IMG/VR virus record: IMGVR_UViG_3300049215_000771 | Location: 248,001 to 312,000 of that record | Length of the DNA: 64,000 bases | Reading direction: 5' to 3' (one strand) | Shown here: positions 1 through 64,000 of the stretch, piece after piece | Layout of the letters: every line of letters begins with the position of its first letter | Numbering within the stretch: the stretch's first letter is position 1 | Notes under the pieces: model-generated | Seen by the model: only the letters and a program-made list of their open reading frames with translations | Told to the model about the DNA's origin: nothing | The model's database searches: none | Position numbers and translations under genes: made by a program

Positions 1-123
1 GACGATCTGAAGGATATACCACCGACCCTCGATTTCCTTCAGGTCAGTGATACCCTTCGTCACGGGCTTGTTGCTGGAGCAGCCAACCAGGGCGAACAAG
101 ATGATGGGAAGTAACTTTCTCAC
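1..123 (-). CDS. Putative lipoprotein, N-terminal part (runs off window start)
   Basis: GTG start overlaps the lysS TGA (GTGA); translates MRKLLPIILFALVGCSSNK..., a basic N-terminus, hydrophobic core and LVGC lipobox. Confidence 0.6.
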   Translation of the reverse strand, partial: MRKLLPIILFALVGCSSNKPVTKGITDLKEIEGRWYILQIV

Positions 124-1673
124 TTTGGCCTCTGATGAGGGAAGGTGATGACATCCCTGATGGCGTCCGTCTCGGCGTAGAGCATGGCGAGGCGGTCGAT
201 GCCAATGCCCAACCCTCCTGCGGGCGGCATCCCGACAATCAAGGCGTCAAGGAAGTCGTAGTCGATCCTTGGATCGTGTTGTCCCGGCTGGAGGCCCAAC
301 TGCTTCTCGAAGTTGGCCTGTTGCACGTCGGGGTTGTTGAGTTCAGTGTAAGCGTTGGCGATCTCCATACCGTTGACGAACAACTCCCAGCGGTCACAAA
401 TCCAGCCCTGCCACTGTTCGTCGTCACGAGGCTTCGCCAGTGGACAAAGGACGGATGGGTAGCCGAACACGAAGGTTGGCTCGGTCAACTGCGGCTGGAT
501 GATCTTGTCGAACACAGCCTCCAGACGATCAACCAGCGGCGTCAACAGGGGCAGACCGGACTTGTGCGCCAGTTCTGCGTCCAGGTCGTGGTGCCACTGA
601 ATGACGTACCTTGGGTCGCCCTGCATCAAACTAGGGCTGTTTGGATCGTACTGCCATTCCGGGGCAAGGACGTGTTCCAACAAGGTGATGTTGCAATACT
701 CCTGAAAAAGATCGCCGTAGGTCGTCGTCCTGGCATTGGCGATGTTGTTTAGGCCGAGAGCGCCGGCGATCTGGCGAGTGATGTAGGCCATCGACTCGAC
801 ATCACCGTAGGCTTCGTACAATTCGAGCATCGTAAACTCAGGATTGTGGGTCCGATCCACGCCCTCGTTCCTGAAGTTCTTGCCGATCTCGTAAATCTTC
901 TCCATACCGCCAACGAGCAACTTCTTCAGGTACAACTCCGGGGCAATGCGAAGGTACAAGTTGGCGTTGTAGGCGTTGTGATGGGTTTGGAACGGACGAG
1001 CAGCGGCCCCACCTGCAATGGGTTGTAGGATTGGGGTTTCTACTTCCGTGAAGCCGTGCTTGTTGAGACACTGCCTGATCTTCCAGACCATCTCGCTCCG
1101 CTTCTGGAGAGTTTTCACCGCCCCTTCCCGGTAGATCAGTTCCAGGTGTCGGTTGCGGGAAAAGACTTCAGGATCGGTAATTCCGTGGAACTTGTCGGGA
1201 GGCGTAGCCAGGCTTTTGCAAAGCATGGTGATCTCGTTAATGCGAAGGCTGATCTCGCCGGTCCTGGTGGCCGTGAGGTAGCCTTGAACGCCAACGATGT
1301 CGCCCGGCAAGAGATTCTGGACGATGTACCAGGGCATCGGGTAATCGGTGCCATTGATGCTGCAAGAACTTACGCCGTCCCACAGGTCGCCCTTGGAAGC
1401 CCAAATCTGAATGGTTTCCGTGGAGTCCCGGAGATGGAAAAATACCAGCTTGCCGAAGTCATTCTTGGACATGACCCGGCCAGCAGCCTTGAATGTGACT
1501 TCCTTGTTGTCCTTGTGCGTCTCGAATTGCCGGCGAATGGTGTCGATGGGCGTGATGCCCTCGAACTTCTGGCCGTAGGGGTCCAGATCGCCGTGCATGA
1601 TGCCGGTCGAGAGTTGTGACAGGATTTCCCGCCTGCGGAGGCGGTCTTGGTAGAGTTGATCTGCGGTGTGCAT
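120..1673 (-). CDS. lysS: Class II lysyl-tRNA synthetase (phage auxiliary gene)
   Basis: OB-fold N-domain (AGRVMSK..FGKLVFFHL), motif 1 GFTEVETPIL, motif 2 FRNEGVDRTHNPEFT, ELFVNGMEIANAYTELN, motif 3 GGLGIGIDRL. Confidence 0.95.
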   Translation of the reverse strand: MHTADQLYQDRLRRREILSQLSTGIMHGDLDPYGQKFEGITPIDTIRRQFETHKDNKEVTFKAAGRVMSKNDFGKLVFFHLRDSTETIQIWASKGDLWDGVSSCSINGTDYPMPWYIVQNLLPGDIVGVQGYLTATRTGEISLRINEITMLCKSLATPPDKFHGITDPEVFSRNRHLELIYREGAVKTLQKRSEMVWKIRQCLNKHGFTEVETPILQPIAGGAAARPFQTHHNAYNANLYLRIAPELYLKKLLVGGMEKIYEIGKNFRNEGVDRTHNPEFTMLELYEAYGDVESMAYITRQIAGALGLNNIANARTTTYGDLFQEYCNITLLEHVLAPEWQYDPNSPSLMQGDPRYVIQWHHDLDAELAHKSGLPLLTPLVDRLEAVFDKIIQPQLTEPTFVFGYPSVLCPLAKPRDDEQWQGWICDRWELFVNGMEIANAYTELNNPDVQQANFEKQLGLQPGQHDPRIDYDFLDALIVGMPPAGGLGIGIDRLAMLYAETDAIRDVITFPHQRPK

Positions 1674-1676
1674 TGA

Positions 1677-1738
1677 TTGATCCTTTACAAACAGCCTTGG
1701 AGATGATACCCCGTTTCCGGCTGTTTGTAAAGGATCAA
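1677..1738. repeat. Perfect 20-bp inverted repeat with 22-bp spacer upstream of lysS
   Basis: ttgatcctttacaaacagcc (1677-1696) and ggctgtttgtaaaggatcaa (1719-1738). Confidence 0.95.
1703..1731 (-). promoter_or_regulatory. Sigma70-type promoter for lysS
   Basis: Minus strand TTTACA-17 bp-TATCAT; the same hexamers recur at 13902-13929. Confidence 0.7.
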
Positions 1739-1744
1739 CGGGGA

Positions 1745-2347
1745 TTACTCGAACGTGTATGTCACGCCAACGTCGTACTTGAGTTCAGGGATGCCGATGT
1801 GGGTGCAAAGGTTATGTTTTTTCGCCTCCTTCGCCGTCAGATACCACTCGGCGTGGCCCTTGTCATGGATGATCTCGGTGAAATAGTTGTCGGGTTTGCC
1901 AACATTCTTCGAGATGATGGAGAAGATCAATTTATGCAATCTTTCCGTCTCCTTGGTGTCGGCTTTAACTTCTTCGACCTTTCCCCAGGAGGCGCTGGAA
2001 ACATCATGAAGCATCAGGGTGGCGTGTTTAGCCATGTAGCGTTGTTGGCCCATTGCGAACAACATGGCCCCGCAGGACATACCCTTTCCTTCAAGTACAG
2101 TAACAACAGGAAGGCTGGCCGACTGGATTTGGGCGATCATGTCGAGAAGGGAGTAGACCTGTCCGCCGTAGGAGTCGATGACGACGGGAATGACGGGTTG
2201 ATGGGTCTGGTGGGCCTTCTCCATTTCTTCGGTGAAGGCTTTGGCCCCATCTTGATCGAACTTGGTGACACGAACGATGACGGGTTGTGGCAGGAGTTCT
2301 TCGATCTTACCACGAATGCGAGGATCAACAGTAAGCGTGCGCCGCAT
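1745..2347 (-). CDS. clpP: ClpP-like serine protease
   Basis: IDSYGG, GMSCG (Ser), LMLHD (His), EWYLTAKEA matching the ClpP D-x-F-L-S-A-x-E-A segment. Confidence 0.85.
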   Translation of the reverse strand: MRRTLTVDPRIRGKIEELLPQPVIVRVTKFDQDGAKAFTEEMEKAHQTHQPVIPVVIDSYGGQVYSLLDMIAQIQSASLPVVTVLEGKGMSCGAMLFAMGQQRYMAKHATLMLHDVSSASWGKVEEVKADTKETERLHKLIFSIISKNVGKPDNYFTEIIHDKGHAEWYLTAKEAKKHNLCTHIGIPELKYDVGVTYTFE

Positions 2348-2579
2348 GGGATGCTCCGATTATTTCTTGTTCGACAATCATTCGGTCGATACAGTCACGG
2401 ACCATATCGGCCAAGGCCGTGTAGTAGAAGAAACTTTTCTCCGTTCCACATTTGTCACGATAGTTGATTATACGCTTCAGTTCAATACGAGCCGAGCGAA
2501 TATCTTCGCATATTTTGGTGTGGGTCCGATATTGGACAGTGAGAATACCATGCTCGTAGCTTACCCTAGTTTTCTTCAT
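2325..2579 (-). CDS. Hypothetical protein
   Basis: 84-aa ORF overlapping the clpP start, with a GTATATA motif just upstream. Confidence 0.55.
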   Translation of the reverse strand: MKKTRVSYEHGILTVQYRTHTKICEDIRSARIELKRIINYRDKCGTEKSFFYYTALADMVRDCIDRMIVEQEIIGASHAAHAYC

Positions 2580-2584
2580 GACAA

Positions 2585-2592
2585 CTATATAC
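2585..2592. promoter_or_regulatory. Putative bidirectional late-promoter motif (C/G)TAnATA
   Basis: CTATATA (+) and GTATATA (-) overlap in the 17-bp gap between divergent ATGs 2579 and 2597. Confidence 0.5.
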
Positions 2593-2596
2593 CTTC

Positions 2597-3199
2597 ATGT
2601 TAGACGGCTTCCGACAATACTTTGAGAGTTTGGCCCACTACACGCCTCGTGAGAACGGGCTTGCTGAACTTGCTCGGCTGGAGAAAGGTCACTACTTGAT
2701 CGTCCAGCCAGCAGACATCGAGACTGCCCATCAATACCTTAATGGGGCAGATGGACTACGGCACATATCGAAGGATATGGTTGTGACGGCTCAGGACATT
2801 GACTTCATGTCCCGAACCACCAAGGAAGCGATAGTTATCATGCCCATCCCGAAACGATGGTTCCGACGACCGCAGCTTGAGCAGAAGGGTGTAACAGGTG
2901 TGATTGGCGAGTTGTTGCCCCTGGGGGATGGCTGGCACTTGCCGGCCAACTATGTGTGGGGCTACTTCTCCAAATGGAACGAGGACCAGGAGAAGATGGT
3001 AGAACCGGGCCAGTTCTATCGCAATCAGAACTACCACGGGCACGACGGCTTGTACGAACTTTGGAAGCGGCAGCATCCCCAGCAGGAGAGGCCACAGACG
3101 CTAGACCGCCCTACGCCGAGAGTAGTTGCACCGTATAACCCGACCATCAATCGGTCATTCCACGGTTACAACACATTCGACTTCGATTCTTCACAATAA
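2597..3199 (+). CDS. Hypothetical protein, possible head-internal protein
   Basis: 200-aa ORF; N-terminus MLDGFRQYFES resembles a T4 capsid-targeting leader. Confidence 0.6.
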   Translation: MLDGFRQYFESLAHYTPRENGLAELARLEKGHYLIVQPADIETAHQYLNGADGLRHISKDMVVTAQDIDFMSRTTKEAIVIMPIPKRWFRRPQLEQKGVTGVIGELLPLGDGWHLPANYVWGYFSKWNEDQEKMVEPGQFYRNQNYHGHDGLYELWKRQHPQQERPQTLDRPTPRVVAPYNPTINRSFHGYNTFDFDSSQ

Positions 3200-3813
3200 C
3201 ATACCTTGCCGCAGTAGACAAGTCGTCTCGCATCAATAAGCGTGATGCCGCCACCTGGCATACAGTCACAGTCCGTGACTCGATGTCCGATGGCTTGTTC
3301 TGTGAAATTCAAAATGAAATCAGAATGGGAAATGAAAACAGCTTTGGCTGGTGAGCGGGCCAGCACTTCATGGACACGCTGAAGAAACTCCTTCGGCGTT
3401 TCTTTGCCCATGCGACCCAGGTGCGGGTCTACAGAAAACTTCAGCCCTGTTACTTCCTCAATGATCCTGGCTGAGTGCCGGCATCGGACGTAAGGGCTGG
3501 TGAAGGCTTCAAAATCCGCCAGATCAAACTCGTGGGCCAGGAACTCGGCGGTCCTATATACCTGGCGCACTCCAACAGGTGTGAGGTTTGCCGGCAGCCT
3601 TTGCCCTGTTGCCTCCCCGTGTCGGATCAGAAAAATCTGCTTGAGATAGAAGTCGTATTCTTCCGTGAAAAACCTACCCGTTTCCGGGTCGAAGAATCCG
3701 CTTTCGATTGCACCATCTTGTTCAGCACAAGAAAGTTTCGAGAACGCATCTCCGTGGTTGCAGCCTGTAACTACCCTTCCGTTGGAGTACAAGGCGGCGA
3801 TATAACTCGACAT
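3166..3813 (-). CDS. Histidine phosphatase (phosphoglycerate-mutase-like) family protein
   Basis: LIRHG, SPYVRCRHSA and distal ISH motifs; about 55-aa extra N-terminal segment; GGAGG RBS. Confidence 0.85.
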   Translation of the reverse strand: MSSYIAALYSNGRVVTGCNHGDAFSKLSCAEQDGAIESGFFDPETGRFFTEEYDFYLKQIFLIRHGEATGQRLPANLTPVGVRQVYRTAEFLAHEFDLADFEAFTSPYVRCRHSARIIEEVTGLKFSVDPHLGRMGKETPKEFLQRVHEVLARSPAKAVFISHSDFILNFTEQAIGHRVTDCDCMPGGGITLIDARRLVYCGKVCYCEESKSNVL

Positions 3814-3834
3814 CGGCCCCTCCTATGATGAGGG

Positions 3835-3841
3835 TATTTAG
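3835..3841 (-). promoter_or_regulatory. Putative late-promoter motif CTAAATA
   Basis: About 22 nt upstream of the 3813 start; close to T4 TATAAATA. Confidence 0.45.
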
Positions 3842-4050
3842 TCGCCCATCTCGCATGTTTCTTGTTCTTCTTCTTGCTTCGCATCCAAAGCAGCCAAACC
3901 CGAACTAACGGCGGCTGAGATCAAGAAGGAAAACACGCCGGCTCCCAAAAAATACCCCCAAATATCCTTGTTATTCAGGGCTAACCAAAACCCTGCAAAC
4001 AACAAGAACCCGGTCAACGAGAACAAACCAACAGAAACAAGAATCTTCAT
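3838..4050 (-). CDS. Small two-TM membrane protein
   Basis: Two hydrophobic stretches, acidic C-tail, GAGGAGGG RBS. Confidence 0.6.
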   Translation of the reverse strand: MKILVSVGLFSLTGFLLFAGFWLALNNKDIWGYFLGAGVFSFLISAAVSSGLAALDAKQEEEQETCEMGD

Positions 4051-4077
4051 ATTCCCTCCTCAGTGGGATTCTCCATT

Positions 4078-4941
4078 CTAGGCAGCTTCTTTACGGGCGT
4101 CGAGACATATTTTTGCTAAACCAGCAACATATTGAGCAGAAGTGGTTCCAAGTTGGGTCGGCAACTTAGCAAGGGCATCGAGTGGGTCGCCTCCCAGCGA
4201 TAACATTGTCGGCGGCGAATACGCAAACAAAGACTTCGAGAAGTAGGGGAAAGCGCCACGACCACCATAGTTGATGAAATTGTTGTTCACTTGATGGTCG
4301 GAGAGAGACATATCGAACGTGTATTGTCCTTCCAGGGCCGCACGTCCTACCAGTTCGGATATACCAATCGACAGCGCCACCCTATCGGTGTGTCGCCAGA
4401 TTTCCTTGCCAGCCATGACTTGCTCGTATGCCAGCATCTCAGTGAGATAGATGGTTCGGTCAAAAAACTCGACGGGCAGGTGGTCGAAATACACGGTGTT
4501 GCCGAGAGCCACCCAATCCCCTGATAGATGCTTGCCAAGGCTAGGGATATTTTCCTCAGCAAGTTCCTTCGTGAAGAAAGGATCGACCTGGAAGACAATG
4601 TGTGGTACATCTTTCCTGGGGATAGTGACGGGCCTGTTGAGAACGGAATCCGGTTCCAACATTACGAAAGGTTGTTTGACAGCTTCTCCTCGCAGTAGAT
4701 TGGCTATTGAGTACAACCCAGCGAGGCGGTCATAGCCACGCACTTCTCCCATGTTGTTGCTACCAAGGGTGCGTGGGTGCGAGAACAGATTGCGGCAGAA
4801 TTCAATTTTGGGAGCCAGTGATGTGAACGACAGCCCTACGGCTAGATTTTCCTCTAGCTTGTGTTGCTTGAAACTTTCGATCAGCAACTCAATCTGCCAC
4901 TGGTAGTAGGGCGTGTGTTCAATGTTGACGAAGTAATCCAT
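4078..4941 (-). CDS. GT-A fold protein resembling plant hydroxyproline O-arabinosyltransferase / peptidyl-serine galactosyltransferase (GT95/GT96-like)
   Basis: Collinear motifs YYQWQIELLIESFK, GYDRL, FVMLEPDSVLNRPV, LGN, FINY, FSK match remembered HPAT motifs YNTWQ, GYVVL, ILMxEPDHIIVKP, IGN, IIHY, FDK; start moved to MDYFVN. Confidence 0.55.
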   Translation of the reverse strand: MDYFVNIEHTPYYQWQIELLIESFKQHKLEENLAVGLSFTSLAPKIEFCRNLFSHPRTLGSNNMGEVRGYDRLAGLYSIANLLRGEAVKQPFVMLEPDSVLNRPVTIPRKDVPHIVFQVDPFFTKELAEENIPSLGKHLSGDWVALGNTVYFDHLPVEFFDRTIYLTEMLAYEQVMAGKEIWRHTDRVALSIGISELVGRAALEGQYTFDMSLSDHQVNNNFINYGGRGAFPYFSKSLFAYSPPTMLSLGGDPLDALAKLPTQLGTTSAQYVAGLAKICLDARKEAA

Positions 4942-4954
4942 GAACCTATAGGAG

Positions 4955-5326
4955 TTACTTCGGTCGATACTTGGAACATTTTTTATCCGTGACGATTGGC
5001 AGGAAGCATTGTTCATAGATGCGGTACACTTCGCTGTACGCTACACCCCATGATGCGTCATGCGACCGTTCTTCAAATTCGTCACAGGTCAAGGCATCAT
5101 GCAAGTGACTCCATGCCCTTGCGTGCGCCCACTCGTGGAGAAGTGTTTCAATGGCCGATGTTTCAGGTAGCTCTCTGTTGATGCGAATACAAAACTTATT
5201 CTCATTCAACGAACAGTCGCCGTCCCTGTGACACGTCATTTTTACTCGCCGCACCTTGATCGGATAGGCAGGCGAGCATTTTCTCTTCAACACGAGAACC
5301 AACTTCTTGTAGGATTCATATGCCAT
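4955..5326 (-). CDS. HEXXH zinc metallopeptidase-like protein (SprT/ImmA-like)
   Basis: IRIN...ETLLHEWAHA and distal H (RSHDASW); start MAYESY with GGAGGGG RBS. Confidence 0.7.
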   Translation of the reverse strand: MAYESYKKLVLVLKRKCSPAYPIKVRRVKMTCHRDGDCSLNENKFCIRINRELPETSAIETLLHEWAHARAWSHLHDALTCDEFEERSHDASWGVAYSEVYRIYEQCFLPIVTDKKCSKYRPK

Positions 5327-5337
5327 ATCCCCTCCAG

Positions 5338-5374
5338 GCAAACAAAAAACCCACGAGGAAATCCTCGTGGGTTT
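5338..5374 (-). terminator. Rho-independent terminator after the cREC gene
   Basis: 12-bp stem AAACCCACGAGG/CCTCGTGGGTTT, 4-nt loop, followed by a U-tract on the minus strand. Confidence 0.8.
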
Positions 5375-5380
5375 ATATAC
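5374..5380 (-). promoter_or_regulatory. Putative late-promoter motif GTATATA abutting the terminator 5' arm
   Basis: A transcript started here would begin inside the hairpin arm and could read into the HEXXH and GT genes. Confidence 0.4.
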
Positions 5381-5399
5381 TGCGTCAGAAACCAACATT

Positions 5400-5783
5400 T
5401 CATCGACGGATTTCTTCCAAAATACTGTCGATGCGGGCGGGAAGTTGGGTAAATGGCACCTGAATCACGTTGACGCCGCCCTGTTTGAGATACGAAACCA
5501 TGTTGCTGGCCCCGGCTGGGTTACAGCTATGGACCACAACAAGGTCAACGATGATCTCGTTATCGGCGATTAGTTTGGCAACTTCCATACCCGTGTCGCC
5601 ACGGTCGGAATTTACCATTTCTTCGCCGCCCAGGTCATGATCGAGAAACACCACATCGTACTTCTTCTTGAGAAGAAGATCGAAGGCTTCCGCCACGGTG
5701 TACGCCTCGTCATGCAACAGGATCGGCTTCATCTTCTGATGCCGATACTTGTTGTCGTCGAGGAACAAGATTCTAAATGCCAT
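5400..5783 (-). CDS. Cyclic-phosphate processing receiver domain (cREC_REC-like)
   Basis: ILFLDD, FLDHDLG, TG and VHSCNPAG motifs; no effector domain. Confidence 0.8.
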   Translation of the reverse strand: MAFRILFLDDNKYRHQKMKPILLHDEAYTVAEAFDLLLKKKYDVVFLDHDLGGEEMVNSDRGDTGMEVAKLIADNEIIVDLVVVHSCNPAGASNMVSYLKQGGVNVIQVPFTQLPARIDSILEEIRR

Positions 5784-6940
5784 TACTCCCCTTTCCTGGA
5801 AATCCGTTTCCGAAGACTCTCGTAGATGAAAGCCGCCCGCTCATCGACGGTATCACCGTCGTTGTTCCAAAGAGAGTTGATCGTTGCGCCGAGGCGTGTG
5901 CTGCCGCAGAAGTGGGCCAGACGCTCGGCGCACTGTTTTGCAGGTGGCAGCTTGCCAAAAACCACTCGATCATAGATGTAGAAGGTGAAAAACCCCGTCT
6001 GCTTCATGATCTTGCGCAGAACTTTGACGTTCACCTGGGCTGCGGCTTGCTGGGCGATCTGATTCCTGAGTTCAGAGTGGAAAACCAGGTAATCCTCGAT
6101 GGCGAGAGCAATCTCCTGGAGAGTCTCGTCGCTGACCTTGAACAGCGATTCCGCTTCTTCTTCGTGATTCTTGTAAGGCAACTTCGCCAATTTCCCGGCG
6201 TAGCGGCGACAGTTGTAGATCGTGTAGTGGGACTTCTGCAAATCTCGGCCCGCCATCTTGCCAGACTTGATGACCTTCTCTGTTCGGGCGTACACAAGTG
6301 CGGCGAGCGGTTGCAGAAAGCCACTCTTGCCGCCGATCAGGTTGCGGGCAGGGGCGCTAATCATGTTGGCGAGCCGCCCATTGAGTTTTGGGTCATACGG
6401 GTCGCAAGAGATGATATGTCCCAAAACCATGTCCGGGTTCTTCAGGAACCCGTCCTTGCTTTGGGGACGACAGTTTTCGAGGTTGCAATACAGTTCCGTG
6501 ATCTTGTCGGCGTCAAAAACCCGGCAAGAAACGATCTCTTTCTTGACCGAGTTCCACATTTCGTCCGAGGCCATCCAGTAAAGATAGAGGAGGAAACAGC
6601 AGCGATGGTGGTGCGAGGCCAGGGTCATGGCGTCCGTGTTTTCGGACTCGCCGATTGGGAATTCCCCAAGGGCTTCGATGCACAACCCTTTCTCGAACCA
6701 GCGAAGAATTTGCCCCATGTCGATGGGCTGACCACCACGATTGCGACCGTAGCCGCCGCAAAGCTGCTGAAGCAGCATGTGAACCACGACCTCGACCGTC
6801 AGAAGAGCAACAACCGAGTTGCTGTAGTTACCTCGCTTCATGGATTTGAAGTCGGGCATCGGCAGGAACTTCTTCGGCAATTCCCGCTTGCGGTTCTTGA
6901 ATTTCTCAGGGTTTGTGAAATCGGCGAGATACATTCCCAT
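5783..6940 (-). CDS. Hypothetical protein
   Basis: 385-aa ORF coupled to the downstream gene (TAATG); no recognised motif. Confidence 0.7.
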   Translation of the reverse strand: MGMYLADFTNPEKFKNRKRELPKKFLPMPDFKSMKRGNYSNSVVALLTVEVVVHMLLQQLCGGYGRNRGGQPIDMGQILRWFEKGLCIEALGEFPIGESENTDAMTLASHHHRCCFLLYLYWMASDEMWNSVKKEIVSCRVFDADKITELYCNLENCRPQSKDGFLKNPDMVLGHIISCDPYDPKLNGRLANMISAPARNLIGGKSGFLQPLAALVYARTEKVIKSGKMAGRDLQKSHYTIYNCRRYAGKLAKLPYKNHEEEAESLFKVSDETLQEIALAIEDYLVFHSELRNQIAQQAAAQVNVKVLRKIMKQTGFFTFYIYDRVVFGKLPPAKQCAERLAHFCGSTRLGATINSLWNNDGDTVDERAAFIYESLRKRISRKGE

Positions 6941-6965
6941 TTTTGGCTCCGAGGTTGGTATCCAG

Positions 6966-7011
6966 ACAGTCGAGCGTCAAAAACAGTCGAGCGTCAAATG
7001 ACGCTCGACTG
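6966..7011. repeat. Three copies of a 13-bp box (two direct, one inverted)
   Basis: cagtcgagcgtca at 6967-6979 and 6984-6996; reverse complement at 6999-7011. Confidence 0.9.
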
Positions 7012-7061
7012 CAACCGAAATGAGATGCTACCACGGAAATCGAGGTTTGTAAACCTCAATT

Positions 7062-7685
7062 CTAAAATTCGTTGTGCTTCTGGAAGAGTACGTCGTGGAC
7101 GATCACCTTCTTCAAGTGATTCCCATACCGGCCCTTCCAGCGCTTTGCCATCATGCAGAACCGGCTGGTGTGTTCCGGGCGGTCCTCCCAAATTTCCAGA
7201 ACTTCCAGGTCTGAGTGAACGATCTCCCGCTCGATGAGTTCGATCTTGATCTCGAAAGTATCTCCGTGCTGCGGGTATCCCTTCATGCCACGGAAGTAAT
7301 ACTCGTCGAAGATCAGTTCCTTCACCGCCAGGATTTCCTTCACTCGATGCCGAATCTTGGCCGGACGACCCGTCATCAAGTAGCAGTTGGTGTCTTCCCT
7401 CGCCCGGTCAGCCTTGTAAGCAGCCAGCGTTTCAGAAATCCACATTTCCTCCGGGATCGGGTCCGGCACGAGCGGCGGCTGGAGCGTTTCGATCCGGCCC
7501 CACCAACCAGAAAACGGCCACAAGTTCCCCGTTTTCTCCAAGTACAGAACTTCTCCTTCGGGCCGATCCGGGGAGCGGAACAGCGTGCCGTCGAAGTCGT
7601 AAATGGAGGCACGGGAACGCTTTCGGACGTTCCGTGGAGCTTCAGCCCCAGGCAGCCACTTCGATAAGGTTTGTTCTTTGCTCAT
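7062..7685 (-). CDS. HAD phosphatase, Swiss-Army-Knife RNA-repair type (HAD_SAK_1-like)
   Basis: IYDFDGTLFRSP, WWG, LMTGR and IWEDR motifs; GGAGG RBS. Confidence 0.8.
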   Translation of the reverse strand: MSKEQTLSKWLPGAEAPRNVRKRSRASIYDFDGTLFRSPDRPEGEVLYLEKTGNLWPFSGWWGRIETLQPPLVPDPIPEEMWISETLAAYKADRAREDTNCYLMTGRPAKIRHRVKEILAVKELIFDEYYFRGMKGYPQHGDTFEIKIELIEREIVHSDLEVLEIWEDRPEHTSRFCMMAKRWKGRYGNHLKKVIVHDVLFQKHNEF

Positions 7686-7745
7686 AATCCTCCCGCAACC
7701 ACGACTACGAGAGGAAGACCCCGTTTTATGGTTCCAGGTTCGGAA

Positions 7746-7773
7746 ATTGTACCAAGATTCTTGGGATTGTAAA
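7746..7773 (-). promoter_or_regulatory. Sigma70-type promoter with a palindrome in the spacer
   Basis: TTTACA-16 bp-TACAAT with extended -10 TG; spacer holds ccaaga-t-tcttgg (7752-7764). Confidence 0.6.
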
Positions 7774-7775
7774 GG

Positions 7776-8330
7776 TTACTTGCCGGCGTATCGAACCGTG
7801 ATGTCCATGCCTTCGTCGGTCGGGGTGATCTGGACCTGGAAACCATCGGGTCGGCGGGCGCTCATTTCGTTCATGGCGATAGCCCTAGCCTGTTTGATGG
7901 CCGAGTTCGGCTCGATATGACCGTGGACGTGGAAAACCCATGTGTTGGCCAGTGGGCGTTCTAGTGTGGCTTTGACGGTAGCATAACCACTACGGCCACC
8001 CTTCATCATGATGGTTTTACCTATTTTTTCCTTGACAGGTTCGGCTGGTGCGTCGGCGACATCGCTTTTGGGCATCTCTCCGACTGGCACACGAGGAGAT
8101 GTCCCATATGGCGTGTGAGTCGTGGCTGGATCGGCTGAGGCGACCATAGCGGGCCGGTCGGCGGCAGGAGAAGCAGGACGATTCATCAGTTTGTTCGCAC
8201 CCCAGGCGCTTGCGGCAAGTCCACCAAGGAGGCCCATTGTTTGTAGAAACTTGTTGTCCTTCAACGCCTCTACCAATTCAACATCCCTAACTTCCAACCA
8301 CTCGTTGAATGTTGGAAGTTTATTCTTCAT
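7776..8330 (-). CDS. Hypothetical protein with capsid-targeting-like leader and hydrophobic segment
   Basis: Start moved to MKNKLPTFNEWLEVRD; the longer ORF merely overlaps the upstream low-complexity tail. Confidence 0.6.
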   Translation of the reverse strand: MKNKLPTFNEWLEVRDVELVEALKDNKFLQTMGLLGGLAASAWGANKLMNRPASPAADRPAMVASADPATTHTPYGTSPRVPVGEMPKSDVADAPAEPVKEKIGKTIMMKGGRSGYATVKATLERPLANTWVFHVHGHIEPNSAIKQARAIAMNEMSARRPDGFQVQITPTDEGMDITVRYAGK

Positions 8331-10047
8331 CGCCGCCATCGTCATCTCCCTTGTCATCGCCAAATCCGTGGTGCTTCGGTTTATCGAATCCGTGCTTCGG
8401 TTTATCGCCGCCGAAGTGGTGCTTGTTTTCTTCGTGATCGTCATCGCCCCCGAAGCCTGGTCGCTTCTCGTTCCTGCCGAAAGCTGGCTTCTTCGTATCT
8501 TCTTCATCCGGGCCGCTGTGTTTGCTTCCCTTCAGCTTGCCGACATTATCCTTCCAGCGGTTGGTAGAAAGATGGCGTTTGACATGATCGAACTCATGGC
8601 CGTGCGGTGCCCGACCCAAATGCTTGGTGTATGCAGGGTTGACAGACTTCTTGCCATCTTCGCCCTGGGTGTACGGAGACAAATCTTTGTCATCGTGACT
8701 CAAGAAGGCATCCGTCTCCGGGCCGACTTGCTTCGCCATTTGCAGCCACTCACGAATCTTGCTTTTGGTCAAGCCCGTGTGGGTGTTCTTCATGTCGTAG
8801 AACTGGTCAGGGTCATATTTGTTCTTTGCGCCCCAACTGTAGAGTTTCACCAGGTAAGCAATATCGCTGGCTTCTTGCTTGCTCCAGCCACCACCAATGA
8901 GCATGTTTTTTACATCTTCAGGCTCGTTATTGCGCAGTACCCAGGCCGGGGCGAGCCAACGGTCGCCACGAAAATCTTCTGGCATATCTTCTTCGTCAAA
9001 ATCAACGCCTGGAAAAACGGCGCTGAGAAGTCCAGTCTGCTTGAAAGACTTCATGTACTTGCGTGGGTCACTGTCCGGGTGTTCCAACCCATCCAGGAAC
9101 TCCTTGCGAACGTGGTCCTTCGGCACATCCTGAAGATCACGATGTCGTTCAAGGGCTTGTTTGTATTTGTCAGGAATCTTATCGGGGTTGCCGTAACGAT
9201 TTAGTTGCTTCATATAGCGCAGGGCCGTTGCCGGGTCTTCGCCTAGACGCTTGTTGAAATCACCAACAGCCACGACCTCGCCGTTCTTCAAGTGGTGAGC
9301 GCCGCCGTGAGGGTCCGTCAGTTCCGAGTTGTCGCCGTCTGCCGTGGTCAACGGAATGTACATAGCGTTCATCGTGAAGTCACGGTTCTGCGAATCATCT
9401 TCAATCGTGGATGCCGCTTCGCCTTTTTCTGCTTGTACTCGTCGGCTTTTTGGGTGTTTGCTGAGGGTGGCCAAGTCGAACTTTTCGCCGTTGATCTCGG
9501 CAGTCATTTCTATTTCCTTACCGGCTTTGTCCCAACGAGAAGCGTAGAAAATCTTGTTCTTTGTACCTGGGGCGGGGAGTTTGGCGTAGCGTTCATCCGA
9601 GGCATATTCGCCGCACCGTGGTTTTGTTTCGGTGAAGCCTGCATCGGGTTGAACGAGGATCATGCGCATTTCAGAAGGGGTGGCATCCGTCACCAGGTCG
9701 TAGTTCCTGGGGGTCTTTCCCTTCAGGTGGTCACGAACAGCACCACCTGTTAGCCACAGGTTCTTCTTCTTCAACTGTGGTTCTACTTCACCCTTGGTCT
9801 TCTCAATAGTCGTATAGCCAACGCCGACTTTATCGCTGTCGGTGAAGGCTTTGATGAGAAGTCGTAGGTTCGGGTGAGTCGTTCTGTTCACAGTGAACGG
9901 AGCGAACTCCTTGGAACCTTCAGTCTTCTGAAGTTTGATCTTGGACGTGATCTGAGGACGCTTCGGGCCTTCGCTGCCGCCACTGCTGCTGCTTCCGCCT
10001 TCCGCCTCTTCACGCAATGTGAAATACTTACCAAATAGGGTTTTCAT
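8320..10047 (-). CDS. Class II tRNA nucleotidyltransferase (CCA/poly(A) polymerase) homologue with altered catalytic motifs
   Basis: GGAVRD..NYDLVTDA, NRDFTMNAMY, EDPATALR; no HD domain; low-complexity acidic/His/Gly C-tail. Confidence 0.85.
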   Translation of the reverse strand: MKTLFGKYFTLREEAEGGSSSSGGSEGPKRPQITSKIKLQKTEGSKEFAPFTVNRTTHPNLRLLIKAFTDSDKVGVGYTTIEKTKGEVEPQLKKKNLWLTGGAVRDHLKGKTPRNYDLVTDATPSEMRMILVQPDAGFTETKPRCGEYASDERYAKLPAPGTKNKIFYASRWDKAGKEIEMTAEINGEKFDLATLSKHPKSRRVQAEKGEAASTIEDDSQNRDFTMNAMYIPLTTADGDNSELTDPHGGAHHLKNGEVVAVGDFNKRLGEDPATALRYMKQLNRYGNPDKIPDKYKQALERHRDLQDVPKDHVRKEFLDGLEHPDSDPRKYMKSFKQTGLLSAVFPGVDFDEEDMPEDFRGDRWLAPAWVLRNNEPEDVKNMLIGGGWSKQEASDIAYLVKLYSWGAKNKYDPDQFYDMKNTHTGLTKSKIREWLQMAKQVGPETDAFLSHDDKDLSPYTQGEDGKKSVNPAYTKHLGRAPHGHEFDHVKRHLSTNRWKDNVGKLKGSKHSGPDEEDTKKPAFGRNEKRPGFGGDDDHEENKHHFGGDKPKHGFDKPKHHGFGDDKGDDDGGDEE

Positions 10048-10081
10048 GTATCCTTCCCAATCGAGATAACAGCGTCTATGT

Positions 10082-10088
10082 TATTTAC
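10082..10088 (-). promoter_or_regulatory. Putative late-promoter motif GTAAATA
   Basis: About 35 nt upstream of the CCA-like start. Confidence 0.45.
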
Positions 10089-10127
10089 TCTTTGCCAGAC
10101 TTTTTTCCCGAACGACCTGGGAAAATG

Positions 10128-10592
10128 TCATGGTGTTGGCGGCGCTTGCCAGCCAAACTTGTAGAGTAGATAGCCGCCCAAAATCATGAACAAGACCTTC
10201 AAGACCCAATCGAAGATTTGATTCATGCGTGTGTCGTGGTGAGATGTCTTGAGTTGGATTCCTTCCAGCTTCAATTCCATCACTTGCAACTTACCTTTCA
10301 ATTCTTCTACCTTGTTTTGGAGGAGATCAAGTTCTTTCTTGGTTTCGCCTGTGACATCTTTCGTTTCGAGGATGGTAAGTCGTTGGGTTACGGAGTGTTG
10401 TAGTTCCATGAATTTATCCAATCGCTCGTCGAGAGCATTCTGTCTTTCTACTAGCATCTTGACCCGTTCATCTATCCTTGACGTAAGATCGAACACCAAC
10501 TTAATGGATTCAGACACCTGGGTATAAAACTGCTCTGCAATCAAGGCTTTTTCTTCCGTGCTTGTGCTTCGAGTGGGCATATTTCCATCCAT
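10128..10592 (-). CDS. Coiled-coil protein with C-terminal TM helix (XhlA/holin-like architecture)
   Basis: Long heptad pattern followed by WVLKVLFMILGGYLLYKFGW. Confidence 0.6.
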   Translation of the reverse strand: MDGNMPTRSTSTEEKALIAEQFYTQVSESIKLVFDLTSRIDERVKMLVERQNALDERLDKFMELQHSVTQRLTILETKDVTGETKKELDLLQNKVEELKGKLQVMELKLEGIQLKTSHHDTRMNQIFDWVLKVLFMILGGYLLYKFGWQAPPTP

Positions 10593-10608
10593 TCTTCTGA
10601 GGTAGCGA

Positions 10609-10620
10609 CTACATATCTAC
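10609..10620. promoter_or_regulatory. Putative bidirectional late-promoter motif
   Basis: CTACATA (+, 10609-10615) and GTAGATA (-, 10614-10620) in the 31-bp gap between divergent genes. Confidence 0.5.
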
Positions 10621-10623
10621 ACC

Positions 10624-11142
10624 ATGAACGATGAACTTAAAACCGCCCAGGCTGAAGAATCGTCTCCTTTGGAAGAAATACCAACCACCAAAGGCGAACT
10701 TATCGAAGATGATCTCGATGACATTGAAAGCCTCATGCCCACCATGAATGTTGCTGTGCCCCAAGGAATGGTTCAAAAAGCTGAGATCATTTCAGACACT
10801 CAGCTTACCGGCATCTACGACGAAATCCTCACAATGCTTCGTAAGGAACACGAACAAGTAACAGATTACATTGACAACTTTGCCGAAATGGTTATCAACG
10901 GCGGCGATCCCAGCACATCTAGCAAAGAAGCACTGGTCAACCTCGTGAAGATCAGGACTGACATCCCCGACAAGATGGTGAAGGTTGCTGACTTGATGAC
11001 CCGGCTCAAGATGAAAGACCCCAACACCTACAAGCCATACTTAAACGCCCATCAGACCAACAACGTAGTGATTGGCGACACGACTGGCGAGCGGCGAGCC
11101 ATTTTGGACCATATCAAGAAGGCGAAGAAGAAGAATAAATAA
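10624..11142 (+). CDS. Hypothetical protein, weakly reminiscent of T4-type small terminase
   Basis: Acidic N-terminus, two helices, then TNNVVIG and a basic tail; resemblance only. Confidence 0.35.
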   Translation: MNDELKTAQAEESSPLEEIPTTKGELIEDDLDDIESLMPTMNVAVPQGMVQKAEIISDTQLTGIYDEILTMLRKEHEQVTDYIDNFAEMVINGGDPSTSSKEALVNLVKIRTDIPDKMVKVADLMTRLKMKDPNTYKPYLNAHQTNNVVIGDTTGERRAILDHIKKAKKKNK

Positions 11143-11224
11143 CGGCTACTAACATATCATGTCATCAATTTGAAAGGGGTATGACATGAAACCAGTGTGG
11201 CCTCCTCAGCCAAAGGTAAGGAAA

Positions 11225-12565
11225 ATGAAGTTCAATACTAATAGTTGGTTCAAGCGAAAACTTCTCGAAGCTGGCGATCCTGCCGGCAACGCAGATGGCA
11301 ACCCGCCAATGGGCAACATGGGCGGCGGTCCAGGTGGGTTTGGTGCTGCGCAACCGCCACAGCCAGGACAAGACCCGAACGTAGCAAATCCAGCGATGGC
11401 GAAAACCCCCGACGCCGGCCAAGGTCCAAACGATCCATCCAAATCAGGCCAACAACCCGATGTTTCCGGTGATCCTGCGGCTCCTGACATGCCGGATGAA
11501 GGCGACGAGATGGACTTTGAGCAGTGGAAGGACTCGTACTTCAAAGAATCCGTCAAGGGCGATGTCAACAAACTGATTGACATGATCCATCAAGTTCGTG
11601 ATCTCGAACTCGACCCATATCCACGGAAGTTTGTTGAGGACAATTTGCAGATCGTTTTCTTGCGCCAGAACGCCAACATTGACAAGGCCAGCAAGGAAAT
11701 CCGCAAACTCATCAAGCAGGAACTCGATCAGAACAACCCATCTACAACCCTGGTCAACCATATCACCACTGTTCTCCAGCAGATGCCAGAACTTAGTAAT
11801 GTGTTCATCAAGTTGAAAGGGTTGCTGGGCATGAAGGGCGATTTGCATCGTAAATACATTGCCGCTTTGATTGGTGGTGTTCAGGTCGGCACGGGCGGCA
11901 ACGCCGAAGATGTAATCTACAACGAGAAAGACTACTCGATCCGTGTCTCCACCAGGTACAACGACCGCTGGGGCCGAGTTGACATCGGCAAATGGGCGTT
12001 GCGTGAAGACGACCCGGAGCGTTACCTGTCCGAGCCTGAGTTGAAGCGATTGGAAGGTGAAGGTTCGCCGGGTGAGAAGGAAGAACTGCGCAAGCGCATC
12101 GTTGTGGAATCCATCGCCGAGCAGTTCAAGCAAAGGGCGTTCATTGTGAACGTCGTTGGCAAGAACGGAACTGTCTACACCCTGGGCTGGGACTTGGCTG
12201 GCAGTTTGAAGGCCGCTTACACGGCGGGCAAGCTGGTAGTGAGAACCATTCAGGCCGAGAACTCGGACTCCATGATTACGGATGACGGAGAGATCATTCC
12301 GTATGTTGACATCAAAGTTCGCTATATGAAGGAAACAGGCGGACAGGATGAGGATGGCAAGCCTGAGAAGGAAGAACACGATTTCCTGGAAAGGATTGAC
12401 GGCACCTTGTTCCTTACTTCTCGATTCAACATTTTGCGTGAGGCGGCATCCAGCTTCCAGGGTATTGTGTTGAAAGAAACCCCCTACACCGGCAACCCTT
12501 CTGACTTGAGGGTATTGCAGCGGTGTGTGCCGAGCGCTCCTGAAATTTTACTGAGGCAGTGCTAA
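11225..12565 (+). CDS. Hypothetical virion/prohead-associated protein
   Basis: MKFNTNSWFKRKLLEA leader, Pro/Gly/Asp-rich linker, then a globular region; upstream ATG 11186 also possible. Confidence 0.65.
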   Translation: MKFNTNSWFKRKLLEAGDPAGNADGNPPMGNMGGGPGGFGAAQPPQPGQDPNVANPAMAKTPDAGQGPNDPSKSGQQPDVSGDPAAPDMPDEGDEMDFEQWKDSYFKESVKGDVNKLIDMIHQVRDLELDPYPRKFVEDNLQIVFLRQNANIDKASKEIRKLIKQELDQNNPSTTLVNHITTVLQQMPELSNVFIKLKGLLGMKGDLHRKYIAALIGGVQVGTGGNAEDVIYNEKDYSIRVSTRYNDRWGRVDIGKWALREDDPERYLSEPELKRLEGEGSPGEKEELRKRIVVESIAEQFKQRAFIVNVVGKNGTVYTLGWDLAGSLKAAYTAGKLVVRTIQAENSDSMITDDGEIIPYVDIKVRYMKETGGQDEDGKPEKEEHDFLERIDGTLFLTSRFNILREAASSFQGIVLKETPYTGNPSDLRVLQRCVPSAPEILLRQC

Positions 12566-12780
12566 TGTGTTGCTGTTTTGGTGGCTGTTTGAGTTCCGGC
12601 AGGGAGAAGTACCATGAAGGATGGGTTGTTTTGTACAACAAAGGCAACCCCGTTCCTTACTTGACGAGTACATGGTCAGACTACCCGCCGAAGTATTTCA
12701 AAACGAAGGAAGAAGCCGAGGCAGTGTGCCAGGCTTTGAGATTCGGCGGCTGGGCCGCAAAAGGAGGAGTATGCCAGTAA
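12565..12780 (+). CDS. Small hypothetical protein
   Basis: TAATG coupling to the upstream gene and overlap with the downstream start. Confidence 0.4.
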   Translation: MCCCFGGCLSSGREKYHEGWVVLYNKGNPVPYLTSTWSDYPPKYFKTKEEAEAVCQALRFGGWAAKGGVCQ

Positions 12781-13256
12781 CAATGTTCATGGAATTCGTT
12801 GACCGCCAACAACGGGAATCGAGAAGGCATCTCAAGATCATGGAGAAACTTCTCAAAAGCCAAGGTATGCAGGTGAAGTCCCATCTTGAAGACGAAGACC
12901 CCTACATTTTCGTCAAAACAACTACACCAAGGCTGAGTTTTGACGGCATCAGAATCTACGAGATAGGCGAAGCCCTTGCCTATCGGGTCGTGAAAGAAGA
13001 AAAAACTGAACCTTACGGCAAGGCGTACTCATTGAATCTTGAACAAATGTTCAACGATTTCATGAGTGAAAACAAGATGGAATCGGAGCAAGCGGGCAAG
13101 AAGGTAATCGAGAGTGTTTTGAACGAGTTGAAGAAATTCTTCGACAAAAGTGCAACAGCCGAGAAGGAATTGAAAGCTGGCGACTTGGATGGGACTGGCA
13201 TCATCCTGAGAACAGGTGGTACGGATTACTCCAGCCTGGTCTTCAACAAGCCATAA
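12771..13256 (+). CDS. Hypothetical protein
   Basis: AGGAGGAG RBS before ATG 12771; followed by a terminator. Confidence 0.7.
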   Translation: MPVTMFMEFVDRQQRESRRHLKIMEKLLKSQGMQVKSHLEDEDPYIFVKTTTPRLSFDGIRIYEIGEALAYRVVKEEKTEPYGKAYSLNLEQMFNDFMSENKMESEQAGKKVIESVLNELKKFFDKSATAEKELKAGDLDGTGIILRTGGTDYSSLVFNKP

Positions 13257-13261
13257 AGCTG

Positions 13262-13325
13262 ACCGGGGCTGAGACTAGCTGAAGGCATTTTTGTGCCTCT
13301 TAATGCTGTCTCAGCCCCGGTTTTT
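13262..13325 (+). terminator. Terminator-like long stem-loop
   Basis: 14-bp stem accggggctgagac/gtctcagccccggt around a 32-nt structured loop, followed by TTTT. Confidence 0.7.
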
Positions 13326-13366
13326 CGTGTTTCTAGGGCTTCCTATTGAAGATTAGTCAGCCCCGT

Positions 13367-13831
13367 TCAGCCCCCACCGCCCCGTCGAACCGCCTGCTGA
13401 ACCATCTGCTTCAGTTGGCCCACTTCAACAGGGCTAAACTCCGAAGAAAGCGACTCAATTCTTTGAAGAAGTTCGTTGCCCTTGGCAACTGAACAAGAAT
13501 ACCCATTCAAGGTCCGAGCCACCATCTCGTAGTTAGTTTCCCACTCGGTCCCAGGAAATCGGTCAGGTCGCCTGGGCAGTTTGCGACAACAAGAGTAGCA
13601 CCGCTGCGGCCCGATGTAGCCACCACGATCCCCACCTGAACGAAGTTCCAGTGGCGTCCAGCAATACAAGCACCCGGTCATCATGAATTCCAGGCCGACC
13701 ACCGACCAGAATCCAACTTCGGCCTCCAAACCCATGAAGGTGTGATTGCACTTCCGGCAGGTAAATTCCCGAAAGCGGCTTGCGCCGCCTATCTTTACGC
13801 CTGCCTTGCACTTCGGACAAATCAGTTTCAT
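13367..13831 (-). CDS. Zinc-ribbon protein in an oppositely oriented insert
   Basis: CPKC, CRKC, CLYC and CYSC pairs; AAGGGGAG RBS before MKLICPKC; own promoter. Confidence 0.7.
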   Translation of the reverse strand: MKLICPKCKAGVKIGGASRFREFTCRKCNHTFMGLEAEVGFWSVVGLEFMMTGCLYCWTPLELRSGGDRGGYIGPQRCYSCCRKLPRRPDRFPGTEWETNYEMVARTLNGYSCSVAKGNELLQRIESLSSEFSPVEVGQLKQMVQQAVRRGGGG

Positions 13832-13901
13832 GGTCCGTTCTCCCTTTCGCAAGGAAGACCGTGGGAACTTCCCAGGGTTCGGAATTTTTCTCCCTCCTTC
13901 G

Positions 13902-13929
13902 ATGATACGCCGTTTTTGCCAGTTGTAAA
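13902..13929 (-). promoter_or_regulatory. Sigma70-type promoter for the zinc-ribbon gene
   Basis: TTTACA-16 bp-TATCAT; shares aaacggNg-tatcat with the lysS promoter. Confidence 0.65.
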
Positions 13930-13931
13930 GC

Positions 13932-13938
13932 CTAGATA
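13932..13938 (+). promoter_or_regulatory. Putative late-promoter motif CTAGATA
   Basis: 5 nt before ATG 13944, with no SD. Confidence 0.45.
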
Positions 13939-13943
13939 ACGCA

Positions 13944-14474
13944 ATGAACCCGAATCTTTTCCAGACGCTCGAACAGTGCTTGAAGAACAACAACGCCCTG
14001 GCCGGGCCGACAACTCCCGTCATCCAGAAGGGAAGTCTGGTGAAGTTTGGCTACCTGTACGCAAAGCCAGGTCACGATCAAACACCGATGGTTTTGATTA
14101 CCGACATCTGGCCGGCGTACATCAGGGGGTTGAATCTGAACTACTTGACGTTTCCGATTATCAAAGGGTTGTTGCAACAGTTCGGGGAGAAGCCGACGTT
14201 CTCGTATCAGAACATCAAAGGTCAGGACTACATAGTATCAGCATTTCGCCAATACAAACGTCCTGGCATCAGCGCCATCCAGAAGCTAAACAGCCCTTTC
14301 TTACTGAACGCACTCGCTTGTGCCCGCTCCACTGATCCAAGCGAAGTCGAACAGATGAGAAAAGTCATTCGTGACCAGCTTCGTCAGCAGACTAACCCTT
14401 CTGCGGCTCCTTCTGCCGAGATGCCTGTTGGTGGAAATCCCACCCAACAACAGCCTCCAGCGCCAGGAGTTTGA
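13944..14474 (+). CDS. T4 gp2-like DNA end protector protein
   Basis: VKFGY..DQTPMVL..IRGLNLNYL..SYQNIKG..AFRQYK resembles the gp2 family pattern D-x-x-P-L...GLNLHY. Confidence 0.6.
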   Translation: MNPNLFQTLEQCLKNNNALAGPTTPVIQKGSLVKFGYLYAKPGHDQTPMVLITDIWPAYIRGLNLNYLTFPIIKGLLQQFGEKPTFSYQNIKGQDYIVSAFRQYKRPGISAIQKLNSPFLLNALACARSTDPSEVEQMRKVIRDQLRQQTNPSAAPSAEMPVGGNPTQQQPPAPGV

Positions 14475-14498
14475 AAATGCGAACTAATTTAGGTAGAC

Positions 14499-17400
14499 AT
14501 GGCACAAGTTCTTGACAGTTTTGGGCGTGCTGCTGAAGACGCAACAATGAGTCTGAAGCAGCTTCGTGAGTTAATCAAGTCGTTGGCTCAGGGCAAAGTT
14601 GGCCCGCCAACGTCTCCTGGACAGGCTGCGCAAGATGCTGGCGTAAAGATGCCGATGCCGACCCCGGATGTCAAGCCCGATCCAAACAGTGTCGATCCCA
14701 AAGTCATTGAAGAAATGCGTGACATTTTGAAGGAGTACAAGAAGGATTGGGACAAGGAAACAGATGATGCCAAGAAGCACGTCGAGGACACTGTTGATCT
14801 CCTGAAAAACATCGACCAGGCCAAAGAAGCAAAAAGCAAGCAACCCAAGGGTGTGGGGAAAGACAAACCGAGCAAAGAAGATGTCTCGATGGAGCATTCT
14901 CTTGCTCAGTTGGCGCATCATGGACTGAAGAAAGGTTCGATCCAGACGGCAGATTGGAAGATGTTCTCGCACGTTGTCAAGGCGGACGGCATCACACAGT
15001 CAAAGCTGGAACAAATCGTGCAGCTACTTGACAAGAGCGCCAAAGTTTCCAAGGGTATCAAGCCCGGCACATTCAAGGTTGAAACCGACTTGAACCTGTC
15101 TACAGTGAAAAAGCAAGTCGAGAAGGAAGCCCCCGGTGCTTACAAGGCTGGCAAGACAAAACGAGACGACAGCTACTCGGCTCACCCAGCGCACAAAGCC
15201 CTGGCCGAGATGCGACTTGAACCATTGGTGCGTGAACTTTCCTTCATGAAGGAAGTCCTCACGAGTATAACTGGCGTGCTGGATAAGATGCAGGATGCCT
15301 TCTTTGGCTTCAAGGTCGGCGAGACGTTGTTCAAGGGTATTGTCAAAGAAGAAACCAAGTTCATCCGTGATGCCCGTGCTGCCGCCTACGAGACAGCCGG
15401 AATCACTAAGGAAACTCGTGCCCTGCAACGAGCCTACGAAGACATCGGCACAACTGCCGCCATCACGGGCTTCAATCGTACCGAGTACCAGAAAGCCTAC
15501 CTGAAGACCTTGAAGCGTGGCATCAAGGATTTGGGCACGGTCAACAAGATCACCCAGGCTCAACTCAACACCGAAAGCCAGATCGGTGTCGAGGCCGGTA
15601 CTTTGAGCGATGAGTTCGCCAACTGGCACACGCAGATGAGGTTCAACGCTGGCCAGGTTGCCGAAATGGGACGTGGAGTTCGTGATGTTGCCAAGTTCAC
15701 TGGCATCACTGGCGAGAAGCTGGCACAAGCCGTCAAGAGCAGTGAGCAGTTCATGACGACGATGCGCAACGCCGCCACATTGACAGCTTCCGCAGCGAAG
15801 AACATCATCGAGATTCAGGCTGTTTCTCAGAAGATGGGTACTGCTGACACAATGGCCCCGCTCATGAAGGCCATGACCAGTACCAACAATTTGATCCGAG
15901 AGGCATCCAACCAGACTCGTGCCTTGTTGATTAACGCCGCCGCCAAGGTTGGTCGTGTTCGTGAATTGATGATGGGCACCATCCTCCAGTCCAAGGCCGG
16001 TATCAAGGACATGGCGAAGGGTTTGGAGGCTAACCTCCGCATGTTCGGCGTCAATAGCATCGAAGAAATCGACAACCTGAGCGACGAGGCCAAGCAGCGG
16101 CTTAACCTCCAGTTGAAGGCTGCTTTTGGCATTGAACTTGGAGAGATGCGTCAAACCATCGAAACCCTGAAGGAAGCTGGCAAGGGTTTGGGCGACCGCA
16201 TCGCCGACATCAACAAGAAACTACAACAAAACGTCACCATCGAGGAGCGTAAGGCTTTGGAAGAACAGAAGCGGGCTATGACCGCTTCTGCCAGCTTGTC
16301 GGTTTTGAACGCCCTGGACGAAGCAGCCAAGGGTGCCCAGGACATGAACCAGGCTCTCGCCAAGTTTGGCACTCGCCGCAAGCAGTTCCAGGATGACCTG
16401 AACGCAATGGGTATCACCGCTACGGACAACGCTGATGTTGCCCGTCAAGCCATCGGTACGGCCCTCGCCAACATCAACCAGTCTTTGAAGGCTGGCGGTA
16501 AGCAGGAACTCAAGATCGACTCGTCGCAGATTGAGAAGGCACTGCAAGACCCGGTTGCGTTCCGTGAGCTACAAGCACAACTGACCAAGGCTGAACAACA
16601 AGCAGCAACGGCTGCCAAGGCCCAGCTTGATCCGGTGTCGGAGATCAGACAGAAAGTCAACGAGATCAACGACAACATCAGGAATATGAGCCAGAACGTC
16701 ATCAGCAAGCTGATGAATAGTATGTTGGGCAAGTTGGCCTTCATCGCCATTGCCATCATGTCTGTCGTGTCAACGGTTGGATTGTTCCTGATCGGGTTGT
16801 ATATGCTCAAGAGGGAACTTGGCACCATGTTGCAGTTCGTCGGGCCGTCCCTGATGAAGATATTCGATCTATTCAAGTCAAAGTTGTTCGGAGGCGGTCC
16901 AACGACCCCGGCTCCTAAAGGACCGACCACACCTGATGCCGCACTCGATATTGTGGATAAGAGGAAGAAGGAAGGAAAAGAAAAAACAACTGAAGCAGAG
17001 AAAAAAACCAAAACTCCTTGCGATCCATGTCCACTGCTCACAGAAATAGTCAAATTGTTGAGTGCTATCAAGGATTGTGTTTGCCAGGGTAAGGAACCGA
17101 CCATCAAAACTGCTGTTGTTGATTCCAAGGGCAAGATCATTCCTGAAGAAAAACGGGCCGAGGCTGCTGCTGGGATGAACAAGTACCAGGGCATGACACA
17201 AGAGCAAAAAGCGACAGAAAAACTGAAGGAACGCAAGGGAGTCACGACCCCAACTGCGGCTCTGCCGACTCCGCAGACGCTACCGAAAGCTACAGAAACA
17301 ACGGCTGCAATGCCCAAGAAGGCGGAAGCTGCTGCTGGCGCTGCGGCCACGGCGGTCAAAGAAAAAACAACTTGTGACACCTGCCCAATCCTGAAAGAAA

Positions 17401-20400
17401 TCGCCGGCAGCATCAAGGCTTTGGACCCAACCATGAAGGAAATGGCTGGCAAAGTTGCTGCATTGGAACCAGTCGTCAAAGCTATTGATCCTTCTTTGAA
17501 GGCAATTGCTTCGGCTTTGGCCCCGCTTGCCGACATCAAAACACTTCTCGATGCCATCAAGCAATGTGTGTGTCAGCCAAAAACCGAACAAGCTACCCAG
17601 GCTGCACAACCAGAAGCCAAGAAAACAACAACCACGCCAGCGGCAACAGCACAGGCAACGGCTACGGCTGCTGCGACTGCTCCTGCGAAGAAGATTGAGG
17701 GGTTGGAAGACCCAGCGGTTGTCAAGGCCAAGCTGAAACAGATCAACAACGACAGCAAGCTCACGACTGTCGAGAAGAAGATGCAGACGAAGGAACTCGT
17801 CATGCAGCGCAAAGAAATCATCATGCAGAAGAAGGCGATTCCTTTGCAAAAGCGTGAGATTGCAACAGAAAAAGCACGGGAGGGTTTGGTCAAGGGCCAG
17901 AAGAAGGAAATGGCTAAGGCCGAGCCAGCAGAACCACCACCAACTGCACCTTCTGGTGGGTGGGACTTGGAATCCCTGAAGAAGTCTGGACCGGAGATGG
18001 CTAAGACAGCCGCCGCCATTTTGATTATGGCCGTGGGTGTTGTAGCCCTTGGTGCGGCTATTGTCTTCCTGTCGCACAAGGTCATCAAAGCCTTCAACCT
18101 TGACATGAAAACTGTGCTGGAGACTGCGGGCATAGTTGCAGCTTTGGCAGGAGCCGGCGCAGCCATCGCCGTCGCAGCTTATGGTGTCATCGAGGCATTG
18201 GAAAGCAAAGAAGTCCAAGACTTTGTTGGCAAGGCGAAGAAGGGTTGGAAAGACCTGGCTAAAACCGCCGCTGCCATCCTCATCATCGGACCAGCCGTTG
18301 TGCTACTTGGTGCTGCCGTTGTTGGAGCTACTGCCGCCATCCTGAAGGCTTTCAACCTGAATCTTACCACCGTAATTGAAACGGCGGCGGTTGTAACTGC
18401 TGTTGCTGGCGCTGCTACTGCTATTATTGTGGCCGCAAGTAAGGCATTGGAGTGCATGGAAGAAATGAACTCCCTGCCGGGTGCGAAGAAACTGATGCAG
18501 AATCCTGTCAAGATGGCATGGACGATGGCGAAGGCTGGCCTGGCGATGCTTATCCTAGCCCCGGCCATTGTATTCCTGGGTGCTGCTGTCATCAAGATGG
18601 CTCAGTGGATATTGGGAATCTTCAACCTCGATGCTAGGACGGCGATGGAAGTTGGGGCCACAGTCGCCGCCGTCATCCTGTCTGCCGGTCTAATTGCTGG
18701 TGCCATCATTGGTGCCATGTTCGGGTTGTATGGCCTGGGCTTGCTGGTTGACTGGATGTACTCCGATCCGACTTTCATTCCGCATATCACCCAGGGCGCA
18801 ATCGCCTTGTTGATTCTGGCCCCGCTCGTTTTGCTACTGGCAGCCGCCGTCACCAAGTTCGCTCAGTGGATTCTTGGAGCCTTCAAACTATCTGCCAAGG
18901 ACGCCCTTGACACCGGCATGACTGTAGCCGCCGTCATAGTCGGGGCCGGTTTGATTGCCGGTGCCATCATTGGTGCGATGTACGGATTGTACGGCCTGGG
19001 CTTGCTGGCGAAATACGCCATGAAGTACGCCTGGACGATAGCGATGGGCGCTTTGGCTTTGCTCATCTTGACGCCAGTGATGATTAAATTGGCCTTGGTA
19101 ATCATCGACATGGCGAACTCCCTGATCGACCTGTCGCCGAAGGATGTTGAAAACATTGTCAACAAGGTCACAGCTTTGTTTGAAGGAGCCGGCAAGATAG
19201 CCTTGGCTGTATTGTTGGCATCCGGTGCCCTGGCCTTGCTCGGCATGGCTGTAGCATCTGGCTATATTCTTTATGCCGCCCTCATGATGGGTCTTGGCGC
19301 TTTGGCATTGCTGGTTTTGACTCCTGCCATGATAAAGATGGCGCTCGCCATCCTCAACATGGGCAAGGAGCTAACCGAAAGTATCTCCCTAGAAGAAGCC
19401 AAGAAGATCGCCGAAGGTGTGAAGACAATCTTCACTGCCGCTGGTGATGTTGCAGGTGCCGTGGTAGACATGAGCGGTTATCTGTTGAAGATGGGTTTCC
19501 TGTCCTTCTTGAATTTGTTTGGATTTGTTACAGGTTTGTTGAACAAGGGCGCAGCGTTCTTCTTCGAGATTGCGAAGCCAATCGGCAACTTCGTGATGGG
19601 GTTGATGGCAATGGGCAAGGCCATGACTCAAACGATGCCGATGGATCAGGCAAAGAAAACAGCCGAGGGCGTCAAAACGATCTTCGAGTCTGCTGGTGTC
19701 ATTTCCGACAATGTTCAGTCCTCCGTGTGGTCGTTGATTAAGATGGGATTCCTTAGCATCCTCAACAGGGGTGGTTGGATTACCAGCTTGATGGATGCCG
19801 GCGCAGGCTTCTTCATGGATTTGGCTAAACCAGTTGCCAAGTTCACCTTGTCGATTTTGGCGTTGGGCAAGGCTATGTCGCAAGCTATCGACCCGGCCAA
19901 GGCACGAGAAATTGCCAAGGGCGTGAAGGACATTTTCGATGCAGCGGCAGCCGTCAACCAGTCGCTAACCAGCCAGATGAGTACCCTCATCAAGCTGGGA
20001 ATGCTTTCCTGGTTCTCGTTCCTGATTCCTGACCTGGACAAAGCAACCGAATTCTTCATGTCGCTGGCGAAGCCGGCTATGAAGTTCACCCTCATTCTGA
20101 TTGCCCTGGGCCGTGCCCTTGTTGCTGCTGCTGGTGGTCCGAAGAAGATTAAGCCGTTGATTGAAGGAATCAAGGGTATTGGCGAGATCATTGAGGCAGT
20201 CAGCAAGATCATGGACATTCTCATCAAGAAGATCGTGCCGATGACTCAGGCGAAATGGTTCGGCTTGTTCGGCTCGTCTCAGCTTGAAGATTTGGCTGAC
20301 GCTGTGCCGAAGTTCCGGGCGTCGTTCGAGTCAATCACGACCTTCATCAGAGATGGCATCATTATGCCGATCAGGAGAACTTTCAGGAACACGGCGCAGA

Positions 20401-23400
20401 TTCAGAAAACCCTCGCCATCGCCAAGGGTCTGGCCGACGCTATGCAGGCGGCAGCCAAGATCATGGATACAGTCATCAAGTCCGTCCTGCCGTTGACTCG
20501 TCCGTGGTTCCTGGGTTGGTGGGGTAACAGTCGCCTCGACGATCTGGCAGATGCGATTCCGAAGTTCCAGAAGTCGTTCGAGAAGATTGTTGATTTCATC
20601 AAGAACGCAATCATTGAACCGATCAGGAGTGCTTTCCGAAACACCAAGAAGATCGCAGCGGTCATTGGTGTTGCCAAGGCGATTGCGCAAGCAATGCAAG
20701 CCGTTCTGCCGATGGTCAACAGCGTCCAGAAAGCGGTTTCGGACTTGACGCAGGCCAGGGGCTTCTTCAGCTTCATTGGCATTGGCGACTCCAAGATGGA
20801 ACAGCTTGAGAAAGCAATACCAGGATTCCAGGGAACCTTCCAGAAGATTGTCGATTTCGTCAAGAATGGCATCATCGAACCAATCCGCCGTGCATTCCCG
20901 CACCTGAAGAAAGTGCAGCCGATCATTGCCATCGCCAAGGGCATTGGCGATACGGTGCTTTCTATCGTCAACATGGTTGACACAGTTGCGAACAAGTTAG
21001 TGCCAATGACAGAACGTGGTGGTATTTGGGCCAGCATGTTCGGTGACGCCCGCTCGCAAATGGAGAAGATCGACGCCTTGCTCACAGGAAGTTTCCAGAA
21101 AATCTTCTCCAGCATGGTGAACTTCTTGAAGAACGGCCTTATTGGACCAATCACCAGTGCGTTCCCGAACCTGCAACAAGTCAACACGATTCTTCCAGTT
21201 GTCAACGGAGTCGGCAATGCCGTCACTGCCATTGCAAACATGGTGGACGCCCTAATCAACAAGTTGATGCCGCTGGCTGAGAAGCCTGGTTTTTGGGGAA
21301 GGATATTCGGCGAAACAAAATCCAAGTTCGAGCAGTTGGAAGAAGTCATCCCGACCATCGGGGCGATGTGGAGCAGTATTGTTTACTTCGTCCGTGACGG
21401 ATTGATTGGTCCAGTTGTGCGTGCTTTCCCATGCCTGAAAGAAGCCGAATCGCAAATCAAAACTGTTGAATTGGTTGGCAAGTCCATAAAAACAGTTGCC
21501 GATGTCATGGAAACAGTAAAGGAGATACAGCAAAACATCGACCCGCTGGCCGGTATAAGGTCTATCTTTGGCGACATCTTCCCCAAGGTGAACCCGCTGG
21601 AGAAAGCGATCCCGATGATCCAGGCTACCTTCATCGCCATCACCAAGTTCGTGAAGGAAGGTATTATCGAGCCAGTTCAGTCAATGGATGCCAATGGCTT
21701 GAAACAGTCCGTCACAAAACTGGAACAAATGAACAAGGCGTTCCAACTCATGCAAGACCTGGTGGATAGTCTCCAGGGCATGATGGGCATGACAGAAGGG
21801 GGCACCGTAAGCAAAACCACCGGCCCTTGGTACTGGCGGACCACGGTTGTCGAGAAGGTTGATCCAATGACGGACAAGCTGCAAGCCGCCATCAAGCCGA
21901 TTTCCGATACCTTCAAGAAGATCACTCAGTTTGTGCAAGATGGCATCGTGGTCCCTGTTTCCAAACTTGATGCTGGCGACCTGAAGAAAACCGTCAAGAT
22001 TTTGATGTGGATGGCATTGGCGCTAGAGAAAGTTCCAGAAGTAATGGAGAACCTGGGCGACGTTCTGAAGATGTTGAGTCCTGATGGCAACGCACTGCAA
22101 AGCCACCTTGCAACTCAAATGATTAACGAAATGCAGGGTCGCTGGAAGGGTTGGTACAAGTGGGTCTTCACGGGTATGGCAACATTCATCAAGGACGGCA
22201 TCATGGACCCGATCTTGAAGAATCTTACCGATGTGAAGAAAGTCAAAACCGTCGCCAAGATTATCATGGCAGCGGCTATAATGCTCGACAAACTTCCAGA
22301 CATGATGGAGAACTTGGGAGATGCGCTCAGGCTGTTGAGTCCTGATGGTAACGCACTACAAAGCCACCTTGCAACTCAAATGATTAACGAGATGCAGGGT
22401 CGCTGGAAGGGTTGGTACAAGTGGGTCTTCACGGGCATGGCAACATTCATCAGGGAAGGCATCATAGACCCAATCTCCAAGGAACTCACGGACGTTAAGA
22501 AGGTCAAAACCGTCGCCAAGATCGTTGTCGCCGCCGCAATGATGCTTGAAAAACTTCCAACGATGATGGAAGGACTTGGCAACGCTCTCAGGCTGTTGAG
22601 TCCTGATGGCAACGTACTGCAAAGCGCTCTCGCAACACAGATCATTAACGAGATGCAGGGTCGATGGAAGGGCTGGTACAAGTGGGTCTTCACTGGCATG
22701 GCAGCATTCATCAGGGAAGGCATCATGGACCCAATCTCGAAGAACCTTACCGAAGTGGATAAAGTCCAAACCGTAGCTAAGATTCTGGTCGCTGCCGCCA
22801 CCATGATGACCAAGCTCCCGCCTGTCATGCAGAACCTTGGTGATGCACTCAGGCTGTTGAGTCCTGATGGTAATGTACTCCAGACCGCCCTCGTGTCGCA
22901 GATTCAAGGAGAAATGAACGGACGCTGGAAAGGCTGGTACGCCAAGACCTTCACCGACATCGCCAAGTTCATCAGGGAAGGCATCGTCAACCCGGTGTTG
23001 GGAGAACTCTACGACGCCAAGACAATCATGACCGCCGCCAAGATTCTGGTCGCTGCGGCGCAGATATTGACCGTTCTGCCAGTAGTCATGCAGAAACTCG
23101 GCGATGCACTCAGGTTGTTGAGTCCTGACGGAAACGTACTGCAAAGCGCTTTGACAACGCAAATGCAGAACGAAATGGCCGGACGTTGGAAGGGCTGGTA
23201 CGAGAAGACCTTCAGATCAATCGCCATTTTCATGCGGGAAGGTATCGTCAACCCAATACTGCAAGAACTGCCGAATGTCAAGGACATTGTGATGGCAGCC
23301 CGCTTGATGCGTGCGATGTCGGTTATCCTCACGTCACTACCGAGGGTTATCACTGCCTTGGCAAGTGCTATGGGCCTGATGTCCAACCCGGATTCGCTGC

Positions 23401-26400
23401 GTGATGCTCCGGGCGAAAAAATCATGGAACACAAAGAAGAGTTCAGGGTGTGGTTCAAAAACATCGCCATCTTCATGCGTGACGCCATTGTGAACCCAAT
23501 CTTGGACGAACTGCCGGATGTCAAGTCGGTATTGATGGCTGCTCGTTTGATGCGTGCCATGAGTGTTGTGATCTCGTCGATCCCTCGTGTCATCCTGGGT
23601 ATGGCCAATGGCCTGATGCCGTTGGTTGATAGTGGTATGACCTTGAGAGACACGCCTGCTGACAAGATCAACGACAGCAAGGATGAGTTCAAAGAATGGT
23701 TCCGCCAGGTTGCCATTTTCATGCGTGATGGCATTGTGGCTCCAATCTTGGAAGAACTGCCGGATGTTAAAAGCATCTTGATGGCGGCTAGGATTCTGCG
23801 TGCCATGAGCATCGTCGTCAGTGGCGTTGCTGCAATCATCAAGAATATCTCCAAGGTATTTGGAACCCTGAAGCCAAGCGAGTGCATCAATGACTCCCCT
23901 ATGAGCATGATAGCCGCAGCCGCACCGATCTTCGCTGATTGGTTCATGACTTTGACCGACTTCTTGGTTGGCGGAATCATTGATCCGATTTTGCTCTACT
24001 TCCCAAACAAGGAAGAAGTAGCTGTCGTTGTGGATGCGTTGCGACAGATGATTAACGTCATTCGGTTGCTGCCTGCATTCCTTAACGAACTGTCGGCTGA
24101 AATTGCACCAATGATTGACGGAAGCTGGATGCGGGCCTCACCGATCTCCCGAATTGCATCAGGAGTCATCATCTTTGGCGCTTGGTTCGGTGCGCTCGCC
24201 AATGCCCTGATTGTGGGAATCATCAACCCGATCAAGAATGAGTTCCCGAAGCCTGAAGAAATTGGGCAGATGTTTAACTCCATGCAGACCATGAATGGCT
24301 TGCTGGCAAGTATGCCGGAATTCCTGGAAGACCTGGGCGACCAGATGTCGAAGATTTACGACTCCCCAATATGGGATGAAGGCATGAAGATGCAGGTCAC
24401 TGTTTTCTCAGCCTACTTCAAACACATCTCAGATGCGTTGGTGAAGGGTATCGTAACTCCGGTCGAGGCGTGGCCGAAGAGCGCTATGCTCCAGGAAATG
24501 GTTGCCCGACTGCGTGCAATGTCTGATGCTGTGAAAGCTGTCGCTGAAGTCCTCGAAACCTTCTCCAACAAGTTGGGACCGTTGGTTAATGGATATTGGT
24601 GGTACAGCCCGGAATTGTCAGACCTGAGCCGTAGGGTTGGAAGATTCTCCACCTACTTCACAGGCATTGCTCTATCTTTGCGTGATGGTATCATCAAGCC
24701 GATCCAAGATAACTTCCCAGCAGCGACCGAGTTGCAGGAAATTGTAACAAGGGTAACTGCCCTGAACGATGTCATCCACAACCTCAGCGGTGCTATGACG
24801 GAATTGGCGGCAACAATCGCAGAATTGAATGCCATCAATATGCCAGACCTGGACCCGGAAGTGCTGGGAAGAATTGCTGGTATATTGAACAGACTTGCCC
24901 TCCCGCCAGCAATGGCTCCAGTACAAACTGTTTCGTTCTCGAACCCTGAAGTTTCTTTTGATCCGAACCAGTTCGCACCACCTGAAATTCAACTGGCAGC
25001 ACCAGAAGTTCAGCCTGCATCCTTCCAGATGCCGGATGCACAAGTATTAACACCACCTGCTGCACCACAAGTACAAATGCCAACGCCACAAGCGTTGACG
25101 CCCCCGGCTGCACCACAGTTGCAAATGCCGATGCCACAAGTTCAGCCTGCATCCTTCCAGGTGCCGGGAAGTTCCTTCCAGATGCCAGCACCACAGGTGT
25201 TGACACCACCTGCTGCACCACAAGTACAGATGCCAGCACCACAGGTGTTGACACCACCTGCTGCACCACAAGTACAGATGCCAGCACCGCAGGCACAAAT
25301 ACCGGCTGCACCACAGTTGCAAATGCCAACGCCGCAGGTTCGGCCAGCATCTTTCCAGATGCCAGCACCACAAGCATTGACACCACCCGCAGCCCCACAG
25401 TTGCAAATGCCAACGCCGCAGGTTCGGCCAGCATCTTTCCAGATGCCAGCACCACAAGCATTGACACCACCCGCAGCCCCACAGTTGCAAATGCCGACTC
25501 CACAGGTGCGGCCAGCAGCACCACTACAGTTGCCGAGGCCACAAGCCCAGCAGCCGCAGATGCCGCAGCAAGTGCAGAACTTGCAGATTCCGCAGGTACA
25601 ACAGGTAACAATGCCACAAGTGCAGCAGTTGCAGATTCCGCAGCTTCAAAACTTGCAGATTCCGCAAGTACAACAGTTGCAGATTCCACAGGCACAACAA
25701 GTGCAAGTTCCTCCTGTCCCAGCAATACCTTCACCGGCGCAGTTGCAACAAGCTGGAGCCACGGTTCGTCCGCCAACCATCACCCAGGCAAACATCGGAG
25801 CAAATGCTGGTGCGGCTGGCGCTGGTGCGCTGGGCGGAACTCCGACACCAACACCGGCAGCCCCAGCAACGCCGGCAACCCCAACACCACCGACACCAAG
25901 GGCACCAGCACAAGGAAGACCAGCAACAGGAAGACCAGCAACAGGAAGACCAGCAGCGATGCCGGGTATGCCAATGCCTCCTGCGCCTGCTGCCCCTGCG
26001 ACCCCAGCCCCGACAGGCAACTGGTTCTCTCGCTTGATGCCAAGTTGGATGGGTGGAACGCCGACGCCAGCACCAGCAGCAACGCCGGCAACCCCAACAC
26101 CACCGACACCAAGGGCACCAACTCCAGGAAGACCAGCACAAGGAAGGCCGGCAACAGGAAGACCAGCAACACCAGCAGCGATGCCGGGTATGCCAATGCC
26201 TCCTGCGCCTGCTGCCCCAGCAACCCCAGCCCCAACAGGCAACTGGTTCTCTCGTATGTTGCCTAGTTGGATGGGTGGAACGCCAACACCTACAACGCCA
26301 GCAGCGATGCCGGCAACACCAAGACCGCCTGTAAGACCGCCTGTAACAAGGCCGGCTCCCGTACAAGGTACGGCCACACTACAACAAGGACAGATCACCG

Positions 26401-28160
26401 GAACTACCGGAAACATTACACCACCTGCCGTCACAGACGCCCGTGCAAGGTTGAATGAAGCAAATGCTCCGCTCCAAGAAAGGTTGCGTGCAGCACGGGA
26501 AAGAATGTCGAGAAGAATGACCGAGCGTAGGGCACAACGGGGATTGCCTGCAATTCCAACTGCTCCGACAACGCCCGCCACAACAATGCCTGCAATCCCG
26601 GCGACAACGCCCGCCACAACAATGCCTGTTGTTCCAACAGCGCCAGGTGTGGCTCCTGGTGCGCCGCCGACAACCCCAGCCCCGGCTGGCAACTGGCTTA
26701 CTCGTATGTTGCCTAGCTGGATGGGTGGAACGCCGACGCCAGCACCAGCAACCCCAGCAGGCCCAGCAGCGATGCCGGGTATGCCAATGCCTCCTGCCCC
26801 GCCTGCCCCAGCAACCCCAGCCCCGACAGGCAACTGGCTTACTCGTATGTTGCCTAGCTGGATGGGTGGAACGCCGACGCCAGCAGCGCCGCAAGTAACC
26901 CCTGGAATTACTCCTCAACCGACAGATATTCCGGGGCCGGCTGTTCCACAAACGCCGACTGCTCCGACAAACTTGACACCACCAACTATGCCGGGTGCAA
27001 CAAGACCGCCAAGGACAGTGTTGCCGCCAGTTCAAAGGAACACAACACGTCCACCAAGGACGGTATTGCCGCCAGTCCAGCGGGATATGACACGACCGCC
27101 ACAAACTGTATTGCCCCCTGTAGAAAGGGATGCAACACGACCACCAAGGACGGTATTGCCGCCAGTCCAGCGGGATATAACACGACCGCCACAAACTGTA
27201 TTGCCGCCAGTGGAAAGGGATGCAACACGACCACCAGCCACGGTGTTGCCGCCAGTGGAAAGGAACACAGTACGTCCACCAAGGACTGTACTACCTCCTG
27301 TAGAGAGGGATGCAACACGTCCACCAAGGACTGTACTACCTCCTGTAGAGAGGGACATGACAAGACCACCAAGGACAGTAGTGCCGCCAGTGGAAAGGAA
27401 CACAGTACGTCCGCCAAGGACTGTACTGCCTCCTGTAGAGAGGGATGCAACACGTCCACCAAGGACTGTACTGCCTCCTGTAGAGAGGGATGCAACACGT
27501 CCACCAAGGACTGTACTGCCGCCAGTCCAGCGGGATGCAACACGACCACCAAGGACGGTATTGCCGCCAGTGGAAAGGAACACAGTACGTCCGCCAAGGA
27601 CTGTACTGCCTCCTGTTGGCTCGTTGACTCAGCCACCGATGTCGGCTGTTGCTCCTCCTGGATTGAGGCCACCGACACAACAATTCAACAACTTGTCAAT
27701 GCCGATGCCGATGCCGATGAGGAATTTGGCGAGCGGCGACTCTACTACTTCTACCGTCGAGGGACAAAGCGGACAAACCGCTGCAACCCCAACGGCCCCG
27801 CAAGTACGACCGCTCCCGCCTGCTCAGGCCAATATGGACACGCAGCGTAGGGTGGAGCAAGATCGTGCTTCGTCCCAACCGCCAGTGGCAAGCATTTCGT
27901 CGCCGGAACTTGGTCAGATTGCTGCAAGTTCTCAACAGACCAACAGCAGCATGACGCAGTTGGTGACTTTGATCCAGACGCTCGTGAACTACATGAAGCC
28001 GCAAAACGGAACAGTTGGAAACAGTGACAGTAGCGGGCAGGGAAGGGGTGGTACGAACATGGTGGTAAGTTCCCCACCTAAGTATTACAAGTGGAACACA
28101 GGCAAGCACAATCAAATCGCAGGCAAAGCTGTGACCAACATTAGTGCAAGCAATTACTAA
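14499..28160 (+). CDS. Tail tape measure protein (4553 aa)
   Basis: Very long Ala/Ile/Lys/Met-rich helical ORF with hydrophobic middle and Trp/Phe-periodic repeats, directly upstream of tube-initiator, LysM and hub genes. Confidence 0.85.
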   Translation: MAQVLDSFGRAAEDATMSLKQLRELIKSLAQGKVGPPTSPGQAAQDAGVKMPMPTPDVKPDPNSVDPKVIEEMRDILKEYKKDWDKETDDAKKHVEDTVDLLKNIDQAKEAKSKQPKGVGKDKPSKEDVSMEHSLAQLAHHGLKKGSIQTADWKMFSHVVKADGITQSKLEQIVQLLDKSAKVSKGIKPGTFKVETDLNLSTVKKQVEKEAPGAYKAGKTKRDDSYSAHPAHKALAEMRLEPLVRELSFMKEVLTSITGVLDKMQDAFFGFKVGETLFKGIVKEETKFIRDARAAAYETAGITKETRALQRAYEDIGTTAAITGFNRTEYQKAYLKTLKRGIKDLGTVNKITQAQLNTESQIGVEAGTLSDEFANWHTQMRFNAGQVAEMGRGVRDVAKFTGITGEKLAQAVKSSEQFMTTMRNAATLTASAAKNIIEIQAVSQKMGTADTMAPLMKAMTSTNNLIREASNQTRALLINAAAKVGRVRELMMGTILQSKAGIKDMAKGLEANLRMFGVNSIEEIDNLSDEAKQRLNLQLKAAFGIELGEMRQTIETLKEAGKGLGDRIADINKKLQQNVTIEERKALEEQKRAMTASASLSVLNALDEAAKGAQDMNQALAKFGTRRKQFQDDLNAMGITATDNADVARQAIGTALANINQSLKAGGKQELKIDSSQIEKALQDPVAFRELQAQLTKAEQQAATAAKAQLDPVSEIRQKVNEINDNIRNMSQNVISKLMNSMLGKLAFIAIAIMSVVSTVGLFLIGLYMLKRELGTMLQFVGPSLMKIFDLFKSKLFGGGPTTPAPKGPTTPDAALDIVDKRKKEGKEKTTEAEKKTKTPCDPCPLLTEIVKLLSAIKDCVCQGKEPTIKTAVVDSKGKIIPEEKRAEAAAGMNKYQGMTQEQKATEKLKERKGVTTPTAALPTPQTLPKATETTAAMPKKAEAAAGAAATAVKEKTTCDTCPILKEIAGSIKALDPTMKEMAGKVAALEPVVKAIDPSLKAIASALAPLADIKTLLDAIKQCVCQPKTEQATQAAQPEAKKTTTTPAATAQATATAAATAPAKKIEGLEDPAVVKAKLKQINNDSKLTTVEKKMQTKELVMQRKEIIMQKKAIPLQKREIATEKAREGLVKGQKKEMAKAEPAEPPPTAPSGGWDLESLKKSGPEMAKTAAAILIMAVGVVALGAAIVFLSHKVIKAFNLDMKTVLETAGIVAALAGAGAAIAVAAYGVIEALESKEVQDFVGKAKKGWKDLAKTAAAILIIGPAVVLLGAAVVGATAAILKAFNLNLTTVIETAAVVTAVAGAATAIIVAASKALECMEEMNSLPGAKKLMQNPVKMAWTMAKAGLAMLILAPAIVFLGAAVIKMAQWILGIFNLDARTAMEVGATVAAVILSAGLIAGAIIGAMFGLYGLGLLVDWMYSDPTFIPHITQGAIALLILAPLVLLLAAAVTKFAQWILGAFKLSAKDALDTGMTVAAVIVGAGLIAGAIIGAMYGLYGLGLLAKYAMKYAWTIAMGALALLILTPVMIKLALVIIDMANSLIDLSPKDVENIVNKVTALFEGAGKIALAVLLASGALALLGMAVASGYILYAALMMGLGALALLVLTPAMIKMALAILNMGKELTESISLEEAKKIAEGVKTIFTAAGDVAGAVVDMSGYLLKMGFLSFLNLFGFVTGLLNKGAAFFFEIAKPIGNFVMGLMAMGKAMTQTMPMDQAKKTAEGVKTIFESAGVISDNVQSSVWSLIKMGFLSILNRGGWITSLMDAGAGFFMDLAKPVAKFTLSILALGKAMSQAIDPAKAREIAKGVKDIFDAAAAVNQSLTSQMSTLIKLGMLSWFSFLIPDLDKATEFFMSLAKPAMKFTLILIALGRALVAAAGGPKKIKPLIEGIKGIGEIIEAVSKIMDILIKKIVPMTQAKWFGLFGSSQLEDLADAVPKFRASFESITTFIRDGIIMPIRRTFRNTAQIQKTLAIAKGLADAMQAAAKIMDTVIKSVLPLTRPWFLGWWGNSRLDDLADAIPKFQKSFEKIVDFIKNAIIEPIRSAFRNTKKIAAVIGVAKAIAQAMQAVLPMVNSVQKAVSDLTQARGFFSFIGIGDSKMEQLEKAIPGFQGTFQKIVDFVKNGIIEPIRRAFPHLKKVQPIIAIAKGIGDTVLSIVNMVDTVANKLVPMTERGGIWASMFGDARSQMEKIDALLTGSFQKIFSSMVNFLKNGLIGPITSAFPNLQQVNTILPVVNGVGNAVTAIANMVDALINKLMPLAEKPGFWGRIFGETKSKFEQLEEVIPTIGAMWSSIVYFVRDGLIGPVVRAFPCLKEAESQIKTVELVGKSIKTVADVMETVKEIQQNIDPLAGIRSIFGDIFPKVNPLEKAIPMIQATFIAITKFVKEGIIEPVQSMDANGLKQSVTKLEQMNKAFQLMQDLVDSLQGMMGMTEGGTVSKTTGPWYWRTTVVEKVDPMTDKLQAAIKPISDTFKKITQFVQDGIVVPVSKLDAGDLKKTVKILMWMALALEKVPEVMENLGDVLKMLSPDGNALQSHLATQMINEMQGRWKGWYKWVFTGMATFIKDGIMDPILKNLTDVKKVKTVAKIIMAAAIMLDKLPDMMENLGDALRLLSPDGNALQSHLATQMINEMQGRWKGWYKWVFTGMATFIREGIIDPISKELTDVKKVKTVAKIVVAAAMMLEKLPTMMEGLGNALRLLSPDGNVLQSALATQIINEMQGRWKGWYKWVFTGMAAFIREGIMDPISKNLTEVDKVQTVAKILVAAATMMTKLPPVMQNLGDALRLLSPDGNVLQTALVSQIQGEMNGRWKGWYAKTFTDIAKFIREGIVNPVLGELYDAKTIMTAAKILVAAAQILTVLPVVMQKLGDALRLLSPDGNVLQSALTTQMQNEMAGRWKGWYEKTFRSIAIFMREGIVNPILQELPNVKDIVMAARLMRAMSVILTSLPRVITALASAMGLMSNPDSLRDAPGEKIMEHKEEFRVWFKNIAIFMRDAIVNPILDELPDVKSVLMAARLMRAMSVVISSIPRVILGMANGLMPLVDSGMTLRDTPADKINDSKDEFKEWFRQVAIFMRDGIVAPILEELPDVKSILMAARILRAMSIVVSGVAAIIKNISKVFGTLKPSECINDSPMSMIAAAAPIFADWFMTLTDFLVGGIIDPILLYFPNKEEVAVVVDALRQMINVIRLLPAFLNELSAEIAPMIDGSWMRASPISRIASGVIIFGAWFGALANALIVGIINPIKNEFPKPEEIGQMFNSMQTMNGLLASMPEFLEDLGDQMSKIYDSPIWDEGMKMQVTVFSAYFKHISDALVKGIVTPVEAWPKSAMLQEMVARLRAMSDAVKAVAEVLETFSNKLGPLVNGYWWYSPELSDLSRRVGRFSTYFTGIALSLRDGIIKPIQDNFPAATELQEIVTRVTALNDVIHNLSGAMTELAATIAELNAINMPDLDPEVLGRIAGILNRLALPPAMAPVQTVSFSNPEVSFDPNQFAPPEIQLAAPEVQPASFQMPDAQVLTPPAAPQVQMPTPQALTPPAAPQLQMPMPQVQPASFQVPGSSFQMPAPQVLTPPAAPQVQMPAPQVLTPPAAPQVQMPAPQAQIPAAPQLQMPTPQVRPASFQMPAPQALTPPAAPQLQMPTPQVRPASFQMPAPQALTPPAAPQLQMPTPQVRPAAPLQLPRPQAQQPQMPQQVQNLQIPQVQQVTMPQVQQLQIPQLQNLQIPQVQQLQIPQAQQVQVPPVPAIPSPAQLQQAGATVRPPTITQANIGANAGAAGAGALGGTPTPTPAAPATPATPTPPTPRAPAQGRPATGRPATGRPAAMPGMPMPPAPAAPATPAPTGNWFSRLMPSWMGGTPTPAPAATPATPTPPTPRAPTPGRPAQGRPATGRPATPAAMPGMPMPPAPAAPATPAPTGNWFSRMLPSWMGGTPTPTTPAAMPATPRPPVRPPVTRPAPVQGTATLQQGQITGTTGNITPPAVTDARARLNEANAPLQERLRAARERMSRRMTERRAQRGLPAIPTAPTTPATTMPAIPATTPATTMPVVPTAPGVAPGAPPTTPAPAGNWLTRMLPSWMGGTPTPAPATPAGPAAMPGMPMPPAPPAPATPAPTGNWLTRMLPSWMGGTPTPAAPQVTPGITPQPTDIPGPAVPQTPTAPTNLTPPTMPGATRPPRTVLPPVQRNTTRPPRTVLPPVQRDMTRPPQTVLPPVERDATRPPRTVLPPVQRDITRPPQTVLPPVERDATRPPATVLPPVERNTVRPPRTVLPPVERDATRPPRTVLPPVERDMTRPPRTVVPPVERNTVRPPRTVLPPVERDATRPPRTVLPPVERDATRPPRTVLPPVQRDATRPPRTVLPPVERNTVRPPRTVLPPVGSLTQPPMSAVAPPGLRPPTQQFNNLSMPMPMPMRNLASGDSTTSTVEGQSGQTAATPTAPQVRPLPPAQANMDTQRRVEQDRASSQPPVASISSPELGQIAASSQQTNSSMTQLVTLIQTLVNYMKPQNGTVGNSDSSGQGRGGTNMVVSSPPKYYKWNTGKHNQIAGKAVTNISASNY
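22030..23330 (+). repeat. Five 261-bp (87-aa) tandem repeats within the TMP
   Basis: LSPDGN anchor (Ser codon) at 22077, 22338, 22599, 22860, 23121; core GRWKGWY. Confidence 0.9.
25010..25720 (+). repeat. Pro/Gln-rich repeats in the TMP C-terminal region
   Basis: LTPPAAPQ(V/L)QMP units followed by LQIPQ units. Confidence 0.85.
25850..26900 (+). repeat. Pro/Ala/Thr repeats with four NW(F/L)(S/T)RxxPSWMGG motifs
   Basis: Motif starts at 26019, 26241, 26691, 26832. Confidence 0.85.
27000..27629 (+). repeat. Fourteen 45-bp (15-aa) tandem repeats in the TMP
   Basis: Unit TRPPRTVLPPV(E/Q)R(D/N)x. Confidence 0.9.
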
Positions 28161-28168
28161 GGAGAAAA

Positions 28169-28699
28169 ATGGCACAAGCTACATCACCAGGCGGCAATTT
28201 AATTGAGATTGACGATTGTTACATTGACATCAATGGAACGCTTCTTACTCAAAGAATGCTGCCTGATATTACAGACGCCAAGGGAGCCAGTTACCCGGAA
28301 GAACCTTTGATGGGTCGGTCTACTCCGCTGAAAACTTACTCCCACTCGGAAACACGCACTATTTCTTGGACCATGCACTTCATCGTGTGCAAAGAAGAAG
28401 ACATCCAGGAGAACCTGGCAAACCTTCGGGCCATCGAAAGTGCCGTGTATCCGGTTGATAACGCATCAAACGCCCCGTACCAGCCGCCAAACCTTTGTCG
28501 CATCAAGTGCGGCCAGATGCTTGGCGATAACGAGTTGTGTGCGGCCATGAAAAGCTATTCAGTGAAATTCCCGCCAGATGTTGCGTGGGATGAAGAAACT
28601 TTGTTGCCCTACAAGTTCGATGTCGATATGTCGTTCGACGTGGTTTACGACAGCAGCGATCTGCCGGGGGCAGACAGGATTTTTGCTACTGGAGAGTAA
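28169..28699 (+). CDS. Contractile tail tube-initiator / CIS tube-like protein
   Basis: MGRSTPL.TY..SETRTISWTMHF, PP..CRI..G, and LPYKFDVDMSF pattern; follows the TMP. Confidence 0.7.
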   Translation: MAQATSPGGNLIEIDDCYIDINGTLLTQRMLPDITDAKGASYPEEPLMGRSTPLKTYSHSETRTISWTMHFIVCKEEDIQENLANLRAIESAVYPVDNASNAPYQPPNLCRIKCGQMLGDNELCAAMKSYSVKFPPDVAWDEETLLPYKFDVDMSFDVVYDSSDLPGADRIFATGE

Positions 28700-28701
28700 C
28701 A

Positions 28702-29028
28702 ATGGCGAATTACTACGAAGAAACATTGATTAACGCACGAAGGTTTGTGCCGGTGACGAGCCGGTACGCCAACGAAACGGTGATCTATTACACGGATAGA
28801 AAACTGTTGGCCTACAAAACATACATCAGGCCAGAATACAAAAAAGACGCCAAGGACAAGTTCACTGTCGTCACGAAACGGTATGAATACAGGCCCGATC
28901 TTACATCCTACGACGCTTACGGAACGCCAGATTTCTGGTGGAAAATCATGGAAGCAAATGGGATTTGGGATGTGTTCGATTTCAAAGCCGGCCTCAACAT
29001 CAGATTGCCGGGCAACATTTTCCTATAA
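28702..29028 (+). CDS. LysM-like baseplate wedge protein (gp53/gpX-like)
   Basis: RPDLTSYDAYGTPDFWWKIMEANGI...GLNIRLP. Confidence 0.8.
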   Translation: MANYYEETLINARRFVPVTSRYANETVIYYTDRKLLAYKTYIRPEYKKDAKDKFTVVTKRYEYRPDLTSYDAYGTPDFWWKIMEANGIWDVFDFKAGLNIRLPGNIFL

Positions 29029-29036
29029 GGAGATAA

Positions 29037-30530
29037 ATGTCATCTTGCGAATTTGATTGTCTTGCACAATACCAATGCGGCCAAGTAGAGCAATTGCCGC
29101 CTGGTGCTATTTATGGTCCCTGGGTTCAGATCGGACTTTCAGGAGAAGGTACAAACATCACGGTCGGTAATCATTCCTCCCCACCAGACAACCACGCCTG
29201 CATCAAATCCTTCGAGTACGGATTCTCCGAGGGCGCTGGCATGAAGGTGGAAATTTACGACGAGGAAGGTAGCCGGCTTTCCACCTTCGTCAACCGCATC
29301 AGCAAAACTGTTTGCCAAGCACCAAATGACTACAAGCTGACGGTAAATTTTGGGTGGATCACTGTAGATTGCAATGGAAACACCAACATTATCAGCACCC
29401 AAAATTTCGGCAACACGTTGTACTTCCTCCCACTGAAAATCGAAGTGGCGTTCGAGAACGGCAAGATCAAATACACTATTGAAGGTACAGACCTTCAGGA
29501 CCGCATCTCGGAAACTCGTGTTGAAAACGCCCGTGGGACGGAAGACGCACGAGTGGATTTGAAAACAGCCATTCGTGAACTATTTGCCGATAGCTGTCCA
29601 AAAATTGACGACATTCGATTTACTGACGCCGAACATCCAGATGCGCCAGATGGATGGCACTTCAAAAACAGTGACGGCGGACCAAATGGACCGAGGGCAG
29701 TGTGGACTACAGACCAGCAGAATGCGATGGCGACAACGAGGAAATGGATTTCTCCTTTGCTCACGGAAAACGACAAAGGTGTAATCCTTCAGTGGAAACA
29801 AGATGAGGACCATCCGGTTCTGGTTTTGTTGGAAGACCCAAACCCGGCCCCGGACGAAAACGAAAGCTGCTGCGAGAACAGCATTGGCACCTACATCGTA
29901 AATGGAGGCAACTGCACTCCCGTTCTCGGATTCACACCACAGATCAATTGGGCATTGAGTTCCAACGCCGGCTCCGGTGGTCAGCAGGCGGGTGGCGCAT
30001 CTGCCAACAACCAGCAACAGGTCGGTAGGCCAGACTCCAACATTGAACGTGTTGGTACGCAAACACAATGGCCTGTGAATCAGAACGATAATATGTGGCG
30101 TCCACAAGACTTGATCGTTCACCGGGCACAAGAAGCTAACGCCGCTCACGAAGCCGCCAACCGCTTCCGTGAAGTTCCGCAAAGCATCAACGCCGAGTTG
30201 AAATTGATGGGTGATCCATCCCTAGCCTTCCCATTGGGCGGGTCTGGTTTGGTGGGCAAATCTGTCTCACTCGTCGTCATCAACCCTTTCTACATTCAGG
30301 AATGTGAATGGATCGCTCAACCTCCCTGTAACGAAATGTTGAGCAACAAAAGATGGATGATTATGGGAGCTAATCACCAAATTAGAGAAGGTTCTTACAC
30401 CACAACACTGAAGTTGTTCCTTGCTGTGCCGAACGTGGACCTGGAACCTGGTACGCCGCTTGGTGGACCTGGCTGTGGAAGATTGACCTTCGACAACGAC
30501 CGCAGCGGCGGCAACGACGAGGACAGCTAA
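29037..30530 (+). CDS. Baseplate hub protein (gp27/gpD-like)
   Basis: Between LysM and spike genes; C-terminal AELKLMGDP..WMIMGANHQI..SYTTTLKL. Confidence 0.7.
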   Translation: MSSCEFDCLAQYQCGQVEQLPPGAIYGPWVQIGLSGEGTNITVGNHSSPPDNHACIKSFEYGFSEGAGMKVEIYDEEGSRLSTFVNRISKTVCQAPNDYKLTVNFGWITVDCNGNTNIISTQNFGNTLYFLPLKIEVAFENGKIKYTIEGTDLQDRISETRVENARGTEDARVDLKTAIRELFADSCPKIDDIRFTDAEHPDAPDGWHFKNSDGGPNGPRAVWTTDQQNAMATTRKWISPLLTENDKGVILQWKQDEDHPVLVLLEDPNPAPDENESCCENSIGTYIVNGGNCTPVLGFTPQINWALSSNAGSGGQQAGGASANNQQQVGRPDSNIERVGTQTQWPVNQNDNMWRPQDLIVHRAQEANAAHEAANRFREVPQSINAELKLMGDPSLAFPLGGSGLVGKSVSLVVINPFYIQECEWIAQPPCNEMLSNKRWMIMGANHQIREGSYTTTLKLFLAVPNVDLEPGTPLGGPGCGRLTFDNDRSGGNDEDS

Positions 30531-32731
30531 TGTCAGTAGTAAGCCAACAACAATTCGCCAAACTCGAACAACGACTCAAAGAAATCGAAGTGCGATTCGG
30601 CAACATGCTGTACGATACTCGTGGTGTTGTACAATCAGAATTGAAAGACCGAATGATTGTTCACAGTCAGTCGGAATCTCAATTTGGGTTGTACACCGCC
30701 CTGTGCATCGACACCATTGACATTTGGAAACAAAATCGCATCAGGTTTTTCTGTCCGGCCTTCCACAATCCGAAGCGTCCGATCAAGGAGATGCCCTGGG
30801 CTTACCCTGTTTCCAACATGGGTGGTTTTGACGATTGTGGTTTGACTTGGGTTCCACCTGCTGGTTCAACTGTCTGCATCTTGTTTGAAGCGGGCCAGCG
30901 GTCATCGCCGTTCTACATTGGTACGACCTGGCATCGTAACCGTGGGCCGGGCGGCAACTTGTTTGGCTTCAACATTGACGAATACTACCGAGTTTGGGCT
31001 GGGCATCGTGGCGGCTATTTGGTAGGGCCGGATGACGAATCTCAGGTTTTCCCGCCGTGGAACACAGAAAACTACAACGGATTTGATCTTTCCTCCATCG
31101 TAGATTTCTCCTCCAACCCGGAGGCACAAAAACTAATCACCTATCCAAATATCTACGGCTTCAAAACACCTGAGAAGCACATGATAAAAATGACGGATGG
31201 TGATCCCAAGTGTAATCGACGATGGAAACGATTCGAGATCATGTCCGGTTGTGGCAACTGGATCATGTTGAAAGACGACCACCTTCATTACGCCGGACAG
31301 TGGGCGCATCCACAGTGCGGCGTCAAAGATGGTGAGACTTCCTGCGTACAAGGTGCGTCCAATAGCAGCGAAACCGACATCACCAGACAGCAGGGTTTAT
31401 CTCCTGATGGAACTACTGCGCATGACGTTCCGACTACAAGCGATCCAATCTCGAAACAATTTGCCGATGTAACAAGTTCAACCTTCCAGTCGGCCCCAAA
31501 AACTGAGAATACACCGTGCCAGGGAACGCACAGCAACAGCAGTATCATTGGAGGACATCCAGCAACATCTGCTGATGATTCGCCGTATATAAACTCTCAA
31601 GCCGGCGCTAATCCATTCTTCAAACATCAAAGCGAGTGCCGACCCTATCAGGGACCGGGCACGCCCCAAAACAACAGAATCGACTTACCGCAGTCTGGCA
31701 TTCAGATTATGTCGATTTCCGGCCACACCATTGTTATGGATGATTCAGTAGAAGAACCTTCCGGCGATCCACGTTGGGAACGTGGAATACAACCATTTGA
31801 TTTCGGTTGCAACAATCACTATTCCGGGCGAACGTACTGGAAGTCTGCCACAGGCCACTGCATTGAGATGCGGGATGTAGAAGACCCTCCACACGTCCAA
31901 AACGCTATGTTGCGTGGTGAATTCAACTTCATCAGGCTGCTGACGGCGACTGGCAACAAAATCGAACTAAACGACCACACTGTAGGTGCGCCGAACTGTC
32001 CTGGCTGTCCGCCAAACGTAGCTGGAAACAAGCGTGGCATCATGCTTGCCAGCACAGCGGGTCACACCATCGAGATGCACGACGAACTAAACCAACAGTG
32101 CGGTCCTTGTCGCATGGAAGGTGGCGTACCTGCTCCGATGGCGAACCCAGGAAACGCTTATGTGAGGATTAGGACGGGGTACGGACTGGAGATGATGTAT
32201 CACGACGACAACCGCCAAGACAAAACAGTTCAACAATACATTCAGATTTTCTGTCCGCAGAAAGACAACAAGGTTCGTGGGCCGCACATCATGAGGTTCC
32301 AGGAAGCACCATCTGGACCTGGATTGATTTTCTTGAGGGCTGGCGGAAACTACATCATCATGACCTACGATAACATGATTGAAATCGTAGGAGACATCAA
32401 GAAAAATCCTTCCGACAAGATCGAAATCATCAGCAAATTGAAGCTGGTGTACACCAAGGACTTCTATGTGAACGTAACTGAGAAGTCGCATGTATTTGTG
32501 GCGAAGAATGACATTCTCCTGTTGGCCGGATGTGATTGTTCATCACCGCAGTTCAACGAAATATGCGGTAGCAGTTGCGGCCCATGCGTTGGACCTGTGT
32601 TGGTTTATGTTGGCGGTTGCATCAGGTTGAGCGACCGCATATATGGTTCTTCTTCACTCAGCGCAACACCAGCTAACATCTTCATGTTGGAACCGCTGGT
32701 CAAGTGTCCGCAGGGTGGGGGCTGCGGCTAA
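30530..32731 (+). CDS. Baseplate central spike (gp5/VgrG OB-fold), Cys-rich
   Basis: RIRFFCP..PWAYP..G..WVPPAGSTVCILFEAGQRSSPFYIG OB-fold; repeated S/TGHxIxMxD beta-helix motifs. Confidence 0.8.
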   Translation: MSVVSQQQFAKLEQRLKEIEVRFGNMLYDTRGVVQSELKDRMIVHSQSESQFGLYTALCIDTIDIWKQNRIRFFCPAFHNPKRPIKEMPWAYPVSNMGGFDDCGLTWVPPAGSTVCILFEAGQRSSPFYIGTTWHRNRGPGGNLFGFNIDEYYRVWAGHRGGYLVGPDDESQVFPPWNTENYNGFDLSSIVDFSSNPEAQKLITYPNIYGFKTPEKHMIKMTDGDPKCNRRWKRFEIMSGCGNWIMLKDDHLHYAGQWAHPQCGVKDGETSCVQGASNSSETDITRQQGLSPDGTTAHDVPTTSDPISKQFADVTSSTFQSAPKTENTPCQGTHSNSSIIGGHPATSADDSPYINSQAGANPFFKHQSECRPYQGPGTPQNNRIDLPQSGIQIMSISGHTIVMDDSVEEPSGDPRWERGIQPFDFGCNNHYSGRTYWKSATGHCIEMRDVEDPPHVQNAMLRGEFNFIRLLTATGNKIELNDHTVGAPNCPGCPPNVAGNKRGIMLASTAGHTIEMHDELNQQCGPCRMEGGVPAPMANPGNAYVRIRTGYGLEMMYHDDNRQDKTVQQYIQIFCPQKDNKVRGPHIMRFQEAPSGPGLIFLRAGGNYIIMTYDNMIEIVGDIKKNPSDKIEIISKLKLVYTKDFYVNVTEKSHVFVAKNDILLLAGCDCSSPQFNEICGSSCGPCVGPVLVYVGGCIRLSDRIYGSSSLSATPANIFMLEPLVKCPQGGGCG

Positions 32732-32743
32732 TGGAGGTAACTG

Positions 32744-33166
32744 ATGCCTAAATTTCTCGGCGTACCTTACCCAATAATGCCGAATGCCCTGGGTTTCATG
32801 CACGCACAAGGCGGCGTTAGACAGATCAAAGCCGATTTGTTGCAATTGTTGCTAACGAATCCGGGCGAGAGAGTATTTTTGCCGACATTTGGTACTCCTT
32901 TAAGGAAGTTGCTGTTTGAACCAAACGACCCGACCATTGCGGCCACGGCGAGGACGATGATTATAAACTCCGTCAAAGCGTGGGAACCAAGGATCGCAGT
33001 ACAAAGCATCACAGTAACAAACTCAGGAATCGACACGGAGTTGAATCCTGCCGACACAAAAACAGAGTTTCAGGCCATCCTGAGCATCAACATCGTGTTT
33101 GTAGACCCGGATCAGATCAGCGATGTGCAATCACTGAGCCTAGAAATACCACTCGCTGGAGGATAA
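32744..33166 (+). CDS. Baseplate wedge protein gp25/GPW-like
   Basis: LLLTNPGERVFLPTFGTPLRKLLFEP..WEPRI. Confidence 0.9.
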   Translation: MPKFLGVPYPIMPNALGFMHAQGGVRQIKADLLQLLLTNPGERVFLPTFGTPLRKLLFEPNDPTIAATARTMIINSVKAWEPRIAVQSITVTNSGIDTELNPADTKTEFQAILSINIVFVDPDQISDVQSLSLEIPLAGG

Positions 33167-34744
33167 ATGGCAATTACCAACGGCTGCCCATTTGACATTG
33201 CACCATATGCACAATCGCAGGTCGTAAGTAGCCCAAACATCTTCAACCTGAACTACACCAACCAGGACTTCTGGTCGATGAAGACACGTTTGATCGACTT
33301 CATTCGGCAAAAGTTCACCACGGAGTTCTCGGACTTTGTTGAAGGTTCTTTGGCCATCATGTTGATCGAGAATTGGGCATTCCTGGCGGATACCCTTTCC
33401 TTCAAAATCGACCAAATCGCTAATGAAATCTTCATCGACACAGTAACAGAAATAGACAATGGTTTCAGGCTTTCTAAACTGGTTGGCTTCCAGCCACAAC
33501 CCCCGATTGCAGCTTCCTCCATGTGGACCGCTACGATCAATAACCCGATCCTAACAGACCTGACAATCCCTGCGCCACTCGACATCAAAACACAATCGGG
33601 CACAACAAGCATCACTATTGAGTTGTACCCAGCCGATCAGAACAACAATCCAATTTTCGATCAAGACATCATCATCCCGGCTGGAAACATTGTAAACGCC
33701 GCCATTGTTGGACTTGAGGGGCGAACCCGCACCCAAACAGTAACCAGCACAGGTGTTGTTGGACAAACTATCCAGTTGAACTACTTCCCTGTCATTTTCG
33801 ACTCGGTGTTGGTGGATGTAGATGGGGTACGCTGGACCCAGGTTGAATTCTTCACTGACTCGCAGCCTCGCCGGGAATTTAGAGTTGAGTTTGACGCCAC
33901 TTACACAGCCTATGTCATTTTTGGAGACAACACGGCTGGTTTGCTGCCTTCCAACGGTTCGCAAATTGTTGTGACCTATCGTCAGGGTGGCGGAACCATC
34001 GGCAACATCGTGACTGGCTCAGTGCAGACACAGACCATTGTGGATGTGCCTGGGCTGGGATATGCCGTACCCGTCAATTTCACCAATTACACCGCTGGCA
34101 CCAATGGCTACGACGGCGACACGCTGGATGACATTCGACACAAACTACCGGCCTGGACCACGACTCAGCTTCGGTGTGTCACTGGACTTGACTACAAGAA
34201 CACAGCAGACCTGTTTGCCACTCCCTACAACGGATTGATTGGAAAATCCACGGCGGTACTGAGGAATGCTGGATGCGCAGGAAACATCATTGACCTGTAC
34301 GTTCTTGCCGTAGCTGGGACTACGCAATCCTTGTCAACAACAGCCCTGGCCCCGGCATCGAATGAATTGAAAACGGCCCTGCAAGAATATCTGGCCGGTT
34401 TGCAAATGTTCACAGACTACGTTTGTATTCGAGATGGATTCGTGGTGACAGTTGACGTAACAATTGACGTGGTTTTGAACAAGTTCTACCAGAAGTTCCA
34501 GGATCAGATCAACGCACAGATACAACAAAAATTGACCCAATTCTTCTCGTTGAGCAATTGGGATTACGGGCAGACCTTGCAAGACAAAGACATCATCATG
34601 CTGCTTTCCAGCATCTCGGAGGTAAGCAGCTACGAAATCTCGTTCACGACGAACGATCCAAACAATGGCGGAACAACCGTTGTGACGGATTTCAACCAGA
34701 TTATCGTGCCTGATGTTGTGACAATTGCTTTTTCCTACGAGTAA
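33167..34744 (+). CDS. Baseplate J / gp6-like wedge protein
   Basis: NYTNQDFWSMK..SDFVEGSLAIMLIE, FGDN..G..P, G.DGDTLDDIR, RCVTGLDY. Confidence 0.85.
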   Translation: MAITNGCPFDIAPYAQSQVVSSPNIFNLNYTNQDFWSMKTRLIDFIRQKFTTEFSDFVEGSLAIMLIENWAFLADTLSFKIDQIANEIFIDTVTEIDNGFRLSKLVGFQPQPPIAASSMWTATINNPILTDLTIPAPLDIKTQSGTTSITIELYPADQNNNPIFDQDIIIPAGNIVNAAIVGLEGRTRTQTVTSTGVVGQTIQLNYFPVIFDSVLVDVDGVRWTQVEFFTDSQPRREFRVEFDATYTAYVIFGDNTAGLLPSNGSQIVVTYRQGGGTIGNIVTGSVQTQTIVDVPGLGYAVPVNFTNYTAGTNGYDGDTLDDIRHKLPAWTTTQLRCVTGLDYKNTADLFATPYNGLIGKSTAVLRNAGCAGNIIDLYVLAVAGTTQSLSTTALAPASNELKTALQEYLAGLQMFTDYVCIRDGFVVTVDVTIDVVLNKFYQKFQDQINAQIQQKLTQFFSLSNWDYGQTLQDKDIIMLLSSISEVSSYEISFTTNDPNNGGTTVVTDFNQIIVPDVVTIAFSYE

Positions 34745-34747
34745 AAT

Positions 34748-37700
34748 ATGGCAACAGTAGCGCCCGATCAAAACCCTCAAGTATTAGACACGGTTCTGTT
34801 CAACCTGCCGACGCCGGATGCCAATGGCTGCTTCCTGGCTGATCCATACATGGTGAACAGCGTTGTGGTCTATTTCGTTGAGAGAGATTTCGCTGATCTG
34901 AATGAAAACCAATATGACAATATCATTCAGGATGACGCCGCCAGTGCTGCCGCTGACGCAGCCGAGGCCGTGGCCTGCGCCAATCCGACTGCCGCCAACA
35001 TTCAACAAGCAAAAACACTTCGGTCACAAGCCAACAGTTTGGCATTCACAAGCCCATTCTACTACAACGATGCCAACCCTGTCACTGTTGTAGGCAATGC
35101 TGATTATCCTGCCTGGCTTACCACAGATCAAAGCAACGCCTTCATCACGCACACTGGCACCGGGCAGTTTCAATATGCCTGGAACAGTTATGGAATGCGT
35201 GAAGGCGACTACTTTGTTTGTTGGACCTGGACGCCCAACCCTGCCGGCGACACCATCTCCAACAGTTTCAAGTTCAATCTGGCTGGCAATTCAGTAGTAA
35301 CAACCAGCATTCCGACGCACTACACACAGCCGGACAAGTATTACACTCTACTGACAACCTACCTGCCGGAAACGTACAAAACACTGATTACTGACACCGA
35401 CCGAACACCAGATGTATTGGACAGGTTCAACCAGGCCGTAGCCCTTGGTTTTACTGCTGTAGAAAACCTAGCCAATCAGATTGTAGACCTTCAGGACGCC
35501 AACAGTACGGCAGAAGCATTCTTGCCCCTTCTGGCCCGTTACTTTGGCATTACCCTGAAAACACAAGACCCAGCACTGTGGAGGCGTCAGATCAAGCAAG
35601 CCATCCCATTGTTCAAGAAGAAGGGAACGATTGGAGGCTTGCAGGAGGCATTGGCTCAGGCTGGAATCAGGATGGCGAAAGTAACCAGGTTGTGGCAGAT
35701 TATTTCTTCATACACTTGGCAGGACGCTTTCACCTATGACGGAACCAATGACACCTGGGAACTTTCCAAGACGCCAGTGATGCCTATTGATCCAACCAAC
35801 TATGCTGTTTACTTGAGGCCAGAAGGACAACCTTCTTACATGCAATTGGGAACAGATTATGTTTCCTTTGGAACTGACATGGACGGCAACCCAACAGTAA
35901 CCTGGGCTGGCAGCGGCCTGATGATCGACCCTATTGACCTTGTTGCTGGCGACATCGTAAAGGTGTTGTATGTTTACAAGTCAGTGCCGGATAGCCCACA
36001 CCAGACCATTGAGAATTATGTGCGCAGCCTGCCATTGGCTGACCAGCGTGACGAAACAAAACAACAATACCCACTAAAAAACTGGAACGTGCGACTCATC
36101 GAGGAGGACGACCCGTTGTTCAATGTGGTCATTCCCGACAAGTTTCCATTCATGGACCCGCTGATCTACGGCAAGGTGCGCACTGAATTCCCGTACTCCG
36201 AGAATGCCTACAACGCCGATGAATACAACGGCAGCATCAGGAATTCCTACAATCCCTGCGACATCGACAAGGACTTCCTCGATCCATGTACGGCCTGCCT
36301 GGGAAGCAAGTTCAATATCGACCTGGAGATCGAGAACTTGTCCAACAATCGCATTCTGGAGGCCCAGGACGTGATATTGGAATTCGTGCCGTTCCACGCC
36401 CAGCTTCAGACCATGAACTTCACTGGCGGGATAACTGAATTTATAACGCCTCCCCTGGAAGAAATTGAGGTTTTGGTGAGTGTTTCGGGCGGTGATTTTG
36501 TGCTTTGCGGCGAGGGACAGATGTGGTTCAACCGTGCCATGAAGGGCGGCTTAACCACCCATATCATCGACCGCTCCATGTTGGCATCGTCGGACATCCC
36601 AATATCAAATCAGGCCGGCACAGCCTACAACGATTACATTACCATCTGGAGTTCCAGTGTTTTGTTCGACAACATAGCCATGTCCACAGATGGTTCGGCT
36701 TTATTGGAAGTTTTTGCACCATCACCAAATGCCGGAACCTACAACCTGAGCAACCCGTCCCGCAACACAGCAGTTGTAACTGGTGCTACGGAACCACTGA
36801 ACACTTCAGCATTTACGTTCAGGCTATCGAACGTCTTGACTTCAGGTACGCTGTGTAACATCTATCAGAACAACTCGGTGACGTTGCTTGATGCGAACAA
36901 TCCGTTCCCTAGTGTTTTGTCCTTGTTTGACGTGACATATAACGGGGCGACGGGACCATATACAGTTTTGATTCCTGCTTACAGCGCCACACATTATCAG
37001 GTGAACAGTGTTTTCCCGGACGGCTCCTTGGAGTTGTTGGATCACGGAGAAACGCTGCCAACATCCAATGTAACCAACGTGGCTTATACCTTGTACGATG
37101 AGAACGGAGCGGTGGTAAGCAGCAGTACGACAGGCGGGTTGACGATAGCAGTACGGGGTCGGGTGCAATCGTTGGATAGTAGCATTCAGGACATCCACAA
37201 CATGATTCGTGGCACCTGTTATGTTGTTACGGGCGGCAGTCAGTATTTGATTGATGGTTTTGTCAGTCCCACTGATGACGCCGAATTCTACATCGACGGG
37301 TACGCAGGCGGGGACATGGCTGGCACGACTTTGACGATTTACCAGCGAATTGTAGACAACGAAATTGGATATTTCAGCCATCGAGGACTGGAGTTGCAGG
37401 TTTCAGGCAACCTGGAAACAACTTTGAACATACAAAATGGTGCAAATCCACCTGCTACGCCGCTAGAAAATAACGACTTCATGGAGAACTACATTGTAAC
37501 AATTAACAGCCAAGATTACTTGATTAGCATGATAAATGGCAACAGCCCACCGGGATACACGACAATTACTTTGGCCGGGCCGGACAATTACTGGAAGACG
37601 TTGGGTGCAGGAGGTACGAGCGTGAATTTCACGGTAACACACTTCACCAAGGAAACGATCACAGTTCCAGGCCAGCAGTTCGATCTACCTGCTCACACCT

Positions 37701-37879
37701 TCCCGACCTATGACCGTGGAGGCCGTGAGGTTATTGACCAGCAAACCAACAACGATCCGCCTGTAGGTGTGTCGATGGTTGGCAAGGGTGCCGGTTTGAC
37801 AGAAGTTGTCGAGCAATCGGAGGGCATTAGTTTTGAAATCGAATGGGCCGATGGCTCGAAGGATCAGGGGAATATATGA
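34748..37879 (+). CDS. Baseplate wedge protein with Tail_P2_I-like domain (gp7-like)
   Basis: FLPLLARYFG..WRRQIKQAIPLFKKKGTIGGL..AL; follows the J gene. Confidence 0.75.
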   Translation: MATVAPDQNPQVLDTVLFNLPTPDANGCFLADPYMVNSVVVYFVERDFADLNENQYDNIIQDDAASAAADAAEAVACANPTAANIQQAKTLRSQANSLAFTSPFYYNDANPVTVVGNADYPAWLTTDQSNAFITHTGTGQFQYAWNSYGMREGDYFVCWTWTPNPAGDTISNSFKFNLAGNSVVTTSIPTHYTQPDKYYTLLTTYLPETYKTLITDTDRTPDVLDRFNQAVALGFTAVENLANQIVDLQDANSTAEAFLPLLARYFGITLKTQDPALWRRQIKQAIPLFKKKGTIGGLQEALAQAGIRMAKVTRLWQIISSYTWQDAFTYDGTNDTWELSKTPVMPIDPTNYAVYLRPEGQPSYMQLGTDYVSFGTDMDGNPTVTWAGSGLMIDPIDLVAGDIVKVLYVYKSVPDSPHQTIENYVRSLPLADQRDETKQQYPLKNWNVRLIEEDDPLFNVVIPDKFPFMDPLIYGKVRTEFPYSENAYNADEYNGSIRNSYNPCDIDKDFLDPCTACLGSKFNIDLEIENLSNNRILEAQDVILEFVPFHAQLQTMNFTGGITEFITPPLEEIEVLVSVSGGDFVLCGEGQMWFNRAMKGGLTTHIIDRSMLASSDIPISNQAGTAYNDYITIWSSSVLFDNIAMSTDGSALLEVFAPSPNAGTYNLSNPSRNTAVVTGATEPLNTSAFTFRLSNVLTSGTLCNIYQNNSVTLLDANNPFPSVLSLFDVTYNGATGPYTVLIPAYSATHYQVNSVFPDGSLELLDHGETLPTSNVTNVAYTLYDENGAVVSSSTTGGLTIAVRGRVQSLDSSIQDIHNMIRGTCYVVTGGSQYLIDGFVSPTDDAEFYIDGYAGGDMAGTTLTIYQRIVDNEIGYFSHRGLELQVSGNLETTLNIQNGANPPATPLENNDFMENYIVTINSQDYLISMINGNSPPGYTTITLAGPDNYWKTLGAGGTSVNFTVTHFTKETITVPGQQFDLPAHTFPTYDRGGREVIDQQTNNDPPVGVSMVGKGAGLTEVVEQSEGISFEIEWADGSKDQGNI

Positions 37880-38355
37880 GAGAAACACATAGCCCGTGTG
37901 AAGTGTACGGCCATGTCCAGGCGATCATCGACTACAAGTCTGGCGAGAGGGCCGTCATTGAGTTTCCGAACACCATTCTTCGCACGGGAAGGAATGCGTT
38001 GGCGGCTTCACTTGCCAATGATGTAGGAGGCCAGTTCAACTTCTATATCTCAAGGATGTTGTTCGGCGACGGCGGCACGGCGGGCGGCGTCGTTAAGTTC
38101 GTAGACACTGCCAGAAACGGGTTGTTTGGTATTACCCGTGCCAACAAGCCAGTTATTGCGCAGGTCGATCCGAACATTCCATCTCAGGTGATTTTCACTT
38201 CTGTCGTCGCCTACAGTGAGGCGAACGGTTACACTTTGAATGAGATGGCGTTGCAGATGAACACAGGGGATTTCTACAGTATGGTGACGTTCCCGGACCT
38301 AACCAAGACAGATCAGATGCAGATTACTTGGAATTGGAGGCTTTCCTTCGTATGA
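37876..38355 (+). CDS. Tail/baseplate fibre-attachment protein
   Basis: NTILRTGR..ISRMLFGDGG..EANG..LNEMAL..KT..ITWNWRL, typical of tail-collar/wedge proteins; ATGA coupling. Confidence 0.6.
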   Translation: MRETHSPCEVYGHVQAIIDYKSGERAVIEFPNTILRTGRNALAASLANDVGGQFNFYISRMLFGDGGTAGGVVKFVDTARNGLFGITRANKPVIAQVDPNIPSQVIFTSVVAYSEANGYTLNEMALQMNTGDFYSMVTFPDLTKTDQMQITWNWRLSFV

Positions 38356-38717
38356 AAAACTACTGGCTCGATAAGAAAAAGAACAACATTCCGACTTGCA
38401 AGGATTTGCAGGAAGCTACTGTTGATTTTCAGAACAACAGGACAACAAAAAACGCCGAGAGGCTATGCGAGATGTTCAAGGTTTTGGTGGAAACCATCTT
38501 GAAGTATTTCGGCGACAAGATCGACCTTGGGGACAGGAAGCAAGTTACTGTCGAGTGCATGGCGACGTGCTTTACCAAACTGAGGCGGTACAATCCACAG
38601 AAGGGGAAGGCGTTCAATTTCTTCACAACAATCATCCTGTCACACATGCGGCAGATATACAGAACGAGGAGGGCTTATGCGGAACTTTTGGCTCGACAAA
38701 ATAACAGAAAAAAGTAA
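38352..38717 (+). CDS. gp55-like sigma-factor region-2 protein with NYWLD leader
   Basis: CFTKLRRYNPQKGKAFNFFTTII matches the region 2.2-2.4 pattern of T4-type late sigma; starts MKNYWLDK. Confidence 0.65.
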   Translation: MKNYWLDKKKNNIPTCKDLQEATVDFQNNRTTKNAERLCEMFKVLVETILKYFGDKIDLGDRKQVTVECMATCFTKLRRYNPQKGKAFNFFTTIILSHMRQIYRTRRAYAELLARQNNRKK

Positions 38718-39084
38718 GGTGCAAACTTGGAACTTCGAGGAAGAACTGAAGAAAATGATGGACAAGGCAGCGATAACTTTGGAGATGCAGTCCGTGAAAG
38801 TCTTGCCGGAACCAAGCTCGACGGAAAACTTGGTGCGCCGTTGGAAGAGAATGGAAATCACTTCCCAATGCGGGCACAGTTGGTTCTTCGCCGACGAGAA
38901 TGCAAGCTGCGGCGCATGGGCGAAGCTGGTGGAGCGGCCCGATTATGGGGTTCCATTGCCGCAGGCATCCGTAAAGCAACAAGATGATGTGCTTCCACCC
39001 TGGAACACTGAAACCTACAACGGAATCGACCTGGAGAATACCGAAGAATTTACGCCGACAAACGGCTGGGAGTGCGATCTATGA
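38677..39084 (+). CDS. Mini-protein carrying spike-derived segments with NFWLD leader
   Basis: GAGGAGGG RBS; RRWKRMEITSQCG and PPWNTETYNGIDL match segments of the 30530 spike. Confidence 0.75.
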   Translation: MRNFWLDKITEKSKVQTWNFEEELKKMMDKAAITLEMQSVKVLPEPSSTENLVRRWKRMEITSQCGHSWFFADENASCGAWAKLVERPDYGVPLPQASVKQQDDVLPPWNTETYNGIDLENTEEFTPTNGWECDL

Positions 39085-39632
39085 AGAACTACTGGTTAGA
39101 CAGGAAAAAAAAGAAAGATTGCTACTGCGACAAATCCGACGAGGGAATGAGGAGGCGGGCAAAGTTGCAGACTGAGTACATGCGGCGTCGGATAGAACGC
39201 CTGCGAAACTTCACCAGGGCTTTGGCCACGGGCGGCTCGGTGGAGATCAATTGGGAAGCCATTGAGAAGGAGGAGCAGGAAGAAAAAATCAAGTTCGAGA
39301 TTCCTGAAATTCCGACCCCTGAAATTCCGCCAATCACAGTAATGTGGGACTTCAACACCCCGCCGCCTGAAATCAACATCCCGCCGATGGTATTCGGGAC
39401 CATCGACATCACTGGTACTGGAATAATGACTCAGATCGACATTTCGCCACCCGTCAATATACCGACTGAGATCAAACTGGTTGCTCCAGACCCGATGCCT
39501 GTCATCAAGGTGGAATGGGGTCTACCGCCTACCATTCCTTTGATAATCACGGATACGTCCGGGCCGATGGGGACCATGCCGTTGGACATTCCCAGCGTGA
39601 TTACGATAAACTCGCCGGAATACCGTATATAA
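39081..39632 (+). CDS. Mini-protein resembling the flanks of the 2048-aa fibre, with NYWLD leader
   Basis: ATGA coupling; NIPPMVF, PPVNIPTEI and VEWGLPPT match fibre NLPPIVF, PPINIPSEI and VNWGPAPT. Confidence 0.7.
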   Translation: MKNYWLDRKKKKDCYCDKSDEGMRRRAKLQTEYMRRRIERLRNFTRALATGGSVEINWEAIEKEEQEEKIKFEIPEIPTPEIPPITVMWDFNTPPPEINIPPMVFGTIDITGTGIMTQIDISPPVNIPTEIKLVAPDPMPVIKVEWGLPPTIPLIITDTSGPMGTMPLDIPSVITINSPEYRI

Positions 39633-39636
39633 CGAT

Positions 39637-40461
39637 ATGCCAGAACTTGATCTGTATCCAGTACCACTGTATAATCCACTGCACCCGTACCATTGGGAGT
39701 ACGACAACCTGCCGTTGCAGAATTTAATCCTTCGGGATGAAATCATCAACGGCCAGGTTGACTACAACTCAGGCATCTTGATGGATGCCGCTGGTACACA
39801 GGGCACATTGGCAAATCGGCTTGCGCAAAGCATCGACCCCAACGGCAGTCTCTTACTTGCCGCCGTCGATTCCGTGATGCACAACATAGCCGCTCACATT
39901 GACGGAACAGCCAATCTGTCTCCAACTGAGATTTCTTCTTTGGCGACACTTGGGTATGTTGTATCGAATCCAGTCCCGTATGTGAGAATGTTGAACGCAG
40001 AACGGGCCAAGCTATCCCTTATTGCTGATGAAGCAACGAACATGACGATTCAGGTGCAAACACCTTCTGTCACTGTTCTGTACACCCAGGGACCGATTAC
40101 CTTTGTTCCATCCGAAACAGTAACATGGTTCGTTTCAGGTAATCAGATACAGGCCAATTTGGGGTTCCCGATTGAAGCAGCACATCGTCACTACTACGAT
40201 CAGGAACCAGTAACGAGCGATTATCAGAACTATCAAACAACGTCGGTCAGCACACCATGTAGGGTGGGCACATTGCGAGTGTACATCAACGGCGTAAGAC
40301 TCAGTGAAACAGCAAACGTCTACGTTCCCTCAGCCATCATCTCGGCCCCGTGGACGCTGAACTCCTTCACGCCAAACGAAGAAGCTGGAACTTTCCAACT
40401 GGAAACTCCCATTACCGCCGCTGACATCATTCGCATCGACTTCGACATTGCTTTGACATAA
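39637..40461 (+). CDS. Tail/baseplate structural protein
   Basis: Beta-rich ORF in the tail operon; C-terminal LRVYINGVRL domain common in tail proteins. Confidence 0.6.
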   Translation: MPELDLYPVPLYNPLHPYHWEYDNLPLQNLILRDEIINGQVDYNSGILMDAAGTQGTLANRLAQSIDPNGSLLLAAVDSVMHNIAAHIDGTANLSPTEISSLATLGYVVSNPVPYVRMLNAERAKLSLIADEATNMTIQVQTPSVTVLYTQGPITFVPSETVTWFVSGNQIQANLGFPIEAAHRHYYDQEPVTSDYQNYQTTSVSTPCRVGTLRVYINGVRLSETANVYVPSAIISAPWTLNSFTPNEEAGTFQLETPITAADIIRIDFDIALT

Positions 40462-40479
40462 GGCAATGAGGCATAAAAC

Positions 40480-41019
40480 TTGAGCAATTTATTCACACAT
40501 AAGGACTTGAAGTGTGGGTTCATTATCTTGTGTTCGGAACACAACCCTGATCTTTTACGATACACAGTCCGATCAATTCAGATGCGCTACGGCGAAGCAC
40601 CCATCATCGCCGTAACTGACGCCGGGACAACAGATAACGAGATGAGGGAAATGAAAACATTTTGCCCTGTGTTTAAGGGCAAGAAAACTTTCACTTCCCT
40701 CATCAATGTTGGTTTCCAGCACACCCTGGCCGGTTGGAACTTCGTCGTCATGGCCGGCACAACCATGCGGGCCAGCCTGGATCGCAAAATGTCCTACTTT
40801 GTCAACAGCGAGAAGGACATTTTGTTTCCAATTGCCAACAACAAGTGGAATTTCGTGGAGGCGACCCTGAACGGCCTCCTAATTCACAAGAAAACCTTCA
40901 AGGAGGTCGGCGACATGCCAAACGAAGGCTCCCTGGAGATGGCAAAGGCAGAATGGGCACTGAACGCTGCTGACCGTGGCTGCACTTTCAAAGCCATCAT
41001 AGGAGCCAAACTTTGCTAG
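40480..41019 (+). CDS. Short GT-A (GT2-like) fold protein lacking an obvious DxD
   Basis: GFIIL..LRYTVRSI..IIAVTDA..SLINVGF..WNFVVMAG..NGLLIHKKTFKEVG..EWA.NA..G..F; TTG start. Confidence 0.45.
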   Translation: MSNLFTHKDLKCGFIILCSEHNPDLLRYTVRSIQMRYGEAPIIAVTDAGTTDNEMREMKTFCPVFKGKKTFTSLINVGFQHTLAGWNFVVMAGTTMRASLDRKMSYFVNSEKDILFPIANNKWNFVEATLNGLLIHKKTFKEVGDMPNEGSLEMAKAEWALNAADRGCTFKAIIGAKLC

Positions 41020-41567
41020 ACCAGGCCGTAGGTGAACGCCCAGCGGTCGTTATGGACATGCTTGCCCTTATTCACTTCGCATAGATATTCCCACAGCCCA
41101 TCCCAGCTACCGAACATGAACTCATGCGGGATGAAGCCATAATACCACAAGGGAATGAACTCCTTCCCCTGCGGACAAACCAGCATGGTCGGCTTCTTCG
41201 CATTGTTTGAGTTGATGATTTCGTGGTGCGTGCCGGTCGTCGGAACACCAGACGGCAGGTAGGCAATCGTGAAATCCGCCCGATCCACCATAGCCAAATC
41301 CTTCCGCACGAAGGCTTTGGCTATTTTCGTCATTGTTTCATAGTCCCTGTCGATCCTGGCTTGTTTCAGAACAGGAACCCACTGTTGCTTGGGATCGGCG
41401 AAAGGATCAAACAGCGTGATTTTGAAGGTTTCAACCAGCACCTTGCGAGGTTCATCCCGCCAGTTGTGCCCCTGGTTGTCGTTCTCAATAGGCCCGGAGA
41501 GGTAGCAGCGTTTTCCCTTCAATACCTTCTTGCGAGGCTTTGGCGGCATCAGGTCGATATTTTGCAT
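41016..41567 (-). CDS. Nucleoside 2-deoxyribosyltransferase / nucleotide N-hydrolase-like protein
   Basis: CYLSGPI..WR..LFDPF..DLAMVDRAD..YL..TTGTHHEI; start moved to MQNIDL (GAGGA RBS). Confidence 0.75.
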   Translation of the reverse strand: MQNIDLMPPKPRKKVLKGKRCYLSGPIENDNQGHNWRDEPRKVLVETFKITLFDPFADPKQQWVPVLKQARIDRDYETMTKIAKAFVRKDLAMVDRADFTIAYLPSGVPTTGTHHEIINSNNAKKPTMLVCPQGKEFIPLWYYGFIPHEFMFGSWDGLWEYLCEVNKGKHVHNDRWAFTYGLV

Positions 41568-41624
41568 GGCTTCCTCGTGATATAGAACTCTATTACAGGT
41601 AGGTTGTACCACACAGGAGAAAAT

Positions 41625-42305
41625 ATGTCAACACAACTCGAATCGGTGAATTTCATGTCGGATATTGACAAGGTACTGGAGGCAGAAGTCGCCCAGCGGC
41701 ACAGCTTCTTCCAACTCAAATACTTCGTCATTGGCAAAGAACCCACCCATCAGGCCCGCATGTGGCAGTGTATTCGTGAACTCAAAGCACGGCGGGAAGC
41801 CCTTGTTGCCCTTGAACTTGAGATCGAGGAGGGCAGGGATAACCTCGAACTGTCCGAGATGCAATTCGACGAGCATATCAATACGGACGATGTAGTGAAC
41901 AGGGACAAATATGCAGAACGACGGCGGCATATTATGGGCCGCAAACTGCTGCGTCAGGTGAATGCCGCCAAGAACAACCTGGCCCAGCTTGAGGACAAGA
42001 AGAAGTGGTTGTTACAGGAAGCGCAGTTCTTCCTGGAGTCGTTCAAGAACCTTGAGAAGATCGAGAAAATGAAGCCATTCGACGACTTGGATGCTCAGAA
42101 AGCATATTGGGGCGAGAAACTGGCGAACAAAATAAACCTCAAAATGTTGATGCAGAACCCTGTAGATACTGAACTGATCGAAACGGTCATCGCTTTGCCG
42201 GATGATATTCCCGTCAAACAAACGATGGTGAAGCGTCTGAACTCAATCCAGAACCAAATGCTTCTGCTCAAGGAAGAATATAAGAAGAAACTTGGGGCTG
42301 CATAA
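41625..42305 (+). CDS. Coiled-coil hypothetical protein
   Basis: AGGAG RBS; long heptad pattern. Confidence 0.65.
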   Translation: MSTQLESVNFMSDIDKVLEAEVAQRHSFFQLKYFVIGKEPTHQARMWQCIRELKARREALVALELEIEEGRDNLELSEMQFDEHINTDDVVNRDKYAERRRHIMGRKLLRQVNAAKNNLAQLEDKKKWLLQEAQFFLESFKNLEKIEKMKPFDDLDAQKAYWGEKLANKINLKMLMQNPVDTELIETVIALPDDIPVKQTMVKRLNSIQNQMLLLKEEYKKKLGAA

Positions 42306-42314
42306 AGGAGGAAT

Positions 42315-43367
42315 ATGGCTGTACAAAGGATTTCTTCCCTGGACCTGGGGTACTCGTCAGGTCAATTGTCGCTTTTTCCTTCAGCCTTGGACTCGGCATA
42401 TCAACTGTACAAAGCAGCCAACAACGCCGTAACCAAACTGAAGCAAACGATGACGTACAACGCAAAATACATCGTCGTTGAAGATACAACAGGCTTCCCG
42501 CCGAACGGCCTCATCAGAATCGGCCCACCACCCGGCCAACCGGGAAATTCCGAACTGATCTATTACGATCAGGTCACAACGGGTGTATTCCGTAATCTGA
42601 TCCGTGGTTTCGCCGGCTCCATCCAAGGCCAGTGGACTGTAGGAAGCTACGTCACCAACTCGGTGATGGCAGAACACCACAACTCCGTCAAGGATGCAGT
42701 CCTTCAGATGGAGGCCGATCTCGGTACGGAGGTTGATCCAACAGCCACGAGCCTGAATGGAATCCTGAAGTCGCAAGAAACTCGGTTCTTGTCACCCCAG
42801 GCTATCTTCAGGGCGTGGCCCCAAGCTGGTCCGCCTCCATTGCGTGTTCGTTTCCAAAACTTCAGCACCGGGCCAGTTATTCGATCCCTTTGGGATTTTG
42901 GTGATGGAACAACTTCTGTCGAGAAGTCGCCCATTCATACCTACTTAGCCGATGGTGTGTATACCGTCAGCTTAAACATCATTACTTTGCTTGGAGCGCA
43001 AGGGATCGTAACGAAAACAAACTACATAACCGTAGACCCAGGAGACAGACAACCTTTCTTCTATGTTACGCCTCAAACTGGTCTATCCGCTGCTACTGCG
43101 GCCAAGTTGAACGTACAACCAACAACATTCCAGTTTGTCGATCAAACAGATGGCGACATCTCCCAGCGCTACTGGATTTTCGACGGCAACGGAAAAATCA
43201 ATGGCGTAGAAGTAGCGAACCAAAGCCTCCCTGAAAACGATCCAAACATACACACGGCAACCTACGTTTATGACCTGCCTGGCAGCTACACCCCTTCGTT
43301 GTTGGTTTTGTTTGCCAACCAGGAGCTAAAAAGAGCCTACTTGTCAAGTACAATCACGGTGCAGTAA
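42315..43367 (+). CDS. PKD-domain tail fibre/baseplate protein
   Basis: SLWDFGDG..PIHTY..GVYTVSL PKD; HHN motif shared with the next two genes. Confidence 0.75.
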   Translation: MAVQRISSLDLGYSSGQLSLFPSALDSAYQLYKAANNAVTKLKQTMTYNAKYIVVEDTTGFPPNGLIRIGPPPGQPGNSELIYYDQVTTGVFRNLIRGFAGSIQGQWTVGSYVTNSVMAEHHNSVKDAVLQMEADLGTEVDPTATSLNGILKSQETRFLSPQAIFRAWPQAGPPPLRVRFQNFSTGPVIRSLWDFGDGTTSVEKSPIHTYLADGVYTVSLNIITLLGAQGIVTKTNYITVDPGDRQPFFYVTPQTGLSAATAAKLNVQPTTFQFVDQTDGDISQRYWIFDGNGKINGVEVANQSLPENDPNIHTATYVYDLPGSYTPSLLVLFANQELKRAYLSSTITVQ

Positions 43368-45628
43368 TGACAATCCCAAATGGAAGCAACTATCCAGCGG
43401 CATTGGACACAGACGACAATATGTTCCTTGTCCATGACTCGCTTCGTGTAACCCTTGCGCAAGATTACAACCCTGGCGACACATCCATTACTGTTTCCGG
43501 TGACTTGGAAACTATGTCCAGATTTCCGCCCACCGGCCTCATTACCCTTACCGAACAATGCAGCGACCCCAAACTACGGGCTATTTCTTTCTACTACAAA
43601 GCAACCGACAATCTTTCTACGTTTAGCGGCCTGGAATTGCTGGAAGGTTTCACGGATAATCCAAAACCTGCCCTTATCACAGACGTAACCCAAAACGTCA
43701 TGGATAAACATCACAACAGCATCAAAGATGCTGTAATAGCCATCCAGCAGTTCGCCGGCAAGAAAGGTGAAGTTGGCACTATTCCACTTGAAGGAACAAT
43801 GGAAGCCAGGATCAATTATCTGCGCAACCTCGTGCTGATTCCCAAGGCGTGGATGTCCGCCAACACAACAATCGGGCTGGTTCCATTCACTGTTGAGTTT
43901 ACCGACCAATCTTTCCGACTAGGAACGGATGGAACCTCCCATTCCATCACCCGAACCTGGGACTTCGGTGATAACAACGGACCATCGGAAATTACCATCT
44001 CGCAGACGGCCACTGGCCTCCCCTGCCCGTCACCAGACATTACGCCACCTGAAACGATCTCTCACACCTACACAACGCCCGGAATCTACGATGTGACGCT
44101 GACGATAACCAACGACTTCGGCTCAGATACAGTCGTATTTCCCAGCCTCATTAACGCCCGTGTGCCTGCTCCTGATTTTGCTGTGATAAATTTCACGCCA
44201 AGGTCGGGACAGATTTTCACGCCAGGCAGCCCAATTGGTGGGCCGTATATAACAACGCCAATCATTCGATCCCCTACCAACACCATCATCACACTCGACG
44301 TGCCACAGGGCATCAACGGAAACACAGGCGAGTCTTATGCTGGAGAAACATTGGATGGGGCTGGACATCCTATCGACCCGATTACAGCCTACACCTGGTC
44401 GCTGGCTGATGATTTGCAGCACAACAACTCCATGATGGCTAATGCCTCCTACAGCGTGGGCGGATTGTACGATCTAATCCTGCGTGTAGACACGGAATTC
44501 GGCGCATATCGCATCACAAAGTACCCGGCAGCCCTGGACATCGTTGAACGAGACAACTTATGGTTCTGGAGTTTCAGCAACATTCAGCAAGTGTACAGTT
44601 TTGAGTTTGGATTGTTCTCTGAGACGTTCAAAAACCGCTCTCAGGCAGCCCTGAACGTCAATTATAACGATTCCTTCCTGTCAGGAGCCGTCAACAGTGC
44701 CCAGCAGCTTCGGGAATTCCATCGCAACAATGGCTTCGCTCAACGTGGGTCTATCCAGTCTGGATTGGGCGGAACGGGTCTTTTGTATTGGGCGAGCGGC
44801 AGAAACGCCACAGATAGCCCCGCTTTGGAAACTATTCAGTTCAGCGAGTTCAACGGTTTCGCTGATACCTACACTGCTCGCTCCCCCATCAACCGCCCGT
44901 GGAATTGGGTGTCACTGGTATCGCAAAGCAAGATTTACTTTCTGCTAGGCGGGGTAACAACCCCTTCTTTGCCAAATACCTCGCCGACAAATCAGCGGCA
45001 AGACGCCCTCCTGCTATCGAACCTCAGCGTAGCTTCTGTCTCCTTTGGTAATTCAAACTACAAAAACGGAGCCAACGAGTTGATGCAGAACGAGGTAACT
45101 TACGACATCAGCGGCAATCCACTCCAGGGAAACATGAGCGTGTACAGGTCATGTTGGAAAGATAGCGCCGGCTATTTCCTTCGGAATGAAGGTACTGGTG
45201 CGTTCTTCAGGATGGCCGCTTTCTACAAAACAAACGGGAACACAACCGAGCCGTTCCAGTTTCTCTACAAACTGCCAGATATGGCAGGACCGGCAAAAGT
45301 GGAAGGTCAACTGGTAACACTGAGCCAAGGGGTGTTCTTCTTCAATAACTCCGGGTCGGTGTCGGCATACAACCCTACATCGGCAGTATGGGAAGTCGGT
45401 GGCCCTGGTGCAAACTCGGCGGCGTTTCGCTCCTTCCAGGATACGAATGTGCTTGATTTCGACGATCCAGCGAACACACTGCTGGCAACGTCTGACAACC
45501 AACAAGTAGCATATTTGAGCTACGACTACAGCACCAATGCTTTCATCAAATTCAATGCTGCGGACTTGACATTCAGCAGCGTGGTTGCGAGGCCAAGCGG
45601 GACGCAATGGCAGATGACAATCTTCTGA
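43367..45628 (+). CDS. PKD-domain tail fibre / putative receptor-binding protein
   Basis: HHN anchor, TWDFGD..SHTYTTPGIYDVTL PKD, C-terminal beta-propeller-like region. Confidence 0.75.
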   Translation: MTIPNGSNYPAALDTDDNMFLVHDSLRVTLAQDYNPGDTSITVSGDLETMSRFPPTGLITLTEQCSDPKLRAISFYYKATDNLSTFSGLELLEGFTDNPKPALITDVTQNVMDKHHNSIKDAVIAIQQFAGKKGEVGTIPLEGTMEARINYLRNLVLIPKAWMSANTTIGLVPFTVEFTDQSFRLGTDGTSHSITRTWDFGDNNGPSEITISQTATGLPCPSPDITPPETISHTYTTPGIYDVTLTITNDFGSDTVVFPSLINARVPAPDFAVINFTPRSGQIFTPGSPIGGPYITTPIIRSPTNTIITLDVPQGINGNTGESYAGETLDGAGHPIDPITAYTWSLADDLQHNNSMMANASYSVGGLYDLILRVDTEFGAYRITKYPAALDIVERDNLWFWSFSNIQQVYSFEFGLFSETFKNRSQAALNVNYNDSFLSGAVNSAQQLREFHRNNGFAQRGSIQSGLGGTGLLYWASGRNATDSPALETIQFSEFNGFADTYTARSPINRPWNWVSLVSQSKIYFLLGGVTTPSLPNTSPTNQRQDALLLSNLSVASVSFGNSNYKNGANELMQNEVTYDISGNPLQGNMSVYRSCWKDSAGYFLRNEGTGAFFRMAAFYKTNGNTTEPFQFLYKLPDMAGPAKVEGQLVTLSQGVFFFNNSGSVSAYNPTSAVWEVGGPGANSAAFRSFQDTNVLDFDDPANTLLATSDNQQVAYLSYDYSTNAFIKFNAADLTFSSVVARPSGTQWQMTIF

Positions 45629-45637
45629 GAAATAGGG

Positions 45638-45644
45638 CTAGATA
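45638..45644 (+). promoter_or_regulatory. Putative late-promoter motif CTAGATA
   Basis: 4 nt before ATG 45649. Confidence 0.45.
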
Positions 45645-45648
45645 GGGC

Positions 45649-48600
45649 ATGGCTAATGGCTTTCCTCCAGTTCCGGTTTACCCTGCGGGGTACGATAGTG
45701 ACAAAACTCTGTATTTGGTTTACAACACAGCAGAAACAGTCACCACCCGTGATAATGCGCCCTGGTCTGAATTCATTCACATCAAACCAGTTGATTCCGA
45801 TGCAGATGAAATTTGGGCCAGCAATGGCTTCGCCAATATCGAAGGCGAACTGTTCTACTACGACGCCGTAGGTTACGACGAATTTGGCAAAGTAAACGTC
45901 CTGAAGCGATGCGCCAGGAACCTGGGCGGCTCGCACACTGTATGGAACCCGCAAGGCTCCGACGTTCGTGGTTTCGTCATTGCCGAACACCACAACCAAC
46001 TCGTGGAGGCCATTCTAAACACCCAGGGCTTCATTGGCTACAACTTCACGAATGACTGCTCCACACTTGACTGGAGGATTCGCCATCTCCAGGCTTTGCC
46101 GATCATCGACGATGATTCCAACTGCCCCACAATCGTTCTTGATGTACAAGTCATTAGCCAAGACCCAGCCCAGGGCACCGTCATCCAGTATGCCATTCTC
46201 ATCAATGGCCCATACACTGGATTCCGCCTGGATTTCGGTGACGGAGATTTTACAACCACAGCTACCAACGGATACCACCAATACGCCGCCAATGCGACCA
46301 TCGACCCAATCGTAACCATCGTCAACTCCAACTGCTCGGTAGTAACTTCGCCAATTCAGCGTACTATCGCCACTGAACCTGCGGTCGGGTCTGCTTTGAC
46401 GCCATTTGAAGTTACAATCCCAACGATACCTTCACTACCCCCAATTATTTTCCCGAACGTAATTCCACCATCGAACGCTTTCAACCTGCCGCCAATTGTG
46501 TTCCCGTGCTTGAACATTGGACCTATTGGCCCAATCAACATACCTTCTATCATCACTGTTGAACCACCGATCAACATACCTTCGGAGATTTTCATCACGC
46601 CGGTCACAATCCCGACCGAGATCACGATCACCCCAATCACGATCCCGACCGAGGTTGTCATCACCCCGATCACGATCCCAACACACATAACGATCTCGCC
46701 GGTTACGATCCCGACGCTGATTACTATCACGCCGGTTACGATCAGCCCAATTGACATTCCGACGTTAATCGTCATCACGCCGGTCAGCATCCCGACCGAA
46801 ATCGTCATCACGCCGGTCAGCATCCCGACCGAAATCGTCATCACGCCGGTCAGCATCCCGACATTGATTACGATTACGCCGGTCAACATCCCGAACGTCA
46901 TTACGATCACTCCGATCACAATCCCGAACATCAGGATCACACCGATCTCGATCCCGAACATCACGATCTCGCCGGTCAGCATCCCGACCGTTATCACGAT
47001 CACGCCGGTAACGATCCCGACTCAGATCACGTTCGGGCCAGTGACGATTCCGACTGCGATCACAATTACACCAGTGACGATTCCGACTGCAATCACAATT
47101 ACACCAGTCACAATCCCGACGACAATTACCATCACGCCGGTCAATATCCCGACGAACATTACCATTACGCCGGTCAATATCCCGACACAGATCACGTTCG
47201 GGCCAGTAACGATCCCGACACAGATCACGTTCGGGCCAGTAACGATCCCGACACAGATCACGTTCGGGCCAGTGACGATCCCGACTCAGATCACGATCAC
47301 TCCGATCACGATCCCGAACATCAGGATCACGCCGATCTCGATCCCGAACATCACGATCTCGCCGGTCAGCATCCCGACAACAATCACCATTACGCCGGTC
47401 AACATCCCGACAGTGATAACGATCACGCCGTTCCCGTGCAAAATTCCATCGCAGATCACGATCACTCCGGTCACGATCCCGACGAACATCACTATTACAC
47501 CAATTTCGATACCGAACATCAACATTTCACCGATTTCGATACCGACAAAGATCACAATTACACCAGTCACGATCCCGACGACAATTACCATCACGCCGGT
47601 CAATATCCCGACGAACATCACCATCACGCCGGTTGATATTCCGACGAACATCACCATCACGCCGGTCGCAATCCCGACGAACATCACGATTACGCCGGTC
47701 AACATCCCGACGTTGATTACCATTACGCCGGTCAACATCCCGACAACAATCACCATTACACCAGTGACGATCCCGACTCAGATCACGTTCGGGCCAGTGA
47801 CGATCCCGACTCAGATCACGATCACTCCGATCACGATCCCGAACATCAGGATCACGCCGATCTCGATCCCGAACATCACGATCTCGCCGGTCAGCATCCC
47901 GACAACAATCACCATTACGCCGGTCAACATCCCGACAGTGATAACGATCTCGCCGGTCAACATCCCGACAAACATAACGATCTCGCCGGTTACAATACCG
48001 ACTAACATCACCATTACACCTGTCACGATACCGACGAAGATCACCATTACGCCGGTTGACATCCCGACGAACATCACGATTACGCCGGTCAACATCCCGA
48101 CGTTGATTACCATTACGCCGGTCAACATCCCGACTCAGATCACGTTCGGGCCAGTGACAATCCCGACTCAGATCACGTTCGGACCAGTGACGATCCCGAC
48201 TCAGATCACGATCACTCCGATCACGATCCCGAACATCAGGATCACTCCGATCACGATCCCGAACATCACGATTACGCCGGTCAACATCCCGACGTTGATT
48301 ACCATCACGCCTGCCAACATCCCGACGAACATCACCATCACGCCGGTCAACATCCCGACAAACATCACCATTACGCCGGTTACAATACCGACTAACATCA
48401 CCATTACGCCGGTTACAATACCGACGAAGATCACCATCACTCCGGTCACGATCCCGACAGTGATAACGATCACTCCGGTCACGATCCCGACAGTGATAAC
48501 GATCACTCCGGTCACGATCCCGACAGTGATAACGATCACACCAGTTGACATCCCGACTGCAATCACGATCACTCCGGTTACAATCCCGACGAACATCACC

Positions 48601-51600
48601 ATTACGCCGGTAACGATTCCGACAACGATTACGATTACTCCAGTCACGATTCCGACAAAAATCACCATTACGCCGGTCAACATCCCGACGAACATCACCA
48701 TTACGCCGGTTACAATACCGACGAACATCACTATTACGCCGGTCAACATCCCGACGTTGATTACCATTACGCCGGTCACGATCCCGACGACAATTACCAT
48801 CACGCCGGTCACGATCCCGACAACAATCACCATTACGCCGGTCAACATCCCGACGTTGATTACCATTACGCCGGTCAACATCCCGACGTTGATTACCATT
48901 ACGCCGGTCACGATCCCGACTCAGATCACGTTCGGGCCAGTAACGATCCCGACTCAGATCACGTTCGGGCCAGTGACGATTCCGACTAAGATCACGATTA
49001 CACCGATCACGATTCCGGCAATCAGGATCACGCCGATCTCGATCCCGAATATCACGATTTCACCTGTAAACATCCCGACGACAATTACCATCACGCCGGT
49101 CAACATCCCGACAGCGATCACGATCACGCCAGTTGATATTCCGACAGCGATCACGATCACGCCAGTTGATATTCCGACAGCGATCACGATCACGCCAGTC
49201 AACATCCCAACGAACATCACCATTACGCCGGTCACGATACCGACAGCGATTACCATTACGCCGGTCACGATACCGACAAAGATTACCATTACGCCGGTCA
49301 ACATCCCGACGTTGATTGCGATCACGCCGGTCAACATCCCGACAAACATCACCATCACACCAGTTACGATCCCGACACGAATCACAATCACGCCGGTCAC
49401 GATCCCAACAGCGATCACGATCACGCCGGTCACGATCCCGACGACAATTACCATCACGCCGGTCAACATCCCAACAGCAATCACGATCACGCCGGTCAAC
49501 ATCCCGACTCAGATCACGTTCGGGCCAGTGACGATCCCGACTCAGATCACGTTCGGGCCGGTTACAATTCCGACCAAGATCACGATCACTCCGGTAACGA
49601 TCCCAAACATCAGGATCACACCGATCTCGATCCCGAACATCACGATTACTCCAGTTGATATTCCGACAGCGATCACGATCACGCCGGTCAACATCCCGAC
49701 AGCGATCACCATCACTCCAGTTGATATTCCAACAGCGATCACCATCACGCCGGTCAACATCCCGACAGCGATCACCATCACGCCGGTCAACATCCCGACA
49801 GCGATCACCATCACGCCGGTCACGATCCCGACGTTGATTACCATTACCCCTGTGATAATCCCGACGTTAATTACAATTACGCCGGTCACGATACCGACAA
49901 AAATCACCATCACGCCGGTCGCAATCCCGACGAACATCACCATTACACCGATCACGATCCCGACAGCGATCACTATTACGCCGGTTGATATTCCGACAGC
50001 GATCACTATTACGCCGGTCAACATCCCGACAGCGATCACTATTACGCCGGTCAACATCCCGACAGCGATCACGATCACGCCGGTCACGATCCCAACAGCG
50101 ATCACGATCACGCCGGTCAACATCCCGACAACAATCACCATTACGCCGGTCAACATCCCGACGTTGATTACCATTACACCAATTACAATCCCAACACAAA
50201 TTACGTTCGGACCAGTGACGATCCCGACTCAAATTACGTTCGGGCCAGTGACGATTCCGACTAAGATCACGATCACACCGATCACGATTCCGGCAATCAG
50301 GATCACGCCGATCTCGATCCCAAACATCATGATCTCGCCGATCTCGATACCGACAGTGATTACGATCTCGCCGGTCAATATCCCGACAGCGATCACGATC
50401 ACTCCAGTTGATATTCCGACAGCGATCACGATCACGCCAGTTGATATTCCGACAGCGATCACGATCACGCCGGTCACGATCCCAACAGCGATTACCATTA
50501 CGCCGGTCACGATCCCGACAGCGATTACCATTACGCCGGTCACGATACCGACAGCAATCACCATTACGCCGGTCAACATCCCGACGAGTATCACGATCAC
50601 GCCGATCACGATTCCTGCAATCACGATCACGCCGATCTCAATCCCGAATATCAACATTACGCCGATCTCGATCCCAGCGATCACGATCACACCGATCTCG
50701 ATCCCAGCGATCACGATCACACCGATCTCGATCCCAGCGATCACGATCACACCGATCTCGATTCCGAATGTGAACATCACGCCGATCACGATCCCAAATG
50801 TGAACATCACACCGATCTCGATCCCGGACATTAACATCACGCCGATCACGATCCCAAATGTGAACATCACACCGATCTCGATCCCGGACATTAACATCAC
50901 GCCGATCACGATTCCTGCAATCACGATCACGCCGATCTCGATTCCAGCAATCACGATCACACCGATCTCGATTCCGAATGTGAACATCACGCCGATCTCG
51001 ATACCGGACATCAATATCACGCCGATCACGATTCCTGCAATCACGATCACGCCGATCACGATCCCGGACATCAACATCACGCCGGTCACAATCCCGGACA
51101 TCAACGTGAATTGGGGACCAGCGCCAACAGTTACCTGCACGGTAACGGTGTCGTGTCCTTCTTCGCCGTCAACGACGCCATCTATGGGGTTCCTGGCGGG
51201 TGGGGTAGCTTTGCCGAGCGACTTCCAGGATGGCTTCTCACCGATTGAGGGAACGGTAGAGACAAGTGACATTGGCATTCCAACTGAAATTCAGTTGGTT
51301 GTGCCTGAAATCCCGGACATCCGAGTGATTCACGACATCCCGGCCATGATTGAGGTTGTGGCCCCGAAGATTCCGCCGATTGAGATCACGGGCTGGCAGA
51401 ACATCCCGAAGACCATCGAGGTCATTGCCACGGACATCCCGAAGACCATCGAGGTTGTGGGAGCGCACGCTATTCCGAAGTCGATCTCGATTGAGGGGGC
51501 GTCGAACATCCCAACCGTCATCAGGCTAGAAGTGCCTGTGGACTTCCCGAAGACGATTGTGCTGGACGCCAGCGGCATCCCGGACAAGATTCAAGTTGTC

Positions 51601-51795
51601 GGCATTCCGCCAGTCATTGAATTGATTGGCAACATCCCAACGGAAATCAAACTAACGATGCCTGAGAAACCGGAAGTAGAAATGGTATACAGGGGCGCTC
51701 CTATAGAGATGAAGATCAGCCTGGACACGAGCCGGCTGACAGGCGAGGATCAAAACGCCAACTGTGTAGCGATTGTCCCGTGCAAACCGAGCTAA
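45649..51795 (+). CDS. 2048-aa tail fibre-like protein with Ile/Pro/Thr repeat shaft
   Basis: HHN anchor plus PKD-like LDFGDG, about 1500 aa of 10-11-aa repeats, then a non-repetitive C-domain. Confidence 0.75.
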   Translation: MANGFPPVPVYPAGYDSDKTLYLVYNTAETVTTRDNAPWSEFIHIKPVDSDADEIWASNGFANIEGELFYYDAVGYDEFGKVNVLKRCARNLGGSHTVWNPQGSDVRGFVIAEHHNQLVEAILNTQGFIGYNFTNDCSTLDWRIRHLQALPIIDDDSNCPTIVLDVQVISQDPAQGTVIQYAILINGPYTGFRLDFGDGDFTTTATNGYHQYAANATIDPIVTIVNSNCSVVTSPIQRTIATEPAVGSALTPFEVTIPTIPSLPPIIFPNVIPPSNAFNLPPIVFPCLNIGPIGPINIPSIITVEPPINIPSEIFITPVTIPTEITITPITIPTEVVITPITIPTHITISPVTIPTLITITPVTISPIDIPTLIVITPVSIPTEIVITPVSIPTEIVITPVSIPTLITITPVNIPNVITITPITIPNIRITPISIPNITISPVSIPTVITITPVTIPTQITFGPVTIPTAITITPVTIPTAITITPVTIPTTITITPVNIPTNITITPVNIPTQITFGPVTIPTQITFGPVTIPTQITFGPVTIPTQITITPITIPNIRITPISIPNITISPVSIPTTITITPVNIPTVITITPFPCKIPSQITITPVTIPTNITITPISIPNINISPISIPTKITITPVTIPTTITITPVNIPTNITITPVDIPTNITITPVAIPTNITITPVNIPTLITITPVNIPTTITITPVTIPTQITFGPVTIPTQITITPITIPNIRITPISIPNITISPVSIPTTITITPVNIPTVITISPVNIPTNITISPVTIPTNITITPVTIPTKITITPVDIPTNITITPVNIPTLITITPVNIPTQITFGPVTIPTQITFGPVTIPTQITITPITIPNIRITPITIPNITITPVNIPTLITITPANIPTNITITPVNIPTNITITPVTIPTNITITPVTIPTKITITPVTIPTVITITPVTIPTVITITPVTIPTVITITPVDIPTAITITPVTIPTNITITPVTIPTTITITPVTIPTKITITPVNIPTNITITPVTIPTNITITPVNIPTLITITPVTIPTTITITPVTIPTTITITPVNIPTLITITPVNIPTLITITPVTIPTQITFGPVTIPTQITFGPVTIPTKITITPITIPAIRITPISIPNITISPVNIPTTITITPVNIPTAITITPVDIPTAITITPVDIPTAITITPVNIPTNITITPVTIPTAITITPVTIPTKITITPVNIPTLIAITPVNIPTNITITPVTIPTRITITPVTIPTAITITPVTIPTTITITPVNIPTAITITPVNIPTQITFGPVTIPTQITFGPVTIPTKITITPVTIPNIRITPISIPNITITPVDIPTAITITPVNIPTAITITPVDIPTAITITPVNIPTAITITPVNIPTAITITPVTIPTLITITPVIIPTLITITPVTIPTKITITPVAIPTNITITPITIPTAITITPVDIPTAITITPVNIPTAITITPVNIPTAITITPVTIPTAITITPVNIPTTITITPVNIPTLITITPITIPTQITFGPVTIPTQITFGPVTIPTKITITPITIPAIRITPISIPNIMISPISIPTVITISPVNIPTAITITPVDIPTAITITPVDIPTAITITPVTIPTAITITPVTIPTAITITPVTIPTAITITPVNIPTSITITPITIPAITITPISIPNINITPISIPAITITPISIPAITITPISIPAITITPISIPNVNITPITIPNVNITPISIPDINITPITIPNVNITPISIPDINITPITIPAITITPISIPAITITPISIPNVNITPISIPDINITPITIPAITITPITIPDINITPVTIPDINVNWGPAPTVTCTVTVSCPSSPSTTPSMGFLAGGVALPSDFQDGFSPIEGTVETSDIGIPTEIQLVVPEIPDIRVIHDIPAMIEVVAPKIPPIEITGWQNIPKTIEVIATDIPKTIEVVGAHAIPKSISIEGASNIPTVIRLEVPVDFPKTIVLDASGIPDKIQVVGIPPVIELIGNIPTEIKLTMPEKPEVEMVYRGAPIEMKISLDTSRLTGEDQNANCVAIVPCKPS
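46570..51110 (+). repeat. Tandem 33/30-bp repeat array
   Basis: Units IPTxITITPV(T/N/D), IPTQITFGPVT and IPxIxITPI(S/T); roughly 140 units from span divided by unit length. Confidence 0.95.
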
Positions 51796-51796
51796 G

Positions 51797-52663
51797 ATGA
51801 GAATCAAAAAAACCAAAGACAAAAACGAGTACCTGCTGACCAAGCAGGGTATGTGGGTTCGCAACTTCACCAAGAACCTGGTTCCGTTTGTTGATTTGAA
51901 CGAATCAGTAGACAAGAAAGATCATTTCATGCTACTGAAGAATGAAATAAACAACAATCGAGCCAGGTACACTTGGATTGACTCGGAGAAATTTTATCAC
52001 ACCAAGATGGTAATTGTTTCTGACGGATATGGATTCCAGGAGAAGCACAAACTGCTAGAGGATTTGCCCAAGGACGTGGCAATCATTGCCGTCCACGGGG
52101 CGCTCGCAAAATGGAACATCAACAGAAATCCAACCTACTACGTTGTCAACAACCCATATGAATTGTGCATGATGTACTTGCCACGCCGTCTGAGAAGTTT
52201 GCCAAAATGTATAGCTTCAACCAGAACAAATTACGAGTTCCTTGCTAACTACCGTGGCACCAGGTATCGGTACTTTCCTGTGAGTGGAAAGAATTATGCA
52301 GGGTCAAAAACCAGCGAAGCCCAATGGCAAATTGATGATTATCGCAATCCGATTTGTGCCGCCATAGGGCTTGCCTACCGCTTTGGGGTGGACAGGTTAG
52401 CGCTGCTGTGTTGCGATGATGTATTCAAAGATGAAAGGGTAGGATCGGAACAAATACACAACGGCATGTGGATTTACCCGCCTCAGTTGACGGCCCACGG
52501 GCTAATTGACGGTTGTTTGTACTGGCTAAGAAACACGCCATATCGAGATATGAAAGTTGTAGATCACAGTTCTGGCCCACTTTACGAGAATGCTGTGTAT
52601 ATAGAGAAGGACAATCTAGTGTCTTTCCTACAGGATGGAGTGTCTGATGACAAAAAGGAATGA
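51797..52663 (+). CDS. Maf/DUF115 (MptE-like) fold protein
   Basis: MVIVSDGYG..IIAVHGAL..PTYYVVNNP and NPICAAIGLAYRFGVDRLALLCCD; starts 1 nt after the fibre stop. Confidence 0.55.
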   Translation: MRIKKTKDKNEYLLTKQGMWVRNFTKNLVPFVDLNESVDKKDHFMLLKNEINNNRARYTWIDSEKFYHTKMVIVSDGYGFQEKHKLLEDLPKDVAIIAVHGALAKWNINRNPTYYVVNNPYELCMMYLPRRLRSLPKCIASTRTNYEFLANYRGTRYRYFPVSGKNYAGSKTSEAQWQIDDYRNPICAAIGLAYRFGVDRLALLCCDDVFKDERVGSEQIHNGMWIYPPQLTAHGLIDGCLYWLRNTPYRDMKVVDHSSGPLYENAVYIEKDNLVSFLQDGVSDDKKE

Positions 52664-52967
52664 CCACCAAGGGGATGAAAGGTTAAACCCTGCTTCATTT
52701 TCTTTGAGTGACTTCAAAAAATGGATGGAGAGCCAGCAGAAAGAAGAAGCCCCGAAGCCCAACCTAGTCGGCACCACGGTCGAATCCAGGATCAGCGTGC
52801 GCAAGCTCGTTGACCGGATGGACAGTGACGATGACTTGGAGGAACTAGCTAAAGACTTCAAGAAAAACGGCGGCGTAATCGCCGAAGTAGATGGTCACAG
52901 ATTGATGATCGAAGTGGATTCAGGAACTTTCATTATCCACCGAATGTTCGTCAAGCGTTGTGGCTAA
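52647..52967 (+). CDS. Hypothetical protein
   Basis: GGAG RBS; overlaps the upstream stop. Confidence 0.6.
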   Translation: MTKRNDHQGDERLNPASFSLSDFKKWMESQQKEEAPKPNLVGTTVESRISVRKLVDRMDSDDDLEELAKDFKKNGGVIAEVDGHRLMIEVDSGTFIIHRMFVKRCG

Positions 52968-53353
52968 TCTTTCCGCCTAACCATCGTTTGCACTTTTGGC
53001 AAATTACTTTGGACAGCCCGCTGGGGGTTAGAAAACAACCCGCCAAACAATTCAGGCTGCCCACTCACAGGCAGGCCAGAATACCCTCGCCGCTTCAAGC
53101 TGGTTTTCAAAGCATCATAAGTCGGGGCTGATTCAATCCAAGGTTCCCACATCATCCTGTCATCGGCGATGATTTTTGCAACCTGTGTGTACAAATTAGC
53201 TGGCAACTGAAGCACCTTCAAATCACTCACTCGTACCGGCGCTTGCTGCTGCCCGGTAAAAGTTGAAATCAGTCGCACGCCAGATTTATCTCGGCGGGCC
53301 AGGTAGAGGTACAAAGTCGCAGCCTGTGTTATTTTCTTCTTCATGTTTTTCAT
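52964..53353 (-). CDS. Hypothetical protein
   Basis: 129-aa ORF convergent with the 52647 gene. Confidence 0.55.
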   Translation of the reverse strand: MKNMKKKITQAATLYLYLARRDKSGVRLISTFTGQQQAPVRVSDLKVLQLPANLYTQVAKIIADDRMMWEPWIESAPTYDALKTSLKRRGYSGLPVSGQPELFGGLFSNPQRAVQSNLPKVQTMVRRKD

Positions 53354-53478
53354 CAGAGTTCATGCCATACAACTCTTCCAACAATACTTCCCAAAACACT
53401 CTTGTATAGATGTCATCCAAAGGCCCGAATTGATTGAAAAAATCACCAAGAGCTTCTATTCCTTTTTGAGAGTCTGTC

Positions 53479-54087
53479 ATGAGTGTACCTTTGCCCGAAT
53501 ATGTCAAAGTAAAAGACAAGTATTGCATCGCTTATTTTGGTCATTGCGATGATTACCTGGTTCAGTTGAAACTACTGCGTCCCATCATGGAAAAATCCTT
53601 CCCAGGAATCCATGTGTATATAGCCTGCAAAACCTCAGCTATGGAACACATGGAGGGTGAAGATAACGTAGTCAACATTGCCAACCCCAAAGACTATGGC
53701 TACTTCCGGGAGTTGCGGTGCGATATGGCCTCTCATCCCGTAGAAGCATTCATGAAAGAATCCGGCCTCCCATGCGGACCAGTTCGCATTAAACCATTTG
53801 CCACCAATTCCAAGAAGCGAGGAGTCATTGTACAAAATGGAATGCTTCCAACTCGGTCCCTCAGCATGGAACAAATCATCGCCGCCCGGAAATTCTTGTT
53901 CACCAAAGGCTGCTACAACATAGAAATGGACGGAAACATCAACGAGGCAGATGTAGTTTTGGGAGTCGAGTCGGCCAAATTGTTCCAAGCAGGAGCCAAC
54001 GGCGCTCAAGTGTTTTTGGTGCCAACGGGGTTTGGTGAAAATATCTTCAAATGTATGTACCCCAAAGGAACCATCATCAAATTATAG
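53479..54087 (+). CDS. Degenerate GT-B (GT9-like) fold protein
   Basis: YCIAYFGHCDDYL..LRPIMEKSFPGIHVYIAC and ADVVLGVESAKLFQA parallel the intact GT9 at 54857. Confidence 0.4.
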   Translation: MSVPLPEYVKVKDKYCIAYFGHCDDYLVQLKLLRPIMEKSFPGIHVYIACKTSAMEHMEGEDNVVNIANPKDYGYFRELRCDMASHPVEAFMKESGLPCGPVRIKPFATNSKKRGVIVQNGMLPTRSLSMEQIIAARKFLFTKGCYNIEMDGNINEADVVLGVESAKLFQAGANGAQVFLVPTGFGENIFKCMYPKGTIIKL

Positions 54088-54142
54088 CAGGTGGTGCATA
54101 TCTACTCCTGAAGACCAAAGATCGGCACCATCAAGGAGCATA

Positions 54143-54784
54143 ATGAGCGTATTTCAAGTCACTTTGAACAACATCGCCCAGGGTTACATGGATTTGAACC
54201 CTGCAACGGCGACCATGTACCAGGCTGACCTTTACAGCAACCTGGGCGCTGAAATGCAGCCATCTATCCAGAGGACGATTTACGTTGCTGGTCCGAACAG
54301 GACTTACCGTAAGTTGTACGACGGCCAGACTTTCACGGACTGCAACTACTGGAAGCGTTTCGCTTACCCACAAGTTCCTCTCGACCAGGCTTTCATCACC
54401 GTCATCACTGACGATGGTTCTGTTTGGAGCGATGTGGAGTCTGAGAACACTTACCCGAAGGTTTACAACGTCGCAGTCGCCAACGGCTCGACCTACACCA
54501 CGGGTTACAATGGTTCTACTTCTTCGGGTAACACCGTCAACATCCTGGGCGACACGGGTGGTTACGCCATCTTCGTTCAGATTGCCAACCAGTCTTCCAC
54601 GGCTGTCAAGGTTCAGTTGAATGGCATGTCCACCGCCATCTTCGACCTGGGCGCTGGCGAGACTCAGGTGTTCAACTCTGGCGAACTGTCGGTAACGATG
54701 ATTCAGTTCGCAAACACGGTATCTGGTGGCTCGACCGCCAACATCCAGGTACTCGTTTCCGTCAAGAGCGTCTGCAACAGCTAA
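54143..54784 (+). CDS. Probable abundant virion structural protein
   Basis: AAGGAG RBS, codons biased to GGT/AAC/TCT, beta-rich composition, own terminator. Confidence 0.6.
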   Translation: MSVFQVTLNNIAQGYMDLNPATATMYQADLYSNLGAEMQPSIQRTIYVAGPNRTYRKLYDGQTFTDCNYWKRFAYPQVPLDQAFITVITDDGSVWSDVESENTYPKVYNVAVANGSTYTTGYNGSTSSGNTVNILGDTGGYAIFVQIANQSSTAVKVQLNGMSTAIFDLGAGETQVFNSGELSVTMIQFANTVSGGSTANIQVLVSVKSVCNS

Positions 54785-54807
54785 AACTAGCTGGGCCTAA
54801 ACAAGAG

Positions 54808-54830
54808 AGCCGGGAGCAATCCCGGCTTTT
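54808..54830 (+). terminator. Rho-independent terminator
   Basis: agccggga-GCAA-tcccggct followed by TTT. Confidence 0.8.
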
Positions 54831-54856
54831 CTCGTTTCTGCATACTCCTTCAAGGT

Positions 54857-55840
54857 ATGCCAAAACTAATCAAACCCAAGGCTTACGCCGCAGTCCCGCT
54901 GGGCCTTTCTGACTTTTACAAAAAGCGCAACAAAGTGCTGATCTGGCATGAGAAAGGAGGGCTGGGCGATGTTTTCATGCAACGAATGATGTTCGACGAC
55001 TTGAAAGAAATAGCTCCGAACTGCGACCTAATTTTCGCTTGCCTGCCGGAATACTTTGATGCGGCCAGGGACCATCCAGCCATTTCTGAAGTAATCGACT
55101 CACGCTCAGTGAATCCGAAAGATTACGTCGCCTGCTACAACACATGCGTTACCATCGCCGACCGCTGTGAGAATTTCTACGCCCCAAACTGCAACGAACA
55201 TAGGGCTGACATATGGGCCAAGGTGCTGGGAGTTGAGTTAAAAACCCACGAGATGAACTTCCGACTCAATCCGAGGTTGGTTGCGACAGGTAAAACAAAA
55301 ATGGAGACGTTCAGGAGGTCGGGGCAACCATTGGTGGCTTTGGCCCCTGTAAGCAAAATGTCAACCAAGTCGTTGCTGCCAGAACAATTGGAAGCAATTG
55401 TAGAAGCTACGAGGGATTGCAGTCTGGTTGGGATACATAACCAGGAGGTCAGAGAACTTACGGCGTTGGGAGTGCCGGGTTTGTACAAATCGACCATTCA
55501 GGAATGGATGAGTTACATCAATGCTGCTGATTACGTCATCTCAGTTGATACAGCGGCTTTCCACTTGGCAGGCGGGTTGAAAAAACCATTGATGGGAATT
55601 TTTACTTTCGCTGACGGGAAAGTGTACGGCAAGTATTTTGACTTCATCCTGGTGCAGAAACACCGGGACAACGGAGATTGGGACTGCGGCCCCTGTTTCA
55701 AGTTCATCGACTGTCCTAAATGCAAATCTCTACCGAAACCTTGTTTGACTGAAATTACAGGCGAGATGCTGAGGGGTGGTGTGGAGAAAATGTTCCAGCG
55801 ATGGCCTCGTTACAGAACAGCCTTGCCAATACTCGTTTAG
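54857..55840 (+). CDS. Glycosyltransferase family 9 (heptosyltransferase-like)
   Basis: GGLGDV, HPAISEVI, ADYVISVDTAAFHLAGGLKKPLMGIF; Cys-rich C-terminal loop. Confidence 0.85.
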   Translation: MPKLIKPKAYAAVPLGLSDFYKKRNKVLIWHEKGGLGDVFMQRMMFDDLKEIAPNCDLIFACLPEYFDAARDHPAISEVIDSRSVNPKDYVACYNTCVTIADRCENFYAPNCNEHRADIWAKVLGVELKTHEMNFRLNPRLVATGKTKMETFRRSGQPLVALAPVSKMSTKSLLPEQLEAIVEATRDCSLVGIHNQEVRELTALGVPGLYKSTIQEWMSYINAADYVISVDTAAFHLAGGLKKPLMGIFTFADGKVYGKYFDFILVQKHRDNGDWDCGPCFKFIDCPKCKSLPKPCLTEITGEMLRGGVEKMFQRWPRYRTALPILV

Positions 55841-55867
55841 TTTCTGGAGAAAATCACAAGAAATGGA

Positions 55868-55874
55868 GTACATA
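55868..55874 (+). promoter_or_regulatory. Putative late-promoter motif GTACATA
   Basis: 4 nt before ATG 55879. Confidence 0.4.
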
Positions 55875-55878
55875 GGGT

Positions 55879-56088
55879 ATGCCAGCGCTCATCAAACCAC
55901 ATGAAGTGAAAGTAACTACCAAAGATGGCGAGGTTCAGGTAGCGATTACATTGGACTTGAACATCAACTTGAATGCGGCTGGACTGCATGTTACGGCAAA
56001 AGTAGCCGGCGAACAGAAAGAAGAGACACAGTGGGAAATTCCCGACTTTGAACCTTCACCAAAAATCAACTTCGGAAAGAAGGAGTAA
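55879..56088 (+). CDS. Small hypothetical protein
   Basis: 69-aa ORF ending 2 nt before the actin-like gene; its end carries the AAGGAG RBS of that gene. Confidence 0.6.
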   Translation: MPALIKPHEVKVTTKDGEVQVAITLDLNINLNAAGLHVTAKVAGEQKEETQWEIPDFEPSPKINFGKKE

Positions 56089-56090
56089 CT

Positions 56091-57095
56091 ATGCCAATCG
56101 GATTTGACTGTGGAACGTACAACTTAGTCGCTTGCACCAGGGATGACAAAGGAAACTTCGTCCACAAGCGAGAAGTAAATGCTTTCCTCGAACTCCCGCT
56201 GGAGAATCGCTTTGTATTCAACATGATGAAGAATGCGGGCGTGCCCTTGATTGAAAGGGAGAAAGTCGGCTATGCCTTGGGCGAGGCGGCTGTCAACATG
56301 GCCTACACAATGAGCCAGTTGGAACTTAAAAGGCCCATGACGGCGGGATGCGTCAACCCGAAAGAAAGAGACGCTTTTCAGATTTTGTCCATCATGATTC
56401 ACAGCTTGCTGGACGATGTTAGGAAGGATGGAGAAGTGTTGTACTACTCCGTCCCAGCCAATGCCATCAATGAGGAGACAGATGCAGACTACCACGCCAA
56501 AATCCTTGAAGCCATCTTCAAAGCCTACAAATCCGACAAAGGGTACAAAGTTGACCCACGCCCGATCAATGAAGGTTTGGCCTTGGTGTATGCGGAACTC
56601 GGCAAGAAAGCATTCACTGGTATCGGCGTTTCCTTCGGCGCTGGTATGGTAAACCTATGCTATGCAATGTACGGCAATCCAGTTTTCCAGTTCTCGATTG
56701 TGAATTCTGGCGACTGGATCGACAAGCAAGCAGCGAAGGCAACCGGCGAATCGGTTTCCTTCATCAACAAGCAGAAGACAAAGATCGACCTGACCAAACA
56801 ACCGACAACCCTTGTGGATCGGGCTATATGCACACAATATAACCTGATGATTGAGAAAACAGTTCAGGAGATCAAGAAGGGACTCACCAATGCTTCAAAG
56901 GTCGTTCACTCGGACGCCCCTGTAGACATTGTTATCGCTGGTGGTACATCGTCGCCATATGGTTTTGCGTCGGTGTTCAAGGATACCATCAAAGTAGCCA
57001 ATCTGCCTATTCAGGTTGGCGAAGTCGTTAAGCCAACGGACCCGCTATACAGCGTGGCTCGTGGCTGTTTGATTGCTGCGGAAGCAGCGAAGTAA
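56091..57095 (+). CDS. Actin-like ATPase (ParM/MreB/MamK superfamily)
   Basis: Phosphate 1 IGFDCGTYN, connect INEG, phosphate 2 GVSFGAGMVN, adenosine IAGGTS, connect 2 PLYSVARG. Confidence 0.85.
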   Translation: MPIGFDCGTYNLVACTRDDKGNFVHKREVNAFLELPLENRFVFNMMKNAGVPLIEREKVGYALGEAAVNMAYTMSQLELKRPMTAGCVNPKERDAFQILSIMIHSLLDDVRKDGEVLYYSVPANAINEETDADYHAKILEAIFKAYKSDKGYKVDPRPINEGLALVYAELGKKAFTGIGVSFGAGMVNLCYAMYGNPVFQFSIVNSGDWIDKQAAKATGESVSFINKQKTKIDLTKQPTTLVDRAICTQYNLMIEKTVQEIKKGLTNASKVVHSDAPVDIVIAGGTSSPYGFASVFKDTIKVANLPIQVGEVVKPTDPLYSVARGCLIAAEAAK

Positions 57096-57115
57096 CTTTT
57101 CAGAAAGGATGAGTA

Positions 57116-57979
57116 ATGAACGATACAACACAGAAAGTGGAAGACCGCTTCCACGCAACTCCCCCAAGCTACAAACGGATCGCCGACAATTGGCCGGCTG
57201 CCCCAAAAGCACCGACCACCCCATTGGCAATGGCCTACTGTCCCCAGGGAAATCAAGCCCTTGAAGCGACGAAGGCCGGCTACAAGTTCACCGAGGACAA
57301 GAACTACCATGTTCTTGAACGGAAAGACTACAAGATCAAGGTGGTCGATGACAGCGGAACCGAGCGCTGGGTGAAGGAAGATTACTTCACTCTAGCGAAT
57401 CAGGCTCTCATGCACGACAAGGACTGCGGCTTCACAACCAAGAAGCCCCAAGACACTTTGCTTTGGGGTGGACTGGAACTTGACCCAGGCGTACCCGACG
57501 TGCGCAAGGTGAAGTTGAATAAGCCGGAAGACGACCCACAGTTGGTCGAGAACAAGATCACCCTGGATCGGTTCTCTGACAACAACACCAAGGCGCTGGC
57601 AGGTGTGGATGGCAAAAGCTACCACGACTACCAACGCACACACGAGAAAACAAAGCTGGGACCAAACCAGGAATTCATTGACCTGAAGTCTCCAAAGACC
57701 ATGAACGACATCGACAAGCTGTGGGAGAAGATGGGAAACGTCTTCCCTGAGTACCGCAAGGTCAACTCGGACGGCTTGATGGATTACATCAAGAGCAAGT
57801 TCCCAAGTCGTGGCATTAGTTGGAAGTGCGGCGTATTGATGGTTGATGGCTGCGCTACCAACATCAATAAGGCAGATGTGAATGCGGTGTTCGACGGCTT
57901 GAAAAAACTGACAACACCAAAGATGGCCGATAAGCTGGTAGGCAAGGTCATCGTGAGCAAGTTGAAGAAACTATTCTAA
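57116..57979 (+). CDS. Hypothetical protein with possible SH3-like segment
   Basis: YHVL..IKVVDDSGTERWVKEDYF; directly after the actin gene. Confidence 0.6.
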   Translation: MNDTTQKVEDRFHATPPSYKRIADNWPAAPKAPTTPLAMAYCPQGNQALEATKAGYKFTEDKNYHVLERKDYKIKVVDDSGTERWVKEDYFTLANQALMHDKDCGFTTKKPQDTLLWGGLELDPGVPDVRKVKLNKPEDDPQLVENKITLDRFSDNNTKALAGVDGKSYHDYQRTHEKTKLGPNQEFIDLKSPKTMNDIDKLWEKMGNVFPEYRKVNSDGLMDYIKSKFPSRGISWKCGVLMVDGCATNINKADVNAVFDGLKKLTTPKMADKLVGKVIVSKLKKLF

Positions 57980-57994
57980 ACAGTAGCGGAGGGA

Positions 57995-58037
57995 CCACGC
58001 CTCAATTTGAGGCGTGGCACCCCTTTGAAAGAAAGGG
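57995..58037 (+). promoter_or_regulatory. 23-bp palindrome plus an SD-occluding hairpin
   Basis: ccacgcctcaa-t-ttgaggcgtgg (57995-58017); cccttt-gaaag-aaaggg (58021-58037) overlaps the RBS of ATG 58042. Confidence 0.6.
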
Positions 58038-58041
58038 AGAA

Positions 58042-58506
58042 ATGAAGAAGAATCAAAAATGCGTCAGCGACCTTGGTGCCGCTGCATACATCCTCATGCA
58101 CGAATACAAAGTCATAGGTCGCCGTGGAAAGGAAATTTTTTTCCTCGTCGATGATGACGAACACAACAACGAGAAGTTTGACGAGTTGACACTCGACTAC
58201 CTCTCCAGTGAGTTCCATCGCTTCGACTCGTGTATCATGTCGTTAAAAAAAATCGGCGAGTACCCATTCGACCAGAAAAAACACCGATTTGTAACAGACC
58301 TGGGAGCCGCCGCATACATCCTCATGCACGGTTACAGGGTTGTTGGGAAGAAAGGCAAAGCAATTTACTTCGAGGTTGTTGAAGAAGAAACTGCCGACAA
58401 GTTTGATGAAGTTGCGCTGGAATACCTGTCCAGCGATTTCCACAGATTCGATTCCTGCCTGATGTCTCTCAAAAAGATCGGTGAATATATCAGCGAGCAG
58501 AACTAA
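58042..58506 (+). CDS. Protein with two tandem DUF5659-like domains
   Basis: Two copies of DLGAAAYILMH..FDE..L.YLSS.FHRFDSC.MSLKKIGEY. Confidence 0.6.
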   Translation: MKKNQKCVSDLGAAAYILMHEYKVIGRRGKEIFFLVDDDEHNNEKFDELTLDYLSSEFHRFDSCIMSLKKIGEYPFDQKKHRFVTDLGAAAYILMHGYRVVGKKGKAIYFEVVEEETADKFDEVALEYLSSDFHRFDSCLMSLKKIGEYISEQN

Positions 58507-58517
58507 CCCATCTCTTC

Positions 58518-58524
58518 CTATATA
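58518..58524 (+). promoter_or_regulatory. Putative late-promoter motif CTATATA
   Basis: CTATATACC identical to the 2585 copy; 15 nt before ATG 58540. Confidence 0.5.
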
Positions 58525-58539
58525 CCGGCAGGTGAAACT

Positions 58540-60477
58540 ATGCGAACATTTGCTGAATTCAGGAAGAGAATGGTTGTTGAATCTGGAGATAGAGAACATC
58601 TTACTCCTGACGAGGAAACTGCGCCCGCAGCGGAAAAACCTGCTGCTCCAGTGGCAGAAAAACCAACAACTCCTGCCGCTCCAATGCCCGACCACCTTGC
58701 GGCTGACCTAGAGAGAACTGTTGACCAGTTTGTTAGCCAACTAAAACAACAGCTTGTCAACCCGACCACGCCACCAGATGCCCGCCGAGGCGTTTGGGAT
58801 CGGATGAAAAACTGGTGGTCCAATATGTGGCACGGTCGCTACAATCAAACCAACCCTTATTTCTGGCAGAACAAACTAGGCGATGACCTGGGCCGGCAAG
58901 CCTCCCCCATGCCGACAGAAAGCGTCCTGGCTCCCATGCCGCTCGAACACTACATGGTTCTGCATGAACAAGCCAACATGCTTGAATTGGCCCTACCTCC
59001 TGGGGCCGAGGGGCTTCAAGTTGTGCGAGTTGTTGACCAGTGGGCCGGGCAATTCAAGAACGCCCTCATGAATCTTGTTTCTCGACATCACGCCGCCCAT
59101 CCAGTGCCTTCTGCTCCTGCTCCTGCTGGTGGGGAAGTACATCACGAAGAAGAACCAGAATTCCATGATGAAGAAGGTTTTGAAGATGATGATGCTGCTC
59201 ACGAAGAAGAACCTGCTCACGAAGAAGAACCGGAAGCCGAGGAGCCAGGACATCCATCGCTCGACGATTTGGAAAAAGATAACCCTTCAGCCGACCCACT
59301 AGAAGCCAGCAGAAAGAAACTCCTGGATGAACTAGATGCAATGAAAGATAAAATGCCTCGTGCTACCTACGAAGCATTCAAACATCACATCACAGTTGGA
59401 TCAGAAGAACACCTGAACCGCATCAGCCTGTTGATGCAAAAAAGGCGTACTGCCCCAATGAAGAATCCAGAAGAAGTCGGCAAAGCAACAGCCCCGCCAG
59501 AACGGGTGCCGGCCTCCTCCACTGCGGCTGCGGCTACAAGCGAGGAAGATGATGTTGCGCCGCCAAAACCAGACAAGCGACAGTGGAAAGAACTTTCCGT
59601 ACATGAAAGGGAACAATGGGATCAGGCTGGTGGAGGGAGTGCTGGCGATGCTTCGTTTTATGCACGACACCACCACGATATTCGTACCCTGCCGTGGATA
59701 TTGCGTATTGGCGACCCACGCCTAACTGCAATAGAAAGCATCCCTGGGCGCAGTTTGTACAAAAGATTGGTCCGGCAGAAGCGAATTGAAACTCCTGCCC
59801 ACCCGATCAAAAACAGGATTCAACTCGAAAAAGCTGTCGAGGAAGCACAAAGGCTACATGGCGACGAACGATCTAACGTATCGTCGGACAGAAAGGAACG
59901 GCACAAGAGAAGAATGCTCAGAAACAACATCACGGCCAGACTTGAAGGACAGCCAGAAGATGAAGGAGGCGAAGAAGAAACTACTGGAGGCGGGGATGGA
60001 CGTACTGCGCCTTTGAATACAAGCCAGCCAAGCGAACCTGCGGCCAGTACCGCCAGCGGAAAACCACGTCCGCCACGCACGGCCCCGCTGAAAACAGGTG
60101 GGGCAGTGGAAGATATTGATCCCAAGGCTTTGACCGCCGATCTCGAAAGTTTGAAGGGCGAAATTGACGATGAAATCTACGCCAAACTACACAATTGGAT
60201 CGAGAGGGGCGAGCCAGAATATCTGAAAAGCGTTCAGGAGAAGCTAAAATTCCTCAAGGAACTGATTGCCAAGAAGAAAACTGAAAAACCACCAGAAGCC
60301 GAATCTGACGAGATGCCGGAAGAAGGTAGCGGTCACGGCCTCGACAAAATCGAGTCTACAGTTCGTGACCGCACGGCCTTTGTGGTTTCAAATTTCAGAA
60401 ACCTTGTCAACGAAACCAACAAGGATTGTAGCATCATAGGCGAGAAGAAACGGGTCCGGCGACAGAAGGTTTCCTGA
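58540..60477 (+). CDS. Probable head-internal/ejection protein
   Basis: MRTFAEFRKRMVVES leader, amphipathic WDRMKNWWSNMW, acidic low-complexity stretches. Confidence 0.6.
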   Translation: MRTFAEFRKRMVVESGDREHLTPDEETAPAAEKPAAPVAEKPTTPAAPMPDHLAADLERTVDQFVSQLKQQLVNPTTPPDARRGVWDRMKNWWSNMWHGRYNQTNPYFWQNKLGDDLGRQASPMPTESVLAPMPLEHYMVLHEQANMLELALPPGAEGLQVVRVVDQWAGQFKNALMNLVSRHHAAHPVPSAPAPAGGEVHHEEEPEFHDEEGFEDDDAAHEEEPAHEEEPEAEEPGHPSLDDLEKDNPSADPLEASRKKLLDELDAMKDKMPRATYEAFKHHITVGSEEHLNRISLLMQKRRTAPMKNPEEVGKATAPPERVPASSTAAAATSEEDDVAPPKPDKRQWKELSVHEREQWDQAGGGSAGDASFYARHHHDIRTLPWILRIGDPRLTAIESIPGRSLYKRLVRQKRIETPAHPIKNRIQLEKAVEEAQRLHGDERSNVSSDRKERHKRRMLRNNITARLEGQPEDEGGEEETTGGGDGRTAPLNTSQPSEPAASTASGKPRPPRTAPLKTGGAVEDIDPKALTADLESLKGEIDDEIYAKLHNWIERGEPEYLKSVQEKLKFLKELIAKKKTEKPPEAESDEMPEEGSGHGLDKIESTVRDRTAFVVSNFRNLVNETNKDCSIIGEKKRVRRQKVS

Positions 60478-60682
60478 CGACGTAAACAGTGTCTTCGGGA
60501 TGCTTGGCAAAGTTATTCCAGGTTTCGATGATTTCATGGAACGGTACACCATTGCGGTATCGTTCCGTGAAAAAATCTACAAACCGAGCCAACTTCCACG
60601 AACCAAACAAGCCTGTGCCCAGGTGTTGGCAGTGAATGATGTAAGTCCCATGTTCCGTTGTATATTCAGTGTCAATTCCCAT
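60434..60682 (-). CDS. Small hypothetical protein
   Basis: Start overlaps the glpX stop. Confidence 0.45.
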   Translation of the reverse strand: MGIDTEYTTEHGTYIIHCQHLGTGLFGSWKLARFVDFFTERYRNGVPFHEIIETWNNFAKHPEDTVYVVRKPSVAGPVSSRL

Positions 60683-61589
60683 GATTTGTTGTCAACCACC
60701 TAATCGTGCCACTTTCTGAGCGCATGAACACGGAATTCGTGATAGGTCCACGGCTATCAAACCGCACACCCTTCAACAAACTGCCGTTGGTGATCCCGGT
60801 AGCAGCGAAGGCACATTCACCTTTCACCAGGTCTTCAATCACCATCATACCGCCGTCCACTTTGCCATCTTTCCAGATAGCACCCATGAAGAAACCTCCG
60901 AGGCACTTCATGGCAGCCGCCGTAATGACGGCTTCAGGTGCGCCACCCACGCCGAACTGCATATCAATCTCCCCGTCAGGAAGACAAGTTGCAATCGCCG
61001 CCGAGATGTCACAGTCCTGAATCAACTTGATCCGAACCCCCAACTCCCTCATCTCGTCAATGTACTGCTGATGTCGTGGTCGATTCAAAATACACACCAG
61101 CAACCTGTGCAGCGGCTTGTTCAATGCCGTCGCTACTTGTTGGCACAAAATAGGGAGAGGAGTTGTAAGGTAGAGATTTGTTTTCTTTGCCACTTTGCCG
61201 CTGACAGCCAGCTTGAGCATGTAGTGTTCTTCGGTGTCGAACATTGTATCTTTGTTCGAGATGGCAATGACACTCATGGCTTCCGGGCCGGAATTCACAG
61301 TGGGAGTGGTGCCGTCAATCGGGTCAACAGCAATGTCGTATTCCTCCAAACAACGGTCATAGTGAGGAGCCGAAATCACATCTCCTTTGAACAAGCCATA
61401 GCTTTGGTCCTTCTTGCCTTCACCAATTTTGATGTGACCGCAGAAGTTTGTGATTCTTCCCAGGCGCTCCTGCATAGCAGTCGTAGCCGCCCTATCCGCC
61501 TCCAGTTTATTGCCACTCCCAACCCACGCCGACGCCGAGATTGCTGCGGCTTCCGTTACCCGAACCAAGTCGAAACTCATGTTCTTCAT
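60672..61589 (-). CDS. glpX: Class II fructose-1,6-bisphosphatase
   Basis: LVRVTEAAA, AD.AA..AM, IGEG, DIAVDPIDGT, YMLKL, RPRH, GVGGAPEAVI, FAATGIT. Confidence 0.9.
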   Translation of the reverse strand: MKNMSFDLVRVTEAAAISASAWVGSGNKLEADRAATTAMQERLGRITNFCGHIKIGEGKKDQSYGLFKGDVISAPHYDRCLEEYDIAVDPIDGTTPTVNSGPEAMSVIAISNKDTMFDTEEHYMLKLAVSGKVAKKTNLYLTTPLPILCQQVATALNKPLHRLLVCILNRPRHQQYIDEMRELGVRIKLIQDCDISAAIATCLPDGEIDMQFGVGGAPEAVITAAAMKCLGGFFMGAIWKDGKVDGGMMVIEDLVKGECAFAATGITNGSLLKGVRFDSRGPITNSVFMRSESGTIRWLTTNHGN

Positions 61590-61972
61590 TTTTTCTTCTC
61601 CATCTCCTTGGCTTGTCGTGCAAGGTCTGCCATGATGTCTATATCTGCGAATTGTGACTCGTCAACCTTCATCTCCATTGACGGTTGAATCCCCTTCTCC
61701 TTGATTTCCTTGATGAGTTCTGCGTCGGCTGGTTTTGATGGATCAAGCATTTGTTCTTCCGAGATACCAACAATATGGGAATACGGGAAGAAGTTCTTGC
61801 AACCAGTAACGGGATGAATCGTCACAACACCATCCAGATCAATTGACTCCACCAAACCAACGAAGTAATCGTTGAACTGTTGGTGAGTAAAATGCTTCGG
61901 CATGTCCGTGACAAAAATCGTGCAGACCCGCTTAACGAAGTATTCTAGGCTCTTGAGGGTTCCGTGTTTCAT
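61586..61972 (-). CDS. Hypothetical protein, possibly Sm/SH3-like beta barrel
   Basis: YFVGLVESIDLDGVVT..FFPYSHIVGI; ATGA coupling to glpX. Confidence 0.55.
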   Translation of the reverse strand: MKHGTLKSLEYFVKRVCTIFVTDMPKHFTHQQFNDYFVGLVESIDLDGVVTIHPVTGCKNFFPYSHIVGISEEQMLDPSKPADAELIKEIKEKGIQPSMEMKVDESQFADIDIMADLARQAKEMEKKK

Positions 61973-62001
61973 TTTTTAACTCCAATTTCATTTATACCTA
62001 C

Positions 62002-62244
62002 ATGAGTAACATCAATGAAGTTTCGCCGCCTGGCTGGGCCGGCACCGTCAAGGCCATGAAGAAACACAAGGACATCGACAATCCTTTCGCCCTTGCGTGG
62101 AGCATGAAGAACAAGGGTGACACTGCGCATTATAAGGACAAGAAGAAAGGAAAACCCGAAAAGAAAACCAAATACAAGCATGAAGAAATTGAGAGGAAAA
62201 CCTTCAAACAATTCCTCGAAGAAAAGGGCTGGAAGCCTCAGTAA
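62002..62244 (+). CDS. Small basic protein, possibly head-associated
   Basis: DNPFALAWSMKNKG motif; Lys-rich; C-terminal KTFKQFLEE. Confidence 0.55.
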   Translation: MSNINEVSPPGWAGTVKAMKKHKDIDNPFALAWSMKNKGDTAHYKDKKKGKPEKKTKYKHEEIERKTFKQFLEEKGWKPQ

Positions 62245-63287
62245 CCAAAAAAATTCGTCCAGTCCGCCCCTGCCTGGTACGGGAACTGGTAGGAAATTGG
62301 TTTAGCAAACTTCTTGATGAACCCGTGGACGATAACCGGGCCTTCCTTGACGTACATCTCATTCCAGTCCTTGTAGGGTTTCGGGGGACGTACAACAAAC
62401 AACTTGTCCTTGTGCTTGGAAGTCGTCTGCACCAGCGACAAAGCATCACTCATGACCGTAGTTCCTACCTTTCCCGCTTTGTCACGGTCGAGACACAACA
62501 CCAACCTGTAGTCCGCCAGCATGATGGCCTGCTTATCATTCATGTTCTTACCACCACACGCAGCAGCGTTCAAGTCAGAAAACGCCAGACTCATGGCGTT
62601 GAACTCACCTTCGCACAAATGCACGAGTTCGCCAGCCCTGGGCCACTTGCCTCCCGGCATGTAAATGACATCACCTTTGCCGACCCCTACCTCCTTGGGC
62701 GGGCCGAGGTAGCGAATCTTTGCCTGGGGAAAGATATGTCGCCCGTTCCAGTAAATCAACTTCCCGGTCCTGTCGTAATACGGGATGATGATGCGTGACT
62801 TGTAGGGGTGTTCCGTGCAGATGTACAAACCCGTTGTCGGAATCTTACGCCCTTCCAGGTACTCTTCCGCCTTCTGCTTCCACCACTTATTCTTCAGTTC
62901 GTCGATCAAGTAGGTGCCATAAGGCAGCAACAGATCAGGCGGGGGCGGCTCGACTTCTTCGGGTTGTTGTTTGGCGAAGAACTCTTCCAGGGCCACTTCC
63001 AGGTCACGAACTGTTGGCTCGCCCTTCAAAATGGCGAGAGCGTCTTCACGGTCGCAGTGGTCGATGAGTTGGACGAAGTTGATGAGGCTGCCCTTGCGGT
63101 CAGTCTTGAAGCAGTGGAATACCCCATACTTGCGGCGTTTCTTTCCACCAACAGGTGACAACCATAGATGATGGCCGTCATCGTCCGGCTCGAAGATGCT
63201 GTTGATGCGGATTTCCGTACCTTTCACGATCACGTCGTCGAAGCGTCGTTCTACCCAGCGTCGGAATCGGTCGAAATCTACAGCCAT
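62238..63287 (-). CDS. DNA primase (T4 gp61/DnaG-like)
   Basis: RIIIPYYD..GKLIYWNGR, KIRYL, TOPRIM LCEGEFNA and LCLDRDKAG; start moved to MAVDFDRF. Confidence 0.85.
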   Translation of the reverse strand: MAVDFDRFRRWVERRFDDVIVKGTEIRINSIFEPDDDGHHLWLSPVGGKKRRKYGVFHCFKTDRKGSLINFVQLIDHCDREDALAILKGEPTVRDLEVALEEFFAKQQPEEVEPPPPDLLLPYGTYLIDELKNKWWKQKAEEYLEGRKIPTTGLYICTEHPYKSRIIIPYYDRTGKLIYWNGRHIFPQAKIRYLGPPKEVGVGKGDVIYMPGGKWPRAGELVHLCEGEFNAMSLAFSDLNAAACGGKNMNDKQAIMLADYRLVLCLDRDKAGKVGTTVMSDALSLVQTTSKHKDKLFVVRPPKPYKDWNEMYVKEGPVIVHGFIKKFAKPISYQFPYQAGADWTNFFGY

Positions 63288-63362
63288 GCTCTGTTCTATA
63301 TATTGGACTGGCTTATCATTGAATATCGGGTTAAAATACCCAACGATATTGGAGACTACACA

Positions 63363-64000
63363 ATGGACATCGAACACATCAGCGTATCACGAAAACAAAC
63401 CTGGGACACCTGCCAGCAACAATATAAATACCGTTACCATTTGAAGATGTACCCGGAAGGCCCACAACCCATCTACCTTTCCTACGGAAAAACCGTCCAC
63501 AAGGTCGCCGAGGAATACGTCCGGGCACAGGGCAAACGCAAAATCGAGGATATTGCCAAGGACGTTCTCTCCGGGCATATTCTACTCGAACATGGCGTTG
63601 CTGCACCACCCCTGGATCGGGAATACAAGAAAAAATTCCCGCAGCACTGCCGGCATATCAAAGAACTGACCGACAAGATCGGCTACGACGGCGAACTGGA
63701 GTACCAGTTCCACTACGACCTGGACCCGCCGCACGGACGCTTCGTCACAGGCTTCATCGACCGTCTCATCGTCCGGGGCGACAAGTATTTCATCCTCGAC
63801 TACAAGACCACCAAGAAAGGCTTCTGGCGCAAGAACTCAAACACCATCAAGAAAGACCTCCAGTTGGCTGCTTACGGTCGGGTTGTACAACGCACATTCA
63901 ATGCGAAGGCTGAAAACATCCGGGCAGCCTTGTTCTATCTGGAAGGAAACGAACTCGTGTCGGTTCGTTTCAACGACGAGATGTTGTTGAAGGCCGAGCA
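63363..64000 (+). CDS. PD-(D/E)xK RecB-like nuclease (partial, runs off window end)
   Basis: ISVS..TWDTC..QYKYRY, GKTVH, GFIDRL, ILDYKT, QLAAY; GGAG RBS; below the ATG-to-stop rule so absent from the ORF track. Confidence 0.85.
   Translation, partial: MDIEHISVSRKQTWDTCQQQYKYRYHLKMYPEGPQPIYLSYGKTVHKVAEEYVRAQGKRKIEDIAKDVLSGHILLEHGVAAPPLDREYKKKFPQHCRHIKELTDKIGYDGELEYQFHYDLDPPHGRFVTGFIDRLIVRGDKYFILDYKTTKKGFWRKNSNTIKKDLQLAAYGRVVQRTFNAKAENIRAALFYLEGNELVSVRFNDEMLLKAE

What the first reader, a model, noticed from the sequence alone, without database searches (positions are those of the whole stretch)
38352..39632. Three-gene cassette with a shared N-terminal leader M-[KR]-N-[YF]-W-L-D-[KR] fused to fragments of essential phage proteins
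Seen: three consecutive overlapping ORFs inserted in the tail operon start MKNYWLDKKK (38352), MRNFWLDKIT (38677) and MKNYWLDRKK (39081). Their codons differ (atgaaaaactactggctcgat / atgcggaacttttggctcgac / atgaagaactactggttagac), so the peptide appears to be conserved rather than the DNA. After the leader they are unrelated: a sigma region-2 core, pieces of this phage's spike, and a miniature of its fibre. No other ORF in the window has this leader. Inference: a modular 'tag + mimic' system in which the leader is a docking or degron tag and each payload copies an oligomerisation or recognition surface. It could act as a decoy for host sensors of phage proteins, as a dominant-negative poison for co-infecting relatives, or as an assembly regulator (a ClpP is encoded at 1745). 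I know of no described system of this form.
Basis: partly seen in the sequence, partly recalled or inferred. Interest (0 to 1): 0.88.

Follow-up and report, generated by a model that had tools for sequence, protein, structure and literature searches.

The report
Shared ten-residue tag on phage mini-proteins
Three small genes inserted in a giant phage's baseplate operon all start with the same ten-residue peptide, which turns out to be a portable tag found on about ninety different small proteins of related huge phages, some of them miniature copies of virion parts; no paper found here describes it and its function is untested.

Summary
ORFs 38352-38717, 38677-39084 and 39081-39632 start M[KR]N[YF]WLD[KR]; the motif occurs nowhere else in six frames (4e-6 expected by chance).

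The peptide is conserved, not the DNA: synonymous sites vary freely. dN/dS is 0.08-0.2 for most cassette genes.

- ORF1 is a complete region-2-only sigma factor of the T4 gp55 type, not a fragment.
- ORF2 carries permuted segments of the phage's hub/spike (aa 170-275).
- ORF3 is a short version of the 2048-aa repeat fibre, with a match to its start cap and weaker resemblance to its end cap.

The tag is far more widespread than one cassette. Pattern scans found 89 distinct tagged small ORFs (median 75 aa, 46 payload families) in contigs of 22-57% GC. Many come from 340-670 kb phages, often in tandem arrays. Other payloads include portal and prohead-protease fragments and a full PDDEXK nuclease.

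The tag is gained and lost on orthologous payloads and is predicted disordered. The cassette is missing at the same site in a related 595-kb phage.

Best reading: a portable docking tag, most like T4's 10-residue capsid-targeting sequence. The partner and the function are untested. I found no published description.

The parts
38352..38717 (+). ORF1, 121 aa: tag, a variable linker of about 6-8 aa, then a four-helix region-2-only sigma factor of the gp55 type.
   Evidence: Homologs at 48-73% identity keep the tag. AF2 mean pLDDT is 85, with helices at 16-28, 32-53, 62-79 and 87-120 and residues 1-8 below pLDDT 50. Foldseek top hits are sigma region 2, and T4 gp55 (7d7c_F) has the best TM-score, 0.64. 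NCBIfam gives weak sigma matches over aa 12-97.
38352..38381 (+). Tag copy 1, MKNYWLDKKK.
   Evidence: Its ATG overlaps the TGA of the upstream gene.
38677..39084 (+). ORF2, 135 aa: tag, a W[DN]F helix module, hub-like modules (RRWKRxEI..S..GH and PPWNTETYNG.DL), and a conserved C-terminus GWECDL.
   Evidence: Family alignments A2 and A5. Matches to hub aa 170-194 and 230-274. The AF2 monomer has low confidence, pLDDT 57. dN/dS is 0.20 against the L057 ortholog.
38677..38706 (+). Tag copy 2, MRNFWLDKIT, encoded inside the 3' end of ORF1 (41-nt dual-coding overlap, 38677-38717).
   Evidence: The same overlap is present in L002 and L004.
39081..39632 (+). ORF3, 183 aa: tag, a basic Cys-containing helical stretch, then a miniature of the fibre's repeat region (start cap, a few IP-type repeats and a weaker end-cap-like stretch).
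   Evidence: An ortholog, P0017, is 73% identical.
39081..39110 (+). Tag copy 3, MKNYWLDRKK.
   Evidence: Its ATG overlaps ORF2's TGA.
30530..32731 (+). Hub/spike protein, 733 aa, with a Phage_base_V OB domain: the full-length parent of ORF2's hub-like modules.
   Evidence: Pfam PF04717, E 4e-8. Motif positions.
45649..51795 (+). Fibre-like protein, 2048 aa, with roughly 140 tandem 11-residue repeats (ITITPVxIPTx, estimated by eye): the full-length parent of ORF3's payload.
   Evidence: Sequence listing and BLAST.
37843..38355 (+). Upstream baseplate-operon gene, tail-collar-fibre N-terminal-like (context; left border of the variable slot).
   Evidence: Pfam PF12571 E 1e-4 and PHROG 5417 E 1e-9.
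39637..40461 (+). Downstream 274-aa gene (context). In relatives a tagged ORF2-type gene lies directly, or one small ORF, upstream of its homolog.
1745..2347 (-). ClpP-family protease gene (context only; candidate partner under the degron rival).
   Evidence: Pfam CLP_protease E 1.1e-17.

Best explanation
The cassette is a local cluster of a large, apparently undescribed family of phage 'tagged mini-proteins'. Each member has a 10-residue N-terminal peptide, M-K-N-[YF]-W-L-[DE]-[KR]-K-x. The tag is disordered and is selected as a peptide. It can be added to or lost from a payload.

Shown: in this window the tag marks three accessory genes inserted into a variable slot of the baseplate operon, with no separate promoter detected and tightly overlapping junctions. 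They are a gp55-type sigma factor, a mini-protein built from hub segments, and a miniature of the repeat fibre.

Inferred: the tag is a short linear docking motif that routes many different small proteins to one common receptor. The most likely receptor is a component of the assembling virion. The tag would then work like the 10-residue capsid-targeting sequence of the T4 internal proteins. The payloads would be built into the particle and some delivered to the next cell. That would include the sigma factor, the nuclease and small nucleic-acid-binder-like proteins. The hub-, fibre-, portal- and protease-derived minis would co-assemble with or cap their full-length parents.
For: Tag is real and selected as a peptide:
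- It occurs three times in the window against 4e-6 expected.
- Across 68 tagged genes the synonymous sites are free (AAC 35 / AAT 33, six Leu codons, GAC 27 / GAT 28), while M, N, W and L are near-invariant.
- Host contigs range from 22 to 57% GC.

It is N-terminal:
- A scan with a pattern lacking ATG still found about 11 distinct cases directly after a start Met. About 6 non-start hits are roughly what I estimate chance would give.
- 55 of 89 tagged ORFs have an in-frame stop within 10 codons upstream.

It is portable:
- There are 46 unrelated payload clusters among 89 ORFs.
- The PDDEXK nuclease of L050 reads MKNYWLDRKK followed by MDDLEIDDIF. Its 53%-identical ortholog in LR756511 starts MEDFFTEDDF, without the tag.
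- The sigma homolog in LR756511 also lacks the tag, although that genome has a tagged gene elsewhere (L129:3001-3240).

It is disordered: pLDDT is below 50 for residues 1-8 of ORF1.

The genes are functional: dN/dS is 0.08-0.2 for most cassette genes (0.59 for the N-terminal half of ORF3), similar to the flanking structural genes.

Late co-expression:
- Junctions are ATGA overlaps and no promoter or terminator signal exceeds chance.
- Synteny holds in L002, L004, L045 and L057.
- The site is empty in LR756511.

T4-type context:
- gp25, Tail_P2_I and Phage_base_V domains are present.
- A Portal_T4-type portal gene is present in the clade.

Precedent: in T4, unrelated and hypervariable internal proteins share only a 10-residue N-terminal targeting sequence (PMC9026906; PMC3012670).

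Tandem hypervariable arrays occur: 6 in L073, 4 in L002 and L004, 3 in L118.
Against: - There is no direct evidence of virion incorporation or of any binding partner.
- The tag shares only M-K-x-Y with the T4 sequence (T4 letters from my own knowledge). It lacks the T4 protease site [LI]-x-E; it has W-L-[DE] instead. In T4, Asp at the cleavage position blocks processing.
- A tag common to head-derived fragments (portal, protease) and tail-derived ones (hub, fibre) is not predicted by capsid targeting alone.
- In other genomes tagged genes sit among small genes of unknown function near ligase and nucleotide-metabolism genes, not near structural genes.
- gp55 of T4 is not a virion protein.
- ORF1 lacks gp55's C-terminal clamp-binding segment, so the tag could instead replace that motif.
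Confidence: 0.35

Rival explanations
1. The tag is a degradation or adaptor signal, and the minis are microProtein-like regulators. The tag would deliver its bearers, and possibly whatever they bind, to a protease such as the phage ClpP with a host or phage unfoldase. That would give timed turnover of a sigma factor, a nuclease and assembly caps.
For: - The tag is N-terminal and disordered, with an aromatic/hydrophobic core flanked by Lys.
- A ClpP-family gene lies in the window.
- The payloads are proteins for which limited lifetime is plausible.
- The ORF2 monomer is predicted largely unfolded, as expected for a binder that folds on its partner.
Against: - No unfoldase or adaptor was identified.
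- Co-occurrence of ClpP with the tag was not tested.
- No known degron matches were shown.
- Strong conservation of W5, L6 and an acidic residue at position 7 across very different hosts would require a conserved receptor, presumably phage-encoded.
Confidence: 0.18
2. The tag docks its bearers on the DNA-transaction hub used in T4 late transcription and packaging: the sliding clamp, the terminase or RNA polymerase. It would be the N-terminal counterpart of the terminal clamp-binding motif that T4 gp55 and gp33 share.
For: - ORF1 has the gp55 region-2 fold but only four helices. It lacks gp55's H5 and the C-terminal clamp-binding segment.
- Tagless sigma relatives have a similar N-terminal segment, MVKKHYVDNKR. 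This suggests the tag may derive from the gp55-family N-terminus.
- T4 gp55 also binds terminase gp17.
- A resolvase-type nuclease is a plausible client of a clamp or packaging motor.
Against: - Hub, fibre, portal and protease mini-copies, and dozens of tiny proteins of unknown function, are odd clients for a clamp.
- The tag does not resemble known clamp-binding motifs.
- The N-terminus of T4 gp55 is poorly conserved and has no assigned role.
Confidence: 0.17
3. The minis would be decoys for host immune sensors of phage structural proteins, or dominant-negative poisons of co-infecting relatives. The tag would serve only as a common handle.
For: - Some payloads copy the most conserved segments of portal, prohead protease and hub. 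All 63 records matched by the 51-aa L073 mini were listed under LR756511 or T4-type cyanophages, and every annotated match shown was a portal gene. The Pfam Portal_T4 match scores 22.3 bits. L039 is 51% identical to the hub over 68 aa.
- The minis evolve much faster than their parents. Hubs are near-identical between the window and L002 over aa 141-300 by eye, while ORF2 orthologs are 29-50% identical.
- Arrays are tandem and hypervariable.
Against: - Only 4-5 of 46 payload clusters resemble virion proteins.
- There are no PADLOC hits, and no sensor or target has been identified.
- Self-poisoning would have to be avoided.
- ORF2-type genes hold a conserved place in the baseplate operon, which fits an assembly role.
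Confidence: 0.15
4. The tag has no docking role. It would be an expression-optimised start region, or a by-product of duplication and overprinting of the sigma gene's ends.
For: - An A-rich MKN start is common in well-expressed genes (own knowledge).
- The tag's DNA read one base earlier gives YEELLARQ, which is the real C-terminus of ORF1 where ORF2 overlaps it.
- Neighbouring tagged genes may have arisen by tandem duplication.
Against: - Y/F4, W5, L6, D/E7 and K/R8 are kept with free synonymous sites across 22-57% GC and 46 payload families.
- The alternative frame has a stop at ORF1's own tag.
- The tag is added to orthologs as a clean 10-residue prefix.
Confidence: 0.07
5. The leader is simply the ordinary N-terminus of one dispersed gene family.
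For: Some payload modules recur (WDF, WKRxE..GH, LTRYGKK), and the largest cluster has 12 members.
Against: - There are 46 payload clusters with no detectable mutual similarity.
- The payloads include a sigma fold, a PDDEXK nuclease and beta-rich fibre repeats.
- The tag is present or absent on orthologs.
Confidence: 0.03

Closest known systems
Capsid-targeting sequence (CTS) of the T4 internal proteins IPI, IPII, IPIII and Alt
   Same: Both are about 10-residue N-terminal peptides shared by otherwise unrelated, small, fast-evolving proteins of a T4-type myovirus. Both are portable, since foreign proteins can be targeted by the T4 sequence. Both tagged gene sets are clustered and variable (PMC9026906, PMC3012670).
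   Different: Only M-K-x-Y is shared (T4 letters from my own knowledge). The T4 cleavage site [LI]-x-E is absent. There are many more bearers per genome (at least 9). The bearers include a sigma factor and miniature copies of tail and head proteins. This cassette sits in the baseplate operon. Packaging is unproven.
Shared terminal sliding-clamp-binding motif of T4 gp55 and gp33
   Same: Unrelated small proteins, including the gp55-type sigma, carry the same short disordered terminal peptide to dock on one partner.
   Different: The T4 motif is C-terminal and has a different sequence. Here the motif is N-terminal and is also found on structural-protein fragments. ORF1 lacks the gp55 C-terminal segment.
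MicroProteins of plants and animals (e.g. Id, LITTLE ZIPPER)
   Same: Both are small proteins derived from part of a larger oligomerising protein. They keep an interaction segment and lack the rest, so they could titrate or cap the parent.
   Different: MicroProteins have no shared tag. Here the parents are virion proteins rather than transcription factors. No interaction has been shown.
Encapsulin cargo-loading peptides
   Same: Both are short terminal peptides that route diverse cargo. The encapsulin peptides route cargo into a shell with the HK97 fold.
   Different: Encapsulin peptides are usually C-terminal with a different sequence, and the system is cellular.

Membership tests
T4-type capsid-targeting sequence / internal proteins | An N-terminal peptide of about 10 residues shared by otherwise unrelated small proteins | tested here: met
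   89 tagged ORFs in 46 payload clusters. The tag is a clean 10-residue prefix on the L050 nuclease relative to its tagless ortholog.
T4-type capsid-targeting sequence / internal proteins | Sequence similarity to the T4 CTS and a prohead-protease site [LI]-x-E at its end | tested here: not met
   Only M-K-x-Y is shared (T4 letters from my own knowledge). The tag ends W-L-[DE]-[KR]-K, and no conserved [LI]-x-E follows.
T4-type capsid-targeting sequence / internal proteins | Incorporation into the prohead core and ejection with the DNA | not testable with these tools
   Needs virion proteomics or reporter fusions.
T4-type capsid-targeting sequence / internal proteins | T4-type head morphogenesis genes (gp20 portal, S77 protease) in the same lineage | tested here: inconclusive
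   A T4-type portal gene is present in the related LR756511, and portal- and protease-like fragments occur on tagged minis. The head genes of this phage lie outside the window.
gp55-type late sigma factor (ORF1) | A small protein consisting of a sigma region-2 fold only | tested here: met
   AF2 gives four helices at pLDDT 85. Foldseek top hits are sigma region 2, and 7d7c_F (T4 gp55) scores TM 0.64/0.57. Sequence matches are weak.
gp55-type late sigma factor (ORF1) | A C-terminal helix-loop-helix and a sliding-clamp-binding motif | tested here: not met
   ORF1 ends after the long fourth helix with LARQNNRKK and has no hydrophobic C-terminal motif.
gp55-type late sigma factor (ORF1) | Use of TATAAATA-type late promoters | tested here: inconclusive
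   One TATAAATA in 64 kb against 0.25 expected. This phage's promoter consensus may differ.
Phage_base_V / gp5-type hub (ORF2) | An OB-fold injector domain and a trimeric spike body | tested here: not met
   ORF2 has no Pfam match. It shares only hub segments aa 170-194 and 230-274, in permuted order. It is a derivative, not a member.
Diversity-generating retroelement template/variable repeat (considered for ORF3 versus the fibre) | Near-identical DNA copies that differ at adenines | tested here: not met
   Similarity is only 33-41% at the protein level, and no DNA repeat is implied.
RiPP precursor peptides with a common leader | A leader of 20 or more residues with a cleavage site, short cores, and an adjacent modifying enzyme | tested here: not met
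   The tag is 10 residues. The payloads include folded domains (sigma, PDDEXK). The neighbours examined are baseplate genes or genes without Pfam matches; none was identified as a modifying enzyme.
MicroProteins (concept) | A small protein that keeps only an interaction segment of a larger oligomeric parent encoded in the same genome | tested here: met
   ORF2 versus the hub and ORF3 versus the fibre in the same window.
MicroProteins (concept) | Acts by binding and titrating the parent | not testable with these tools
   No multimer prediction or experiment is available here.

The most novel reading that the evidence does not exclude
'Tag plus mimic' would be a virus-encoded targeted-interference system. 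Each mini-protein would bind the oligomerisation surface of a full-length protein. That protein could be its own parent, the homolog of a co-infecting phage, or a host sensor that recognises it. The shared tag would recruit one common effector, for example the phage ClpP machinery or a sequestering structure. One receptor would then act on many targets chosen by interchangeable mimic modules.
Probability: 0.15. Interest if true: 0.95.

Novelty: new variant of a known kind. Interest (0 to 1): 0.8.

Why it matters
Huge phages are almost all uncultured and most of their small genes have no known function. A single 10-residue tag that defines about ninety small proteins, at least nine of them in one 390-kb contig, gives a handle on a whole class of these genes. 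Find the receptor and many functions become testable at once.

If the tag targets proteins to the virion, it would show that the T4 trick of loading arbitrary cargo into the particle is widespread and has evolved with a different peptide. It would also provide a new short tag for engineering phage cargo in laboratory systems. The cargo would include an injected sigma factor.

If instead the mini-copies of portal, protease, hub and fibre titrate their parents, this would be, as far as I know, the first microProtein-type regulation described in phage assembly.

Tried and rejected
- DNA similarity of the region to 50,697 phage records: none.
- Pfam, PHROGs, NCBIfam and PADLOC on the three ORFs: nothing for ORF2 and ORF3, only weak sigma hits for ORF1.
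- PDB sequence search with the ORF1 profile: coiled-coil noise, with one sigma factor at E 0.13. The fold search was more useful.
- A profile of the 32-residue N-termini against 1.84 billion representatives: only 9 proteins pass E 1e-3 because the motif is short. The tag starts all nine; P0018 also carries a second copy at residue 24. The search added little.
- AF2 of ORF2: pLDDT 57, pTM 0.21. It is not usable for fold search and is taken only as a hint of disorder.
- Literature search for the peptide letters and for related concepts: no hits.
- Genome-contig scan: 21 hits, mostly chance or internal to cellular genes, plus a few probable phage contigs in MAG bins. It gave no sign of a host protein with the tag.
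- tblastn of further payloads (L031, L037) against cultured phages: nothing.
- Ideas rejected: a DGR template, RiPP leaders, and a single gene family (see the membership table).
- Programmed frameshifting at the ORF1/ORF2 overlap was considered. The YEELLARQ alternative frame is largely dictated by the tag's codons and is closed by a stop at ORF1's own tag, so there is no support.
- Ascertainment caveat: most loci were fetched with a pattern that fixed M1, N3, W5, K9 and partly the other positions. Conservation of those positions in my set is therefore partly by construction. The evidence free of that bias is the following:
  - orthologs found by protein search;
  - extra tagged ORFs next to the pattern hits;
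  - the ATG-free scan.
Full report
**1. The observation**

The + strand carries three consecutive ORFs: 38352-38717 (121 aa), 38677-39084 (135 aa) and 39081-39632 (183 aa). They begin MKNYWLDKKK, MRNFWLDKIT and MKNYWLDRKK. A six-frame search finds M[KR]N[YF]WLD[KR] only at these three starts. The window's own residue frequencies predict 4.4e-6 occurrences. The three DNA versions differ at synonymous sites.

The genes are tightly packed. ORF1's ATG overlaps the stop of the upstream tail-collar-like gene. ORF2 begins 41 nt inside ORF1. ORF3's ATG overlaps ORF2's stop. The next gene starts 4 nt after ORF3. No promoter-like or terminator-like site exceeds chance between 37.0 and 41.5 kb. The cassette therefore most likely shares its transcript with the baseplate genes. 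These are the Phage_base_V hub at 30530, a gp25-like gene, and a Tail_P2_I protein at 34748.

**2. What the three proteins are**

*ORF1.* It has homologs at 48-73% identity that keep the tag. More distant 117-aa homologs start MVKKHYVDNKR, and one source names one of them a specialised sigma subunit.
- AF2 gives a confident four-helix bundle (pLDDT 85), with residues 1-8 below pLDDT 50.
- Foldseek against the PDB returns sigma region-2 structures almost exclusively. T4 gp55 (7d7c_F) has the best TM-scores, 0.64/0.57, although E-values are weak.
- gp55 has five helices plus a C-terminal clamp-binding segment. ORF1 stops after the long fourth helix.
- ORF1 is thus a complete, minimal gp55-type sigma factor, not a fragment.

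*ORF2.* It belongs to a family with a conserved tag, a V..W[DN]F helix and a conserved C-terminus GWE[CL]DL.
- Two of its segments match this phage's own hub. ORF2 aa 102-126 matches hub aa 170-194 (52% identity, E 1e-7). ORF2 aa 54-101 matches hub aa 230-274 (E 1e-5). Their order is swapped.
- A relative (P0014) carries a third hub piece, YGFKTPEKH..DGDP.
- As a monomer ORF2 is predicted with low confidence, pLDDT 57.

*ORF3.* Its C-terminal half matches the 2048-aa protein at 45649-51795. That protein consists of roughly 140 tandem 11-residue repeats, estimated by eye.
- The best composition-corrected match is to the cap just before the array, aa 241-316, E 8e-4.
- Relatives of ORF3 and other tagged minis (L046, L121) match the end cap of the array, xIxWGxxPxVxCxVxVxCP. 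L046 gives E 8e-6.

**3. Relatives and selection**

- Syntenic contigs L002 and L004 carry four tagged genes in the same slot: sigma, a 50-aa gene, an ORF2-type gene and an ORF3-type gene.
- L057 carries the same three genes as the window.
- In the 40%-GC relative L045 the slot holds two untagged genes, a tagged ORF2-type gene and a 64-aa ORF.
- In L120 and L122 a 37-aa tagged gene ending EWILDV sits directly before the homolog of the 274-aa gene.
- In the 595-kb phage LR756511 the collar-like gene is followed directly by the homolog of the window's 179-aa gene. Neither the cassette nor the 274-aa gene is present.
- The slot is therefore variable and the cassette is accessory.
- dN/dS is 0.08-0.20 for the cassette genes, like the flanking structural genes. 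The exception is 0.59 for the N-terminal half of ORF3.

**4. The tag is widespread and portable**

A degenerate DNA pattern for the tag was scanned in viral, metagenome and genome collections.
- Translating the loci gave 89 distinct tagged ORFs of at least 35 aa. Of these, 79 are complete, with a median of 75 aa and a range of 35-290 aa. They fall into 46 payload clusters.
- The contigs range from 22 to 57% GC. They include pieces of phage genomes of 343, 373, 381, 390/590 and 532/673 kb.
- One 390-kb contig has at least 9 tagged genes at 4 or more loci. L073 has six in a row within 2.5 kb.
- Synonymous positions are used freely, and a purine-rich SD-like stretch precedes 47 of 68 starts.
- A scan with a pattern that did not include ATG still found the motif mainly right after a start Met.

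The tag comes and goes on orthologs.
- The PDDEXK nuclease of L050 (Pfam E 5e-26) reads MKNYWLDRKK followed by MDDLEIDDIF. Its 53%-identical ortholog in LR756511 begins MEDFFTEDDF. Cultured-phage homologs align only from residue 20-27 onward.
- LR756511's sigma homolog also lacks the tag, yet that genome has a tagged gene elsewhere.

**5. Other payloads**

- A 51-aa mini, L073:563-715, matches Portal_T4 at 22.3 bits. In tblastn all 63 matching records were listed under LR756511 or T4-type cyanophages, and every annotated match shown was a portal gene.
- A 48-aa mini (L060) matches positions 41-75 of the prohead protease S77 (Pfam E 3e-4). One alignment member, presumably this one, matches PHROG 'head maturation protease' at 1.4e-6.
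- A 164-aa mini (L039) is 51% identical to the hub over 68 aa, E 4e-15.
- Most of the other payload families have no detectable relatives of known function.

**6. How it most likely works**

*Shown.* This is a short, disordered N-terminal tag under peptide-level selection. It is portable and marks many small proteins. Here it marks three accessory genes that sit inside the baseplate operon with overlapping junctions and no separate promoter detected.

*Inferred.* The tag is a docking motif for one common receptor. I favour a virion-assembly receptor (confidence 0.35) for four reasons:
- The closest precedent is the T4 capsid-targeting sequence. It is 10 N-terminal residues, and it is the only thing shared by diverse, fast-evolving internal proteins.
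- The lineage has T4-type morphogenesis genes.
- The cassette is tightly embedded among the structural genes.
- A sigma gene embedded in a structural (presumably late) operon fits a factor made late for the next infection better than the activator of that same operon.

*Against.* The sequence differs from the T4 tag. There is no [LI]-x-E site. Both head- and tail-derived minis carry the same tag. Some tagged genes lie in non-structural regions.

*Rivals.* These are a degron or adaptor signal, a clamp, terminase or RNA-polymerase docking motif, decoy or dominant-negative roles for the mimic payloads, and an expression artefact. The docking rival draws on three points: ORF1 lacks gp55's clamp-binding end, T4 gp55 binds terminase, and tagless sigma relatives have a similar N-terminal segment. 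The rivals are listed with their tests in the Rival explanations section.

**7. Novelty**

No paper in the searched library contains the peptide or describes such a family. The kind of architecture, a short targeting tag plus variable cargo, is known. This tag, its breadth in huge phages, and its attachment to miniature copies of hub, fibre, portal and protease are, as far as I can tell, undescribed.

Noticed in passing
window 38677-38717; L002 9852-9886: The tag of ORF2 is encoded inside the last 41 nt of ORF1. Read one base earlier, the tag DNA gives YAELLARQ, which is ORF1's real C-terminal helix. The same dual coding is kept in L002 and L004. At the other tags the same alternative frame reads YEELL[AV]RQ but is not part of a gene.
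   Followed up: partly
window 14499-28160: A single 4553-aa ORF lies upstream of the baseplate genes. It is probably a giant tail or tape-measure-like protein. It was not analysed.
   Followed up: no
window 45649-51795: The 2048-aa protein has roughly 140 near-perfect 11-residue repeats (ITITPVxIPTx, counted by eye), with distinct start and end caps and a C-terminal domain of about 200 aa.
   Followed up: partly
window 120-1673, 1745-2347, 7062-7685, 8320-10047 (all - strand): The window carries translation and RNA-repair type genes typical of huge phages: a class II aminoacyl-tRNA synthetase (Asp/Lys/Asn type), a ClpP-family protease, a HAD domain of RNA-repair proteins and a poly(A)-polymerase/CCA-adding head domain.
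   Followed up: partly
L131, L134, L136-L138, L142, L143, L145, L149, L152-L154 (a variant in L148): Thirteen viral contigs of 31-32% GC (5-63 kb) carry a near-identical small ORF, usually 24 aa, MNYWLDKKKQEEEKYKKTTVNITL. It is a tag variant without Lys2 and has almost no payload.
   Followed up: no
ORF2 family C-termini (window 39064-39081; L002, L004, L045, L120): ORF2-type proteins keep both ends: the tag and a C-terminal [GE]W[EDI][CLY]D[LV]. The shortest member is 37 aa, just the tag, a charged linker and the C-terminal motif. This suggests a two-ended tether. The C-terminal codons also supply the SD-like GGGAG for the next gene.
   Followed up: partly
L012 about 7095-7116: A perfect TATAAATA (the T4 late-promoter consensus) lies 4 nt upstream of the ATG of a tagged ORF in the 390-kb contig. 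In the window the octamer occurs only once, at 63423.
   Followed up: no
L045 1415-2241 (- strand): In the 40%-GC relative the same baseplate slot holds two unrelated untagged genes (178 aa and 97 aa) in place of the sigma gene. The slot therefore behaves as a cargo site for late-expressed accessory genes.
   Followed up: no
L037 1712-2516: Three small genes lie in a row: a tagged mini with a portal-like motif, a tagged protease-like mini and an untagged K/E-rich 119-aa protein. The order recalls portal, protease, scaffold in the T4 head gene cluster.
   Followed up: no

What the first reader, a model, noticed from the sequence alone, without database searches (positions are those of the whole stretch)
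38677..39084. Mini-protein carrying two spike segments in swapped order, conserved at protein level
Seen: RRWKRMEITSQCG (38836-38874) matches spike RRWKRFEIMSGCG (31217-31255) at 10/13. PPWNTETYNGIDL (38995-39033) matches spike PPWNTENYNGFDL (31052-31090) at 11/13. The order in the mini-gene is the reverse of that in the spike. Of the identical residues, 7/10 and 5/11 codons differ silently. Inference: this is not a fresh DNA duplication; the two peptides are under purifying selection and probably form one contiguous surface or interface in the folded spike, so the ORF looks like a structural mimic.
Basis: partly seen in the sequence, partly recalled or inferred. Interest (0 to 1): 0.78.

Follow-up and report, generated by a model that had tools for sequence, protein, structure and literature searches.

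The report
Mosaic mini-protein of capsid and spike pieces
This small gene of a 533-kb phage is real and conserved, and it belongs to an apparently undescribed family of mini-proteins stitched together, in any order, from short conserved pieces of the phage's own capsid and tail-spike proteins, so the "swapped order" is one case of general piece-shuffling; what the proteins do is still unknown.

Summary
The 135-aa ORF (38677-39084) shares two short peptides with the central spike (30530-32731) in reversed order, at exactly the stated identities and silent-codon counts. The ORF is neither a fresh duplicate nor a spike-paralogue fragment. It is a conserved small gene in a variable slot of the baseplate/fibre operon of a moss-metagenome huge phage with a T4-type capsid.

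A profile search found 59 hits, mostly small proteins, sharing an N-terminal leader (MKNYWLDKK). Most then carry a helix copied from the gp23-like capsid protein (residues 318-345), followed by 0-4 spike modules in any order and number. Module A is PPWNTE.YNG. The other modules are beta-hairpin units.

In the window's copy the capsid module has decayed, a middle stretch is ambiguous, and spike modules C and A are kept. Synonymous sites are saturated while the peptides are retained, so the gene is selected as a protein. At least seven other small ORFs in the genome carry single capsid fragments.

My best reading (confidence about 0.4) is that the modules are portable docking peptides. They would imitate assembly-interface segments of the parent proteins and so bind the spike, the capsid protein or a shared partner. 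Binding is not shown.

The parts
38677..39084 (+). Mini-protein gene (135 aa). It is a mosaic of leader, capsid-derived helix, spike module C, an ambiguous middle stretch, spike module A and a GWECDL tail.
   Evidence: ORF with a GAGGAGG Shine-Dalgarno 5 nt upstream. Syntenic orthologues of 87-159 aa in L005, L019, L110 and the P0004 contig.
38677..38703 (+). Shared N-terminal leader MRNFWLDKI (family consensus MKN[YF]WL[DE][KR]K).
   Evidence: The same leader starts three consecutive genes here (38352, 38677, 39081) and occurs nowhere else in the 533-kb genome. Its codons differ synonymously.
38707..38811 (+). Decayed copy of the major-capsid-protein helix (MCP residues about 311-345, WDF..LG.TI.EKYE.LYVKV).
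   Evidence: hhalign of family alignment A1 against the genome's gp23-like MCP: probability 97.3%, E=2.7e-11. The window copy alone is not significant by BLASTP. It is intact in orthologues P0002, P0005 and the L110 gene.
38836..38919 (+). Spike module C (RRWKRMEITSQCGHSWFFADENASCGAW), matching spike hairpin 2 and the following AGQW loop.
38920..38979 (+). Ambiguous middle stretch (..ERPDYGVPLPQASVKQ). In the family alignment it sits where P0005 and the L110 gene have an intact module B (YPKIYGFKTPEKH). In pairwise BLASTP it aligns with spike 259-274.
38980..39054 (+). Spike module A (QDDVLPPWNTETYNGIDLENTEEFT).
   Evidence: BLASTP E=1e-7 against spike 170-194. PPWNT is invariant in 15 of 15 mini modules and in 119 spike homologues.
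39064..39084 (+). Conserved C-terminal GWECDL plus the stop codon, overlapping the ATG of the next gene (CTATGA).
   Evidence: The same junction occurs in L005, L019 and L110. The GWECDL codons vary synonymously while CTATGA is fixed.
30530..32731 (+). Central spike (733 aa, gp5/VgrG type), the parent of modules A, B and C.
   Evidence: Pfam Phage_base_V OB domain at residues 86-134, E=4.2e-8. AF2 model shows an OB fold followed by a long run of beta-hairpins. The best Foldseek hits are weak and are to eCIS, VgrG, P1 and T4 gp5 spikes. Flanked by a probable gp27-like hub gene (assigned by position only; no family hit) and a gp25 gene.
31037..31111 (+). Spike segment A (residues 170-194, PPWNTENYNGFDL).
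   Evidence: P175, P176, W177, N178, T179, E180, Y182, G184 and D186 are invariant in 43 homologues. pLDDT is below 50 in the monomer model.
31139..31207 (+). Spike segment B (residues 204-226, YPNIYGFKTPEKHMIKMTDGDP), the first beta-hairpin.
   Evidence: Strands 207-212 and 218-223. Near-invariant.
31217..31351 (+). Spike segment C (residues 230-274, RRWKRFEIMSGCGNWIMLKDD..AGQW), the second beta-hairpin plus a loop.
   Evidence: Strands 233-238 and 244-248..
38352..38717 (+). Gene a (121 aa): the leader plus a truncated sigma-70 region-2-like domain. It overlaps the mini start by 41 nt.
   Evidence: 39% identical over residues 14-115 to a 179-aa paralogue at G000:C1:413516-413815(-) that passes the Pfam Sigma70_r2 cut-off. 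Weak sigma hits in NCBIfam and among ESM Atlas neighbours.
39081..39632 (+). Gene d (183 aa): the leader plus repeats resembling those of the 2048-aa protein at 45649-51795.
   Evidence: P0162 fuses spike modules G-A-B-C to a gene-d-like tail at the same genomic position.

Best explanation
What is shown. The ORF is a genuine gene selected at protein level. It belongs to a family of small mosaic proteins found in one lineage of huge phages with a T4-type capsid. Members share a roughly 10-aa N-terminal leader. Most then carry a helix copied from the gp23-like major capsid protein (residues 318-345). After that come zero to four short modules copied from the most conserved part of the gp5/VgrG-like central spike: a linker motif, PPWNTE.YNG, and individual beta-hairpin units of the spike needle. 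The modules occur in any order and number, and they are gained, lost or decay independently. The genes sit in a variable slot between a tail-collar-fibre gene and a conserved 274-aa gene, usually chained by overlapping stop and start codons. What is inferred about function. Each module acts as a self-contained docking peptide that imitates an assembly-interface segment of its parent protein. The mini-protein shows no confident fold on its own. It would therefore bind unassembled spike subunits, and in relatives capsid subunits, or whatever partner those segments normally contact. That would make it a chaperone, cap or regulator of trimer or capsomer assembly, comparable to a eukaryotic microProtein or a fibre-assembly chaperone. 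The shared leader would be a common handle, and being repeated it would also allow cassette gain and loss by recombination.
For: Reality of the gene and selection on it. Orthologues at 27-47% identity keep the ORF, leader, PPWNT core and GWECDL end. Between orthologues pS is 0.73-0.77, which is saturated, against pN of 0.33-0.37, and pN is 0.18-0.26 in the A plus C-terminal region. Module against parent gives pS 0.86 and pN 0.13. Mini A-modules share L and T where all spikes have F and N, so they descend from a common mini ancestor rather than being re-copied from the spike. Mosaic nature. The profile search gave 59 hits, and module maps show capsid and spike pieces in many different orders. 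Capsid origin. Pfam Gp23 E=6.6e-86 for the parent and hhalign probability 97.3%. Interface character of the modules. Spike residues 172-258 are the most invariant part of the protein. B and C are the first two hairpins of the needle, and A is an invariant segment that the monomer model cannot place. Minis keep the first strand and the turn of each hairpin. No confident fold. AF2 pLDDT 48.8 and ESM Atlas pLDDT 0.34. Context. The slot lies after a fibre gene, holds 1-4 leader genes in five loci, and has translationally coupled genes. In relatives, modules are also fused to unrelated domains such as MORN-like repeats and Zn-ribbons, as expected of address or docking tags. Short contigs 100% identical to the 3' half of the gene occur in three metatranscriptome runs.
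Against: No binding has been shown. The only complex prediction gave no answer. The low-confidence fold may simply reflect a 6-sequence alignment. The capsid module has decayed in the window's copy, so that part is not under strict mimicry here. A protein that carries both capsid and spike modules has no obvious single assembly role. One leader-bearing neighbour is a sigma-like protein, which does not fit a purely structural function. The spike motifs are conserved in hundreds of phages whereas the profile search found only 59 mini-family hits, so the spike evidently does not need the minis. The RNA-library contigs could be DNA carry-over.
Confidence: 0.4

Rival explanations
1. The mini-protein folds so that peptides A and C reconstitute one contiguous surface or interface patch of the spike, making it a folded structural mimic of that patch.
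For: Both peptides are conserved with the spike in the window's copy and in P0002, P0003, P0005 and the L110 gene. The spacing between them is similar in the two proteins (53 vs 55 residues).
Against: Homologues carry A without C, C without A, or the two in either order and with other modules in between. No fold is predicted. In the spike model, hairpin B lies between A and C.
Confidence: 0.07
2. Decoy or sponge. The mosaic displays the most conserved peptides of late proteins (capsid, spike, sigma) in order to soak up host, prophage or satellite factors that recognise or inhibit those segments.
For: The modules are exactly the invariant segments an innate sensor or inhibitor would target. Order does not matter and copy number varies, as expected for a poly-epitope. 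The genome also holds separate small ORFs that tile the conserved core of the capsid protein. One covers the region aligning with T4 gp23* residues 20-72, which contains the Gol peptide (the Gol position is from my own knowledge). Bacterial sensors of core phage proteins are widespread (PMC13581612).
Against: No sensor or inhibitor is known for these segments. A free epitope could trigger a sensor rather than block it. The gene sits in a late structural operon rather than among early anti-defence genes. No hit in PHROGs, Pfam or NCBIfam. The PADLOC defence library was not searched.
Confidence: 0.15
3. Virion cargo. The shared leader is a targeting signal, like the capsid-targeting sequence of the T4 internal proteins, that loads these variable small proteins into the particle or tail for delivery into the host.
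For: A cluster of small, variable genes shares a roughly 10-aa N-terminal peptide that is conserved at amino-acid rather than nucleotide level. Thirty-one other small ORFs in the genome share a different conserved end tag, KKYRSIDDPW, which suggests that sorting tags are used generally in this phage.
Against: No protease site follows the leader. One leader-bearing protein is sigma-like. There are no proteomic data. This view does not explain why the cargo consists of pieces of capsid and spike.
Confidence: 0.15
4. Evolutionary debris. The ORF is a non-functional patchwork left by illegitimate recombination among late genes and is open only by chance.
For: The slot is highly variable, with 1-4 genes. 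The capsid module, and possibly module B, have decayed in the window's copy. Low dN/dS against the parent could in principle be inherited from a donor phage's full-length gene.
Against: The ORF, its start codon and Shine-Dalgarno, the leader, the PPWNT core and the C-terminal motif are all kept in orthologues whose synonymous sites are saturated. Mini-specific substitutions are shared across phages. There are 59 hits at E<=1e-3, and in every member examined the modules lie in frame within an open reading frame.
Confidence: 0.07
5. Autonomous mini-spike. The hairpin modules let the protein trimerise on its own into a short beta-helix, for example as an alternative tip or plug.
For: Modules B, C, D, F and G are all the same kind of hairpin unit (h.h.S..GH.h.h.D) and could stack in any order.
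Against: The window's copy has only one clear hairpin. Many members have none. There is no PAAR or tip-protein signature. No fold is predicted.
Confidence: 0.05

Closest known systems
T4 gp5 / Mu gp45 / P2 gpV / T6SS VgrG central spikes
   Same: The parent protein is of this type: an OB domain (Pfam Phage_base_V) followed by a needle of beta-hairpin repeats, encoded between a probable hub gene and a gp25 gene. The mini shares one or two hairpin units and a linker motif with it.
   Different: The mini has no OB domain, has at most two repeat units, is 135 aa long, and also carries a capsid-derived module and a leader. It is not a spike paralogue.
T4 gp23 major capsid protein and its Gol peptide
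   Same: The family's N-domain is copied from a gp23-type capsid protein (helix 318-345). T4 shows that a short gp23 peptide (Gol) can act on its own by binding EF-Tu (from my own knowledge). One separate small ORF of this genome covers the Gol-equivalent region.
   Different: The module in the mini family is a different part of the capsid protein, probably an A-domain helix. It has decayed in the window's copy, and no partner is known.
T4 internal proteins (IPI-III and Alt) with a shared capsid-targeting sequence
   Same: A variable cluster of small genes that all begin with the same roughly 10-residue peptide.
   Different: There the leader ends in a prohead-protease site and the bodies are unrelated proteins. 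Here no cleavage site is evident and the bodies are pieces of the phage's own structural proteins.
Eukaryotic microProteins (for example LITTLE ZIPPER and Id proteins)
   Same: Small proteins derived from part of a larger oligomeric protein, thought to act by pairing with the parent's interaction surface.
   Different: MicroProteins copy one folded interaction domain of one parent. These minis string together peptides of about 13-35 aa from at least two unrelated parents in shuffled order. Binding has not been demonstrated.
Tail-fibre assembly chaperones (Tfa, gp38, gp57A) and intramolecular chaperone domains of trimeric fibres
   Same: Small, variable genes lying directly after a fibre gene, with a proposed role in assembling trimeric beta-structures.
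   Different: There is no sequence or profile similarity to any chaperone family, and the known chaperones are not built from copies of their client's sequence.

Membership tests
gp5/VgrG-type central spike (as a paralogue or fragment) | N-terminal OB-fold domain (Pfam Phage_base_V) | tested here: not met
   No Pfam hit for the mini at E<=0.1, while the spike scores 4.2e-8.
gp5/VgrG-type central spike (as a paralogue or fragment) | Collinear similarity to a full-length spike, with homologues that are full-length spikes | tested here: not met
   The segments are in reversed order. Syntenic orthologues are 87-159 aa small proteins. Full-length spikes appear in the profile search only through their A and C segments.
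PAAR / gp5.4 spike-tip proteins | PAAR-repeat domain | tested here: not met
   No hit in Pfam, PHROGs or NCBIfam.
T4-type internal proteins with a capsid-targeting sequence | Shared N-terminal peptide of about 10 aa in a cluster of small variable genes | tested here: met
   The leader starts 3 genes in the window, 4 in L005, 3 in L110 and 1 each in L111 and L112.
T4-type internal proteins with a capsid-targeting sequence | Prohead-protease cleavage site after the leader, and presence in the virion | not testable with these tools
   No conserved L/I-x-E motif is evident after the leader in alignments A1 and A3. No proteomics exist for this uncultured phage.
microProtein-type interface mimic | Small protein homologous to part of a larger oligomeric protein and lacking its other domains | tested here: met
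microProtein-type interface mimic | Physically pairs with the parent protein | tested here: inconclusive
   Complex prediction (three copies of spike 80-300 plus the mini) returned 'no answer'.
Tail-fibre assembly chaperones | Profile match to a known chaperone family (for example Caudo_TAP or gp38) | tested here: not met
   No family hit. Only the position after a fibre gene agrees.
gp23-family major capsid protein | Full HK97-type gp23 domain | tested here: not met
   Only about 35 residues align, at family-profile level. The true MCP is the 478-aa protein at G000:C1:338843-340279.

The most novel reading that the evidence does not exclude
These huge phages maintain a library of end-tagged 'fragment proteins'. 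These are small ORFs that copy, tile and shuffle the invariant peptides of their own late machinery: the capsid protein, the spike, a giant fibre-like protein and the late sigma factor. Each carries one of two conserved end tags, the MKNYWLDKK leader or the KKYRSIDDPW tail. On this reading they form a previously unrecognised, protein-level system of self-mimicry used to control assembly or late gene expression, or to neutralise host or satellite factors that target those invariant peptides.
Probability: 0.3. Interest if true: 0.85.

Novelty: new variant of a known kind. Interest (0 to 1): 0.72.

Why it matters
If the modules really are portable docking peptides, these proteins mark, by natural selection, which short segments of a phage spike and capsid protein are sufficient for recognition or assembly. 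That would give a ready-made map of assembly interfaces and a possible toolkit of tags for loading cargo onto virions. It would also extend the microProtein idea to viruses. It would give a function to some of the many small ORFs of huge phages, which are mostly unexplained. If the decoy reading is right instead, it would show a new form of counter-defence against sensors of conserved phage proteins.

Tried and rejected
- Spike-paralogue fragment: rejected, because the orthologues are small syntenic genes.
- Recent duplication: rejected, because nucleotide identity is 64-79% and synonymous sites are saturated.
- Recurrent gene conversion from the cognate spike: rejected, because minis of different phages share substitutions that no spike has.
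- Intein or homing-site link: spike inteins in relatives are inserted after residue 434, between modules E and F and away from A, B and C.
- GWECDL and the leader as a purely nucleotide-level junction element: rejected, because their codons vary synonymously and each occurs without the other.
- Promoter and terminator scans, and a search for the T4 late promoter TATAAATA near the slot: nothing above chance.
- Pfam, PHROGs, NCBIfam and ESM Atlas for the mini-protein, and a PDB profile search with the spike alignment: no hits.
- Complex prediction: no answer, so it is not used as evidence either way.
- AF2 of the mini alone: low confidence.
- Metagenome contig scan: only one extra locus.
- IMG/VR scan with the leader-plus-helix profile: returned mostly true capsid genes.
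- Phage GenBank collection: the family is absent. The 595-kb phage LR756511.1 has a related spike without PPWNT and has no spike-fragment ORF.
- Literature full-text search for the motif strings and for capsid-fragment, decoy and microProtein terms: nothing relevant.

Full report
**Source.** The window is bases 248001-312000 of a 532,729-bp virus record. Its DNA is held by moss-metagenome runs. The genome has a T4 gp23-type major capsid protein (Pfam Gp23, E=6.6e-86). Its nearest GenBank phage relative is the 595-kb uncultured phage LR756511.1, whose spike is 44.5% identical.

Around the finding lies a contractile-tail baseplate operon. It runs: a 4553-aa ORF, two small genes, a 497-aa probable hub (assigned by position; no family hit), the 733-aa spike (Phage_base_V OB domain), gp25, a 525-aa gene, a 1043-aa Tail_P2_I protein, a 170-aa tail-collar-fibre-like protein, three small genes including the finding, and then a 274-aa gene.

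**Checking the observation.**
- BLASTP between the two proteins gives E=1e-7 for the PPWNT segment and E=1e-5 for the RRWKR segment, in reversed order.
- Neither motif occurs anywhere else in the six-frame translation of the genome.
- For the two cores together, the proportion of synonymous differences is 0.86 and of non-synonymous differences 0.13.

This is an old, protein-level resemblance.

**What the gene is.** The word-based search found five relatives and a profile search found 59 hits at E<=1e-3.
- Syntenic orthologues occur in the same slot in related phages. They are 90 aa in the P0004 contig, 87 aa in L005 and 159 aa in L110.
- The alignment keeps an N-terminal leader, M[KR]N[YF]WL[DE][KR], the core LPPWNT, and a C-terminal GW[ED]CDL. 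The RRWKR segment is simply absent from the short orthologues.
- P0005 and the L110 orthologue also carry YPKIYG[FW]KTP.KH. So three spike segments that run A-B-C in the spike run C-B-A in these minis.

**Shuffling is general.** Mapping every family member onto this phage's spike and capsid protein gives many architectures.
- Spike modules alone: leader then A; C; C-B; A-B; B-C-G; G-A-B-C.
- Larger mosaics: a repeat, then E-F-B-C; and C, a capsid piece, D, A, A, B.
- Modules fused to unrelated domains such as MORN-like repeats or Zn-ribbons.

Nearly every leader-bearing member has, just after the leader, a copy of capsid-protein residues 318-345 (WDF.TALG.TI.EKYE.LYVKV), at up to 89% identity. 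The family profile aligns to this genome's capsid protein with hhalign probability 97.3%, E=2.7e-11. In the window's own copy that module has decayed below pairwise detection.

The finding is therefore a mosaic: leader, decayed capsid helix, spike hairpin C, an ambiguous stretch, spike motif A, and the GWECDL tail.

**What the modules are in the parent.** In an alignment of 43 spikes, residues 172-258 are the most invariant stretch.
- The AF2 monomer model has mean pLDDT 64.6. It shows the OB fold (strands 54-132), a low-confidence linker 154-195 that contains A, and then regular beta-hairpins. B is 207-212/218-223 and C is 233-238/244-248, with further hairpins as far as about residue 603.
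- Foldseek gives only weak matches. The best are to eCIS, VgrG, P1 and T4 gp5 spikes, and to single-layer beta-sheets, which is what one chain of a trimeric needle looks like on its own.
- The minis preserve mainly the first strand and the turn of each hairpin, and PPWNT in all 15 of 15 A modules.
- Mini A-modules from different phages share L and T where all spikes have F and N. They therefore descend from a common mini ancestor rather than being re-copied from the spike.

**Selection and expression.** Between mini orthologues, synonymous sites are saturated (pS 0.73-0.77) while pN is 0.33-0.37, and 0.18-0.26 in the A plus C-terminal part. The gene has a strong Shine-Dalgarno sequence, and its stop codon overlaps the next start. 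Short contigs 100% identical to its 3' half occur in three metatranscriptome runs, while the upstream 1.5 kb has none. This is weak evidence only, because DNA carry-over was not excluded.

**Wider pattern in the same genome.**
- The three consecutive slot genes all start with the leader. The first is a truncated paralogue of the genome's gp55-like small sigma factor. The third carries repeats of the 2048-aa protein encoded downstream.
- Elsewhere, at least seven dispersed small ORFs each carry one fragment of the capsid protein. They correspond to MCP residues 1-58, 55-102, 218-310, 307-432, 318-368, 400-448 and 438-463, at up to 88% amino-acid identity but only 71% nucleotide identity.
- Five of these seven end in a second conserved tag, KK.YRSIDDPW. 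That tag closes 29 of the 31 small ORFs in the genome that carry it, again with varying codons.

**Mechanism.** The comparative data rule out a single folded copy of one spike surface. They point instead to independent peptide modules. The modules are interface-type segments of oligomeric virion proteins. The protein has no confident fold of its own. It also sits in a fibre and baseplate operon.

For these reasons I consider docking by self-mimicry the most likely mode of action, with confidence about 0.4. On this reading each module binds where, or to what, the parent segment binds. The mini-protein would then act as an assembly chaperone, cap or regulator. No binding has been demonstrated, and the one complex prediction gave no answer.

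The rivals are a decoy against sensors or inhibitors of conserved late proteins, leader-directed virion cargo, recombination debris, and a self-trimerising mini-spike. Each is listed with its own test in the rival explanations.

**Novelty.** No family library, solved structure, GenBank phage or paper I could search contains this family or its motifs. The nearest concepts are eukaryotic microProteins, the leader-sharing T4 internal proteins, and fibre chaperones. A mosaic of shuffled peptides taken from both capsid and spike appears to be new.

Noticed in passing
window 38352-38717, 38677-39084, 39081-39632: Three consecutive genes begin with the same peptide, M[KR]N[YF]WLD[KR]K, encoded with different codons. 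The slot they occupy holds 1-4 such genes in related phages (L005, L110, L111, L112).
   Followed up: yes
window 38352-38717; paralogue at G000:C1:413516-413815 (-): The first slot gene is a shortened paralogue (39% identity) of a 179-aa protein that passes the Pfam Sigma70_r2 cut-off. That protein's N-terminus resembles T4 gp55 as I recall it from memory. This makes the slot gene a candidate truncated late sigma factor inside a baseplate operon.
   Followed up: partly
G000:C1, 31 sites outside the window (for example 58150-58437, 351043-351617, 517817-518781): Thirty-one small ORFs carry the motif [KR][KR].[YWF]RSIDD[PDE]W, and in 29 of them it lies within 19 residues of the stop codon. Codons vary. 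The bodies are diverse and include membrane helices, Zn-ribbons and capsid fragments. Internal copies of the leader in fused relatives are preceded by the same KKY[RK], so the two tags may be related. Function unknown.
   Followed up: partly
G000:C1 58150-58437, 351357-351617, 453411-453812, 475461-475757(-), 517817-518062, 518216-518509, 524328-524810: Seven dispersed small ORFs each carry one fragment of the gp23-like capsid protein. Together they tile residues 1-102 and 218-463 but not 103-217. One (58150-58437) covers the region aligning with T4 gp23* residues 20-72, which contains the Gol peptide (the Gol position is from my own knowledge). Another is the capsid propeptide fused to a Zn-ribbon.
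   Followed up: partly
window 39081-39632 and 45649-51795: The third slot gene consists of the leader plus proline-rich IP..I repeats. These are 32-38% identical to the many internal repeats of the 2048-aa protein encoded 6 kb downstream, which has no Pfam hit.
   Followed up: partly
window 14499-28160: A 4553-aa ORF lies directly upstream of the baseplate genes. It is rich in predicted membrane-like hydrophobic repeats and has long Pro/Gln/Thr repeat arrays. It has no Pfam hit. Its position suggests a giant tape-measure-like protein. Many long antisense ORFs over it are probably artefacts of the repeats.
   Followed up: partly
relatives P0034, P0036, P0049, P0063 (spikes); L111 12151-13086 and 20615-21778: Some spike homologues carry a roughly 372-aa intein with a homing endonuclease, inserted after the residue equivalent to spike 434. 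In L111 the gp25 homologue carries an intein, and an IS605 OrfB/TnpB-like gene sits just after the slot.
   Followed up: partly
window 38868-40333: Short contigs identical to this stretch occur in moss and plant metatranscriptome libraries, while 36500-38000 has none. This hints that the slot genes and the 274-aa gene are transcribed in the environment.
   Followed up: partly

What the first reader, a model, noticed from the sequence alone, without database searches (positions are those of the whole stretch)
39081..39632. Repeat-less miniature of the 2048-aa fibre
Seen: FEIPEIPT..IPPI..NIPPMVF..ISPPVNIPTEI aligns with the fibre segment just before its repeats (FEVTIPTI..LPPI..NLPPIVF..VEPPINIPSEI, about 46400-46590). 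VIKVEWGLPPT and IPTEIKLVAP align with segments just after the repeats (DINVNWGPAPT, IPTEIQLVVP, about 51090-51310). The HHN anchor and PKD domain are absent. Inference: the two flanks of the shaft are joined without the shaft, giving either a trimerisation chaperone/cap or a non-attachable decoy.
Basis: partly seen in the sequence, partly recalled or inferred. Interest (0 to 1): 0.6.

Follow-up and report, generated by a model that had tools for sequence, protein, structure and literature searches.

The report
Tagged miniature tail-fibre gene
A 533-kb phage from moss metagenomes has a small gene that copies only the two junction pieces flanking the repeat shaft of its giant tail fibre, behind a short address tag; it is one of a set of tagged fragment-copies of the phage's own key late proteins, and it looks more like a mimic than a working fibre.

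Summary
Window 39081-39632 (+) encodes a 183-aa protein. Its C-terminal 115 residues are homologous to the "neck" just before the repeat shaft of the 2048-aa fibre (45649-51795) and, more weakly, to the "cap" just after it.

Four orthologues (100-181 aa) have the same build, and three of them keep a canonical Cys-bearing cap. The baseplate anchor, PKD domain, shaft array and distal domain are all absent. dN/dS is 0.21.

- The protein starts with a decapeptide tag, MKNYWLDKK.
- The two upstream genes carry the same tag and are also partial copies of the phage's own proteins. One copies the late sigma factor; the other is a mosaic of central-spike and capsid pieces.
- Tagged capsid-protein fragments occur in related huge phages.
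- The gene sits in a hypervariable insertion hot spot and is missing from most relatives with the same fibre family.

This argues against an essential fibre chaperone. It favours an accessory, tagged interface mimic (decoy or competitor). That function is inferred, not shown.

The parts
39081..39632 (+). Mini-fibre gene C (183 aa, ATG start; its start overlaps the stop of gene B as ATGA; GGGAG lies 9 nt upstream)
   Evidence: Orthologues. dN/dS 0.21 against L002.
39081..39116 (+). N-terminal tag MKNYWLDRKKKK (residues 1-12), shared with genes A and B and with unrelated small ORFs in related huge phages
   Evidence: Synonymous differences between the copies show the constraint acts on the peptide.
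39117..39281 (+). Charged helical linker (residues 13-67). Present only in the window and L002 copies; replaced by about 6 residues in the other three orthologues
   Evidence: alignment. AF2 helices 20-49 and 58-72, pLDDT 65-80.
39282..39488 (+). Neck-module homologue plus 1-2 shaft-type units (residues 68-136): FEIPEIP ... NIPPMVFG.IDI ... NIPTEIKL
   Evidence: hhalign residues 68-136 against the fibre neck profile; BLASTP.
39492..39560 (+). Cap-like WG unit (residues 138-160, VIKVEWGLPPT...). Degenerate: the Cys residues of the canonical cap are lost
   Evidence: cap HMM 13.8 bits, E 0.015; family-level hhalign.
39582..39629 (+). C-terminal unit (residues 168-183, LDIPSVITINSPE...). It aligns with the first half of the true cap of orthologues P0020, P0005 and P0019 and stops where their W-x-PP...C...C part begins
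   Evidence: alignment
38352..38717 (+). Tagged gene A (121 aa): partial copy (residues 14-112) of the phage's late sigma factor
   Evidence: BLASTP E 3e-21 against genome 413426-413965(-) residues 50-146. That paralogue hits Sigma70_r2 at 1.6e-7 and phrog_234 late sigma factor. A itself has sub-threshold sigma hits.
38677..39084 (+). Tagged gene B (135 aa): mosaic with two pieces of the central spike, in swapped order. Its orthologues also carry a capsid-protein piece
45649..51795 (+). Parent tail fibre (2048 aa): anchor with HHN helix, PKD-like domain, neck, shaft, cap, distal domain
   Evidence: AF2 plus Foldseek show a PKD-like fold for residues about 160-235.
46393..46602 (+). Fibre neck module (residues 249-318), conserved in all fibre homologues whatever their distal part
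46585..51105 (+). Fibre shaft: about 131 copies of a 33-nt (11-aa) unit
51061..51162 (+). Fibre cap module (residues 1805-1838; ..NVNWGPAPTVTC.V.VSCPS)
30530..32731 (+). Central spike / hub protein (Phage_base_V OB domain), source of gene B's pieces
37843..38355 (+). Tail-collar-fibre-like gene, left border of the insertion hot spot that holds A, B and C
39637..40461 (+). Conserved 274-aa gene, right border of the hot spot

Best explanation
What it is (shown). The gene encodes an anchor-less, shaft-less miniature of the phage's tail fibre. Its parts, in order, are:
- a 12-residue N-terminal tag;
- a helical charged linker;
- a diverged copy of the fibre's neck module;
- one or two shaft units;
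- a degenerate cap.
It is under purifying selection. It occurs in five related huge phages, always in the same place in the baseplate operon. It is the third of three adjacent genes that share the tag, and each is a partial copy of one of the phage's own late proteins (late sigma factor; spike and capsid pieces; fibre).

How it most likely works (inferred). It is an interface mimic. It displays the two junction surfaces that every fibre of this family conserves, but it cannot dock on the baseplate and has no distal domain. It would therefore bind whatever pairs with or recognises those surfaces. That could be fibre chains during oligomerisation, or a host or rival-phage factor that recognises them. 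In either case it competes with the full-length fibre.

The shared tag would give the whole set a common handling, either targeting or turnover. This is by analogy with the capsid targeting sequence that is the only conserved part of the diverse T4 internal proteins. Because the gene is accessory, hypervariable and confined to one clade, its role is more likely in conflict (with host defences or co-infecting phages) than in core fibre assembly.
For: Homology to neck and cap with composition controls.

Five-member family with the same build, three with a full Cys-bearing cap. The family is rare: a profile search of 1.84 billion representatives found only these proteins plus fibres.

Synteny: always between the tail-collar-like gene and the 274-aa gene.

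Accessory character: the gene is absent from relatives L003, L004, L008, L011, L014, L018 and L030, where the same gap is empty or holds other cargo.

Fast evolution: A, B and C are 27-50% identical between relatives whose flanking genes are 60-87% identical. dS of C is 0.94 against 0.18 for neighbour B.

Purifying selection: dN/dS 0.21.

The tag acts at peptide level and spreads across the clade: 13 exact-pattern matches in IMG/VR where I estimate about 0.1 by chance, 11 of them at ORF starts, plus a fourth copy in the same genome.

Sibling genes are partial copies: A of the late sigma factor; B of the spike and capsid protein; tagged capsid-protein fragments in relatives.

T4-type head module with an S77 prohead protease and a Gp23-family capsid protein. 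The T4 CTS paradigm is described in PMC3012670.

Host STAND sensors are known to recognise core phage structural proteins (PMC13581612). This is background only.

Contigs from RNA libraries lie 100% identical on the gene and across both of its gene junctions.
Against: There is no direct evidence for binding, for a fold or for a phenotype.
- AF2 leaves the fibre-like part unfolded, in the miniature and in the fibre's own neck (pLDDT 30-50).
- The homotrimer job gave no verdict.
- The window's copy is the most eroded of the family (no Cys, truncated cap), so it may not keep the ancestral interaction.
- The mini necks are no closer to their own phage's fibre than to distant fibres, so there is no co-evolution signal.
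- The role of the tag is pure analogy.
- Location in a late structural operon fits a minor virion component equally well.
- Contigs from RNA libraries do not prove transcription.
Confidence: 0.45

Rival explanations
1. Accessory short fibre or virion decoration. The miniature oligomerises on its own into a short rod built like the shaft ends and is fixed to the particle through its tag or linker instead of the HHN anchor.
For: It keeps exactly the modules that start and end the shaft. It lies inside the baseplate/fibre operon with ATGA-coupled starts. AF2 cannot fold the region as a monomer, as is usual for oligomeric fibres. By my own knowledge, short paralogues of fibre shafts are real fibre segments in T4 (gp36 versus gp37).
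Against: It is absent from most relatives with the same baseplate and fibre genes. The same tag heads a sigma-factor fragment and capsid fragments at unrelated genome sites, which does not suggest a baseplate docking peptide. The homotrimer prediction gave no verdict. The window's cap is eroded.
Confidence: 0.2
2. Fibre assembly factor. The miniature templates or caps the neck and cap of nascent fibre chains so that the roughly 131-unit shaft registers correctly.
For: It is homologous to just the two shaft boundaries. All five phages that carry it have the long ITP-x-IPT type of array, at which assemblies break.
Against: It has no similarity to known tail-fibre chaperone families. It is not adjacent to the fibre: six genes lie between them. 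Relatives with 600-1200-aa fibres of the same family lack it. Its divergence is extreme for a factor that must fit a conserved module. Its siblings are copies of non-fibre proteins.
Confidence: 0.12
3. Decaying remnant of a fibre duplication in which recombination between flanks removed the shaft, with no function of its own.
For: Repeat arrays recombine easily. The window's cap is truncated and has lost its Cys residues.
Against: The ORF is intact in five phages, with dN/dS 0.21 at dS 0.94. The start is conserved and translationally coupled. The tag is conserved. Neck positions are conserved across copies that are 35-49% identical.
Confidence: 0.05
4. Chance resemblance between two Ile/Pro-rich sequences.
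For: Genome-wide BLASTP E is only 0.19. The C-terminal half matches many repeat units.
Against: Profile scores are more than 15 sd above composition-preserving column and block shuffles. The cap HMM singles out the miniatures among 7566 ORFs. Orthologues carry a textbook cap.
Confidence: 0.02

Closest known systems
T4 internal proteins (IPI, IPII, IPIII and their polymorphic relatives) with the N-terminal capsid targeting sequence
   Same: Unrelated small proteins share only an N-terminal peptide of about 10 residues. They sit in hypervariable clusters, are made late, and occur in a phage with a Gp23-type capsid protein and a gp21-type (S77) prohead protease (PMC3012670).
   Different: The tag has no sequence similarity to the T4 CTS. 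Cleavage and packaging are untested. The cargoes here are fragments of the phage's own late proteins, not free-standing folds. The cluster sits in the baseplate operon.
Short paralogues of fibre shafts that form fibre segments (T4 gp36 relative to gp37; long and short fibres of some adenoviruses). From my own knowledge, not tested here
   Same: A small protein shares shaft-type sequence with a much longer fibre encoded nearby.
   Different: Those proteins carry their own attachment ends and are core components present in all relatives. This one lacks the family's anchor and distal domain and is dispensable across the clade.
Tail-fibre assembly chaperones (Tfa/Caudo_TAP, T4 gp38, gp57A). From my own knowledge
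   Same: A small protein encoded in the tail module that could act on fibre folding.
   Different: There is no family hit. It is homologous to the fibre itself, which those chaperones are not. It does not lie immediately downstream of the fibre. It is absent from most relatives.
Viral pseudosubstrate or mimic decoys such as poxvirus K3L, a truncated eIF2-alpha look-alike. From my own knowledge
   Same: A short, fast-evolving, truncated copy of a larger protein that keeps an interaction surface and lacks the functional remainder.
   Different: K3L mimics a host protein, whereas this one mimics the virus's own structural protein. The target is unknown.

Membership tests
HHN-anchored tail-fibre family of this phage clade (window 45649-51795 and homologues P0007-P0023) | N-terminal anchor domain with the AEHHN helix | tested here: not met
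   No such region in any of the five miniatures. It is present and invariant in 25 fibres.
HHN-anchored tail-fibre family of this phage clade (window 45649-51795 and homologues P0007-P0023) | PKD-like beta-sandwich after the anchor | tested here: not met
   No Pfam PKD hit on the miniature. The fibre's residues 160-235 fold as PKD-like.
HHN-anchored tail-fibre family of this phage clade (window 45649-51795 and homologues P0007-P0023) | Neck module (...PPIVFPC.D...GPI.VPS.I...) | tested here: met
   hhalign 97.2%, E 4.5e-11, score 64.6 against shuffles of at most 21.1. The miniatures have FG[TC] in place of FPC.
HHN-anchored tail-fibre family of this phage clade (window 45649-51795 and homologues P0007-P0023) | Tandem array of about 11-aa shaft units | tested here: not met
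   TRF finds no array in 39081-39632 and about 131 units in the fibre. The miniatures have 1-3 units.
HHN-anchored tail-fibre family of this phage clade (window 45649-51795 and homologues P0007-P0023) | WG/Cys cap after the shaft | tested here: inconclusive
   Family level: met (96%, E 4e-9). The L001 orthologue scores 29.1 bits. The window's copy scores only 13.8 bits, E 0.015, with no Cys and a truncated end.
HHN-anchored tail-fibre family of this phage clade (window 45649-51795 and homologues P0007-P0023) | C-terminal distal domain (IPSEI...HDIP... to ...VPC) | tested here: not met
   Only repeat-unit-level matches. The miniature ends 20-45 residues after the cap-like unit.
MKNYWLDKK-tagged small proteins of this huge-phage clade (defined here) | Tag at the extreme N-terminus of a small ORF | tested here: met
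MKNYWLDKK-tagged small proteins of this huge-phage clade (defined here) | Body is a partial copy of a larger late protein of the phage | tested here: met
   C/fibre; A/late sigma; B/spike and capsid; L036 and L039 genes/capsid protein. Five short tagged ORFs have no detectable parent.
T4-type CTS-bearing internal proteins | Conserved N-terminal decapeptide as the only shared part of diverse small proteins | tested here: met
   (analogy only; the sequences differ)
T4-type CTS-bearing internal proteins | Removal of the tag by the prohead protease and presence inside the capsid | not testable with these tools
   An S77 protease and a Gp23-family capsid protein exist in the genome. No proteomics are available.
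Tail-fibre assembly chaperones (Caudo_TAP and the like) | Sequence membership | tested here: not met
   No Pfam or PHROG hit.
Tail-fibre assembly chaperones (Caudo_TAP and the like) | Encoded directly downstream of, and co-occurring with, the fibre it serves | tested here: not met
   It lies 6 kb upstream, with six genes between. It is absent from most genomes that have the fibre.

The most novel reading that the evidence does not exclude
The mini-fibre is one visible member of an undescribed system in a clade of huge phages with T4-type heads. The system consists of dozens of small proteins assembled from short, diverged copies of the phage's own core late proteins (major capsid protein, central spike, tail fibre, late sigma factor). 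Some are mosaics of several such proteins. Each is fused to one of two terminal address tags: N-terminal MKNYWLDKK or C-terminal KKYRSIDDPW. They would act as molecular mimics, either to blunt host sensors that recognise the core phage proteome or to poison the assembly and transcription of co-infecting relatives.
Probability: 0.25. Interest if true: 0.9.

Novelty: new variant of a known kind. Interest (0 to 1): 0.72.

Why it matters
If the mimic reading is right, this is a way for a virus to use truncated copies of its own structural and transcription proteins as tools, with short portable tags to handle them. That bears on two open questions.

The first is what the hundreds of small orphan genes in huge phages do. 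The second is how phages cope with host receptors that recognise conserved virion proteins.

Even on the conservative reading, the gene marks out the two conserved junction modules of a widespread but unannotated fibre family. It also offers a natural minimal construct (neck, two units and cap) for solving the fold of an 11-residue-repeat shaft that neither sequence nor fold searches can place.

Tried and rejected
- Pfam, PHROGs and NCBIfam scans of the miniature: no hit.
- tblastn against INPHARED phages: no match.
- ESM Atlas look-alikes: no usable hit. The Atlas's own model has pLDDT 0.49.
- AF2 of the miniature with 3 sequences: fibre-like part at pLDDT about 30.
- AF2 of fibre residues 1-345 with 25 sequences: anchor and PKD-like domains fold, neck and shaft do not. 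The fold of the shared modules therefore remains unknown.
- Complex prediction, three copies of residues 66-183: no verdict (score 0.01 against a mark of 0.42). This counts neither for nor against oligomerisation.
- Sequence search of the PDB with the fibre's anchor and distal parts: nothing.
- Test for a closer match between each miniature and its own phage's fibre neck: no preference. A recent origin from the resident fibre is rejected; the family is an old or fast-evolving branch.
- Contigs carrying fibres P0021 and P0022 do not reach the hot spot, so the link between long arrays and presence of the miniature could not be tested.
- Promoter and terminator scans: no more sites than in shuffles, nothing between A, B, C and their neighbours.
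- Two of the IMG/VR tag-pattern matches (L034, L040) are internal to a 554-aa ORF and were discarded as not being tags.
- Literature search for capsid-fragment decoys found no precedent.

Full report
**Setting.** The window is bases 248001-312000 of a single 532,729-bp contig with GC 0.53. It is a huge phage. It has a T4-type head module: an S77 prohead protease and a Gp23-family capsid protein at genome 337-340 kb. It also has a myovirus-type baseplate module inside the window: a Phage_base_V spike at 30530-32731, gp25/W at 32744-33166 and a Tail_P2_I protein at 34748-37879. DNA and RNA libraries that hold the region come from moss and plant metagenomes.

**The observation.**
- The ORF 39081-39632 (+) gives 183 residues.
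- The best BLASTP HSP joins residues 60-133 to fibre residues 241-316 (36% identity, composition-adjusted E 8e-4). Further weak HSPs fall on shaft units and on the start of the distal domain.
- On its own this is marginal, at E 0.19 against all ORFs of the genome.
- Smith-Waterman scores nevertheless exceed 1000 composition-preserving shuffles for the pre-repeat flank (97 against a maximum of 86) and all but one for the post-repeat flank.

**The family.**
- Word search, a pattern scan of IMG/VR and a profile search of 1.84 billion representatives recovered four orthologues of 100-181 aa. Otherwise they recovered only fibres.
- All five proteins share one plan: the tag MKNYWL(D/E/T)(K/R)K; a linker; a neck-like block (FEIP.IP ... 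IN.PP.(V/I)FG(T/C)IDI); one to three IPTEI-type units; and a WG cap.
- The linker is about 6 residues in three members. In the window and L002 copies it is a 55-residue charged helix.
- In P0020, P0005 and P0019 the cap reads like the fibre consensus, Cys residues included. In the window and L002 copies it is cut short just after the position of the Trp, and an upstream unit (VIKVEWGLPPT) is the best cap-like match.

**The parent fibre family.**
- Homologues of the fibre's first 320 residues are large proteins of 600-3000 aa. Their distal parts are very different (RCC1 propellers, Cys-rich modules and others), yet all keep the same neck after a PKD-like domain.
- A subfamily found in 26 IMG/VR contigs shares the window's cap and distal domain. 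Its shafts use different units of about 11 residues, and total length runs from 604 to more than 2048 aa. Many contigs end inside the array.
- In the window the shaft is about 131 units of 33 nt.
- Neck and cap are therefore the two conserved junction modules of a variable shaft.

**Statistics with controls.**

| Comparison | hhalign probability | E-value | Score | Column shuffles | Other controls |
|---|---|---|---|---|---|
| Three miniatures vs 13-fibre neck profile | 96.4% | 1.1e-9 | 57.8 | 12.6 +/- 2.9 | 4-column blocks 16.5 +/- 3.8 (max 35.6); reversed profile 17.9 |
| Five miniatures vs the same neck profile | 97.2% | 4.5e-11 | 64.6 | max 21.1 | not run |
| Five miniatures vs cap profile (built without the window-clade fibres) | 96.0% | 4e-9 | 45.0 | max 13.8 | 3-column blocks max 26.9 |

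A cap HMM searched against 7566 ORFs of the genome and the fetched loci ranks, after the fibres, the L001 miniature (E 2.4e-7) and then the window's (E 0.015). Everything else has E > 1. Ile/Pro bias does not explain the match.

IPTEIKLVAP is a generic unit. It precedes the WG unit in the miniature but follows it by 50 residues in the fibre, and it aligns with several distal-domain units.

**Is it a gene?**
- The start overlaps the stop of the upstream gene (ATGA), both in the window and in L001.
- dN/dS against L002 is 0.21, and 0.27 for the fibre-like part.
- Contigs from three metatranscriptome libraries lie on it without differences and cross both gene junctions. This is presence in RNA libraries, not proof of transcription.

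**Distribution and tempo.**
- Gene order from the spike to the fibre is conserved in more than a dozen relatives.
- A, B and C occur only in the window's close clade (window, L001, L002, L041/L042 and the ERZ27310456 contig).
- Elsewhere the gap between the tail-collar-like gene and the 274-aa gene is either 15-190 nt long or holds unrelated cargo. That cargo includes a 170-aa and a 90-aa gene pair, a 329-aa gene I read from its sequence as a homing endonuclease (no family scan was run on these inserts), a small ORF I read as helix-turn-helix, and 45-aa ORFs that start with a tag-like peptide.
- Between the window and L001 or L041 the flanking genes are 60-87% identical, while A, B and C are 27-50% identical.
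- Against L002, dS is 0.94 for C but 0.18 for B and 0.29 for the start of the next gene. The C allele has therefore been exchanged.

**The tag and the siblings.**
- A (38352-38717), B (38677-39084) and C all begin M(K/R)N(Y/F)WLD(K/R). The codons differ at synonymous sites, so selection acts on the peptide. A fourth copy lies at genome 378486-378647.
- A degenerate back-translation of the tag has 13 exact matches in IMG/VR, where I estimate about 0.1 by chance. Eleven are at the start of small ORFs, in contigs that share other genes with this phage. The tagged ORFs sit at several different genome positions.
- A aligns over residues 14-112 with residues 50-146 of a 178-aa protein of the same genome. 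That protein is a late sigma factor by Pfam and PHROGs (E 3e-21). A lacks both ends of it.
- B carries two pieces of the central spike in swapped order (E 1e-7 and 1e-5). Its orthologues add a 32-residue copy of capsid-protein residues 314-345 (75% identical, E 2.6e-10) and, in L001, a piece of an 855-aa protein.
- In relatives, three tagged ORFs copy capsid-protein residues 4-55 or 113-226.
- Thus every tagged gene with a detectable parent is a fragment, or a mosaic of fragments, of a late protein of the phage. C is the fibre member of that set.

**Mechanism.**
- Shown: the architecture, the homology, purifying selection, accessory status, and the company the gene keeps.
- Inferred: the protein keeps surfaces conserved in all fibres and loses every part needed to attach or to bind a receptor. 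It should therefore act by occupying whatever those surfaces contact.
- The hot-spot location, rapid turnover and patchy distribution are the signature of conflict genes rather than assembly parts. Fibres of the same family assemble in phages that lack it. I therefore rank interface mimic/competitor first (0.45), an accessory mini-rod second (0.2), an assembly factor third (0.12), a remnant fourth (0.05) and chance last (0.02).
- The tag's role is taken by analogy from T4, where diverse internal proteins share only a capsid targeting sequence (PMC3012670).
- That host receptors recognise conserved virion proteins is established (PMC13581612). No decoy made of the phage's own fragments is described in what I could search.

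**Limits.**
- No fold was obtained for the shared modules.
- The oligomer job gave no verdict.
- There is no cultured host.
- The window's copy is the most eroded family member.

**Novelty.** The closest known kind is a set of small late proteins with a shared terminal address peptide, as with the T4 CTS. This would be a new variant of that kind, in which the cargo is cut from the phage's own late proteins. If the wider pattern (see the items noticed in passing) turns out to be a coherent system, it would be new in kind.

Noticed in passing
window 38352-38717 (+): Gene A is a tagged, doubly truncated paralogue of the phage's late sigma factor (genome 413426-413965, minus strand). It keeps the sigma region-2-like core and lacks about 49 N-terminal and 32 C-terminal residues of the parent.
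   Followed up: partly
window 38677-39084 (+); L041:9525-10004; L001:9825-10088: Gene B and its orthologues are mosaics of short copies of several proteins behind the tag: central-spike pieces, capsid-protein residues 314-345 and, in L001, a piece of an 855-aa protein. They end in a conserved LPPWNTETY...GWECDL.
   Followed up: partly
genome outside the window: 58150-58437, 351357-351617, 453411-453812, 475461-475757(-), 517817-518062, 518216-518509, 524328-524810: Seven small ORFs copy different segments of the 478-aa Gp23-family capsid protein (36-87% identity). Together they cover most of its length. Whether they are expressed is unknown.
   Followed up: partly
genome outside the window, 24 sites (nearest at 247090, minus strand, about 900 nt before the window start); L050, L051, L053, L054, L056: There is a second terminal tag, (K)KKYRSIDDPW(E). 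In this genome it ends 22 of the 24 small frames (88-253 aa, stop to stop) that carry the core motif, among them five of the seven capsid-fragment ORFs (a sixth has it near its N-terminus). It recurs in other huge-phage contigs, three times again behind capsid C-terminal fragments. It loosely resembles the N-terminal tag (K-x-Y ... hydrophobic-D ... W).
   Followed up: partly
window 38355-39637 and the same gap in L003-L030: The gap between the tail-collar-like gene and the 274-aa gene is an insertion hot spot. It is empty in some relatives. In others it holds a 90-aa plus 170-aa gene pair, a 329-aa gene I read as a homing endonuclease, a small ORF I read as helix-turn-helix, or 45-aa ORFs with a tag-like start. 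These readings are by eye; no family scan was run on the inserts.
   Followed up: partly
window 39339-39359 (residues 87-93 of C): VMWDFNT in the window's miniature matches AAWDFNT of the capsid protein and MWDFNT at the start of the capsid piece in B orthologues. The other four miniatures lack it. It may be a small conversion patch or a coincidence.
   Followed up: no
window 39081-39632 against L002:400-945: Synonymous divergence of the mini-fibre gene (dS 0.94) is about five times that of the adjacent gene B (0.18) in the same pair of contigs. This implies allele replacement by recombination.
   Followed up: partly
window 42315-43367, 43367-45628, 45649-51795: Three consecutive genes (350, 753 and 2048 aa) share the HHN-helix anchor followed by a PKD or PKD-like domain, so the baseplate probably carries three kinds of appendage. 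A relative (L004) has two 1.7-kaa fibres in tandem.
   Followed up: partly
window 14499-28160 (+): A 4553-aa ORF with no Pfam hit lies just upstream of the baseplate genes, in a region of strong AT skew. It is possibly a tape-measure or other giant virion protein.
   Followed up: no
window 56091-57095 (+) and 54857-55840 (+): A full-length Volactin-family actin homologue (E 1e-72) and a family-9 glycosyltransferase lie downstream of the fibre. Both are conserved at that place in relatives (L003, L043).
   Followed up: partly
window 41016-41612 (-): A nucleoside 2-deoxyribosyltransferase-like gene lies on the opposite strand inside the tail-fibre operon (sub-threshold Pfam hits). It is conserved in L041 and the ERZ27310456 contig.
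   Followed up: no
L003 (GCA_905231925.1, 619-kb contig): A related huge phage sits in a Symbiodinium microadriaticum assembly. There, eukaryotic gene calling fused several phage genes into one 2153-aa 'colH' protein. Its true fibre is only 621 aa.
   Followed up: partly
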